Shown: piece after piece, positions 1-35,829 of the stretch
Position numbering within the stretch: the stretch's first letter is position 1
Layout of the letters: every line of letters begins with the position of its first letter
Origin: Candidatus Woesearchaeota archaeon
GTDB lineage: Archaea > Nanobdellota > Nanobdellia > SCGC-AAA011-G17 > JACPIM01
Assembly (NCBI GenBank): GCA_964367445.1
Contig: CAYIXS010000002.1
Span: 1 to 35,829, forward strand
DNA: 35,829 bases
Direction: 5' to 3'
Notes under the pieces: generated by a model
What the model was told of the DNA's origin: nothing
Seen by the model: only the letters and a program-made list of their open reading frames with translations
Database searches by the model: none
Program-made: the position numbers and the translations under genes

Positions 1-2
1 AA

Positions 3-239
3 TGTGTTTCATTTTTTGAAAGAGAAAAATTAGATAAAGAATTTAAAGATGCTTGCGATATTTATGCACTTTTAATTTATTCTGAAAAAATATTCAAGGT
101 TACTAAAAATATTAGAAATTCAATAGAGAAAATAATTAGAAGAAGAGATTTAAGTGAGTTTATTGCTGAAAATGTACTTAGAGACGTAACAAAAGTTAAT
201 ATAGTAATCTCTAATTTATCAAAAATTATGAAGAAATAA
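3..239 (+). CDS. 3' end of a CDS truncated by the window edge; hypothetical protein
   Basis: Frame is open from the window edge (CVSFFEREKLDKEF...SNLSKIMKK) to TAA 237-239. It is absent from the ORF track because no start lies in the window. No motif recognised. Confidence 0.35.
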   Translation, partial: CVSFFEREKLDKEFKDACDIYALLIYSEKIFKVTKNIRNSIEKIIRRRDLSEFIAENVLRDVTKVNIVISNLSKIMKK

Positions 240-295
240 AATACTAAACATTTTGAAAAGATTTCTAGTTTAAAAATAATCTCTTAGGTTTTAAA

Positions 296-727
296 TTAAT
301 TAGCTATATCTCTTAATTCTATAGTATAGAAGTAATGCGGATATGACCAATAACTTTTTTCATCATTTAATACAGATCTTACTCTCCAATAGTATTTTTT
401 ATTTATATCTAAAGCTATTCCAGGATAATAAGCATAAATTGGTGAAGATTGATAATATGTCAGATTTTTGAAATCTTTTTTTTCTGAAATCTGTATCTCA
501 TAGGAAATATTCTCGTATTTCATTTCATTCCATATTAAAGCAATTTTGTCATTAGGGAGTCTATCACCATTTTCTGGTAAAACAGTTATGGGCATTTTTA
601 AAATATCTTCTTGGATTATATTTGCGAATAAATAGATAATGTAAACTATGATAATTAAGTACAAAGGCCAAATTCTTTTTAATTCATAAGGAACTGCGTT
701 TCTTATCATTTTCCTTTCTCCTTTCAT
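296..727 (-). CDS. small membrane-anchored protein with FN3-like beta-sandwich domain
   Basis: N-terminal hydrophobic helix (IWPLYLIIIVYIIYLF), then a YYWRVRS...SYWS motif typical of FN3-like modules. It is the last gene of the minus-strand operon and overlaps the upstream gene. Confidence 0.55.
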   Translation of the reverse strand: MKGERKMIRNAVPYELKRIWPLYLIIIVYIIYLFANIIQEDILKMPITVLPENGDRLPNDKIALIWNEMKYENISYEIQISEKKDFKNLTYYQSSPIYAYYPGIALDINKKYYWRVRSVLNDEKSYWSYPHYFYTIELRDIAN

Positions 728-3071
728 ATTTAAAATGATAAATTGTTAATAGTATTAATGTGATTACTACTATTAATATGCTTAAGATATAATTATTATG
801 TCCTTTGAATTTAAATTCTATCTTGTGTTCTCCTTTGGGTACTAGGATAGCATTAAATCCTGGAGTAATATAATAAGTTTGAACTTTTTTTCCATCTATA
901 AATGCTTGCCATCCTTTATAATATGTTTTTTTAAAGTATAGTGGTTTCTCTTTATCAGTTATTATATTGGCTGAATTATAGTCATTATTATCTTCTAATT
1001 CTGTAAAATAAGAATTTCCTGTGATTAATTCTGTTTTTATATCTGGTATATCTTTGATTATTGTTGTTTTTATTCCTGGAATTTCTTTATATGAGTAAAT
1101 AAGCCCACTATAATCTTTTAATATATCTTTATTCTCTATTGATAAAACTAAAACTGCTGGAAAAACCTCTTGATTTATCTCAATATTTTTATCATAATTT
1201 ATGAAATAAACTGAATTTTTAGGATCTATTGAATCCCTATATATGCCTGTCCATTTGACTAGCAAGTTATACCATTCTTGTTTATTTCCAAAAACTAAAA
1301 CGGGTTTTTTATTTACGAATTCAAAGTAAGAATAATTTCCTTTTATTTCATATACAAAGAAATTTTCATTTTCAATTAATAAATCTGAATTTTGTTTTAT
1401 CTGGGTTAGATTATACTGGTTGTTTTTAAATGAAAAAATATAACGGACGTTGTTTAATTTTTGTAAATTATAATTGCAACATAGTTCTGATCTGTAAGAA
1501 TCTAACATATATCTGTTAATCCCTCCATATAACGTTACGTATGCTCCGTTGATAATGTCATTTTTATTTACTAATGTTGGCAAAATTGTCATGTAAAAAA
1601 ATTCAAAACTTGTTTTTGGATTACCATAAACTCTTCCTGGTTGCGTTTCCCTTCTTAGAATTTCAACTGCTTCTTTGAATTGATTATTAATACCGTATTT
1701 TTCACTTGGTGGAATGATGTTTCCGTAATCATCTAGGTTTAAGTATTCCCTATCAATCTGGATTTTTGCAACTTTGTATCTATCAATATAAATTGTGCTT
1801 ATAAATAAAGTTGTTATTATTAAAAATAGGATTATGAAATATGTATTTTTTATTTTCAAATATCTTGAAAATAGTTTTCTTATCAATTTGATTATGTAAA
1901 ATAATCCGACTCCCGCCAAACATATTGCAAAAAATTCTATTAGAACGACGCCGTGTAAAAAAGTATAGTTTTTGTAAAACGGAATCAATCTTATTAATGG
2001 GATATCATCGAAGCTAAGCATTAATAAAAAAGAAAATAAAAATCCAATGGATAAAAATGCAGATTTTATCTGCCTTATTTTTATTATTGAAATAATTAAA
2101 CCTAATAGCAATAATATTGTTAAAATTGGTAATCTAGATGTGTTTGTATTGCTCCATTTGTATAAGTCTAGCTTTCCTTTTTGTTCTCCTCTATCAAACA
2201 TTGCTCCTGAGAATAAATTGTAAATACCTTCTGATGTTGTGAACATTGTTACTTCAAAGACATCTCTGGAGGTTGGACTAAAAATTCCTGGTTTTTCTAG
2301 TTCTTTTGAAGAAATAAATGGTATTGTGTATGTGGATGTTAAAATACCAGAGATTATCAATATTACAATTAACTTTACTAAACTTTTATGTGTTTCTTTT
2401 AATGGTTGACATATTAGTTTTATTAAAAAATAAACTCCAATTGCTAAAACTAAGGTGTAAGCGATATAGGGATGAGCTAAATAAATTAAAGCAATTAGTA
2501 TAGGCACTAGGATTATTGATTCTTTATATTCGATTGAAGCATATAATTTTCCTAGAGCAAAGGGAGTAAGCAATATTGCTATGGATTGCTTTAATAAACC
2601 AAAATTAAAATATGCGTGAATTGTATGGCCAAAAGTACTAATTGGGGCAATTGCAAATAAAGAAGATAAACCTGCGGTTAAATAATCGAACTTAAGTTTT
2701 CTCATGAAATAAAAAATAGCTAATGGGTAGAAGGCCAGGGAGAGAACTAAAACTAACTTATGCCAAAACATTAATGAGATTAATTTTAAAGATAAGAAAT
2801 GCAATAAAACCGGGATGTAATAAGATAATGGTGGCCTAAAAGCGAAAACAGGATCTCCCAAACCATAAAGTTCTGACCACCCAAAAATTGTTTTTTGCTC
2901 TTGAATTATCTTTTCTAAATCATATTCGTGGGCTATGTGGATAACATCATCACCAGCCCTATTGAAGCCTGGTTGTAATACTGTGGATGTGATTATAAAA
3001 GTGAATATAATTGAGACTAATAGCAAGAAATATGAAAAATACCGTTTTGTGTTGTCTGTTAATTCTATCAT
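684..3071 (-). CDS. YfhO-like / GT-C fold polytopic membrane glycosyltransferase
   Basis: Many TM helices followed by a soluble C-terminal domain ending YYKGWQAFIDGKKV...GEHKIEFKF, as in the YfhO family. The track ORF starts at 3137. I prefer ATG 3071 (MIELTDNTKRYF), which forms an ATGA overlap with the upstream stop at 3068-3070. Confidence 0.7.
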   Translation of the reverse strand: MIELTDNTKRYFSYFLLLVSIIFTFIITSTVLQPGFNRAGDDVIHIAHEYDLEKIIQEQKTIFGWSELYGLGDPVFAFRPPLSYYIPVLLHFLSLKLISLMFWHKLVLVLSLAFYPLAIFYFMRKLKFDYLTAGLSSLFAIAPISTFGHTIHAYFNFGLLKQSIAILLTPFALGKLYASIEYKESIILVPILIALIYLAHPYIAYTLVLAIGVYFLIKLICQPLKETHKSLVKLIVILIISGILTSTYTIPFISSKELEKPGIFSPTSRDVFEVTMFTTSEGIYNLFSGAMFDRGEQKGKLDLYKWSNTNTSRLPILTILLLLGLIISIIKIRQIKSAFLSIGFLFSFLLMLSFDDIPLIRLIPFYKNYTFLHGVVLIEFFAICLAGVGLFYIIKLIRKLFSRYLKIKNTYFIILFLIITTLFISTIYIDRYKVAKIQIDREYLNLDDYGNIIPPSEKYGINNQFKEAVEILRRETQPGRVYGNPKTSFEFFYMTILPTLVNKNDIINGAYVTLYGGINRYMLDSYRSELCCNYNLQKLNNVRYIFSFKNNQYNLTQIKQNSDLLIENENFFVYEIKGNYSYFEFVNKKPVLVFGNKQEWYNLLVKWTGIYRDSIDPKNSVYFINYDKNIEINQEVFPAVLVLSIENKDILKDYSGLIYSYKEIPGIKTTIIKDIPDIKTELITGNSYFTELEDNNDYNSANIITDKEKPLYFKKTYYKGWQAFIDGKKVQTYYITPGFNAILVPKGEHKIEFKFKGHNNYILSILIVVITLILLTIYHFKYERRKENDKKRSSL

Positions 3072-4990
3072 CTTCCTGTTTTTTTCCTGATTAATGGACC
3101 TATTAAATTGCATATTGGTAATGGAATATGTTTCCATATTTTAATATAGGTTTTAAGTTCTTCGGTTCTTGGGTCTATAATTGGTTTTTTGCTGAAAAAT
3201 AAATATTTCCAATTCCTATCTTTTAAATTATTAGTGAATTTATTTTTAAAATCAAAATTGCCTGAATTTTCTCTTGTTGAACCTAAGTCCAGGGTTTCTA
3301 GTTTTTTGCTATATGTTTTTATGAAATTCCATATCATTAATGTTATCGGGTTTAAATTTTTGAATTTTAATAGTGAAACTCCGTGCAACCACCTGGCTGT
3401 TTTATTATCTATTAAGAAAATAGAGCCTGCTATGTATATATCTTTGTTCTTTATTAAGTAAGCTTTGAGGTTTTCTGGATAAAGTTCTATGAATAAGTTT
3501 TTAAAAAATTCAAAAGTTAAAGGCGGGGTTCCCAGTTCGTGCATATTTTTTTGATAAATGGAATAAAATATCTTAAGTTGCTTTATAGATGTGATTTCTT
3601 CAGTTATGAGATTTTCTCTTTCTGCTCTTTTTATTGTATTTCTCAACTTTTTATCAAAATTTTTGAAAATTTCTTCTTCTTTTTTGTTTAAATTTATTAA
3701 AAAAGTGTAATAGTTCCAAGGCTTTATGAATTTCTTATTTTCTATTTCCAGTTTGTGTATTTCTATTTGATCAGTATCTAGTTGATTTTTATTTAATTCA
3801 TTTAAAATAAAATCTATTGAGTTATTGTCTCCTAACGGGCCTGCTTCATCTCCATAAGGGATTGAGATTAGCTTATTTCCAAATATTCTGCTTTTGATTA
3901 AAAACGAGGGTAAAATTGCTTTAATCTTGTTGTTTTCCTCTATAAAAAAGTAATAGGAATGATAATTTGTTGTTTTTTCTATAATATTTTTCCATTTAAA
4001 TGTTTGAAAAATAGTTCCGTTATTTTCTTTTACGAAATTATCCCATTTTTCTTGATTTGAACTAGAAGCGATCTTAATATTTTCGTTATTGAAAGTTTTT
4101 TTTCTTTTAAAGAATAATGGTATGGCAAACAACCCAGGTATAATATTTATTATAAAGAAGGTCAATGATGAGAGTAATGATAAAGCGGGATCTATATTGA
4201 CTAACTTGAAGAAATAAATAATCACTGCATCTTTACTTCCCAAGCCTGTGAATGTGAATGGGAATATTCTTGCCAGAGTAATTAAAGGCGAGATTGTGAA
4301 GATGTAGAAAATATTTATGTTAATTGAAAACATTTTACATATAAAATAAAATTCTATGAAACTAATAAACCATGAGATTAATGATAAGATGAAAATTTCT
4401 ATCTTTAATTTAAACTGCATTGTGAAAGAACTAAGTAATATCTCTCTGTTTAATTCTGTTTTCGAGAAAATTTTAATTAATCTATTTAGAATATTCCATG
4501 GGATAAAATTTGGGAAGAATAGAAATAATGATGAAACTATAAATAAAATTAAGAAAATTATGGTGTAATAGATACTAAAAATCCATGAAAAAATAAGGCC
4601 TAAGGCAAAGATTGAAATTGCGGCTATTAAAATATCTACTATGCTAGCAGAGAGCATTTCTTCTTTTAAGCCTGTTCTTTTATAGCCGAAATAAGACCTG
4701 AATAAACCGCCTGAGCTGGCTGGCAAAAAAATGTTTAGTGCTATTGCTATTAAACTAAGGGAGAAGGATTCTCTGAATGAAATTTTTTTACTGTCTTTGT
4801 TTATTATTCTTTTAAATATATGGGATCTTATTATTAAAAATAACAAAAGCAAAATAAAAATAGGGATTAAAAATATTTTTTTAGATTGTTTTAGTGTGAT
4901 AATGAAAGAATTAAAATCTATGAAATTAAATAATACTATTAATATTATTATTGAAATTAATAATTTAACTAGATTAATATATTTTTTCAT
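3068..4990 (-). CDS. MprF-like fusion: flippase-like (LPG-synthase TM / UPF0104) domain + FemAB/CelD-like GNAT acyltransferase domain
   Basis: The N-terminal ~300 aa are polytopic. The C-terminal ~330 aa (KWDNFV...FQTFKWKNI...ISIPYGDEAGPLG...ARWLHGVS) resemble the FemAB/GNAT fold. The start ATG 4990 overlaps the upstream stop by 1 nt (TAATG). Confidence 0.7.
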   Translation of the reverse strand: MKKYINLVKLLISIIILIVLFNFIDFNSFIITLKQSKKIFLIPIFILLLLFLIIRSHIFKRIINKDSKKISFRESFSLSLIAIALNIFLPASSGGLFRSYFGYKRTGLKEEMLSASIVDILIAAISIFALGLIFSWIFSIYYTIIFLILFIVSSLFLFFPNFIPWNILNRLIKIFSKTELNREILLSSFTMQFKLKIEIFILSLISWFISFIEFYFICKMFSININIFYIFTISPLITLARIFPFTFTGLGSKDAVIIYFFKLVNIDPALSLLSSLTFFIINIIPGLFAIPLFFKRKKTFNNENIKIASSSNQEKWDNFVKENNGTIFQTFKWKNIIEKTTNYHSYYFFIEENNKIKAILPSFLIKSRIFGNKLISIPYGDEAGPLGDNNSIDFILNELNKNQLDTDQIEIHKLEIENKKFIKPWNYYTFLINLNKKEEEIFKNFDKKLRNTIKRAERENLITEEITSIKQLKIFYSIYQKNMHELGTPPLTFEFFKNLFIELYPENLKAYLIKNKDIYIAGSIFLIDNKTARWLHGVSLLKFKNLNPITLMIWNFIKTYSKKLETLDLGSTRENSGNFDFKNKFTNNLKDRNWKYLFFSKKPIIDPRTEELKTYIKIWKHIPLPICNLIGPLIRKKTGR

Positions 4991-5610
4991 TAAACTCTCC
5001 TAAAATCTAAAATATAGACTGGATTTAATAAGGGTATTATGTTATATTTTTTATGGAGTTTAAAATTATGTTTATTAAAGATATATTTTATTTCTCTTAC
5101 AGTTGATGCTTTCCATGAATACTCTTGGTTTTTTGTTAGTATTCTTCTCAAATAATTTATTGAGTTTTTGTTTTTTATTTCAATCAGTATCTGGTATTTT
5201 GTTACCCTGCATAATTCTTTTATGGCGGTTTCTGTATCTTTTACATGATGCAGGGTGTTCAAGCAAACCGTTGTATCAAACGTTTTTTCTTGGAATGGAA
5301 TTTTATAGATTGAAGATGTCATGAAATTTATACTTGGAAAGGTTTTTTTTGCTATTTTAATCATTTCTTCAGAAATGTCTATTGCTGTTGTTTTTGCTAT
5401 TTTATTTAATTCATTTGTAAACTCTCCATTACCGCAACCAATATCTAATATGCTTTCTTTATGCTCAATTGAATCAAGAATTATTTTCCTATTTTTATTT
5501 TGAATATAATTACTCAATCTACTGGTATTTTTTTCTAACTGATAGTTCCCTTTCCTAATTTTAGCTACATTATTAAAATACTTCTTGTTTTTTATTTCAA
5601 ATTCATCCAT
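4990..5610 (-). CDS. class I SAM-dependent methyltransferase
   Basis: Motif I ILDIGCGNGEF and the downstream FDTTVCLNTLHH motif, in a 206-aa protein. Confidence 0.85.
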   Translation of the reverse strand: MDEFEIKNKKYFNNVAKIRKGNYQLEKNTSRLSNYIQNKNRKIILDSIEHKESILDIGCGNGEFTNELNKIAKTTAIDISEEMIKIAKKTFPSINFMTSSIYKIPFQEKTFDTTVCLNTLHHVKDTETAIKELCRVTKYQILIEIKNKNSINYLRRILTKNQEYSWKASTVREIKYIFNKHNFKLHKKYNIIPLLNPVYILDFRRV

Positions 5611-5612
5611 AT

Positions 5613-6560
5613 TTATTCTAGGTATTCTTTAATTTTGATATGTTTATTGTTATTTTGAGAAATATTTGTTATCATTTCTCCTATTAAGCCTAAAGAAACA
5701 AATTGAATACCTAGCACTAGAAGTAGCACTGATAGTATAAGTAACGGCCTGTTACCTATTGGATTTCCCAATAACCAGAGATAAAATAAATCTAAACCTA
5801 TAATAAATCCTATAGCTAAGAAAATTAAACCGATTGTTCCAAAGAAATGCAATGGGGTTCTTATATAAGTACCTAGAAATTTAGCGGTTAATAAGTCAAA
5901 AAAACCAGAATGTATTTTTCTTATTTTGAATTTTGAAGAGCCGTATTTTCTTCTTGAAGTTGTTGTTGGGATTTCTGTAATTCTTGTGTAGCCTTGCCAA
6001 TATGCCAAAACCGGGATATATCTGTATAAGCCACCATAAAGATTTAGGTCTTTAGCTACATAATCTTTATATGCTTTAAATGGGCTGTTAAAGTCATTTA
6101 GCCTTATGTCTGTTATCGCTCTTGTTAGGAAATTATAAATTTTTGAGTTTAATTTTTTTATTGGTTTGTGGACATATTTATTCACTTTCCAGCCATTTAC
6201 TAAGTGATAACCTTGATTTATTTTATTTACTAATCTTGGTATTTCTTCTGGTAGATCTTGCAAATCTCCATCCATTGTTATAATAATGTTTCCAGAAGCT
6301 TTTTCAAAACCTGCTGAATATGCGGATGACTTTCCTAGGTTTTTAAAAAAGGAGATTACTTTAATATTTTTCTCTTTTTTATTTAATTCTCTTAGAACAT
6401 TTAGTGTATTGTCTGTTGAACCATCATCTACGAAAATAACCTCAAAATTCTTGTCTTGCAATGTTTTTTTTATTCTTGAATAGAGCTCCATTACATTGTT
6501 TTCTTCATTAAAAACCGGTATGACTATTGAAATGTCTTTTTTAGTTTGGGGGCTGTTCAT
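5613..6560 (-). CDS. GT2 polyprenol-phosphate glycosyltransferase (DPM1/GtrB-like) with C-terminal TM helices
   Basis: ISIVIPVFNEE...VIFVDDGSTDNT and DGDLQD (DxD) motifs, with two C-terminal TM helices. Confidence 0.9.
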   Translation of the reverse strand: MNSPQTKKDISIVIPVFNEENNVMELYSRIKKTLQDKNFEVIFVDDGSTDNTLNVLRELNKKEKNIKVISFFKNLGKSSAYSAGFEKASGNIIITMDGDLQDLPEEIPRLVNKINQGYHLVNGWKVNKYVHKPIKKLNSKIYNFLTRAITDIRLNDFNSPFKAYKDYVAKDLNLYGGLYRYIPVLAYWQGYTRITEIPTTTSRRKYGSSKFKIRKIHSGFFDLLTAKFLGTYIRTPLHFFGTIGLIFLAIGFIIGLDLFYLWLLGNPIGNRPLLILSVLLLVLGIQFVSLGLIGEMITNISQNNNKHIKIKEYLE

Positions 6561-7389
6561 TTTTTTGTTCTTTTGCTAATTTCTTTTTTCTTTTAATTTC
6601 TAAGAATATTATTATTGAAATAAATGCTAGGATTATGATTATAGTGATTATTATTGTTACCGGAAGTTTGATTGGTGAAGGTGAATTTTCGACTAATTTT
6701 ATGTTTCCTCTTAAAATATTTGTATAATGTTTGCTGTTTTCATCATATTCTAATATTGCTGCGATTACATAATTGCTTCCTGGCAGAGCGCTGAAACGTT
6801 CTATATTAAATTCATAATTTGCTTTTGATTTTGGCTTCATAGTTAATTGTAGGGTGCTATTCTCAGAAGTTAATTCTTTAGGCAAGTGTAATCTTAGTTT
6901 AATGTTTTTTTGTAGATTTTCATCTAGGTTTATTATTTCTAATGGCAATTTTCCAGAATCTGACATTTCTAAACTTTTTAATGTTCCAAAAACTAAGGGA
7001 GAGGTATCTTCCTTAATAACAACGTAAGAAGGAGAGATTGAGGAAAAAGCATAATTGTTCAAATCATAATATCTTGTTTTTAGTATTAATGGGTATCTTC
7101 CTGGTGTGTTTATATTAGTGCTTATTGGAATATTCCATGAATGTGAAGATCCCGGATCTAATTGAGATATTGCCTCTCCTAAAAATGATTTACTGATGAA
7201 CTCTATTTCAGGCTGAACTGCCATTGCCGGTTCATCTCCTTTGTTTTCCATGGTTAAACTAACTAACCCTTCTTCTGGTAAAGATGTGCTATTTACTTGT
7301 ATCTGGGTAGTTAAACTAATAAAAGAAGCACTTACTAGATTAATTAAAAATATAGATACCAATAATGAACTAAATAGTAACTTTGGCAT
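6541..7389 (-). CDS. secreted, C-terminally anchored protein with CARDB/NEW3-like beta-sandwich repeats
   Basis: N-terminal signal-like helix, two beta-rich domains, a C-terminal TM (VTIIITIIIILAFISIIIFL) and a basic tail. It is the first gene of the operon. Confidence 0.6.
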   Translation of the reverse strand: MPKLLFSSLLVSIFLINLVSASFISLTTQIQVNSTSLPEEGLVSLTMENKGDEPAMAVQPEIEFISKSFLGEAISQLDPGSSHSWNIPISTNINTPGRYPLILKTRYYDLNNYAFSSISPSYVVIKEDTSPLVFGTLKSLEMSDSGKLPLEIINLDENLQKNIKLRLHLPKELTSENSTLQLTMKPKSKANYEFNIERFSALPGSNYVIAAILEYDENSKHYTNILRGNIKLVENSPSPIKLPVTIIITIIIILAFISIIIFLEIKRKKKLAKEQKNEQPPN

Positions 7390-7608
7390 TAATATCGGTG
7401 AAATAATGTGTTTTATATCTTTTTTGGTATAATATTCATTTGGAGAAAAAGTGAAAATAGGACTAGCTTTTTATTTATCAATCTCCTTGGGATATTAAAA
7501 GATCTATTTTGTGTAAACGTGTATATAAAAATTTAGAATAAATCGTATAAATATGTATTATTAAAAATATTAGTAAATTTCTTAAATCTTAATATTGTAT
7601 TGATAAAA

Positions 7609-8838
7609 ATGATAAAACCAGAATTAATGGCTCCTGCCGGAAGTTGGGCTTGTTTAAGGGCCGCTGTAGATAGCGGGGCGGATGCTGTTTATTTAGGCAT
7701 AAGAGGACCTAATATGAGAAATAAAGCTGAAAATTTTTCTTTAGGTGAATTAAAAAAGGTTGTGAAATTTTGCCATGATAAAAATGTTAAAGTTTATGTT
7801 ACTGTGAATTCTATAGTTTATGAATGGGATTTAAAAAATAATGAAAAAATACTAGAAAAATGCAAAGAAGTTGGAGTTGATGCAGTAATTTGTTGGGATG
7901 TTTCTGTTATAAAACAAGCTAAAAAACTAGGATTAAATGTTCATTTGAGTACACAAGCTAGTGTTAGCAACAGTGAAGCTGTTAATTTTTATAAACAATT
8001 AGGAATTGATAGGGTTGTTCTAGCTAGAGAGTGCAGTTTAGAACAAATAAAAGAGATAATAAAAAATACTAAAGTTGAAGTTGAGGTTTTTGTTCATGGT
8101 GCAATGTGCATGGCTATTTCTGGAAGATGTTTTTTGAGCCAATTTACAGACGGAAGCAGTGCTAATAGGGGTGTATGCATACAAAACTGCAGAAGGGAAT
8201 ATACTGTTATAGATGATGCTGGGAATAAATTAAAATTAGGGAATGACTATATTTTGAGTGCTGAAGATTTATGTGCTCTGCCGTTTATAGAAAAATTGAT
8301 TGAGGCTAAAATTATCTGTTTTAAAATTGAAGGGAGAAATAAAGGCGCTGAATATGTAAAGAAAGTAACTGAAGCTTACAGGAAAGCAGTTGATTTTTAT
8401 TTTTCTAATAAAGACGATAAAGACTTTAACATTAAATTTAAAAAATTAAAAGATGAATTAATGGCTGGGTTGAAGGATGTTTATAATAGAGGATTAAGCA
8501 CCGGCTTTTTCTTGAATAAGCCTATAAATGCTTGGAATAATGTTCATGGAAGCAAGTCTAATAAGGTTAAAAGAGAAATAGGAAGAGTTGAAAATTATTT
8601 ATCTAAAAAAGGAGTTGCAATTGTGAAGATTTTTTCTGGTGAGCTAAAAATTGAGGACTATATTTTAATTATAGGAAATACTACTGGTATTTTGGAGCAA
8701 GAAGTTGAAAGTATGGAAATGAATGGCAAGAGAGTTGATGTTGTTAAACAAGGACAATTAGTTGGCTTAAAGGTCAATGGTAAAGTCAGAGAAGGAGATA
8801 AAGTATTCTTGTGGATTGATAGAATTACTATCGATTAG
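7609..8838 (+). CDS. peptidase U32 family protein (RlhA/TrhP-type RNA hydroxylase family)
   Basis: MIKPELMAPAGS...AVDSGADAVYLG... and GAMCMAISGRCFLS motifs typical of U32. The track start TTG 7600 was replaced by ATG 7609, which matches the family N-terminus. Confidence 0.85.
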   Translation: MIKPELMAPAGSWACLRAAVDSGADAVYLGIRGPNMRNKAENFSLGELKKVVKFCHDKNVKVYVTVNSIVYEWDLKNNEKILEKCKEVGVDAVICWDVSVIKQAKKLGLNVHLSTQASVSNSEAVNFYKQLGIDRVVLARECSLEQIKEIIKNTKVEVEVFVHGAMCMAISGRCFLSQFTDGSSANRGVCIQNCRREYTVIDDAGNKLKLGNDYILSAEDLCALPFIEKLIEAKIICFKIEGRNKGAEYVKKVTEAYRKAVDFYFSNKDDKDFNIKFKKLKDELMAGLKDVYNRGLSTGFFLNKPINAWNNVHGSKSNKVKREIGRVENYLSKKGVAIVKIFSGELKIEDYILIIGNTTGILEQEVESMEMNGKRVDVVKQGQLVGLKVNGKVREGDKVFLWIDRITID

Positions 8839-8919
8839 TGTTATTGTTGGCCTCTTGATGTTTTTGGTATGAAAAATTGAATAGAAAGTTTTAAAAATTG
8901 ACTTTTTAGTATGATTTTT

Positions 8920-9111
8920 ATGGGAAGAATTAAAACAACCTTGGTAAAAAGGGCATCTAATAAAATACTAAAAGAGAATCCTGATAAGTTTAAGAAGGAT
9001 TTTGATAGTAATAAAAAAATAGTAGATCAGTATTTAGATGTACCCAGCAAGAAATTAAGAAATGTAATTGCGGGGTATGTTACTAGGTTGGTTAATAAGG
9101 AGAAAAAATAA
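8920..9111 (+). CDS. rps17e: 30S ribosomal protein S17e
   Basis: MGRIKTTLVKRASNKIL...LRNVIAGYVTRL is the S17e signature. I chose ATG 8920 over the track start 8911. Confidence 0.9.
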   Translation: MGRIKTTLVKRASNKILKENPDKFKKDFDSNKKIVDQYLDVPSKKLRNVIAGYVTRLVNKEKK

Positions 9112-9270
9112 TTCTTATTTTATATCTTTGAACCAGAAAATATATAAACAATAATCTTTGATTAAAACAGGTAATAAGTAATTAGAATTATTATGACGTA
9201 AAAGAAGACAGTTATTTTCAACTTGTAACAGTTGATAAAATGAATACAAAAATACGGAGGATTATAGAAA

Positions 9271-9606
9271 ATGACAGAAAAAGAACATAATGAAGATGAC
9301 CACGTCGTGTTCATAGGAAGTAAACCTTTTAACAGAGTATAGCTGTGTGCTATTTCTGGGAGATTGAACTACGTAACCGGTGTGGTTATGCAATTTACTA
9401 CACAAAGAGCAGATGAAGTTGTGATAAAGGGAAGGGGTAAATTCATTACAAGGTGTGTAGATGTAGCAGAAGTTGTTGGTAAGAGATTCTTAGAGGGACA
9501 AGTAGCACTTAAAGACGTAAAATTAGACAGTGAGGAGTTTGAAAACAAAGAAGGAAAGAGAATAAGAGTTTCTACTATAGAGATCAGCCTAGTACGCAAA
9601 AAATAA
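9271..9606 (+). CDS. albA: Alba DNA/RNA-binding protein, split: exon 1 9271..9331, exon 2 9365..9606 (100 aa after removal of a 33-nt insert)
   Basis: ATG 9271 is preceded by GGAGG and encodes MTEKEHNEDDHVVFIGSKPF, then hits an in-frame TAG at 9340-9342. The same frame resumes as LNYVTGVVMQF...VVIKGRGKFITRCVDVAEVV...RVSTIEISLVRKK, the Alba core. The track only calls 9364..9606 from a TTG. Confidence 0.8.
9332..9364 (+). other. putative 33-nt bulge-helix-bulge (BHB) intron in alba pre-mRNA
   Basis: Central 4-bp helix 9326-9329/9359-9362 (C-G, U-A, U-G, U-G). It is flanked by 3-nt bulges 9330-9332 and 9363-9365 on opposite strands. Intron helix 9333-9337/9354-9358 continues into 9339-9343/9349-9353 with loop UGUGU. 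Cutting after the second bulge nucleotide on each side removes 9332-9364. Confidence 0.6.
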
Positions 9607-9616
9607 TTTCTCTTTT

Positions 9617-11011
9617 TTATTTTTTTGGTTTTAAATATAATCCAAATATTAATAATAAAATTATTAGGATAAAAGCAAATACCCAATTTTGAGATTGAAT
9701 TGATTTTGTTTTTTCAGATACTAAATTGCCTGTTAAAGAAAATAAATTTTTAATTTTATCAGGTAATGATTCTTTTTTTGGTGTTGGTTTTTCTATAGGT
9801 TCGTTTTCTTTGTTACTTGCTTCTTCTGTTTCTTCTAATTCTTGTATGTTTGCTGGCTGGTTTAGTACTGGTGTTTCTTCTTGGGTTTGTGTTTCTGTTT
9901 GTGTTGGTTGTGGGTTTGTGATTCTATTATTACTATTTCCACCGCCTATATTATTTGGTGTTGCTGGGTTTGATGGTATAAAATTAACAAGCAAGCTGAA
10001 TGTTTCTGAACTTTCAGTTATATTAGAATCATCTGAGCAGTTTATAGACCATAAATAATTTGAGTTTGACAGTGTTTTAGTGAAAGTTTGAATTATGTCT
10101 TTTGATATATTTGTATTTTCTTGACTTGTTGTGTTATTTATTATTAAATAACAAAGAGGTATGTTATTTACAGAGGTTACATTATACTTAAACAAAATAT
10201 CGTTTGACGAATCCCAGGTTGAGTTATCTAACGGTGAGGTTAAGCTTATTCTTATCAATGTGTTTTCTATTGTTGTTGATGTTGAGCTCGTTGGTGTTGT
10301 AGATGTGGTTGTTGTTGGTAGTAATGTTGTTGATGTTGTAGTGGTGGTTAGAATAGTAGTGCTAGTGGTTAATGCCGTAGTTGAAGTTGTACTAGTTGTA
10401 GTACTTTGGGTAGTTGAACTTGAGCTTGTTGATGTTGTAGTTGTTGAAGAAGAACTAGTTGTTGTAGAAGTAGTTGTTATAAGTATACCAGAAATATTTA
10501 CGTTATCTATCCTGCAATATTCATTATTTGAATTTGCTGTACACTCAAATTTTATCTGGAAATCTGTATTGTTGGTTGCATTATTATTTAGGTTAAATGA
10601 TTTGATAAGATAATTATTATCATCTTCTGAATTAGATCCTGTTTGTTCTAGTAATATCCAAGATAATCCATCATAGAAGTAAGAGCTAAATTCATCATTA
10701 CTATCTAAATTTATTAGTCTTCTATAATAACTTACTGAGATGTTATCATAATCAAAAGTGCTTATTACTTTTTTTATTACACTTGCGGGTTCTGTATTTT
10801 CTCTAGGTCTTGCTTCTATATGATAAACTCCTGAATATGGGTTTCCTGAAGATATTGTCCAATTTGATGCATCTATAGCATTAGTTAATATCCATCCTGT
10901 TATGTTTCCTGATTCAAAACCATCAAAAAATACATTAACAGAAAGAACAGGATTAGAAGTTAATATGGTTAATATTATTGAAAAAACGATTAAACCTCTC
11001 TTTTTTGTCAT
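9617..11011 (-). CDS. surface protein: signal peptide, lectin-like N-domain, Thr/Ser-rich linker, Ig-like domain, C-terminal TM anchor
   Basis: Signal-like N-terminus (LIVFSIILTILTSNPVLS), a ~73-residue T/S tract, a Pro/Thr/Gln-rich stalk and a C-terminal TM (WVFAFILIILLLIFGLYL). Confidence 0.65.
   Translation of the reverse strand: MTKKRGLIVFSIILTILTSNPVLSVNVFFDGFESGNITGWILTNAIDASNWTISSGNPYSGVYHIEARPRENTEPASVIKKVISTFDYDNISVSYYRRLINLDSNDEFSSYFYDGLSWILLEQTGSNSEDDNNYLIKSFNLNNNATNNTDFQIKFECTANSNNEYCRIDNVNISGILITTTSTTTSSSSTTTTSTSSSSTTQSTTTSTTSTTALTTSTTILTTTTTSTTLLPTTTTSTTPTSSTSTTIENTLIRISLTSPLDNSTWDSSNDILFKYNVTSVNNIPLCYLIINNTTSQENTNISKDIIQTFTKTLSNSNYLWSINCSDDSNITESSETFSLLVNFIPSNPATPNNIGGGNSNNRITNPQPTQTETQTQEETPVLNQPANIQELEETEEASNKENEPIEKPTPKKESLPDKIKNLFSLTGNLVSEKTKSIQSQNWVFAFILIILLLIFGLYLKPKK
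10267..10486 (-). repeat. low-complexity Thr/Ser-coding repeat tract (ACN/AGY codon runs)
   Basis: On the plus strand it reads as degenerate GTTGTTGATGTTGTAG-type repeats. It encodes TTTSTTTSSSSTTTTSTSSSS... and also generates the spurious V-rich antisense ORF 10161..10613. Confidence 0.8.
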
Positions 11012-11190
11012 AAATTATCTAATATCTTATTATTTTATAAATAATTCTATTTTAATTAAGTATAAATTTACCTAAAAATAATTCAAAAGTTTTAAATAAA
11101 GTCTTTTCTTCTTAGAATTAGCCCTTTAAAAGGCCTAAGATCCCAAAAGAAAAATCTTTTGGAAAAGAGAATTATAATTGAGAAAAAAAG

Positions 11191-12921
11191 ATGGTGATAG
11201 GTTTTTTAGCTAATTCGTCAGATGCACTTTTATTTAATCTGGCGACCATCATAATTTTTGCCACTATTTTGGCTTTATTGGCTAGGTTATTTAAACAACC
11301 TTCAATATTGGCGTATATATTGACTGGTGTCATACTAGGACCGCTGTTTTTTGGATTAATAAACAAAAGTGATTTTTTAGCTTCTTTATCAAATTTGGGG
11401 GTTGCCTTTTTATTGTTCATAGTTGGATTGAGTTTAAATTTTAGAGTTTTAAAAGAAGTTGGTAAAATTTCCTTAATAACAGGTATTGGACAGGTTGTTT
11501 TTACTTCTTTGGTTGGATATATTATAATAAGGGCAATAGGGATTGAGGTAATACCAGCAATTTATATCAGTGTTGCTTTGACTTTTAGTAGTACTATAAT
11601 TATTGTTAAGTTACTTTCTGATAAGAAAGTTATAGATACTTTATATGGAAGGATTTCTGTTGGTTTCTTAATTGTTCAGGATTTTATTGCAATATTGGCT
11701 TTAATTTTAATAAGCGGAATAAGTGGTAAAATTGATGCTGGTGTATTATTTTTAAATACTTTAAAAAACGGGTTATTTCTATTGGTTTTTGTCTACTTAT
11801 TCTCTAAATATATCTTAAATAGGTTATTTAATTTTTTAGCTAAGTCACAGGAATTGTTGTTTATATCTAGCATAGCTTGGTGTTTTACTGTTAGCCTGGT
11901 TTCTTTATATTTTGGATTTTCAATAGAGGTTGGTGCTTTTTTGGCCGGCATTAGCATTGCTTCTTTACCATATAGATTTGATATAATTGGTAAACTTGTT
12001 TCTTTAAGAGACTTTTTCATAGTTTTGTTTTTTGTTTATTTAGGGTTACAGATAACCTCTTTTAATGATATTATCAGTGTAATACCTGTTGGATTGTTAT
12101 TATCTTTGTTTGTTTTAATAGGAAATCCTCTAATTGTAATGATATTAATTGGATTATTTGGTTATAAGAAAAATGTTGGTTTTTTTACTGGTTTGGCGGT
12201 TGCTCAGATAAGTGAATTTTCTTTGATATTAGTTAATTTAGGTTATAATTTGGGGCATTTAACTAGCTATCATGTATCTTTGGTAACCTTTGTTGGAGTA
12301 ATCACAATAACTTTATCATCATACATGATTATCTATAGCGAAAAAATATATAAAAAATTAGAAAAATACTTATGGGTATTTGAGAGAAAAGGTGTTTTGA
12401 AAAATCACAATTTATTTGTTAATAAAAAATATGATGTTATTATTCTTGGTGGGCATAGGTTAGCTAGGTATATAATTGAATACTTGAGAAAAAACAAGAA
12501 AAAAATATTGGTTGTTGATTATGATCCTGAGATTATTAAACTGCTAAATAGAAAAAATATTTCTACTTTTTATGCTGATGTTTCTAATATTGATGTTTTG
12601 AAAGAGATTCCGTTTAATAAAGTCAAGGTTGTAATATCTACCATACCATCAAGGGAAGATAATTTGATTGTTCTGGATTATTTGAATGGAATTGAGAAAA
12701 AACCAAAAGTGTTTTTAACAACACAGCACATGCATGAAGCCAAAGAATTATACAATAATCTGGCTGATTATGTGATACTTCCTTATTTAATAAGCGGGGA
12801 AAACGTTGTTGAAATTTTAGGTAAAATAATCAAAGATAAAAAATATTTGGAGAAATTGAAAAAAGAGCAACTGAAAACGATATCTGGTTCTGATATTGTG
12901 AGTTATCAGCTAACTAATTAA
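11191..12921 (+). CDS. CPA2-type cation:proton antiporter with C-terminal RCK/TrkA-N domain
   Basis: About 12 TM helices with the Na+/H+-exchanger pattern (ILTGVILGP...), then a Rossmann-like DVIILGGHRLARYIIEYL segment. Confidence 0.85.
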   Translation: MVIGFLANSSDALLFNLATIIIFATILALLARLFKQPSILAYILTGVILGPLFFGLINKSDFLASLSNLGVAFLLFIVGLSLNFRVLKEVGKISLITGIGQVVFTSLVGYIIIRAIGIEVIPAIYISVALTFSSTIIIVKLLSDKKVIDTLYGRISVGFLIVQDFIAILALILISGISGKIDAGVLFLNTLKNGLFLLVFVYLFSKYILNRLFNFLAKSQELLFISSIAWCFTVSLVSLYFGFSIEVGAFLAGISIASLPYRFDIIGKLVSLRDFFIVLFFVYLGLQITSFNDIISVIPVGLLLSLFVLIGNPLIVMILIGLFGYKKNVGFFTGLAVAQISEFSLILVNLGYNLGHLTSYHVSLVTFVGVITITLSSYMIIYSEKIYKKLEKYLWVFERKGVLKNHNLFVNKKYDVIILGGHRLARYIIEYLRKNKKKILVVDYDPEIIKLLNRKNISTFYADVSNIDVLKEIPFNKVKVVISTIPSREDNLIVLDYLNGIEKKPKVFLTTQHMHEAKELYNNLADYVILPYLISGENVVEILGKIIKDKKYLEKLKKEQLKTISGSDIVSYQLTN

Positions 12922-13385
12922 ATTCTTATGTTTAATTTATTCTTATTGAAACTTTTCGTGGTATCTATTACTTTTATTTTGTGCTGATTATCTAGTGCTT
13001 CTATTAAACAAACATCTAATATTTCTGCGTCTAAATTCTCTCTTATCTTATCTTTTGAATACTTTCTTTTCTCTAGTCTCTTTTTTAAAACTTTAATGTC
13101 ACATTTAGTAACTATGCATAAATCAACATATTTTTTGTTTAAATAATGGCTCAAATGAGAATCTATAACTAAATCTTTCTCTTTTTTTATTAATTTTATT
13201 AAGAATTTATTTAACTTTTTAATATCAACTATATGCGTTTTAAATTTTTTATCATAATTTTCATATAATTTATTTTTAACAATTAACCCATTTAAATCAA
13301 GATATTTCAGATTATATTTTCTAGCAATTGCTCTAGCGATTTTAGTCTTGCCTGTTCCAACTGAACCTGTTACAATTATTATCAT
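12918..13385 (-). CDS. Fap7/adenylate-kinase-6-like P-loop nucleoside kinase
   Basis: MIIIVTGSVGTGKTKIA P-loop, 155 aa, archaeal Fap7-like layout. It converges on the antiporter with a 4-nt overlap. Confidence 0.75.
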   Translation of the reverse strand: MIIIVTGSVGTGKTKIARAIARKYNLKYLDLNGLIVKNKLYENYDKKFKTHIVDIKKLNKFLIKLIKKEKDLVIDSHLSHYLNKKYVDLCIVTKCDIKVLKKRLEKRKYSKDKIRENLDAEILDVCLIEALDNQHKIKVIDTTKSFNKNKLNIRI

Positions 13386-13471
13386 GGTCTTAATGAAAAA
13401 GGATAATGTTTATAAATAATAGGATTTACTATATTTAATATATAAAATATATATTTATGGGGGGATAAACT

Positions 13472-13771
13472 TTGGTAGAAAGACAAAGGGATGTTAGTAA
13501 TCTTCCAGGTGATCTGAAAAATAGTTCTGCACCAAGATTGGGACTACATATTATAGTAGGAAGAGATGGATCAACAACCGAAGCAATATTTGGTGGTGAT
13601 GCATGTCGTTGGCTATATTCCGGATTAATGCCTGTAAAAACGGCACAAAGAGTATTATTACAATATCATGGGGCAGCAACGATTTATGGAAAAGATGGGA
13701 AAGTAAGTGAAATTAGGAGTCCGTGTTATGGGGGAAGGATTGTTGAGCAACAACAAAGACCTTATGCATAA
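13472..13771 (+). CDS. hypothetical small protein A (99 aa), TTG start
   Basis: Strong G-at-first-codon-position periodicity. A G-run (13459-13464) lies 7 nt upstream of TTG 13472. No family recognised. The protein ends ...RPYA. Confidence 0.5.
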   Translation: MVERQRDVSNLPGDLKNSSAPRLGLHIIVGRDGSTTEAIFGGDACRWLYSGLMPVKTAQRVLLQYHGAATIYGKDGKVSEIRSPCYGGRIVEQQQRPYA

Positions 13772-14024
13772 AATGGCAACACAAGAAAGAAAATTAATAG
13801 CTTTAACAGAATTAAGAGAGGCTATTGAAGAAGCAGAAAGGATGGGAATTCCCCGGAGCAGAATAAATATTACTTTTTTAGATGACAGAGTAGAAATAAG
13901 CCATCCAGAAGATCCTGGCGATGATCCCATTTATGGTGTTGCTATTGGTGAAGTAATACAGACAGTTAGGCATTATGGATGTAATGTTCAAACACAAAGA
14001 ACTAGTTCACGACCGTACCTATAA
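13728..14024 (+). CDS. hypothetical small protein B (98 aa)
   Basis: AGGAG (13715-13719) lies 8 nt upstream of ATG 13728, and the frame shows coding-like periodicity. Alternative starts are ATG 13764 and 13773. It overlaps protein A out of frame and ends ...RPYL. Confidence 0.5.
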   Translation: MGEGLLSNNKDLMHKMATQERKLIALTELREAIEEAERMGIPRSRINITFLDDRVEISHPEDPGDDPIYGVAIGEVIQTVRHYGCNVQTQRTSSRPYL

Positions 14025-14676
14025 ATCTTTTTCTTTTTAATATTTTTTCCAGATTTTTTAAATCTCCGCTTATAATGTAAGTTTTTATTTTATTTTTTTT
14101 AATTATTCTTGCTGCTGATTGGTCTAAAACAAAGTGTTGCCCTGCTTTGTATTTAATTTTGTTTGCTATTTTATAGAATTCATTAAATGAAATTTTAGGA
14201 ATAAATTTAGCATTTTTTAATTTAGGATCTTTATCGTATAGTCCTTTGACATTTGTCATATTAATAAACTCGCATTTCAACATATTTGCAATTGCGGCGG
14301 CAGTTCCATCACTTGTGTTATCTGGTTTATACCTTAAGCCACCAACAATAACAATATTTCTTTTATTTAATAAATTTTCAATGTCTTTCAAAGACTTACC
14401 CAATTTAGCAGAAACATATTTTTCAAACAAATTGATCAGTAACCAAGCATTTAATCTGGTTATTCTTATTCCGATATATCCTAAAATCTTATCATTTATT
14501 TTATTTTTTCTTAGGGCGTTAATGTATATTCTAGCAGTTCTTCCGCCACCGCAAACAATTACGAATTTATCTTTTTTAGAGTATTTTATTATTAATTCTT
14601 TGAACTTATTTAAATAATCAGAATCAATATCATTAGGTACTATTAGGCTTCCACCCAAACTAATTACTTTTACCAT
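14002..14676 (-). CDS. pyrH: archaeal-type UMP kinase
   Basis: VISLGGSLIVP...VIVCGGGRTAR...GIRITRLNA...TSDGTAAAIA...NVKGLYDKDP matches the amino-acid-kinase-fold archaeal PyrH at ~224 aa. Confidence 0.85.
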   Translation of the reverse strand: MVKVISLGGSLIVPNDIDSDYLNKFKELIIKYSKKDKFVIVCGGGRTARIYINALRKNKINDKILGYIGIRITRLNAWLLINLFEKYVSAKLGKSLKDIENLLNKRNIVIVGGLRYKPDNTSDGTAAAIANMLKCEFINMTNVKGLYDKDPKLKNAKFIPKISFNEFYKIANKIKYKAGQHFVLDQSAARIIKKNKIKTYIISGDLKNLEKILKRKRFIGTVVN

Positions 14677-14686
14677 ATTTTATTTA

Positions 14687-14782
14687 TCAAATCCAACCCA
14701 AGTATCTGGCAACAATTATAAGAATTATTACTACTATAATAAACCAAGCGAGTTGTGAAATTCCTTTTTTATTTAATATCAT
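14687..14782 (-). CDS. 31-aa single-TM micro-protein (not in ORF track)
   Basis: ATG 14782 forms an ATGA overlap with the DUF357 stop. It encodes MILNKKGISQLAWFIIVVIILIIVARYLGWI, with TGA at 14687-14689, 10 nt before the pyrH ATG. Confidence 0.35.
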   Translation of the reverse strand: MILNKKGISQLAWFIIVVIILIIVARYLGWI

Positions 14783-15069
14783 TTATCAACACCAGCAAAT
14801 AATTCAGAATTATCAACATCAAAAACGCCTATTTTAGCTCCTGCGTCCAGCCAGCCATGGGCGTAGTTTAATGCGGCAAAGGCATTAACAAAATCTGCCT
14901 TAGAAGCAAAATGTTCAGCGTCACTTAAGTATCTTTCAACGGTGTCTATGAAATGTTTTCTTGTTGAATCATTTATATCAACATTTTCAGGAGATTTTTT
15001 AGCTTCCTCTAATGCAGCTTTAGTAACTTGAAAATATTTGTTTAATTTTTCTTTAGTTACTTGATCCAT
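14779..15069 (-). CDS. DUF357 family protein
   Basis: YLSDAEHFASKADFVNAFAALNYAHGWLDAGAKIGVFDV is the archaeal DUF357 signature as I recall it. Confidence 0.75.
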   Translation of the reverse strand: MDQVTKEKLNKYFQVTKAALEEAKKSPENVDINDSTRKHFIDTVERYLSDAEHFASKADFVNAFAALNYAHGWLDAGAKIGVFDVDNSELFAGVDK

Positions 15070-15113
15070 AATATTTATCAGTTATTTATAATTTAAAAGG
15101 TTTTTGGGGTTAA

Positions 15114-15896
15114 TTACAAGACTACTTCCCCACTCTTTACATCTCTTACGTCTCCAGATTTTATGCCACCAGAAGGAAAAAGCCGGTATAAAAGTTTATG
15201 CGCTGGTTCTTCTAATATGTGTATCTTAGTGTCTATTGTGGTATCTGTTCTCTCTGGAAAAACATGTACAGAGGAATATGCTTGTGGTAATGCATAATAA
15301 GGGAATCCATTTGTTATTCTGGATATTATTAAAACCTTTACTCCTCGGTTTAAATAACCGTAATGAACTCTATGGGCTCCGTCATTTATTAGATCATAAG
15401 ATCCACTCTCATTTCTATGTTCCAAATTTTCTATTGCAGGATTTATTCCTTTGCCAAGTGCATCAATACTTTTCCTTACTACTTCACTTAACATAGAAGC
15501 ATAATTGAATTTTCCATCACTAGTTCTTGGTATTGTGAATCTTTCTAATACAGGTGGTAAAATTGTCCATTCTGTAACTTCACCTGAATCAGACGTTGCA
15601 AGAAAGTCAAAAGCGGCATCTAGGTTTAGGATATCTATATCTTTTTGCTTAAACAACCTAAAGAGTGAATCTACCCTATCTAAGTTAGGTTGATAAACCG
15701 CTGGTTGTGGGGTGTATATATTAGATCTAATCTGCTCGGGAGTTAAAAACATAAAATCAAAAATTGCGTCTTCATAGATTTTAATATTTGGAAATCCCCT
15801 TAATGAAACTTTTCTTAATCTATTGACTAAAGAATCGCCGTTGCCAAAGAATGGAACTTTGTTTAAAATTTCAATAGAGACACAATTATTTGTCAA
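15114..15896 (-). CDS. ParB/sulfiredoxin-fold protein (possible nucleotide-dependent phosphotransferase), TTG start
   Basis: LINDGAHRVHYG resembles the ParB/Srx DGxHR motif. TTG 15896 lies 7 nt downstream of AAGGAGG and forms a TTGA overlap with the HAD stop. Confidence 0.55.
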   Translation of the reverse strand: MTNNCVSIEILNKVPFFGNGDSLVNRLRKVSLRGFPNIKIYEDAIFDFMFLTPEQIRSNIYTPQPAVYQPNLDRVDSLFRLFKQKDIDILNLDAAFDFLATSDSGEVTEWTILPPVLERFTIPRTSDGKFNYASMLSEVVRKSIDALGKGINPAIENLEHRNESGSYDLINDGAHRVHYGYLNRGVKVLIISRITNGFPYYALPQAYSSVHVFPERTDTTIDTKIHILEEPAHKLLYRLFPSGGIKSGDVRDVKSGEVVL

Positions 15897-16543
15897 AGCA
15901 ATAACCTCCTTATTTCGTGAATTGATTGAATAGAAAAATCCGCTTCTTTTATAACTGATCCAACAGCAATAGTTTTTATTCCCAAAGCTTTTGCTGGTAA
16001 GATGTCTGAATTTTTTCTATCTCCAACATAAACGTGTTTATTTGCTGGAATTTGTGTGGCGATTAATACGTATCTAAAAACTGCCCCATCCTGTTTTGAT
16101 CCACGAATATTATCACTATATACTATTGGATTAAATACCCTTGGGTTTATACCAAGTCTTTCTAATTTTTTTTCCCCTAACTCTCTTGGACTGTTTGTAA
16201 CTAAATAAATTTGATAGACTTGGGAAAGTTTATTCAAGATATCAACTAATTCACCGTCGTAATTTATTAAGTCCAAAACATCTGCCTTAGCCAAACAATC
16301 GTCCATCACTAAGTTCGAATCATCAAAACCCGCTTCTTTTAGGACTTTAGTTCCACTTTGTAATACTGTATGCCTATCTTCAAAGTATCTTCTAGCTTCT
16401 TCAATACCACCTAGATATGGTTTTTTAGCTAAAATTCTTTTAGATATTTCGATTCTTATTCTATTATTAATTTCTTCATTGGAACTATATAAAGTACCAT
16501 CTAAATCAAATCCAACAGCAGCTATACCTTGTATTATTGGCAC
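15893..16543 (-). CDS. HAD-IA family phosphatase
   Basis: Motif I FDLDGTLY, motif II LVTNS, motif IV VGDRKNSD. Confidence 0.85.
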   Translation of the reverse strand: MPIIQGIAAVGFDLDGTLYSSNEEINNRIRIEISKRILAKKPYLGGIEEARRYFEDRHTVLQSGTKVLKEAGFDDSNLVMDDCLAKADVLDLINYDGELVDILNKLSQVYQIYLVTNSPRELGEKKLERLGINPRVFNPIVYSDNIRGSKQDGAVFRYVLIATQIPANKHVYVGDRKNSDILPAKALGIKTIAVGSVIKEADFSIQSIHEIRRLLL

Positions 16544-16610
16544 AGGTTTATTAAAACAACGTATTTATTAAATATTATTTAACTTAAAAGAGTATTATAG
16601 AACATAATAG

Positions 16611-18065
16611 TTATAATTCTTTAAGTTCAGTATTGCCACTCAGTTTTTGTTGCGCCCTTGCTAATTCATATCCTACCCACATTGCGTGGTCTGAATTATC
16701 AATAGCAGATAACTGCCTTAGTTTGTCCTTGATATCTTTTACGTCTTTTCCTCTAATCTCTTCTAATAAAACATTACTTGAACTAAAATGTTGTACTACT
16801 ATTTCTCCTTGGTTTGTATCAACAACAAAAAACCCTCTAGGATCTTTAACATTTAATCTTTTTTTTCTATTTGCTTTAACAAATTGTAGTGCTGTTATTG
16901 CCTTAGCATTTTCTGGATCAATGCCTATCCATCTACTTCTTATATTAATTTGCCCGGGTTCAATACCGCTCATTTCAGCAACTCTTTCCTGTATGGCCCT
17001 TAAACCGTATAGATTAAATAACCAGGCGGATATTGCATTGTGAGTCCTAAAGCTAGCGCTCATAACTAGCTTGTCTCTAATTTTTACAAAATATGCATCA
17101 GTAAAACAAGGAACAGAAGAGTCTCCTGCCTTTGATAATAAGTCTTTTCCTGTGTCCCATAAAGAGACTAAAGAGTGTCTATCATTACTATCCTCTTTTA
17201 ATCTTTTAGCAATAACTTCGAGTGCGTTTATGCCCCAATATTTACCAATTCTATGACCGTAGCTATATGCTCTGTCGTCTGGTAGATCAATATCTAGTAT
17301 TTCTCTCCTATAAGCATTAAGTTCGTCAGGATTAAAACCTAGTTTTCTTAGAGTATATTCTGGTTCAAATGAAGGATTAAGAACATTAACATCTAGATTG
17401 TATAATGCTCTTCTTTTTCCTTTTTCTAATACTACATCAATACCATACCTGTCTAATAAATATAGAACTTCCATCCAAGCTTCTGTAGGAGTATCAGCAA
17501 CCACATTATGGTAGATGACATCAGAAGGAAAATCTTTAAATTGTGGCATTTTTAGTTCGATTTTAACTCTCTGATCTTCACTAGGGGATCTAGTTTTTGG
17601 TTGAGTTATATAACTTATAATCCCTTCTAAATCAGAGGTTTTAAATGCTTGTATCTCTGGCTTATGTGCAAAAAGTTCTGGTCTTAATTGTGCATCAATG
17701 AAACAATCTGTGCCACGTATACGTGACATTTGAACTCCATTAACATCAACTATGTCGGTTCCAGAGGTAAAGAAACTTATTAATGCCTCTGCACTTCCAA
17801 ATGGATTACTTCCAGTAACTGCTATTCTCTCAACTTGTGGATTATAAGCTAGATTTGCTAGCATTTGGGGTAATCCTAAACCATATAGGTTAGTTAATGT
17901 TATCAAAGGTGAATTTTTTTCAAAAAGCATTGGTGCCTTGGAAGCAAGTTTTTCTCTAAATCCCCCACTACCGTCTAATTTTGTCCATAATGTTACTATT
18001 CCTGCATACCCATTTGGATTGATTATCTTTATCTTATTGTCAAAATAAATAGGTTTAAATTCCAT
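16611..18065 (-). CDS. thymidylate-synthase-fold enzyme with MtrA-like N-domain and DUF4346-like C-domain
   Basis: The core SSVPCFTDAYF...SFRTHNAISAWLFNLYGL...RSRWIGID parallels the TS motifs PCH..FQF / RS.D...G.PFNIASY. The N-terminus (GIVTLWT...NLYGLGLPQMLANLAYNPQVERIAVTG) is MtrA-like. The C-terminus (DPRGFFVV...HAMWVGYELARAQ) is DUF4346-like. Confidence 0.65.
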   Translation of the reverse strand: MEFKPIYFDNKIKIINPNGYAGIVTLWTKLDGSGGFREKLASKAPMLFEKNSPLITLTNLYGLGLPQMLANLAYNPQVERIAVTGSNPFGSAEALISFFTSGTDIVDVNGVQMSRIRGTDCFIDAQLRPELFAHKPEIQAFKTSDLEGIISYITQPKTRSPSEDQRVKIELKMPQFKDFPSDVIYHNVVADTPTEAWMEVLYLLDRYGIDVVLEKGKRRALYNLDVNVLNPSFEPEYTLRKLGFNPDELNAYRREILDIDLPDDRAYSYGHRIGKYWGINALEVIAKRLKEDSNDRHSLVSLWDTGKDLLSKAGDSSVPCFTDAYFVKIRDKLVMSASFRTHNAISAWLFNLYGLRAIQERVAEMSGIEPGQINIRSRWIGIDPENAKAITALQFVKANRKKRLNVKDPRGFFVVDTNQGEIVVQHFSSSNVLLEEIRGKDVKDIKDKLRQLSAIDNSDHAMWVGYELARAQQKLSGNTELKEL

Positions 18066-18139
18066 TTAAAATATACTTAAAAAAGAGAATATTTAAAAAT
18101 TGTTATATTTTAAAAACACTATTGTAGAGGTATTGTAAT

Positions 18140-18376
18140 ATGAAAGTTATAATTTACACAAAAAATAATGATGCGTATTCTGATATGATACGCAATTTAT
18201 TAAAAACAAACAACATAGAGTTTGAAATGGTTGATGTTTCAAGAAATAAAGATAAATTTAAAGAGATGCAGGAAATATCTGGACAAGCAAATACTCCTGT
18301 AATACAAATAGATGATAAAGTTTTTCTTGGTTTTGATAGAGAAAAAATAAAAGAAGTTCTTGGTTTAAACAAATGA
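18140..18376 (+). CDS. glutaredoxin/NrdH-fold protein lacking the CxxC active site
   Basis: VIIYTKNNDAYSDM stands where Grx has YTK.GCPYC, and TPVIQIDDKVFLGFD is the Grx-fold cis-Pro region. It overlaps the next gene by ATGA. Confidence 0.7.
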   Translation: MKVIIYTKNNDAYSDMIRNLLKTNNIEFEMVDVSRNKDKFKEMQEISGQANTPVIQIDDKVFLGFDREKIKEVLGLNK

Positions 18377-19011
18377 AGTTATTTATTTTTGATTGGAGCG
18401 GAGTAATAAGTGACGATAGAAGACCAGTTTATGAAGCCAATATGAGAATATTTAGAGAAAAAGGAATAAGAGAATTATCTTTTGAAGAATTTTTTTTAAA
18501 AACAGATTCGAATATAGCAGAATTTCTAGCAAAACAAGGAGTTGCTGGAACACCAGACGAACTTTCATTATTGGGCAAAAGAGCGTATGATTTAGTTATT
18601 AGTTCTGGAATACAACCTGTTTTATATGATGATGTAAAGAACGTATTGGACTTTTTATTTAAAAGAAACAATATGCTTGCTGTTTTAAGCAGCCATCCTG
18701 AAGAAAACTTACAACAAGAAGCAAGAAGTTATGGGATAGATTCTTATTTTAGATTGATTACAGGCAATTCAAGAAATAAATCTGATGGAATAGTAAGAAT
18801 AGTGGAAGCTAATGGAATGCAAAGAGAAGAAACAATTTATTTGGGTGATATGACATATGATATTAGAGCAGCAAAAAAAGCAGGTGTTCATTCAGCAGCA
18901 ATCTCTGGTCCAGATGGACAACAAAGAGGATATCATAGCAGACAAAGATTAGAAATGGAACAACCAGATTTTTTGCTAGATTCATTAGGAGATTTGAAGA
19001 CTTTCTTTTAG
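18373..19011 (+). CDS. HAD-superfamily hydrolase with atypical motif I (DWS)
   Basis: Motif I is IFDWSGVISDD, with Ser at the +2 position rather than Asp. Motif II is VLSSH and motif IV is LGDMTYDIRAAKKAG. Confidence 0.8.
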   Translation: MKLFIFDWSGVISDDRRPVYEANMRIFREKGIRELSFEEFFLKTDSNIAEFLAKQGVAGTPDELSLLGKRAYDLVISSGIQPVLYDDVKNVLDFLFKRNNMLAVLSSHPEENLQQEARSYGIDSYFRLITGNSRNKSDGIVRIVEANGMQREETIYLGDMTYDIRAAKKAGVHSAAISGPDGQQRGYHSRQRLEMEQPDFLLDSLGDLKTFF

Positions 19012-19099
19012 GTTTACCACTTAATAAATAAAACACTTTTTTATAAATGATGAAATAGTAATTCTTAATTAATAATTACTTTAAAAGGGGGGAAATTTA

Positions 19100-19327
19100 A
19101 TGGCTAAAAGAAGAAAAAAGAGGACTAAATCTACAGCTATGCAAATGAGTTCTTCAAATGCATGTTATATGTGTTGCCCTAATCATAAAAGATGGGGATT
19201 AATAGCATTGTTAATAGGTTTGATCTTTTTATTACAAGATTACACTGGAGGTCCTAGTTTCTGGAAACTAAGCTGGTATACGGTAGTTTTCTTATTAATA
19301 GGGTTCTGCTGGTTTTCTAAGAAATAA
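19100..19327 (+). CDS. small Cys-rich two-TM membrane protein
   Basis: A GGGGGG SD-like run precedes the ATG. The protein has a basic N-terminus, CYMCCPNH and two hydrophobic helices. It converges on the ATPase 3' end with a 33-nt overlap. Confidence 0.5.
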   Translation: MAKRRKKRTKSTAMQMSSSNACYMCCPNHKRWGLIALLIGLIFLLQDYTGGPSFWKLSWYTVVFLLIGFCWFSKK

Positions 19328-21862
19328 ATTTTTTATTATTTTTATTATTTCAAATACTATTATTCCAATAAAACTAAAGAAAATTATTTTTATCCATTCA
19401 TTGAAACTTAGAGGAACTAGTTTAAAGAAGATATTTAGATTAGTATACATTATAATTAAATGCAAAAATATGCTGGAAATAACTGCAAGCCAAATATACT
19501 TGTTGGTCTTATTTCCAAAAATAAACTTTTCTCCTCTTACAGTAAATACCAATAATAGCTCAAAAATTATCAAGCTAGTTAATGCAATTGTTCTGGCCAG
19601 ATCTAAATCAAAATTAACATTTTTATAAAATAAGGTTAATACTAAAACACTAGCTATAATACCAGAGGATAAAACAAACCAAATAGTATCTTTTAGAATA
19701 TTTTCTTTTTTATTTCTTGGTTTTCTTTTCATAACTTCTTCATTAGGATCATCAATGCCTAGAGCCAAAGCAGGCAAACCATCTGTAACTAAATTAATCC
19801 ACAATATCTGTAAAGGCAATAAAGGCAAGGGTAAGTTTAATATTAAACTTAATAATATGATTAATACTTCTCCGAAATTAGCACTTAACAGATATTTCAC
19901 AAATTTCTTAATATTATCGTATATAACTCTTCCTTCCCTAACGGCATTAATTATTGAAGCAAAATTATCATCAACTAATACCATATCAGAAGAGTCTCTT
20001 GCAACGTCTGTGCCTTTAATATTCATGGCTATTCCTACCTCTGCTTTTTTCAATGCTGGAGCATCATTGATGCCATCTCCTGTCATGGCAACTATATTGT
20101 TCCTTCTTTGCAATTCTTCCAAAATCTTAACTTTATGTTCAGCACTTACCCTTGCATATATATTTACATGATCAATATAATCGCTAACATCGTATTCATC
20201 TATTTCATTACCACTAATTGCTTTCCCCTTAATACCAATTTCCTTAGCTATTGCTAAAGCTGTTTCTTTATGATCACCTGTAATCATTATTACTCTTATT
20301 CCTGCCTCATTCGCAATTTTAATCGCTTCTTTAACTTCTTTTCTAGGTGGATCTATCATTCCTGCTAGGCCAACAAAAACGGTTTTCTTGTTTTTTTCAT
20401 AGGCCAAGCCTAATACTCTTAGTGCTTTGGAAGCCATTTCAGAATTTTTCTTTAAAAGAAGCTCTTTCTCTTTTGAATTTAAATTTATTATTTTATTATT
20501 TATTTCAATATAGTTGCAAAATTTAAGTATTACTTCAGGGGCACCTTTAATGAATTTTATTTTTTCATTATTTATGATATAAGTAGCGGACATGTATTTT
20601 TTTTCAGAACTAAATTGCTCTTCATCTATTCTTGTTTTTAGCTTATCAATTTTGGCTTTTTTTCCAAGAACTAATAGGGCTAATTCAGTAGGATCTCCTA
20701 GATCAGGCAATGAGGAGTTATTACAATTAACTCCAATATTAATCAAATTAAAAAACTCTTTTGGATTAATTTTATTGTTATTAAATAAAAAATTACCTTT
20801 TAATTCATAGCCTTTTCCTGTTACTTTTATTTCTTTATTATTCACAAATAAATCGGTAACTGTCATTTCATTTTTTGTTAATGTGCCTGTTTTGTCTGTA
20901 GCTATTACCTGAATACTGCCTAATGTTTCTACTGCGTGAAGTTTTCTAATCAATGCCTTTTTCTTTAACATTCTTTGAACACCAATGGCTAAGCTTATTG
21001 TTATAACTGCAGGCAAACCTTCTGGTATAATGGCCACGGCTAAAGAAATGGCTGTTTTGAAGATGTCCAAGAAGTTTAATCCTTTAAATAACCCTATTAT
21101 AATAACGACTACGGAGATTAAAAAAGCCAATAATGCTATAATATCACTTAATTTTTTCAATTTTTTTTGCAAAGGGGTTTCCTCTGTATCAATTTTTTCA
21201 ATTAATCTTGCTATTTTACCCACTTCAGTATCCATTCCGGTATCAGTAACTATTGCTTTTCCTCTTCCATTAACAACTAAAGTTCCTGAGAAAACCATAT
21301 TATTCTGATCAGAAACTACTGCCTGGGTTTTTATTCTATTAATTTGCTTATTTACACTTGTACTTTCTCCTGTTAAAACAGATTCATCTATATTTAAATT
21401 AATAACTTCAATTAATCTGGCGTCAACATTGATTTTGTCTCCTGTTTCAAAAAGGATAATATCTCCAGGAACTAATAACTCGGAAGATATTATTTTTTCT
21501 TTTCCATCTCGCATTACTCTTGAATTTGGAGTATTTAATTTCCTTAAAAGTTCAATTGCTTTTTCTGCTTTGTACTCCTGGATGAAACCTAAAGTTGCAT
21601 TTAAAAAAATTATTATCAAAATAGCAATTCCATCTAAAAACTCTTTTAAAGCAAAAACTACCATTGTAGAAATTATTAATATTATAATTAATGGGCTTAT
21701 GAATTGCCTAAGAAATATTTTTAATTTGCTTATTTCATGTTTCTTTTCTAAGATGTTTTTTCCGTATTTTTCTAGTCTTTTTTTTGCTTCTGTTTCTGTT
21801 AATCCATTTTCAGAGCTATTTAATTCAGATAAAACCTCTTTTATTTCTTTTTGATAATACAT
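19295..21862 (-). CDS. P-type IIA (SERCA-like) cation/Ca2+-transporting ATPase
   Basis: IPEGLPAV (M4), DKTGTLT phosphorylation site, MITGDH, TGDGINDAPALKKA hinge; 855 aa. Confidence 0.9.
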   Translation of the reverse strand: MYYQKEIKEVLSELNSSENGLTETEAKKRLEKYGKNILEKKHEISKLKIFLRQFISPLIIILIISTMVVFALKEFLDGIAILIIIFLNATLGFIQEYKAEKAIELLRKLNTPNSRVMRDGKEKIISSELLVPGDIILFETGDKINVDARLIEVINLNIDESVLTGESTSVNKQINRIKTQAVVSDQNNMVFSGTLVVNGRGKAIVTDTGMDTEVGKIARLIEKIDTEETPLQKKLKKLSDIIALLAFLISVVVIIIGLFKGLNFLDIFKTAISLAVAIIPEGLPAVITISLAIGVQRMLKKKALIRKLHAVETLGSIQVIATDKTGTLTKNEMTVTDLFVNNKEIKVTGKGYELKGNFLFNNNKINPKEFFNLINIGVNCNNSSLPDLGDPTELALLVLGKKAKIDKLKTRIDEEQFSSEKKYMSATYIINNEKIKFIKGAPEVILKFCNYIEINNKIINLNSKEKELLLKKNSEMASKALRVLGLAYEKNKKTVFVGLAGMIDPPRKEVKEAIKIANEAGIRVIMITGDHKETALAIAKEIGIKGKAISGNEIDEYDVSDYIDHVNIYARVSAEHKVKILEELQRRNNIVAMTGDGINDAPALKKAEVGIAMNIKGTDVARDSSDMVLVDDNFASIINAVREGRVIYDNIKKFVKYLLSANFGEVLIILLSLILNLPLPLLPLQILWINLVTDGLPALALGIDDPNEEVMKRKPRNKKENILKDTIWFVLSSGIIASVLVLTLFYKNVNFDLDLARTIALTSLIIFELLLVFTVRGEKFIFGNKTNKYIWLAVISSIFLHLIIMYTNLNIFFKLVPLSFNEWIKIIFFSFIGIIVFEIIKIIKNLFLRKPAEPY

Positions 21863-21905
21863 ATGATAAAAAGAATTAATTTGAATATATAAATATTAAG
21901 TTCTA

Positions 21906-22112
21906 TTATTTCAATTTAACTATTTTGTAGTTATTTGGTAATTTCACTTCTTGTGCTTCTGGGACTTCCCACTTGTCTATAGATCCATACAATACTCTAG
22001 AATCAGGACTAGTAGAACTGGTGGCTTCAACTACAAGTTTAATAGCTTCTTTTTTATTTGAAGCTATTACAATTGCATTATGTCTTACTCCTCTTATATA
22101 ATATAATTTCAT
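21906..22112 (-). CDS. hypothetical 68-aa protein
   Basis: ORF only, no motif recognised. It sits between the HEPN gene and the ATPase on the same strand. Confidence 0.4.
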   Translation of the reverse strand: MKLYYIRGVRHNAIVIASNKKEAIKLVVEATSSTSPDSRVLYGSIDKWEVPEAQEVKLPNNYKIVKLK

Positions 22113-22170
22113 ATTTTAATTAATAGTATAAACACTTATAAGTTTTCTGTATTTCCATAAAGGAATAAAT

Positions 22171-22686
22171 TTAATCTTCTTGCTCTTCAATTATTACTTT
22201 TGTTTCTGATAATATTTTTCGAGATAATTCAAGAAGCTCTTCGTATAGATCATCATCTATTGAAAGCTTTGTGCCATATTGGTATTCTTCTCTAATTCCC
22301 GTGCTTGTTGAAGTCTCTTTTTGAATTTCCAGTGTAGAAACCTTTTCTAATAGTTCTTTATCTAGCTTTATCTTCTTATTTTCAATAAGGCTTTCTATAA
22401 GAGCAAAGGTACACTCCTGATTCCCAGATTCATATCCAAATTTTGCAGCAATTGCAAGAAAGCATTGATACATAGAATAAAAAAATGCACTTGCAGACCA
22501 GTCTGAAAATCCTACCTTTGCAAACTCAATAGCTCCTTTAAGATTGTGCTCTGCTTTGCTTACATGTTCTAATGCCTTATTTTTATCTGGCTTTACTACT
22601 ACAAGGCCCCTATGCTTGCTTTTTTCCTTTAACTCTGTCTCTGCTTTTTTCAAGCACCAATCTACTTTATTTTTAGCATGGCTCAT
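22171..22686 (-). CDS. HEPN-domain protein (partner of the upstream nucleotidyltransferase)
   Basis: Helical protein with a HEPN-like core (ALEHVSKAEHNLKGAIEF...FFYSMYQCFLAIAAKFG). It overlaps the MNT gene by ATGA. I could not find an Rx4-6H motif. Confidence 0.65.
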   Translation of the reverse strand: MSHAKNKVDWCLKKAETELKEKSKHRGLVVVKPDKNKALEHVSKAEHNLKGAIEFAKVGFSDWSASAFFYSMYQCFLAIAAKFGYESGNQECTFALIESLIENKKIKLDKELLEKVSTLEIQKETSTSTGIREEYQYGTKLSIDDDLYEELLELSRKILSETKVIIEEQED

Positions 22687-23258
22687 TGCAAAACCCCCAG
22701 AATAATATCATCCCCAGAGACAAGAATTCCTTTTATTGCATTCAATATAACTTTATTTCTCTCTTTTATGTATTTCTCTAAATCTGTTTTTGTCTGATAT
22801 ACTGGATGGACCTTCTTTTCATTGAGCATGTTTATAGCTTCAACTTCTTTTTTTGTTTTCTCAAAGTTTTTCTTGCTTACGATAATTAATGCATCTATAT
22901 CTCTTGCTTCTTTTTCTTTTTTCAAAACAGAGCCAAATAAGACAACTGCATTTGCACTTTTTATTTTTTCTAGCTCTCTCACCCACATTTTTATATAAGC
23001 AGAGGACATTTCAGCCTCTTTTTTTAAAAGAAATTTAATGTACTGAGAAGAATAGTTATTTAAGTTTATTTTGTAAATGCTTGCTCTTCCAACTTTTCTT
23101 GAGGATAATATTCCTTCTTTCTCTAATCTTTTTGCTATTTTAAGGGCGCCCATAGAACTGATTCCTATCTGCCTTGCTATGCTATTGGCATTATATTCTA
23201 TTTCAGGACTTTTCAAGACACTTAAAACAAAAAGCATCTCGTTATTATTTTTTTTCAT
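22683..23258 (-). CDS. winged-HTH + minimal nucleotidyltransferase (MNT) protein
   Basis: The N-terminal wHTH (ANSIARQIGISSMGALKIAKRLEKEGIL) is followed by the MNT motif LFGSVLKKEKEARDIDALIIV. Confidence 0.75.
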   Translation of the reverse strand: MKKNNNEMLFVLSVLKSPEIEYNANSIARQIGISSMGALKIAKRLEKEGILSSRKVGRASIYKINLNNYSSQYIKFLLKKEAEMSSAYIKMWVRELEKIKSANAVVLFGSVLKKEKEARDIDALIIVSKKNFEKTKKEVEAINMLNEKKVHPVYQTKTDLEKYIKERNKVILNAIKGILVSGDDIILGVLQ

Positions 23259-23265
23259 ATCAATT

Positions 23266-23300
23266 AATAGTTTATATATTTAAACAAATAGTTTATATAT
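23266..23300. promoter_or_regulatory. two perfect 14-bp direct repeats AATAGTTTATATAT (23266-23279, 23287-23300) upstream of the MNT/HEPN operon
   Basis: Read directly from the sequence: 21-bp period, starting 8 bp upstream of the MNT start codon, and containing TATA-like cores. Confidence 0.5.
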
Positions 23301-23484
23301 CTTTCTATTTTAACAACCACCTCAATAAATGAAGAAATTTAATTTTCTGTCTACTTTTCTTTGCTACCACAGTATTATATAGAAGGAAACTATTCGTAAA
23401 TCTTTCCCTCTATGTAATTCATATTTATTTAGCTTAATTTATTCAAATCTTACCCCCTTAGACTATTAGAAGTACTAAACAATT

Positions 23485-26400
23485 TTATTTAATATTTCTC
23501 ATAACTTTGTCTATTAAACTTTCATCCCAACCAGAATCTAGTGCTGCTTTTCTTATCTCTTCTCTAGTATATCCCTTACTTAGGTTTTCTTGTATAATGT
23601 TTCTTAATCTTTCATAATTTCTTCTTTCGTTTTCAGACATCTCTTCCCAAGGTTCTTCTTTATACTTTGGTTTTCTTTTGGACATTAAATATATAATAAT
23701 GGCTGCAATTAGTAATATTAAAATTATAATTCCTATTATCAAAACAGTAATATAATTCTTTAAGATTAAATCAGTGGTTTTTATTTTTTGGGGTGTTTCT
23801 TGAACTTTTATTGGTGGTTGCTCTATTATAGGTTGAATGGGTTGTTGGGTTTTTCTCTCACATATTCCAGAATTATTACATATTTCATCACTTTGACACA
23901 CAATATCCAAACTACAGCTTCTGCAAGTTTCACCTGAATCTAGGATGTTATTACCACAGAGAGTTTCTTCCTCAATTTTTTGTGCTATTATTGAAAATAT
24001 GGAGAATCCTTTGGTTTCAGCATCATAAATATAATAACCATTTTCCTTGCCTATATATCTTGTATTCAAATCTGTCCAGAAATCATTTACTAATTTCTTT
24101 AATTTTATATCGTTCTTATTATATCCGTTACTGATTAACCATTTTTTATCTACTCTAAATTGTATTTTGCTTTCTAAAAATTCATTATTTTGTATATTAT
24201 TTAACTCAATTTCAAAAGATTTGTAATTGGTGCCTTGGCCTATATATGTTTGATCTATTTTTTTAATAGTAATTCTAATATAATTCTTATCATTGTTAAG
24301 CTTAAATGATAATCTATCGACATTACTTGTTTTATCAGTTACCTCTAAAATTTTAATTTCCCCCGCCTTTATGTTTCTTATTGTTTGTACTACCCTATTT
24401 GGACTATAACTACTACTGCCTCCTCCTGAAGATGGCCCTGGGCTTGGTGGGTTCACAACCACAACAAAGCAAGAACCACAATCTTCTTTGCAACTTTCAC
24501 AGTTTTCGTCTTCACTACAAAAGCCATCATTACAAGTGCTTGGAGTTTCAACACATAGACCGCTCTCGCCGCACGAAGATCCAAATGGACATAGGCATAT
24601 GTTGCATCTCGGTACTAACTCTTTATCAGAATTACAATAATAAGGAATGTTATCTGAGCAGGTATTAATCTTTGTTTTATCTGTGCATAAAACTTCTTCT
24701 TCACCCTCGCGACCACCATATACCCAGAAAGGATAAGTATATTCTAAATAATCCCCATTTATATTAATAACCTCATTATTTTCATTTAGCAAGGCTCCAT
24801 AAACCCTATAATTTCCATTAAAGTCAGGAATCCAATATCCTGCTTCTGCCCACTCAGTATCAAGAGCAATAATCTCCCCAGGATGGATTGTTCTTGCTAC
24901 ACTATCCACTACAACGGTTTTAAAATCTTCCCAGTTGAAATTCTCTTGATTTTCTTTTTGAACTTTAAGCAAGATCTTGCCAACGATGTCCTGATCTATC
25001 TTATTTTGTATCATAGATTTAGGAACAACATTTACATAGTAATTAATTGTTGGGCTATACTCTGGTCTTAAAACAAAATTATCAGCAAAAGGTTCAAAAA
25101 TAAAGGATTGCGCCCCAATTTTAACTGGAGTAACCTCCAAATTTGTAGTATATACTTGGCCAGTCGATAAATTACCTATTAATATCTCATGTAGTAAAGT
25201 CCTCGTTCCTCCAATTTCATTATAGACTCTTAGCCGGGCATTTACTAATGTTTCTTGACCAACATTCTCAATCATAAGATCATAACTTATTGGTTGATTC
25301 TGTACATTATTATTCCCACTCCATTCTGATTGTATTACATTTAGCCTAAAATACGGCTCTATTGGTCGGACATACATTGAGAAATATCTTTCATTATTAT
25401 CAAGGTTTTTCTCTTTGTCTGCAGAAACAACCACCTTATAATCATTAAAAAAGGGAGTATCTGGAATAACTGAAAGCATAAAATCTTTCCTACCTACTTC
25501 AACATCGTTGAGGTTTATTGATTTAAGCAATTCTAAATTTTCAGTACCATCTATCTTTTCAGTACCATCTATCCATGCAACCTTATAAAAATCTACTTTA
25601 ACATTCGTTGCTTTTTCAGATCCGGAATTTTCAACATTGCCTTCTAATATAACTTCTTCTCCAACAAAAGGTGCTATAAATGGGGCTCTAATTTCGATTG
25701 TCAATTCGGGTGAGGAGGCAAAGGCCGTATAAATATAGTTTTGTGTTGTATACTGGCTTATAGAGTCTATGACTACTTTAGAATCACTATCATATAATTG
25801 AATAGGTTCTACTTTGTAAGGACCATTTAATCCCCATTTACGTAAGCTTAATCCATCAAAAGACAAAGAAATATTATTGGTCGTTCCACCATTTAATTCA
25901 ATAAAAGAACTTGTAGAACCCAAATTAACACCAAACTGAGAGTATAAATCCCCATCCAGACTTAACATAGAATCTTTCAGCGCATCTATAGTAACTTTAA
26001 TTTCCAGAGAGTCAAAAAGACCATCGCCATCATTATCCAAGCCTTCATCAATAACAGACACGATTTTTGCTCCCCTAATAGTTACTTTTCTTTTAATCTC
26101 ATTATTAAAAACTATATCTTCCACACCAACATCATCAACTTTTATCCTTATTTCGTAGCCCCCATATCTATTTGGTGTCCAACTAAAGTTCACAATTGTT
26201 TCTTCATTAATATCAATAGCAGAAATATACCTTTGATCATATTCAACATTATTCAAAAAAAGTCTTAATCTAACTCCTTGTTCTCTCATTATGCCTTTAT
26301 TTTTGAGCTTAACACTGAAATCTATTTTTTCTTTGTCTACTACAAAAGGCAGAGTTAATTCGCTTAATTCTAAATCGTGTTCTTTATTTACTTGCTTACT

Positions 26401-29001
26401 TGTCCAGATAACAGAATTATAAAATAATTGTTTATCTTCATTATTTGCATCACGTAATTCAACAATTGGAGTAAAATAAATTGAATTGCCCTTTCCTGGA
26501 AAATTACCATATACTAGCGGATGATTTTCATCATCTATAGCTAAAATGATTGCTGGGTTTATTAAGTCTAATTTCAATTCATTTACTATAGTATATATAC
26601 CCGATGAAAATCCATCATCTAATTTATCAAATAACAAATGCGCAGGATATAGCATATTATATTTTAGCCGAAATACAAAGATTGCCCAATCCCCGACGGT
26701 ATTAGAATCTAAACCAAAGAGGGGAGCTAATTTCATATTATTTTCTACATCTTGTGATAATGTACCGCTTGTACCTATTAGTCCGTGCCCTTCTTCTGTG
26801 TACCTTTTTATAGCTTCTATTTCAGAGTCCTTATATTCATGGCGCATCCCTAAGGCACCATTTGCCCAAGCATCTGAAATTATTAAAACATCCGCATTAG
26901 TAGCAACTATTTCTTCGTAGGTTATATCTTCCTTGTTTAATGTTTTATAATCTATTTCTAATTCTGTATCTCCATATAAATACCACAATTCATTCATTTC
27001 TGGAAATATAGAAAATTCTACTTTATCTGTTCCCCAAGAGTCTACTACAACTGCTTTAATTTTTCCTTTTATGTCTAATGACTTAACAGTAATATTTATC
27101 TCGTTATTAGGTCTAATCTGGTCTATGATAGGATCAATTTTAAAGCTTATATTATAATCTCCTTCTGTGTCAGCTAAAAAAGAAAAATCAATTTTTTGAA
27201 TCTCTTTTGGTTGCAAACTATTCACAGATTTAGTATCGAAAAGTTCATCATTCATATACATATTAAGATCTATCGGAGTACTGGTTTCTTTTCCAAAATT
27301 CTTTATTTCTAAACTAATTGTCTCTAATCCATTAAGATTGATTATCTTATCATATTTAATATTTCGTAAGCCGAGATCGTTTTGTATTAGATTTGAAACT
27401 TCAGTTATAGAGTTTAGTACATCTACTAGACCCCAACCATAAGTATTATCAGGGCCAATATCCCCCTTGTCAATAGCCGTAGCTTTAAGTATTTCTTTAA
27501 TTTCATCTGGAGTTGATCCTGGCAAAATCTCTCTAATCAAGGCAACAACACCAGATACATGTGGTGTAGCCATACTAGTACCAGATATGGCGGTATGCTT
27601 ATCATCATAGCACTGATAATAATCCCATGCATCATTCCATTGTGCAGCACAAATACTAACACCCGGAGCAACTACTTCGGGTTTTATTCTTCCATCTTTT
27701 GTAGGTCCTCTTGATGAGAAAGAAGCAATTTCCCCGGTATTATCTGTTGCTCCCACTGTTATAACCTTAAAGGCAGAAGCAGGAATTCCTACTGAATTAG
27801 CACCTGGACCAGAATTTCCAGCTGCAACAACCACATTAATTCCATAATCAACAGCTAAATCAACTGCTCTTTCAATTGGAGTAGTGCCATCACTATTCAA
27901 TCTGGCACCTAAACTCATCGAAATGATGTCTATGTTATATAAATCTTTATTCTGGACTGCCCACTCAATACCCGCTATAACTTGATCAAAAGTACCAGAT
28001 CCCCAACTATTTAAAACTTTAATTCCAATCAGTTTAGAGCCAGGAGCCACGCCTATATATGGTGTTCCGCCACCAGTACCTGAAGCAGTATCAGCAACAT
28101 GGGTGCCATGACCATGATCATCATATGTATCTAATCTAAAATTAACATAATCCTTAAAGGCAATTATTTTAGGGTCATTTGTACTTGGATCATCATCTAA
28201 GTCATCTAGGCTAGGATGAGTAGGATCAATACCCGTGTCTATTATTGCTATTACGCTATTTTTTCCATTAATACCCAATCCCCTTGCCACATCTGCTTTA
28301 ATAAAAGGGACACTATCTATTAAAGATGTGTGTACTTGTAAATTTGGATATACTTCTTTTACATAACTTAGTTTTTTGAACTGGTTAGTTTCCTGTTCAG
28401 TTAATCCGGATACAACAATACCATTTAATACATCTGTAAATTCTCTGCCTAATTCAATGTTCAAACCAGCAACTTCTCTTTTAAATTGCTCGTGTTGGTT
28501 TAAAATTGCAGTTCTTTGAGAAGTAACAATGGTACCAATCTGAGTGTTTAGATTGGAGATATCATTATATAGGGTATTAATTTGGTTTAACTCTAAACTC
28601 TTTTTAGGACCTTGGTCGTTCGGTTCATCCTTAATCAGATTGATTTGTTTTAGTTTATAATTTATATCTGCCTGTAGATCGCTGGCTTGTTCTAATGCTG
28701 CTGGTTCTACAAATTCAATAATAAAACTGTCTTGTACAGGAGGAAGTGTTCGGGAAGAGCTATAGTCATAAATTGCGTTTTTGGTAGAAGGAGGATCTGT
28801 TAATTCAACTTGCTTTCCTATCTCATAATCATTCCTTAATGTTGCTAACCCAAAAATTGGTGCATCAGTAGAGGCACTAGTTTCACTAATACCAATGGTG
28901 GCTAATCCACTAATATCTTCTTTGGAAAAATTTAGATATAATATATTTACTAAAACCAGAACTAACACCAATGAAATTATAAAAACTAATTTTCGATCCA
29001 T
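23485..29001 (-). CDS. giant (1838 aa) cell-surface subtilisin-like S8 serine protease with CARDB-like repeats, Cys-rich modules, PGF-pre-PGF domain and C-terminal TM anchor
   Basis: Catalytic motifs AIIDTGID, HGHGTHVA, AAGNSGP and SGTSMATPHVSG. An N-terminal signal/TM and a propeptide-like region. Two Cys-rich modules (CTDKTKINTC...CKEDCGSC; CGNNILDSGETCRSC...). A C-terminal TM plus the tail KGYTREEIRKAALDSGWDESLIDKV. Confidence 0.9.
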   Translation of the reverse strand: MDRKLVFIISLVLVLVLVNILYLNFSKEDISGLATIGISETSASTDAPIFGLATLRNDYEIGKQVELTDPPSTKNAIYDYSSSRTLPPVQDSFIIEFVEPAALEQASDLQADINYKLKQINLIKDEPNDQGPKKSLELNQINTLYNDISNLNTQIGTIVTSQRTAILNQHEQFKREVAGLNIELGREFTDVLNGIVVSGLTEQETNQFKKLSYVKEVYPNLQVHTSLIDSVPFIKADVARGLGINGKNSVIAIIDTGIDPTHPSLDDLDDDPSTNDPKIIAFKDYVNFRLDTYDDHGHGTHVADTASGTGGGTPYIGVAPGSKLIGIKVLNSWGSGTFDQVIAGIEWAVQNKDLYNIDIISMSLGARLNSDGTTPIERAVDLAVDYGINVVVAAGNSGPGANSVGIPASAFKVITVGATDNTGEIASFSSRGPTKDGRIKPEVVAPGVSICAAQWNDAWDYYQCYDDKHTAISGTSMATPHVSGVVALIREILPGSTPDEIKEILKATAIDKGDIGPDNTYGWGLVDVLNSITEVSNLIQNDLGLRNIKYDKIINLNGLETISLEIKNFGKETSTPIDLNMYMNDELFDTKSVNSLQPKEIQKIDFSFLADTEGDYNISFKIDPIIDQIRPNNEINITVKSLDIKGKIKAVVVDSWGTDKVEFSIFPEMNELWYLYGDTELEIDYKTLNKEDITYEEIVATNADVLIISDAWANGALGMRHEYKDSEIEAIKRYTEEGHGLIGTSGTLSQDVENNMKLAPLFGLDSNTVGDWAIFVFRLKYNMLYPAHLLFDKLDDGFSSGIYTIVNELKLDLINPAIILAIDDENHPLVYGNFPGKGNSIYFTPIVELRDANNEDKQLFYNSVIWTSKQVNKEHDLELSELTLPFVVDKEKIDFSVKLKNKGIMREQGVRLRLFLNNVEYDQRYISAIDINEETIVNFSWTPNRYGGYEIRIKVDDVGVEDIVFNNEIKRKVTIRGAKIVSVIDEGLDNDGDGLFDSLEIKVTIDALKDSMLSLDGDLYSQFGVNLGSTSSFIELNGGTTNNISLSFDGLSLRKWGLNGPYKVEPIQLYDSDSKVVIDSISQYTTQNYIYTAFASSPELTIEIRAPFIAPFVGEEVILEGNVENSGSEKATNVKVDFYKVAWIDGTEKIDGTENLELLKSINLNDVEVGRKDFMLSVIPDTPFFNDYKVVVSADKEKNLDNNERYFSMYVRPIEPYFRLNVIQSEWSGNNNVQNQPISYDLMIENVGQETLVNARLRVYNEIGGTRTLLHEILIGNLSTGQVYTTNLEVTPVKIGAQSFIFEPFADNFVLRPEYSPTINYYVNVVPKSMIQNKIDQDIVGKILLKVQKENQENFNWEDFKTVVVDSVARTIHPGEIIALDTEWAEAGYWIPDFNGNYRVYGALLNENNEVININGDYLEYTYPFWVYGGREGEEEVLCTDKTKINTCSDNIPYYCNSDKELVPRCNICLCPFGSSCGESGLCVETPSTCNDGFCSEDENCESCKEDCGSCFVVVVNPPSPGPSSGGGSSSYSPNRVVQTIRNIKAGEIKILEVTDKTSNVDRLSFKLNNDKNYIRITIKKIDQTYIGQGTNYKSFEIELNNIQNNEFLESKIQFRVDKKWLISNGYNKNDIKLKKLVNDFWTDLNTRYIGKENGYYIYDAETKGFSIFSIIAQKIEEETLCGNNILDSGETCRSCSLDIVCQSDEICNNSGICERKTQQPIQPIIEQPPIKVQETPQKIKTTDLILKNYITVLIIGIIILILLIAAIIIYLMSKRKPKYKEEPWEEMSENERRNYERLRNIIQENLSKGYTREEIRKAALDSGWDESLIDKVMRNIK

Positions 29002-29075
29002 TAAACTTCCCTCTTTTTAAATAGTATATTTAAAATAACAAAAAACTTCTTTATATTTAAACTTAACTCTAAACT

Positions 29076-30081
29076 GATATTGTCAAATTAACGTGATATT
29101 TATATAGTAGTAATTCTTTCTTATTCTTGAGGTGATTAGTATGTTATCCTTTGATTGTCCTAAATGTTGCTCTTTGGATATTGTAAAACGAGGTAAAAGA
29201 TACAATCAATCAGGTATGAAGCAACTCTTTCGATGTAATAAATGTCATGTAACGTTTGTAGAACCAGATGGATTTGAACGAATGCGACATAAAAAAGGAG
29301 ATATTGTTCGGGCTATCCACCAGCATAACGATGGTCTTTCATTGTTTCAGGTTAAATATCATTTATTATAACATGATAATGTAGATGTTAGTAGGGAGAC
29401 CATTAGATTATGGTGTAACAAGTATGGTATTTTTTTAAAAGAAGATACATCTAGAAATAAAACCAAAACTCAAAGGAAGACAGCATTTAGATGAAAAGTA
29501 TGTGAAAGTGAATGGCAAGGATTGCTATGATTTAAACTGTATTGATCATATCACAAAGTACGTTACAGCTCATCTATTCGTCGAGAAACGTACTTTTGAG
29601 AAATGTGTAGAATTCCTAAGACAGATAAAGATTACTTGTTATGAACAGATATTAGAGAGGTACAGAAAAGAGAAGTATAAACCAGAAAAAGAGAGGAAGC
29701 TGATTACATTCGTATCGGATGGATTTGAGAATTATAGAAATGCTTTCAATAAATTATTTTATAATGTTGCCAGATTACAGTTTGGGGTTCCAATTAAATG
29801 TAAGAAATATGGGCTGGAACATAACAACAATTGGATTGAAAGATATAATGGGAAAATCAAAGACAGGATAAAAGTTATGAGAGGATTTGGCAGTTTTACG
29901 TGTGCAGGGAATTTCATGGATTTGAGACATATAATCCATAATTTTGTGAATCCCCATCAGGGACTCAAAGGAAAAACGCCAGCAGAAAAAGCAGATATTA
30001 AACTTCCTTTAGGAAACAACAAATTACTAGATTTAATTAGATATGTCAAAAGAAGACATATCACGAAAAGATGACAGTATC
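29076..30081 (+). mobile_element. IS6-family insertion sequence (1006 bp) with imperfect 26-bp terminal inverted repeats and 8-9 bp target-site duplication
   Basis: IRL 29076-29101 is GATATTGTCAAATTAACGTGATATTT. The reverse complement of IRR 30056-30081 is GATACTGTCATCTTTTCGTGATATGT, giving 20/26 identity. The flanking direct repeat CTCTAAACT lies at 29067-29075 and 30082-30090. Confidence 0.75.
29132..30074 (+). pseudogene. IS6-family DDE transposase with N-terminal zinc ribbon, disrupted by an in-frame TAA and a frameshift
   Basis: Zn ribbon CPKCCS...CNKCH. In-frame TAA at 29369-29371, after which the same frame continues HDNVDVSRETIRLWCNKYG. The frame changes at the T7A4 run 29430-29440. 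The DDE region reads LDEKYVKVNG / FVSDGFENY / NNNWIERYNGKIKDR ... NPHQGLKGKTPAE. Confidence 0.75.
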
Positions 30082-30163
30082 CTCTAAACTTCCTTAATGT
30101 CTTTCTTCTCTAAACTTCCATAGATAAAATAATAAAAAAGCCAAAAAAATTAATCTATTGCTA

Positions 30164-30406
30164 TTAGGCGATTTCTGTAGCTTCTAATTTAAAAGCTAAG
30201 GGTATTTTACTAAGAACATCTTGTAGATTATGGGCCCGCTTTTTGAAATTAAATATCCCTATACCATATAACCCACCATTGTCTTCATATTTGAATAAAA
30301 CTACATCTTCACTTATGTGTTCGCCATAGTCTGGTCTAGGTTCACCTATAAATATCTCTAAATAATCTCCTTCTTCATCATAATATATTTCAATTTTTCC
30401 TGCCAT
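30164..30406 (-). CDS. DUF2283-family protein (putative antitoxin)
   Basis: IYYDEEGDYLEIFIGE...GLYGIGIFNF is the DUF2283 pattern. It lies 1 nt downstream of the preceding gene. Confidence 0.7.
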   Translation of the reverse strand: MAGKIEIYYDEEGDYLEIFIGEPRPDYGEHISEDVVLFKYEDNGGLYGIGIFNFKKRAHNLQDVLSKIPLAFKLEATEIA

Positions 30407-30407
30407 T

Positions 30408-30698
30408 TTAATTCATATTTTTAACAAAATATGCTGTAATAACAAAACCTTCTCCATTTAAATATTTAACTACTACTTTTAGATATTTGAAAGGTGATAA
30501 TCTATGTTTGTTGTGTGTGTAATAATCATATAAACTCCCTTCTTCACGACGAATAATCTTTAATGGTTTTACTAGTGTTTGTTTAATTTCTTCAATATAA
30601 TGTTCAATTCCTTTATGTCTAATAACATGTCCATATTGTGTTTTTGTTAATCTAATTTTTCTTCCAGTCTTATCTACAATACTAAATATATTATCCAT
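30408..30698 (-). CDS. PBECR/DUF4258-like small nuclease-fold protein (putative toxin)
   Basis: IRLTKTQYGHVIRHKGIEHYIEEIKQTLVKPLKI...YLKVVVKYLNGEGFVITAYFVKNM resembles small archaeal RelE/barnase-like toxins that pair with DUF2283. Confidence 0.55.
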   Translation of the reverse strand: MDNIFSIVDKTGRKIRLTKTQYGHVIRHKGIEHYIEEIKQTLVKPLKIIRREEGSLYDYYTHNKHRLSPFKYLKVVVKYLNGEGFVITAYFVKNMN

Positions 30699-30738
30699 TA
30701 TTAAATCAGTATCACTACAATTAATATTATTTTCTATT

Positions 30739-31080
30739 TTAACTATAAACTTCTTTAATATCTTTTTTCTCTAAACTACCGTAAGGATTTCCAAATTCCC
30801 TTATGTTATCAATCATTCTTCTATTTGCCTTAGTCTCAATCCCATTTTCAACTAATCTCTCGCGTTGTTTTCTGACTTCTTCTGAAATTTCAACATTAGT
30901 AGGACAACTTCTAACAGTTATATCATTTAAAGGATCAATGTAAAACGTCTTATCTAAAATCCCTTTCATTATCAATAAAGCTTTCCCTCTAGCTGTTAAT
31001 ATTTCTTTTCCAGTAACTCTTAATAAAGCACTATCTGCTCTACATTTTCCACATAAGATGCATTTATCAACGCCTGCCAT
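30739..31080 (-). CDS. small Fe-S protein, GlcF/HdrD N-terminal-like, apparently with a single [4Fe-4S] site
   Basis: Contains CILCGKC (CxxCxxC), with Ser where the fourth Cys is expected, and a distal RSCP. AGGAGG precedes the ATG. Confidence 0.65.
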   Translation of the reverse strand: MAGVDKCILCGKCRADSALLRVTGKEILTARGKALLIMKGILDKTFYIDPLNDITVRSCPTNVEISEEVRKQRERLVENGIETKANRRMIDNIREFGNPYGSLEKKDIKEVYS

Positions 31081-31104
31081 TTTTCCTCCTTATTTTCCGT
31101 TAAC

Positions 31105-31148
31105 GCCCAAAGCTTTCGCTTGGGCCCCATCGACTTGTCGATTAGGGC
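31105..31148 (-). other. G+C-rich tandem hairpin element in the intra-operon spacer
   Basis: Hairpin 1 is 31105-31125 (GCCCAAAGC/GCTTGGGC, 8 bp with a 1-nt bulge; the loop is GAAA on the transcribed minus strand). Hairpin 2 is 31126-31147 (CCC+ATCGA / TCGAT+GGG). A T6 run follows on the plus strand. Confidence 0.4.
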
Positions 31149-31163
31149 TTTTTTCTAAAAGGG

Positions 31164-32312
31164 TTATATCACTTTTCCTTTATTCATTATATGATTAGGA
31201 TCAAGTTGTTCTTTTAAATTTCTTAATTCTTCTTTTATGACTTCATTAAGATAATTTTTCTTTAATAATCCTATTCCCTGTCTGGATCCTATTACTCCTC
31301 TTAATTTTAAAACAGTATCGTAAAGCTCTTTTATTTCATCCCTATTTGAAAAACATGGGTATAAAACATTAGTTCCAATAGGACCATAGCATGGGATCTT
31401 TTTGGTTTCCAAATAGTATAAAAATTCAGATAAATTCTCTTGGGGTATTAAAGGATCTTCTAAGTAAACATAGCCATTAATAGCTAATTTATGAAAAATC
31501 TTCTTTCTTATATGCCACAATCTACCAATTTCATTTAAATCACGAACTCCACCTTCAAAACCAAGATATTCAACAATTAAATAATATCTTTCTTCTAAAC
31601 CTGCTAATTTGGCTGCATTCAAATCAATAAATTCGATAGCAATAACTTCTTGATTATTTTTTAGTTCATTAACTTTATTCAAAACATCAGTTAACTTATC
31701 ATATTTGAAAACATTCATGCTCCTTTCATTTATCTTATCGGTTATTTTCAATTTAACACTAGTTATTAGCCCTAAAATTCCTTCTTTTCCAACTACTTTA
31801 TTATCATATGTTTTTAATCTTCCATTCCCGTCAATCATTTCAACTTCCAAAACCCAGTCTTTCATTCTCCCATATTTTTTTTCGTAAAAACCAGTAGAAT
31901 TAATTCCTATCATTCCGCCAATAGTACAAGTAGCACTATCTTCTGGCTGTATTGGAAAAAACTTATCTCTTAAGACTGAATTTAAATCATCCAAAACCAC
32001 CCCTGGTTCAACTACAACATAATTACTGGTTAAGGCTATTATCTTATTCATCTTGCTAAAATCAATTACAACAGAATTGTCTGGAACACAAGAACCAACT
32101 AAATTAGTTCCAGCCCCTCTTGGAATGAGGTTTAATTTATTTCTCTTTGCATACAAAACAATCTGATGCAGATGCTTTACTTCAGTAGCCCATATTACTT
32201 TATCACATCTTCCTTTAATTTGGCTGGCATCTGTACTGTAAACTTCCCTGTCAACTATTTCATCTGAAACATTTTCTTTTCCAACCAGATTTTCAAACCA
32301 AGTTATGCTCAT
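31164..32312 (-). CDS. FAD-linked oxidase (GlcD / D-lactate dehydrogenase family)
   Basis: PCMH-type FAD-binding motif IPRGAGTNLVGS and GGMIGINSTG. It overlaps the upstream gene by 4 nt. Confidence 0.85.
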   Translation of the reverse strand: MSITWFENLVGKENVSDEIVDREVYSTDASQIKGRCDKVIWATEVKHLHQIVLYAKRNKLNLIPRGAGTNLVGSCVPDNSVVIDFSKMNKIIALTSNYVVVEPGVVLDDLNSVLRDKFFPIQPEDSATCTIGGMIGINSTGFYEKKYGRMKDWVLEVEMIDGNGRLKTYDNKVVGKEGILGLITSVKLKITDKINERSMNVFKYDKLTDVLNKVNELKNNQEVIAIEFIDLNAAKLAGLEERYYLIVEYLGFEGGVRDLNEIGRLWHIRKKIFHKLAINGYVYLEDPLIPQENLSEFLYYLETKKIPCYGPIGTNVLYPCFSNRDEIKELYDTVLKLRGVIGSRQGIGLLKKNYLNEVIKEELRNLKEQLDPNHIMNKGKVI

Positions 32313-32965
32313 ATTATTACCTCACTCATTTCTATAACCTGTATGTTTCTAGGAGCATTATTTTTTAAATGATAATAGGATAAAGGATCTGAAACTATTA
32401 ATTTTTTTTCAGTGCACATATCAAAAACTTCCTTGCTGATCTTATTTGCTAAAGACGGAAGGTTATGTATTAATCCTCCTTCAGCTCCGCAAAGAACAGA
32501 ATTCTGCTTGTTTCTTTTTAATTCTTTAATTTCAAAGCCCAAGGCTTCTAAAATTTTTCTTGGCTCTTCGTAAATATTTAAATTAACACTATCATAATAA
32601 TTAACTTTTTCATCAAATTTAACAGGCAGTTTTCTAAGGTATTTTGCTATTAATTGAGTAACGTGTATTGTGGAAATACTGTAAAGTTGATTTAATGTTT
32701 TTAAACAACCAGGATCATTGGTAACAATGTTTTTAACATTATTTTGATTAAAAAAAGCTAAATTTTTACTTCTTATTTCCTCAAAATCTTTAGAGTAACC
32801 ATTATTATAGACTATAGCACCACAACAGTTTAAAGAACTTAAATTATATGTTTGTATTTTTAATTTGAAAAATATTTTTCTGTAGTTTTCAACAATTTCT
32901 GGAAGAACATAATTACTTAAACAGCCTGGAAAATACAAATATTTCTTTTTAAAAGCCTCAAACAT
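32309..32965 (-). CDS. CCG (cysteine-rich) domain protein, GlcF/HdrD/LutA C-terminal-like
   Basis: YFPGCLSNYV...LNCCGA, with a second half-site NDPGCLKTL...VLCGAEGG. Confidence 0.8.
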   Translation of the reverse strand: MFEAFKKKYLYFPGCLSNYVLPEIVENYRKIFFKLKIQTYNLSSLNCCGAIVYNNGYSKDFEEIRSKNLAFFNQNNVKNIVTNDPGCLKTLNQLYSISTIHVTQLIAKYLRKLPVKFDEKVNYYDSVNLNIYEEPRKILEALGFEIKELKRNKQNSVLCGAEGGLIHNLPSLANKISKEVFDMCTEKKLIVSDPLSYYHLKNNAPRNIQVIEMSEVII

Positions 32966-33104
32966 CTTTTTACTATTATATTATGGAATAAATAGGATCC
33001 TATCACCCCTTCTATCACCTCTTACAGATTAGGAGATAACTAATATTTAAAGATATATTAACTTTAAAATAACAAATAGAATACTCTACTCGTGAGATGG
33101 TTCA

Positions 33105-33404
33105 TTATTTAGAGTCTAAATCCTTTATTTCTTTTCTTAGATCTTCTATAGAATAATCTGATTTAAAGCCTTGTTCTACCAAATATTGTTCCATTTCCCA
33201 TAAAGTTAATCCAGCTTGATGGGCTGCTTCTGAAAAAGTTATTTTTCCTTTGAGATATTTTTCTGCAGCTTTTTGTTTAGCTAAGTTAAAATAACCAATT
33301 ACAACTAGTTTTCTTATTATTGTGCTTCTGTCCTCGTTTTCTTCTTTACTTAATTTTTCTATGTTCTTCATGATTGTTTCGGGTAATCTTATACCTATTC
33401 CCAT
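33105..33404 (-). CDS. UPF0175-family antitoxin-like protein with N-terminal RHH-like segment
   Basis: IRLPETIMKNIEKLSKEENEDRSTIIRKL (RHH-like) plus KGKITFSEAAHQAGLTLWEMEQYLVEQG (UPF0175-like). Confidence 0.65.
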   Translation of the reverse strand: MGIGIRLPETIMKNIEKLSKEENEDRSTIIRKLVVIGYFNLAKQKAAEKYLKGKITFSEAAHQAGLTLWEMEQYLVEQGFKSDYSIEDLRKEIKDLDSK

Positions 33405-33515
33405 TGCTTCTTGTTATAATTTAATAAGTTAGGATTAATAAGATTTACTATGGGCGCATTAACTTGTACTGGTGACTGGTGTTAGTTTATTAAAATAATA
33501 AAAATCATAAGAAAA

Positions 33516-33893
33516 TTACTCGTAAGATGGTTCACAACCAGTTATACTGGATAATAGTTCTATACTTTGAACTCCTTCATATTTGGTACCATTAATAATC
33601 CATGTTGGATAACCTGTTATGGCTTTAGATTCACATAGCTTTTGGTTTTCAGGGCATTCTATATAACCTTGGTTATCATATAATATTTGGGTGGCTTTTC
33701 GTCCTAATAATTCCTTTTGTGACTGACAATGAATGCAAGTAGCAGAACCGTACATTATTGCTTTATTATCAATTAGACACTGCCCGAATTCACTACTTAG
33801 AGTATTTCCTTTTATAACAAAAGCAGTTATTCCATAATAACCAAAAATGCCTAAAGCTAAAATTAATATAATAACCCAAATTGATTTTTTCAT
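33516..33893 (-). CDS. membrane-anchored thioredoxin-fold protein (VKOR-associated Trx-like type)
   Basis: N-terminal TM, CIHC active site and GYPTWIINGTKYEG cis-Pro motif. It overlaps the LamG gene by ATGA. Confidence 0.75.
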   Translation of the reverse strand: MKKSIWVIILILALGIFGYYGITAFVIKGNTLSSEFGQCLIDNKAIMYGSATCIHCQSQKELLGRKATQILYDNQGYIECPENQKLCESKAITGYPTWIINGTKYEGVQSIELLSSITGCEPSYE

Positions 33894-34705
33894 TCCCAGT
33901 ATCTCCTTAATCCTTTTGGTAGTTTTTTAATAAAATCAATTATTTTTTGTAATAATAATTCCTGCTCTTCCACCATTTCTTCCAATTCGTCAACTCTATT
34001 TTCTAATTCCCCTAATCTTTCTTCAATATCTTGATCTGGAATAGTTTCATTTATAGTTGATATTTTTGCTTCATCGATAATTCCAGTAAAAAATTGATTT
34101 TGTCCTGGCTCGCCCCATCCTAAATTTACTCCTTGAGAAACTTGTGGCATTTGTCCAATCTTTGATGCGCTTCCATCTAAAATATCATTTACATATATAT
34201 TAACATTAGTATCATTATACTCCATTTTTAATTTATACCATATGTATTGTTCAAGAACTGTTGTTCCGTGAATTTCAGTCCAAGTATTAGCTCCTGGAGT
34301 AATACAACTAGTAGGACAGTTTCCATCATTAGCATAAACTCCACCAGCTGTTACATTATCTCTAATACCTAAAAAATAAGGGCCATTTTTTGAAATAATA
34401 ATCCCATCAGTATTAGATTTTCTTTTTACATAAGCTTCTAATACCACATTATCTGTAAGGTCAACAGAAGAAGTTTTTGTAATTGCAATCTTATCATCTA
34501 TACCATCAAATTCTAATGCATGTCCAGAAATACTATCTGTTGTCCAATTCGCCACACCTGAAATAGTGCCATCATTATTATTTGCTGTTTCATCAAATAC
34601 TTGATTACTGCTACCTTCATCAAACTTCCAATAAGCAATGGTGTTTCCTAAAACATAAAAAGAACTTAATATTACAAATAATAAAATAAGAATAACTTTT
34701 TTCAT
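33890..34705 (-). CDS. secreted LamG (concanavalin-A-like lectin) domain protein with C-terminal coiled coil
   Basis: Signal peptide, YWKFDEGSSNQVFDETANNNDGTISG...ALEFDGIDDKIAI and an acidic heptad tail (LGELENRVDELEEMVEEQELLLQK). Confidence 0.75.
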   Translation of the reverse strand: MKKVILILLFVILSSFYVLGNTIAYWKFDEGSSNQVFDETANNNDGTISGVANWTTDSISGHALEFDGIDDKIAITKTSSVDLTDNVVLEAYVKRKSNTDGIIISKNGPYFLGIRDNVTAGGVYANDGNCPTSCITPGANTWTEIHGTTVLEQYIWYKLKMEYNDTNVNIYVNDILDGSASKIGQMPQVSQGVNLGWGEPGQNQFFTGIIDEAKISTINETIPDQDIEERLGELENRVDELEEMVEEQELLLQKIIDFIKKLPKGLRRYWE

Positions 34706-34707
34706 CT

Positions 34708-34962
34708 TTACCTAGAAACCGGTACTACCTCGAGGTCAGAAGCCTTTTCTTCAAGCTTATTTAAACTCATTATTAAGTATTTATCATTATATCTTTTATA
34801 TTCACCAGGAAATTCTTGCCATAACCTGCCAAAGACACTAGAAACAACCTTACCTAAAGAATCACATAAACGATCATAAAACCCGATCTCAATCTCTAGT
34901 AGTTTAGACGTATACGCATTAAACCATGCGAATTCTTCAGCATTAGATTTATTTGGTTTCAT
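34708..34962 (-). CDS. hypothetical 84-aa protein
   Basis: ORF only. It is wedged between the DsbA-like and LamG genes and overlaps the former by 14 nt. Confidence 0.4.
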   Translation of the reverse strand: MKPNKSNAEEFAWFNAYTSKLLEIEIGFYDRLCDSLGKVVSSVFGRLWQEFPGEYKRYNDKYLIMSLNKLEEKASDLEVVPVSR

Positions 34963-35827
34963 TTTCTGTTCCTACATCTTTATTTTCAACTTTAGCTAAT
35001 TCTTCATCAATGATTTGCTTGAAGTTCTCAAATGGCTGTGCTCCTTCTAATATAATCCCATTGATGAAAAAAGCAGGAGTTCCTGTAACACCATAATTAA
35101 TTCCGTCATCGGTGTCTTTTTTAACTTCTTCTTTCATTGAATCAGAATCTAAACAATTTTCAAACTTATTGTTATTTAAGTTCAAATCATCAGCATATTT
35201 TTTCAAGTCATCAACAGTTAAAGCTTCTTGATTTTCAAATAATTTATCGTGATACTTCCAGAATTTACCTTGTTCATCTGCACATTCAGAAGCTTCAGCA
35301 GCTTTTTGCGCGTATGGATGTATACTAGTTAATGGAAAATCTCTAAATATTAATTTAACTTTGCCTGTATCAATATATTCTTCTTTTAATGTAGGAAAAG
35401 TATCTTTTTCAAATCTGCCACAGAAAGGGCATTGATAATCTGAAAATTCAACTATAGTCACAGGGGCATCTTCCTTGCCTAGAATAGGATCATCATCAAC
35501 GCTAACATCAACTGGAGCAGTTTGTGCTGGTTCGTTATTTGCTTCTTGTGCTCCTTGGTCTCCCAAGCTATTTACTTGGTCAAAAAAATCTGCCAAATTT
35601 ACAGCAGCTGGAAAAAATAAATTTCCATCTTTTGTTACATATCCATTCATTGTTTGTCCTCTAACAGTTAGAGGAACTCTGTATAATCCAGAATCTTCAT
35701 CTTCTAAAACAACGCCGACTTCAACTACTGCGCCGCCTGTTACAATATTGGCATATTGCTGCACTTTATTTTGCGCATCATCTTTGCTTATTGCACCACT
35801 TAAGCCACTTCCTGAAAAGTTAGCCAT
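34949..35827 (-). CDS. DsbA-family thiol:disulfide oxidoreductase with N-terminal PepSY-like region; N-terminus possibly beyond the window
   Basis: FSDYQCPFCGRF active site and GTPAFFINGI cis-Pro motif. The ATG lies 2 nt from the window edge and no signal/TM is seen, so the true start may be upstream. Confidence 0.75.
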   Translation of the reverse strand: MANFSGSGLSGAISKDDAQNKVQQYANIVTGGAVVEVGVVLEDEDSGLYRVPLTVRGQTMNGYVTKDGNLFFPAAVNLADFFDQVNSLGDQGAQEANNEPAQTAPVDVSVDDDPILGKEDAPVTIVEFSDYQCPFCGRFEKDTFPTLKEEYIDTGKVKLIFRDFPLTSIHPYAQKAAEASECADEQGKFWKYHDKLFENQEALTVDDLKKYADDLNLNNNKFENCLDSDSMKEEVKKDTDDGINYGVTGTPAFFINGIILEGAQPFENFKQIIDEELAKVENKDVGTENETK

Positions 35828-35829
35828 TA

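Follow-up and report, generated by a model that had tools for sequence, protein, structure and literature searches.

How could the full-length chromatin protein Alba be obtained from a gene whose reading frame is closed by a stop codon after 23 codons, and what is the short insert in which this stop codon lies? The question is raised by a stretch of 35,829 nucleotides (contig CAYIXS010000002.1, Candidatus Woesearchaeota archaeon), referred to here as the window, which has a G+C content of 29.8%. From the labels of its nearest relatives (Woesearchaeota, Nanoarchaeota or Nanoarchaeia) it belongs to a DPANN archaeon. On its forward strand, which carries all the features described below, a Shine-Dalgarno-like GGAGG (9256..9260, read from the sequence) stands 10 nt 5' of an ATG at 9271. 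The open reading frame starting at this ATG encodes MTEKEHNEDDHVVFIGSKPFNRV and ends at a TAG at 9340-9342. Beyond it, Alba sequence is again encoded from TTG 9364, in an unchanged frame, up to the TAA at 9604-9606. The initial annotation had described such a Shine-Dalgarno-led start, stop and resumption, and all of them were found in the sequence. A purine-rich GGAG is also present just 5' of TTG 9364, at a spacing of only 1 nt.

The best explanation is that positions 9332-9364 are very probably an archaeal bulge-helix-bulge (BHB) intron within the alba coding sequence; its excision in RNA, the cleavage by EndA and the ligation by RtcB are inferred from sequence, in the absence of RNA, protein or enzyme data. 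According to this reading exon 1 (9271..9331) codes for MTEKEHNEDDHVVFIGSKPF and the first base (A) of a methionine codon, the intervening sequence of 33 nt (9332..9364, ACAGAGTATAGCTGTGTGCTATTTCTGGGAGAT, class A in the terms used below) is a candidate BHB intron, and exon 2 (9365..9606) provides the TG of the methionine codon and then NYVTGVVMQFTT...SLVRKK with the TAA stop at 9604-9606. Deletion of 9332-9364 joins UUU A to UG AAC and gives a product of 100 amino acids, the join creating the methionine codon AUG in the conserved motif KPFMNYV. The pre-mRNA would fold so that CUUU of exon 1 is paired with GGAG of the intron between 3-nt bulges on opposite strands, with a 10-bp intron hairpin closing the structure. 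EndA, the tRNA-splicing endonuclease, would then cut after the second nucleotide of each bulge, between A9331 and A9332 and between U9364 and U9365, and an RNA ligase, presumably RtcB, would join the exons, so that the AUG of KPFMNYV would arise by ligation and a 100-aa Alba could be translated. In the unspliced RNA, translation would end after 23 codons at the in-frame TAG (9340..9342), which is located within the intron hairpin.

The predicted spliced product matched the Pfam family Alba (PF01918) over positions 1-65 of 66 (E 7.7e-16, 58.1 bits), and it was aligned without gaps to the PDB entries 1nfh, 2z7c and 1nh9 across KPxMNYV, that is, across the splice junction. In 1nfh the segment EHVVYVGNKPVMNYV is aligned to DHVVFIGSKPFMNYV of the spliced product of the window with no gap at the junction, and the KP-x-MNYV reading that had been proposed for the spliced protein is borne out by these comparisons. 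The junction-spanning stretch of spliced Alba is predicted to be ...SKPFMNYVTGVV..., or, as a junction peptide of alternative extent, ...VVFIGSKPFMNYVTGVVMQFTTQR.

The motif at the borders of the insert fulfils the BHB criterion, as two 3-nt bulges lie on opposite strands with a 4-bp helix between them. The central helix consists of CUUU in exon 1 (9326..9329) and GGAG in the intron (9359..9362), with the pairs C9326-G9362, U9327-A9361, U9328-G9360 and U9329-G9359. The 5' bulge is UAA (9330..9332), with a cut predicted after A9331 by the rule given in PMC2738675, and the 3' bulge is AUU (9363..9365), with a cut predicted after U9364. The intron hairpin h' (9333..9358) is formed by 9333-9337/9354-9358 and 9339-9343/9349-9353, with U9338 bulged and a loop at 9344-9348, and the whole span (9325..9366) is closed by C9325-G9366, the sole outer exon-exon pair. 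Every coordinate that had been assigned initially to the helix, both bulges, the 10-bp hairpin and the single outer pair was confirmed. In comparison with the strict hBHBh' form, h' is present and covarying, and the outer helix h of the window's class is reduced to one invariant C-G; the class is a relaxed HBh' form with an outer helix of one base pair, and the label HBh' applied from the beginning is right for class A.

The BHB motif in one sequence alone is weak evidence. Loose BHB-like motifs numbered 10,628 on one strand of the window at its 30% G+C, and the local fold is not unusually stable in comparison with shuffled sequence (z = -0.17). The minimum-energy structure of the window sequence retains the intron hairpin, but its flanks pair in a neighbouring register. 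With one boundary pair fixed, all four central pairs together with at least five adjoining hairpin pairs are expected by chance with a probability of 2-3 x 10^-4 at the composition of the window. A generic scan for BHB motifs combined with rescue of open reading frames was also tried and rejected as non-specific, giving hundreds of hits in AT-rich DNA and missing alba at a stricter threshold.

Alignment to an uninterrupted relative locates the ends of the insert independently of any structural model. The closest intact homologue, P0001 in locus L001, shares 90% protein identity, and the gene order in this locus (U32 peptidase, S17e, alba) is that of the window. The alba DNA of L001 is without 9332-9364 and without nothing else at this place, the alignment reading TTTA, then 33 nt, then TGAA, and the removal of precisely these 33 nt, first deduced from the BHB rule, is met to the base. 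Since the end bases leave the insert no sliding freedom against L001, the boundaries are unique, and they coincide with the cut sites of the BHB rule at the junction 9331/9365. A second pair of loci is still closer: L025 carries a 32-nt insert and L046 is without it, the absence being exact, with an identity of 98.9% over 700 nt upstream and 96.2% over 394 nt downstream. This junction likewise agrees with a cut between the second and third bulge residues. Interrupted and intact alba genes are intermixed in a protein tree. One intron of the other main class (class B) is identical in four independent assemblies, which rules out an assembly error.

The interruption is not confined to the window. 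Genomes of GTDB species representatives and JGI metagenomes were scanned with a pattern of flanking codons separated by a variable gap. The pattern fixed some of the exon sequence (G, K, P and YVTGV(V/I)MQ), so conservation there is partly imposed; the DDHxVFI stretch and the residues F, M and N were not imposed. The species-representative genomes gave 42 stretches, one of which was an intact gene matched falsely, and the JGI metagenomes gave 111, two false positives among them. In total, 156 alba genes from assemblies of Woesearchaeota or Nanoarchaeota are interrupted, and 106 different junction sequences are represented among them. Their inserts occupy four positions inside five nucleotides: TTT/ATG with 2 distinct sequences, TTTA/TG (class A, the position used in the window) with 36, ATGAA/Y (class B) with 65 and AAY/TAY with 3. 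In all counted cases P-F-M-N-Y-V is restored across the junction once the insert is taken out, and in the first 44 genes a full-length open reading frame was obtained after removal in 40, wherever the start codon and the end of the locus allowed this to be checked. A covariance model, R1, scored 64.6 bits at the window intron, and models of both intron classes run over 353 kb of related loci matched only alba, so that this search gives no sign of a dispersed repeat family.

The lengths and the stop codons of these inserts bear directly on what happens to them. The inserts measure 27-38 nt, and the residues modulo three are distributed as 28, 39 and 41, so that 80 of the 108 distinct inserts have a length not divisible by three, and multiples of three are not preferred. 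With this spread, most of the interrupted genes would be frameshifted if the insert were retained in the message. A stop codon in the frame of exon 1 is found in 105 of the 106 distinct inserts (in the other two frames the counts are 46 and 56), one to five codons past the junction, and TAA, TAG and TGA all occur. As the stop is kept in frame across classes of different phase, this suggests selection to end the translation of unspliced RNA.

The second line of evidence comes from covariation, which the initial annotation had proposed as a check in related alba loci; when the check was run, both the intron hairpin and the 4-bp central helix were found to covary. The counts given here are not corrected for shared ancestry. 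In class A (17 sequences), 92.3% of cells are standard pairs, compared with 35-48% after a shift of the partners by one to three columns. Eight of the 15 pairs vary on both sides, seven of the ten in the intron hairpin. The pairs of the central helix are kept in 15, 17, 17 and 17 of the 17 genes and, among the 36 distinct sequences, in 33, 36, 36 and 36. The second of them joins the third base of the proline codon with an intron base and is U-A in 12 genes, G-C in four and C-G in one, never being unpaired. The outer pair is C-G in 17 of 17 genes, and there is no outer pairing beyond it. From the class A alignment only, RNAalifold returns the 4-bp helix, a 3-nt bulge and the hairpin.

Class B (25 sequences) has a somewhat different structure. 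The base of its hairpin covaries heavily, two of the four pairs of the central helix are nearly invariant, and the second central pair is standard in only 34 of 65 sequences. RNAalifold finds for this class a covarying exon-exon helix of 3 bp, in which the third base of the proline codon is paired to the third base of the tyrosine codon. In the 65 sequences this pair is G-C in 30, A-U in 17 and G-U in 3 (Fisher p = 7e-9). Base composition was considered as a source of this covariation and rejected, the groups being equal in G+C and the neighbouring synonymous sites unlinked. When all 2,346 candidate junctions were ranked with a naive score based on structure only, the frame-restoring one was top or joint top in 55 of 105 sequences and among the best five in 86.

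The splicing machinery was sought in the same genomes. A search with a provisional query for EndA of M. jannaschii gave ten hits, of which three were checked with Pfam, and these three genes matched tRNA_int_endo and its N-terminal domain. One of the EndA proteins was compared with PDB, where the best match was the catalytic subunit of N. equitans (3iey_A, E 8.5e-37) and M. jannaschii EndA was matched as well. With a verified EndA query from L030 (3166-3756), tblastn placed an EndA gene within a few kb of the interrupted alba in 28 related loci. Neither endA nor rtcB was detected in the 35.8-kb window by a Pfam search on its 29 open reading frames. The search for further interrupted genes was made by all-versus-all tblastn for split matches in 57 loci (the window and L001-L056, about 370 kb), a screen blind to in-frame inserts, and besides alba it returned one insertion. 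This was a 34-nt insertion in the U32 peptidase gene of L032, which is flanked by 11-nt direct repeats and forms no hairpin; it was rejected as an intron and regarded as a duplication.

The comparisons establish the insert with its exact boundaries, a conserved and covarying structure, the dependence of the reading frame on its removal in many lineages, and the location of endA beside interrupted alba genes of relatives. It is uncertain whether the EndA of this lineage accepts a motif that is almost without an outer helix, and this speaks against the explanation offered here. Strict homotetrameric EndAs are reported not to cleave relaxed HBh' motifs (PMC5829648). The insert might then be removed from RNA by another nuclease, or by some unknown small element able to cleave and ligate itself, and not by EndA and RtcB at all. 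The near absence of the outer helix in class A and the imperfect central helix in class B leave room for this, as a canonical EndA might not recognize such motifs. Against it, the junction that restores the frame is at each of the four positions the one expected from the geometry of an EndA substrate, endA adjoins many of the interrupted genes, and an association of DPANN EndAs with disrupted tRNA genes has been reported (PMC5829648). Rfam gave no match anywhere in the window, where ARAGORN found nothing either, and a length of 27-38 nt is far below the size of group I or group II introns. Removal by some other RNA activity is considered improbable; it cannot be excluded, and nothing points to it.

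It may also be asked whether the insert is removed at all, or whether it simply disables the gene, leaving a pseudogene or a shortened protein started at TTG 9364 or at the ATG of VVMQF. The public annotation of the window fits such a view, as it holds only a 72-aa product (P0125) started at the latter ATG. The protein cluster of the window at 90% identity consists of six full-length members and six truncated ones of 71-76 aa; neither the exact spliced protein nor the exact TTG-initiated one was present in the protein collection by exact look-up. The GGAG upstream of TTG 9364 would also be in favour of a start there, but a distance of 1 nt is against it. The unspliced and TTG-initiated forms match Pfam Alba only over positions 12/13-65: the TTG product is without the first 11 positions of the family, where the conserved VVFIG motif is found, and the loss is larger still in the annotated 72-aa product. 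A dead upstream part is moreover not what is seen in 43 interrupted genes, whose proteins are about 75-99% identical and which keep exon 1, the start codon and the frame. In the 12 codons before the junction the entropy is 0.53, 0.31 and 1.45 at codon positions 1, 2 and 3, and in exon 2 it is 0.34, 0.24 and 1.31; from this codon-periodic variability, similar to that of exon 2, it follows that exon 1 is under coding selection and translated in its own frame. Neither exon has stops or frameshifts in the first 44 genes, and the structure of the insert is preserved through compensatory change. That the insert merely inactivates alba is thus judged quite improbable.

If both exons are translated, the ribosome itself could in principle skip the insert. 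Gene 60 of phage T4, where translational bypassing (hopping) occurs, has superficially the same arrangement of a short insert, a hairpin and a stop, and the alba inserts resemble it in being short, in having a hairpin at their beginning and in placing an in-frame stop nearly always one to five codons in, so that hairpin and stop might assist the hop. Nevertheless, in class A the methionine codon does not exist before joining, its A and UG being on opposite sides of the insert, and the codon preceding AAY in the unspliced RNA is UUG, GUG or CUG, from which KPFMNYV cannot be attained. No matched take-off and landing codons are found around the inserts, and neither the covariation of the 4-bp helix between exon and insert nor that of the exon-exon helix in class B would be expected of bypassing, which is held to be highly improbable. 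Translation of the insert as 11 additional in-frame residues with a recoded TAG deserves practically no credence: the 33 nt of the window are a multiple of three and two database proteins of 111 aa each (P0004 and P0054) are read-through calls over equivalent inserts of 30 and 33 nt situated 4 nt downstream of the window's site, but these calls needed the in-frame TGA and TAG as sense codons, all three stop codons occur in frame among the inserts, the insertion would sit inside the most conserved Alba motif, and translation is excluded by the lack of preference for multiples of three in the insert lengths (80 of 108).

Excision as a BHB intron remains the preferred reading, and in some genes it would have to take place twice. 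Four metagenome contigs (L058, L059, L069 and L137) carry a class A intron, then TGAA, then a further insert, 31-32 nt long, where class B introns lie. The first intron scores 46-51 bits with model R1. The second insert reaches only 10.7 bits with model R2, which is not significant, its low score being attributed to the replacement of the upstream exon context by the end of the first intron. The reading frame of these genes is restored only when the second insert is removed too. Compensatory differences between L058 and L059 can be read from the sequences in the hairpin of the second insert, and its minimum-energy fold contains the hairpin in L059 and not in L058; its 3' bulge is seemingly one nucleotide longer than usual. 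A micro-exon of 4 nt between two BHB introns is probable, and it is less secure than the main finding. An origin of classes A and B by sliding of one intron was considered and set aside, as their co-occurrence in one gene makes separate introns more likely.

In the literature found, cbf5, which had been named as the precedent from the outset, is the one archaeal coding sequence cited as spliced. In Crenarchaeota the pre-mRNA of this pseudouridine synthase contains a BHB intron (Watanabe et al. 2002; Yokobori et al. 2009, PMC2738675), and the rule of cutting between the second and third bulge residues, applied above to alba, was used there and confirmed by cDNA (PMC2738675). Both genes have a short intron within protein-coding sequence, a relaxed BHB motif at the exon-intron borders, where the cuts are predicted to separate the second bulge residue from the third, and a patchy presence and absence among related species, interpreted as gain and loss. 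The host gene and the superphylum are different (alba in DPANN, Woesearchaeota/Nanoarchaeota), and cbf5 has cDNA and in vitro enzyme proof, of which alba has none. Alba also has features that are not known to be described for cbf5, namely four alternative positions within five nucleotides, with sometimes two introns per gene, and the stop codon in the frame of exon 1 in nearly all copies.

The alba inserts are also like the BHB introns of archaeal pre-tRNA and pre-rRNA, including those at non-canonical positions and with relaxed HBh' motifs, in geometry, in size range and presumably in the use of EndA and a ligase. Relaxed motifs have been linked to broad-specificity forms of EndA, and disrupted tRNA genes are many in DPANN (PMC5829648). 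In contrast to these introns, the host of the alba intron is an mRNA, where excision must preserve the frame and compete with ribosomes, and the motif consists partly of codons, so that pairing constrains synonymous sites. A BHB intron has been described in the 5' UTR of the Haloferax volcanii HVO_1309 mRNA (PMC7714728). HVO_1309 and alba share an mRNA with a BHB motif for the splicing endonuclease, the processing of alba being inferred; the former intron lies in an untranslated leader, whereas in alba it is the coding sequence that is interrupted, in the middle of a codon. In eukaryotes the HAC1/XBP1 mRNA undergoes unconventional splicing by Ire1 and a tRNA ligase or RtcB. The resemblance to alba consists in a short non-spliceosomal intron of a coding sequence, ligation of the tRNA type and an unspliced form giving a different or truncated product. 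HAC1/XBP1 differs in its nuclease, Ire1, in its paired stem-loop motif and in being a stress-regulated switch, no regulation having been shown for alba. A literature search of incomplete coverage turned up no description of introns in alba, or in the mRNA of any DPANN archaeon.

With splicing inferred, alba would be the second archaeal protein-coding gene family needing splicing of the BHB type, after cbf5. If this is true, splicing of mRNA with the tRNA machinery is no peculiarity of Crenarchaeota, as more than a hundred lineages of a distant superphylum have it too. It would also mean that alba is mis-annotated in many DPANN genomes, the window's own record of 72 aa among them, as gene callers give shortened proteins of 71-76 aa or read-throughs in a wrong genetic code, and that a splicing structure can constrain synonymous codon positions. 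The four positions, the twin introns and the presence or absence at strain level make a natural test set for the gain, loss and tolerance of introns, which bears on intron tolerance under coupled transcription and translation. A further possibility, at present speculative and rather unlikely, is that the alba introns form a conserved gate by which synthesis of Alba, as the main protein binding chromatin and RNA, is tied to the tRNA-splicing capacity of the cell or to the binding of Alba to its own pre-mRNA, with the in-frame stop as a fail-safe and with ancestral twin introns, a 4-nt micro-exon between them, from which repeated differential loss would have produced the present classes. Should this be so, the ancestral twin-intron state would persist in the four metagenome contigs mentioned above, and the alba introns would not be neutral passengers.

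The public annotation of the window retains only a 72-aa fragment of Alba (P0125, positions 9388-9606), which starts at the Met of VVMQF. In related public records Alba is likewise present as fragments of 71-76 aa or as read-through proteins of 111 aa (P0004 and P0054), in which TGA or TAG was treated as a sense codon. An archaeal alba gene with a class B intron (inserted at ATGAA|Y) was also found on contig JAHIVA010000097.1 (locus L040), whose bin is labelled Patescibacteria; this contig has probably been mis-binned.

A fourth intron position in alba, TTT|ATG, is in phase 0 and lies one base 5' of the site used in the window. It is represented by two related loci, L075 (5629-5682) and L123 (690-743), where the introns have 4/4 central pairs and a hairpin of 5-6 bp. 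Some alba genes carry two inserts: a class A intron (at TTTA|TG, as in the window) is followed by a 4-nt micro-exon, TGAA, and then by an insert of 31-32 nt at the class B position. Such genes were located in L058 (7410-7512), L059 (5445-5546) and L137 (412-498), all on the minus strand, and in L069 (1542-1643, plus strand), and the conserved motif KPFMNYV is restored in them only when both inserts are taken out. The second insert receives a low score from the class B covariance model (R2), and its 3' bulge seems to be of 4 nt.

An insertion of 34 nt shifts the frame of a U32 peptidase gene in L032 (about 6303-6333, minus strand). With copies of the 11-nt direct repeat GCGGTTATTAC on both sides, this insertion resembles the result of tandem duplication or of a slip in assembly rather than a bulge-helix-bulge intron.

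Contigs L025 (335-486, minus strand) and L046 (2540-2680), compared for presence and absence of the intron, are about 99% identical elsewhere, and their synonymous differences are bunched within about 30 nt on each side of the intron site. This cluster could be a recombination tract that introduced or deleted the intron.

Downstream of alba in the window, and convergent with it, lies a 464-aa ORF (9617-11011, minus strand), a homologue of which also comes after alba in relatives L049-L053. The 464-aa product matches no Pfam family, but its long runs of Ser/Thr and a hydrophobic segment at the C-terminus make a surface protein probable. Further along are a HEPN and nucleotidyltransferase gene pair (22171-23258, minus strand), an S8 subtilase of 1,838 aa with CARDB repeats (23485-29001, minus strand) and a fragment of a DDE (IS240-type) transposase with a GTG start (29502-30074, plus strand).

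The tRNA-intron endonuclease gene, endA, is found near interrupted alba in 28 loci, for example at L030 3166-3756, L021 1405-1938 and L010 427-1017. In the ten loci mapped the two genes are 2-6 kb apart and always on the same strand (10/10). Across the roughly 960 kb of related loci examined, a single EndA family was seen, without any sign of a second (structural) subunit.

In class B the exon-exon helix (columns 1-3 with 48-50 of alignment A3; for example L005, L032 and L026) includes a pair between the third positions of the Pro and Tyr codons, and among 65 sequences this pair is G-C in 30, A-U in 17 and G-U in 3. The constraint on these synonymous Pro and Tyr sites comes from RNA structure, not from base composition.

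What the first reader, a model, noticed from the sequence alone, without database searches (positions are those of the whole stretch)
14002..19011. Divergent pyrimidine-nucleotide cluster that may hide a non-canonical enzyme set
The minus strand carries the TS-fold enzyme, then a HAD phosphatase joined by TTGA coupling to a ParB/Srx-fold protein. These are followed by DUF357, a 31-aa TM peptide and pyrH. Diverging from the same 74-bp intergenic region are a Cys-less glutaredoxin-fold protein and, ATGA-coupled to it, an atypical HAD. Only pyrH and the TS fold have textbook roles. The other five genes are tightly co-transcribed or translationally coupled with them. Hypothesis A: a salvage/dTMP pathway in which the ParB/Srx-fold protein and the HADs stand in for missing canonical kinases and nucleotidases. 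Hypothesis B: a modified-pyrimidine pathway (TS-fold transferase plus phosphotransferase plus phosphatase) comparable to phage hypermodification logic. The block is G+C-richer than its neighbours. That may reflect conservation rather than horizontal transfer.
Basis: inference. Interest (0 to 1): 0.65.

Follow-up and report, generated by a model that had tools for sequence, protein, structure and literature searches.

The report
Conserved archaeal thymidylate operon with unknown partners
Three of the eight flagged genes (an unusual thymidylate synthase, a HAD phosphatase and an uncharacterised 'ParB-CE' protein) form an operon kept together across tiny symbiotic (DPANN) archaea, probably making and phosphorylating the DNA precursor dTMP in a non-standard way, while the other five genes are unrelated neighbours.

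Summary
All eight ORFs, the overlapping stop/start junctions, the 74-bp divergent gap and the Cys-less glutaredoxin fold are as described. The block is not one unit.

**Conserved triad.** Thymidylate synthase (TS), HAD phosphatase and ParB-CE (Pfam PF24392) are adjacent in all 23 non-redundant archaeal relatives examined. They occur in two gene orders with gaps of 4 nt or less. They usually sit among NrdR, ribonucleotide reductase, thioredoxin, dCMP deaminase and dUTPase genes. In one relative ParB-CE is fused to dCMP deaminase.

**Unrelated neighbours.** None of those loci carries pyrH, DUF357, the Grx-like gene or the second HAD. DUF357–pyrH–AAA_18 kinase is a separate conserved string, and canonical tmk lies beside it in some relatives.

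**The proteins.** The TS is a fusion of an MtrA-like domain, a TS domain and a pterin-binding domain. It keeps the catalytic Cys, the Arg and the uracil-specifying Asn. ParB-CE gives a confident model (pLDDT 91) with no detectable structural or PDB sequence relative.

**Inference.** In two contigs without the triad, a thyX–tmk pair occurs; in one it lies next to the same ribonucleotide-reductase gene set. I therefore infer that ParB-CE, with its HAD partner, is a non-P-loop phosphotransferase on deoxypyrimidine nucleotides, most likely a thymidylate-kinase analogue. This is untested. The phage-like hypermodification reading is unlikely.

The parts
16611..18065 (-). Three-domain thymidylate-synthase-like protein (484 aa). 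Residues ~1-165 are MtrA-like, ~187-400 are the TS fold, and 407-479 are the pterin-binding DUF4346 domain.
   Evidence: Pfam and NCBIfam hits. AF2 model with pLDDT 89.8. Foldseek matches TS, MilA and AfhB at E 2e-11. Invariant P319-C320, R340 and N351 in 26 homologues align with the PC, R and N of a canonical ThyA. A profile of the N-terminal domain matches MtrA 8q3v_A at E 2.5e-4.
15893..16543 (-). HAD-IA hydrolase (216 aa), the obligate neighbour of ParB-CE. All four HAD motifs are intact: DLDGT, T/S, K150 and GDxxxSD.
   Evidence: Adjacent to ParB-CE in 22 of 23 non-redundant archaeal loci; the remaining contig ends before the position. Nearest named subfamilies are CTE7 and YjjG-type pyrimidine nucleotidases, all below their cut-offs.
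15114..15896 (-). ParB-CE (PF24392) protein of 260 aa. TTG start overlaps the HAD1 stop (TTGA), with an AGGAGG Shine-Dalgarno-like site upstream. Predicted NTP-dependent phosphotransferase.
   Evidence: AF2 pLDDT 90.8. Invariant across the wider family: Q64, PPxxE118, D172-G-x-H175-R176, PYYAxP, K224 and R251. One homologue is fused to dCMP deaminase.
18066..18139 (.). 74-nt AT-rich divergent intergenic region between the TS and Grx-like genes, with TATA-like stretches on both sides. A GAGGT lies about 10 nt before the Grx ATG.
   Evidence: Sequence read directly. The promoter role is inferred.
14779..15069 (-). DUF357 protein (96 aa). It is the first gene of a separate conserved string and not part of the triad.
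   Evidence: PF04010. In 31 of 48 relatives with enough flank it is followed by pyrH and/or the AAA_18 kinase. tmk lies divergently upstream in 6 relatives. None of the 80 loci has the triad.
14687..14782 (-). 31-aa hydrophobic ORF filling the DUF357-pyrH gap. Unverified and not conserved.
   Evidence: In several relatives pyrH starts 28-80 nt after DUF357, which leaves no room for it.
14002..14676 (-). Archaeal UMP kinase (pyrH).
   Evidence: TIGR02076 at 196 bits, above the 158-bit cut-off.
12918..13385 (-). AAA_18 / PRK03839-type small kinase.
18140..18376 (+). Cys-less glutaredoxin-fold protein (78 aa). Its neighbourhood with the triad is not conserved.
   Evidence: PF00462. It reads DAYS where relatives have xPYC. 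In three relatives it diverges directly from DUF357 with no triad in between.
18373..19011 (+). Second HAD-IA hydrolase (212 aa) with Ser in place of the Asp+2 general acid (DWSGV). It overlaps the Grx stop as ATGA. No conserved link to the triad.
   Evidence: No homologue in any of the related loci.

Best explanation
The block juxtaposes three independent units.

**Unit 1, the real finding: 15114-18065, minus strand.** This is a three-gene operon conserved across DPANN archaea.
- The TS-like enzyme uses its catalytic Cys320, Arg340 and the uracil-specifying Asn351 to add a one-carbon unit to C5 of dUMP, most probably giving dTMP. Its MtrA-like and DUF4346 pterin-binding domains replace the folate-binding loop and the C-terminal lid of classical ThyA and hold the pterin C1 carrier. 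The catalytic residues and the fold are shown. The product and the carrier are inferred.
- The PF24392 'ParB-CE' protein and the HAD-IA protein are translationally coupled. I infer that together they handle the phosphorylation state of the deoxypyrimidine nucleotide next to the TS step.
- My preferred reading is that ParB-CE is a non-P-loop, NTP-dependent dTMP kinase, a functional analogue of Tmk. The HAD would act either as a pyrimidine 5'-nucleotidase that sets the dUMP/dTMP pool, or as a phospho-aspartyl transfer partner.

**Unit 2: DUF357-(31-aa ORF)-pyrH ... AAA_18 kinase.** This is a separate conserved string of nucleoside-monophosphate-kinase genes.

**Unit 3: Grx-like/HAD2.** This is a lineage-specific pair with no conserved link to either of the others.
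For: **The triad is conserved.**
- TS, ParB-CE and HAD are adjacent in 23 of 23 non-redundant archaeal loci. HAD is missing only where a contig ends.
- There are two orders. One is long TS-HAD-ParB-CE. The other is short TS (322-346 aa)-ParB-CE-HAD.
- Gene gaps are from -29 to +2 nt in called genes.

**The context is dNTP supply.**
- NrdR or ribonucleotide reductase in 10 loci.
- WCMPC thioredoxin in 9 loci.
- dCMP deaminase in 8 loci.
- dUTPase or DCD in 7 loci.

**Gene fusion.** A ParB-CE::dCMP deaminase fusion lies inside a TS-HAD-[fusion]-Trx operon.

**Equivalent position.**
- L114 carries thyX-tmk placed convergently against a minus-strand NrdR-Trx-RNR-dUTPase array.
- L042 has thyX-tmk with a 2-nt gap close to DUF357-pyrH.
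- No Tmk or ThyX homologue occurs in any triad locus. No triad occurs in any tmk locus.

**Bacterial and phage-like contexts.**
- In a CPR-like bacterial contig ParB-CE lies between rplJL and dnaX, 1.2 kb from thyA-folA.
- In a phage-like contig a family member lies two genes upstream of a clamp-loader gene.
- The tmk-holB linkage of bacteria is established knowledge.

**Protein features.**
- TS fold and catalytic residues.
- HAD motifs intact.
- The ParB-CE family is enzyme-like. It has invariant acidic, basic and His residues and a confident model.

**Independence of the other genes:**
Against: - No biochemical evidence exists for any of the three proteins.
- The ParB/Srx relationship could not be confirmed. 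Foldseek found nothing against PDB or BFVD. There is no PF02195 hit. hhalign against human sulfiredoxin gave 1% probability.
- A kinase that is obligately paired with a phosphatase is not explained by a simple Tmk analogy.
- The fusion partner is dCMP deaminase. That step is not consecutive with dTMP phosphorylation, which fits a role on dC nucleotides at least as well.
- The wider family of ~200-aa proteins is mostly of unknown taxonomic origin. One member, L030, lies in a bacterial-looking contig. If most are from ordinary bacteria, those would be expected to have Tmk.
- Canonical tmk exists in related DPANN. Whether it is absent from triad-bearing genomes could not be tested.
- The window protein scores below the curated cut-offs for PF00303 and TIGR03283. 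Its product could therefore be something other than dTMP.
Confidence: 0.5

Rival explanations
1. ParB-CE and HAD act upstream of the synthase on deoxycytidine nucleotides. ParB-CE, from a fold family known for CTP binding and hydrolysis, would convert dCTP or dCDP towards dCMP, or interconvert dCMP and dCDP. The HAD would remove a further phosphate. dCMP deaminase would then make dUMP for the TS.
For: - The ParB-CE::dCMP deaminase fusion fits consecutive steps.
- dCMP deaminase is adjacent in 8 loci.
- Analogous AAA_18 kinase::dCMP deaminase fusions occur in the same neighbourhoods.
- NTP-reducing RNR types (NrdD, class II) are adjacent.
- CTP specificity of ParB proteins is documented (PMC12704722).
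Against: - dCMP deaminase is absent from most triad loci, while TS is always present.
- dUTPase or DCD already provides a route to dUMP in several loci.
- HAD enzymes normally hydrolyse phosphomonoesters, not diphosphates (established knowledge).
- In the CPR contig ParB-CE has no HAD partner.
Confidence: 0.2
2. ParB-CE is not a catalyst on nucleotides. It would be an NTP-sensing regulatory subunit, a ParB-like nucleotide switch that controls the TS and/or the HAD nucleotidase according to dNTP or CTP levels.
For: - ParB-fold proteins act as NTP-dependent switches (PMC12704722).
- Stoichiometric, translationally coupled expression with HAD and TS.
- NrdR, another nucleotide-sensing regulator, lies in the same arrays.
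Against: - The invariant set of E118, D172, H175, R176, K224 and R251 across a very divergent family looks catalytic.
- In CPR and phage-like contexts the protein occurs without TS or HAD neighbours.
Confidence: 0.1
3. ParB-CE and HAD serve the synthase's cofactor. They would phosphorylate or dephosphorylate a scavenged pterin precursor, or recycle the oxidised pterin, for a TS that carries its own pterin-binding domains in organisms lacking folate or methanopterin synthesis and DHFR.
For: - The TS carries DUF4346 pterin-binding and MtrA-like domains.
- No DHFR occurs in any archaeal triad locus.
- ThyX-type relatives, which need no DHFR, lack the pair.
Against: - The short-TS clade lacks the pterin domains but keeps ParB-CE and HAD.
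- The CPR contig has canonical ThyA plus DHFR and still has ParB-CE.
- The fusion partner is a nucleotide enzyme.
- Neither protein fold has a redox cofactor site that I could identify.
Confidence: 0.08
4. One reading: the triad makes a modified pyrimidine. The TS homologue would be a dUMP hydroxymethylase, ParB-CE the kinase for the modified nucleotide, and the HAD a dTMP-specific nucleotidase that excludes thymine, as in hmU-containing Bacillus phages.
For: - The gene logic (TS homologue, nucleotidase, kinase, dCMP deaminase, dUTPase) mirrors hmU phages (established knowledge).
- The DPANN TS lacks the W80/W83 loop and the free C-terminus, which in classical TS shield the methylene intermediate from water (the role of these elements is from the literature as I recall it).
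- The best fold matches include hydroxymethylases and hydroxylases such as MilA and AfhB.
Against: - In these loci it appears to be the only TS gene, across three DPANN lineages, placed in housekeeping RNR operons.
- There are no downstream modification enzymes.
- No viral relatives were found and no defence-system hits.
- Methanogen-type TS (TIGR03283) shares the same truncations.
Confidence: 0.05
5. One reading: all eight genes between 14002 and 19011 form one co-regulated pyrimidine pathway.
For: - Compact arrangement with three overlapping stop/start junctions.
- pyrH is a pyrimidine enzyme.
- In relatives DUF357 neighbours nucleotide-kinase genes, including tmk.
Against: - None of the 23 triad loci carries pyrH, DUF357, Grx or HAD2 within 8-10 kb.
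- None of the 80 DUF357 loci carries the triad.
- Relatives have Grx diverging directly from DUF357.
- A TATA-like element lies in the ParB-CE/DUF357 gap.
Confidence: 0.05

Closest known systems
ThyA-type thymidylate synthase, archaeal/methanogen subtype (PF00303; TIGR03283)
   Same: - TS fold: Foldseek E 2e-11, with TM up to 0.78 on the target.
- Pro-Cys nucleophile motif.
- The Arg equivalent to E. coli R166 and the Asn equivalent to N177.
- Placement beside dCMP deaminase, dUTPase and RNR genes.
   Different: - It is flanked by an MtrA-like N-terminal domain and a C-terminal DUF4346 pterin-binding domain.
- The W80/W83 folate loop and the H207/Y209 motif are absent.
- The D169 equivalent is Asn.
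- It scores below the curated cut-offs.
- The cofactor and the product are untested.
thyX-tmk operons next to NrdR-RNR-Trx-dUTPase (seen here in L114 and L042)
   Same: - Same neighbourhood and the same tight coupling of a dTMP-forming enzyme to the next gene.
- The triad and thyX-tmk were never seen together in the loci sampled.
   Different: - ThyX is flavin-dependent, and Tmk is a P-loop kinase (PF02223).
- The triad instead has a ThyA-like enzyme plus two proteins of other folds.
- Functional equivalence of ParB-CE/HAD to Tmk is inferred, not shown.
ParB/Srx-fold small-molecule kinases and NTPases (sulfiredoxin, archaeal SerK, SbnI, ParB CTPase)
   Same: - The Pfam family name.
- A motif pattern of PPxxE ... 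h-h-h-D-G-x-H-R-x-x-x-A followed by a hydrophobic strand. This resembles the PPIDV ... FGGCHRYAA of sulfiredoxin (by inspection).
- A single-domain protein without DNA-binding parts.
- Precedent for phosphotransfer to small acceptors (PMC12704722).
   Different: - No PF02195 hit.
- No Foldseek match to any solved ParB/Srx structure.
- hhalign probability of 1% against sulfiredoxin.
- No catalytic Cys.
- An extra conserved C-terminal segment (PYYAxP ... K-x-H ... LYRLFP ... R).
- A 45-residue insertion in the DPANN/CPR clade.
YjjG / CTE7-type HAD-IA pyrimidine 5'-nucleotidases
   Same: All four HAD motifs and a C1 cap. The best NCBIfam matches are TIGR02253, TIGR02254 and TIGR01993.
   Different: - All scores are far below the equivalog cut-offs.
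- It is obligately paired with ParB-CE, which is not known for YjjG.
- The substrate is unknown.
Deoxynucleotide gene sets of hmU/hmC phages (TS-homologous hydroxymethylase, dNMP kinase, dTMPase/dCTPase, dCMP deaminase)
   Same: The combination of a TS homologue, a phosphatase, a putative kinase and a deaminase in one array.
   Different: - The context is cellular, housekeeping and vertically conserved.
- The specificity residue is Asn.
- There is no P-loop dNMP kinase and no DNA-modifying transferase.
- There are no viral homologues.

Membership tests
Thymidylate synthase ThyA (PF00303 / TIGR03283) | TS alpha/beta fold | tested here: met
   AF2 model with pLDDT 89.8. Foldseek matches MilA, AfhB and many ThyA structures at E 2e-11 to 6e-10, probability 1.00.
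Thymidylate synthase ThyA (PF00303 / TIGR03283) | Catalytic Cys in a Pro-Cys motif, the phosphate-binding Arg (Ec R166) and the uracil-specifying Asn (Ec N177) | tested here: met
   P319-C320, R340 and N351 are invariant in 26 homologues. They align with the PC, R and N of a canonical ThyA and of the short DPANN TS.
Thymidylate synthase ThyA (PF00303 / TIGR03283) | Score above the curated family cut-off | tested here: not met
   PF00303 scores 21.3 against a 24.3-bit cut-off. TIGR03283 scores 82.7 against 174.55. All 26 family members hit PF00303 at E<=0.1, the best at 3e-12.
Thymidylate synthase ThyA (PF00303 / TIGR03283) | Classical folate-binding elements: the W80/W83 loop, D169, H207/Y209 and a free C-terminal lid | tested here: not met
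   The loop is deleted, D169 is replaced by N343, the H-x-Y motif is not conserved, and the C-terminus continues into DUF4346.
Thymidylate synthase ThyA (PF00303 / TIGR03283) | Conversion of dUMP to dTMP with a methylene-pterin | not testable with these tools
   Needs an enzyme assay.
Pfam PF24392 (ParB-CE) | Score above the gathering threshold over the domain | tested here: met
   50.9 bits against a 23-bit threshold, in two stretches split by the clade-specific insertion. All 15 diverse members match.
ParB/Srx superfamily | Sequence match to ParBc (PF02195) or to solved ParB/Srx proteins | tested here: not met
   No PF02195 hit even at E<=10. PDB sequence and profile searches found nothing. 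hhalign against human Srx gave 1% probability.
ParB/Srx superfamily | Structural similarity of the core to solved ParB/Srx domains | tested here: inconclusive
Chromosome-partition ParB | HTH DNA-binding domain, C-terminal dimerisation domain and a ParA partner | tested here: not met
   Pfam finds no domain in the 260-aa protein other than PF24392, and the secondary structure gives no sign of an HTH. No parA gene appears in any of the loci with called and annotated genes.
Thymidylate kinase Tmk (PF02223) | P-loop NMP-kinase fold and sequence family | tested here: not met
   ParB-CE has no P-loop and no PF02223 hit. Any equivalence is functional analogy only, inferred from gene context.
HAD-IA phosphatases | Motifs I-IV (DxDxT, T/S, K, GDxxxD) and a Pfam HAD_2 match | tested here: met
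   HAD_2 scores 57.2 bits against a 23.8-bit cut-off. The motifs are conserved in 7 of 8 orthologues; the eighth (L007) is a truncated gene call that lacks motif I.
YjjG / pyrimidine 5'-nucleotidase equivalogs | Score above the equivalog cut-off | tested here: not met
   TIGR02254 scores 54 against 160, TIGR01993 scores 43 against 143, and TIGR02253 scores 80 against 170.
Phage pyrimidine hypermodification pathways | Viral context, a hydroxymethylase, a P-loop dNMP or hmU-DNA kinase, and transferases | tested here: not met
   No relatives in INPHARED, IMG/VR, PHROGs or BFVD. No such genes occur in the neighbourhoods.
Archaeal UMP kinase (pyrH) | Equivalog score | tested here: met
   TIGR02076 scores 196.3 against a 158.05-bit cut-off.
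Glutaredoxin/NrdH redoxins | CxxC or CxxS active site | tested here: not met
   No Cys in the protein. It reads DAYS at the active-site position, where relatives have xPYC.

The most novel reading that the evidence does not exclude
ParB-CE, working with its HAD partner, is a thymidylate kinase of a wholly different fold that has displaced P-loop Tmk in many DPANN archaea and some CPR bacteria. One possible mechanism is that the ParB/Srx-like protein uses an NTP to load the HAD aspartate, like a P-type ATPase split into two proteins, and the HAD passes the phosphate on to dTMP. This would be a new solution to an otherwise universal step of DNA precursor synthesis.
Probability: 0.25. Interest if true: 0.8.

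Novelty: new variant of a known kind. Interest (0 to 1): 0.6.

Why it matters
- dTMP synthesis and its phosphorylation are essential steps, and DPANN and CPR organisms survive with minimal genomes. A conserved operon that welds an atypical TS to two uncharacterised enzymes marks a gap in our picture of how these organisms make DNA precursors.
- If ParB-CE/HAD replaces Tmk, or otherwise processes deoxypyrimidine nucleotides, it would be a new case of non-orthologous enzyme displacement. It would also give a first function for Pfam PF24392, which has at least 331 clusters at 50% identity.
- The MtrA-like/pterin-binding TS fusion bears on which C1 carrier folate-less archaea use.
- I found no description of this association in the searchable literature.
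- The practical lesson for the scan is that only three of the eight flagged genes belong together.

Tried and rejected
**Searches for relatives of ParB-CE that found nothing**
- PDB sequence and profile searches.
- Foldseek against PDB and BFVD.
- PHROGs and PADLOC.
- tblastn against INPHARED phages.
- IMG/VR scans.
- hhalign against human sulfiredoxin, whose sequence I recalled from memory and then verified against the PDB.
- Pfam at E<=10 looking for ParBc.

**Literature**
- Searches for DUF4346, PF24392, ParB-CE, and for DPANN or Woesearchaeota with thymidylate, found nothing relevant.
- The 2025 survey of the ParB-CTPase fold used PF02195 and does not cover this family.
- A DPANN protein-family paper does not mention thymidylate metabolism.

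**Test of Tmk co-occurrence**
- I matched contig lengths between the Tmk hit list and the ParB-CE/TS hit lists. The result was uninformative: a single coincidental 1.7-kb match from different sources.
- A P-loop regex scan of all fetched loci found only a P-type ATPase.

**Ideas considered and set aside**
- A corrinoid-dependent methyl-transfer TS. The N-terminal domain is MtrA-like, but the position that aligns with the cobalt-ligand His84 of MtrA is not His in this family.
- Horizontal transfer as the cause of the higher G+C. GC3 equals the genome background.
- An RNA gene in the 13386-14001 gap. Rfam found nothing; the gap holds two protein-like ORFs instead.

**Not possible**
- RNA evidence for co-transcription. 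Only DNA runs from groundwater metagenomes hold the sequence.

Full report

Family searches give these assignments:
- Archaeal UMP kinase: 14002-14676, TIGR02076 at 196 bits, above its cut-off.
- DUF357: 14779-15069.
- PF24392 'ParB-CE' protein: 15114-15896.
- HAD-IA hydrolase: 15893-16543.
- 484-aa TS-like protein: 16611-18065.
- Glutaredoxin-fold protein: 18140-18376.
- Second HAD-IA hydrolase: 18373-19011.

Direct reading of the junctions confirms several points:
- The TTGA overlap of the HAD1 stop and the ParB-CE start, with AGGAGG upstream.
- The ATGA overlaps of DUF357 with the 31-aa ORF, and of Grx with HAD2.
- The 74-nt divergent gap.
- Gaps of 67 nt (TS/HAD1) and 44 nt (ParB-CE/DUF357), the latter with a TATA-like stretch.

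The Grx-like protein has no cysteine, and HAD2 has Ser at the Asp+2 position. The block is modestly richer in G+C (31.4% against 29.8%). GC3 is the same as elsewhere, so the difference reflects amino-acid composition and not transfer. The rest of the window is ordinary DPANN-type content: glycosyltransferases, a P-type ATPase, a HEPN/nucleotidyltransferase pair and a giant subtilase. The sequence comes from groundwater metagenomes.

**What is conserved**

Homologues of ParB-CE (112 clusters) and of the TS fusion (87 clusters) come almost only from Nanoarchaeota, Woese-, Pace- and Micrarchaeota assemblies. Many share contig lengths between the two lists. I fetched loci by exact-protein look-up and by a genome scan and searched them with the window's proteins and with locus-derived queries.

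In all 23 non-redundant archaeal loci a TS gene, ParB-CE and a HAD1 orthologue are adjacent. HAD is missing only in L019, where the contig ends. Two arrangements track ParB-CE phylogeny:
- Long TS fusion-HAD-ParB-CE, in relatives with 48% or more identity to the window protein.
- Short TS (322-346 aa)-ParB-CE-HAD, in relatives with about 40% identity.
- A Micrarchaeota variant has a 791-aa MtrA-PterinBD-TS protein.

Called genes are separated by -29 to +2 nt.

Around the triad lie the following:
- NrdR or ribonucleotide reductase: 10 loci.
- WCMPC thioredoxin: 9 loci.
- dCMP deaminase: 8 loci.
- dUTPase or DCD: 7 loci.

An exhaustive profile search found one protein in which ParB-CE is fused to dCMP deaminase. 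It is encoded in a TS-HAD-[fusion]-Trx operon.

**What is not conserved**

No triad locus contains a homologue of pyrH, DUF357, the Grx-like protein or HAD2 within 8-10 kb. I also fetched 80 metagenomic loci through DUF357:
- None contains the triad.
- 31 of the 48 loci with enough downstream sequence have pyrH and/or the AAA_18 (PRK03839-type) kinase directly downstream on the same strand.
- Six have a canonical tmk divergently upstream.
- In three, the Grx-like gene diverges directly from DUF357.

DUF357-pyrH-AAA_18, which in the window runs from 15069 down to 12918, is therefore a second and independent conserved string. The window simply places the triad next to it. The 31-aa ORF has no room in several relatives, so it stays unverified.

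**The synthase**

A 26-sequence alignment shows invariant P319-C320, R340 and N351, plus Y267/Y269/G270, R296 and W303/D304. Aligned with a canonical ThyA and with the short DPANN TS, these are the catalytic Cys, the R166 equivalent and the N177 equivalent. The classical W80/W83 folate loop and the H-x-Y motif are missing, and D169 is replaced by Asn. The model is confident (pLDDT 89.8). Foldseek returns TS-fold enzymes: AfhB, MilA and many ThyA structures at E around 1e-11.

A profile of the N-terminal 170 residues matches MtrA (8q3v_A, E 2.5e-4) through the shared G-x-x-x-M-L-x-N-L-x-x-N-P-x-I motif. The position that aligns with MtrA His84 is not His. As I recall from the MtrA structure paper, His84 is the cobalt ligand. 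The C-terminal 75 residues are the DUF4346 pterin-binding domain.

I conclude that this is a genuine C5-pyrimidine-modifying enzyme specific for a uracil nucleotide. Its pterin handling is delegated to accessory domains. That the product is dTMP is inferred from its place in housekeeping dNTP operons.

**ParB-CE and HAD**

ParB-CE is strongly conserved and gives a confident model (pLDDT 90.8). Nothing similar was found anywhere I could look:
- PDB by sequence or profile.
- PDB or BFVD by Foldseek.
- PHROGs or PADLOC.
- Phage genomes or IMG/VR.

The profile search shows a wider family of 331 clusters, mostly ~200-aa proteins without the 120-165 insertion. They share Q64, PPxxE118, D172-G-x-H175-R176, PYYAxP, K224 and R251. 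By inspection the PPxxE ... DGxHR pattern resembles the PPIDV ... GGCHR of sulfiredoxin. However, hhalign (1% probability) and Pfam (no ParBc hit) do not confirm a ParB/Srx relationship. I treat the fold assignment as a lead. HAD1 orthologues keep all four catalytic motifs. The nearest named subfamilies are CTE7 and YjjG-type pyrimidine nucleotidases, far below their cut-offs.

**Mechanistic inference**

Two contigs without the triad are informative.
- L042 was fetched through its DUF357 gene, which is 68% identical to the window's. It has thyX-tmk with a 2-nt gap close to DUF357-pyrH.
- L114 was fetched through its Tmk, which is 48% identical to that of L042. It has thyX-tmk lying convergently against a minus-strand NrdR-Trx-RNR-dUTPase array. 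That is the same gene set that flanks the triad elsewhere.

No Tmk or ThyX homologue occurs in any triad locus, and no triad occurs in any tmk locus. In a CPR-like bacterial contig, ParB-CE lies between rplJL and dnaX, with thyA-folA 1.2 kb away. In a phage-like contig a family member precedes a clamp-loader gene. This recalls the well-known bacterial tmk-holB linkage.

Taken together, the most economical reading is that TS corresponds to ThyX, and ParB-CE (with HAD) corresponds to Tmk. That would make it a non-P-loop phosphotransferase acting on dTMP. The HAD's role is open; it may be a pool-setting nucleotidase or a phospho-aspartyl relay partner.

The dCMP-deaminase fusion and the analogous AAA_18::deaminase fusions fit a rival at least as well. 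In that rival the pair works on dC nucleotides upstream of the deaminase. The regulatory, cofactor-handling and hypermodification readings are less likely, for the reasons given under the rival explanations.

**Verdict**

The novel content is a DPANN-wide (and partly CPR) TS-HAD-ParB-CE operon whose two accessory enzymes have no known function. It has not been described in the literature I could search. The decisive tests are phyletic anticorrelation with Tmk, complementation and enzyme assays. None could be run here.

Noticed in passing
window 13472-13771 (+) and 13791-14024 (+): The 'empty' gap between the AAA_18 kinase and pyrH holds two plus-strand ORFs with a strong coding signature (GC1 0.51-0.53, GC3 0.17-0.18). 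The second overlaps the 3' end of pyrH by 23 nt. There are no Pfam-independent hits in PHROGs or Rfam, and no homologue in any fetched locus. They may be a small lineage-specific gene pair.
   Followed up: partly
window 12918-15069 (-); loci L034-L113: DUF357 is recurrently flanked by nucleoside-monophosphate-kinase genes. pyrH and/or a PRK03839-type AAA_18 kinase lie downstream in 31 of 48 loci, and canonical tmk lies divergently upstream in 6. This suggests that DUF357 has a nucleotide-kinase-related role.
   Followed up: partly
L042 731-2757 (-); L114 4246-6657 (+): Two contigs without the triad carry tightly coupled thyX-tmk pairs. The ThyX proteins are unusually long (451 and 574 aa). In L114 the pair lies next to NrdR-Trx-RNR-dUTPase.
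   Followed up: partly
L005 16245-16783; L006 4110-5117: DPANN proteins that fuse an AAA_18 kinase-like domain to dCMP deaminase are encoded beside the triad and beside a second, stand-alone dCMP deaminase.
   Followed up: no
L032 8001-9152; L033 1897-3048: A 383-aa ParB-CE family member lies in a contig that looks like a huge phage. The contig has many small unknown ORFs, HNH, Cpn10, HU, a homing-endonuclease domain and a clamp loader, and the longest contig carrying the protein is 658 kb. No relatives were found in INPHARED or IMG/VR.
   Followed up: partly
window 18140-18376 (+); L034, L038, L053: The small Grx-like family in these archaea has a single Cys (G-x-P-Y-C). The window's copy has lost even that (DAYS). 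In relatives the thioredoxins next to the triad are normal WCMPC proteins.
   Followed up: partly
window 22171-23258 (-): Overlapping HEPN and minimal nucleotidyltransferase genes, the usual HEPN/MNT toxin-antitoxin arrangement.
   Followed up: no
window 23485-29001 (-): An 1838-aa protein with an S8 subtilase domain, CARDB repeats and a proline-rich C-terminal region. It is probably a giant surface protease or adhesin, and it sits in the most G+C-rich part of the window.
   Followed up: no
window 29502-30074 (+): A DDE (IS240-type) transposase fragment with GC3 of 0.32, well above the window's ~0.2. It is the only gene here with a foreign-looking composition.
   Followed up: no
window 9617-11011 (-): A 464-aa ORF with no Pfam family and unusual codon-position composition (GC2 0.44, GC3 0.16). 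The region also has a strong positive GC skew.
   Followed up: no
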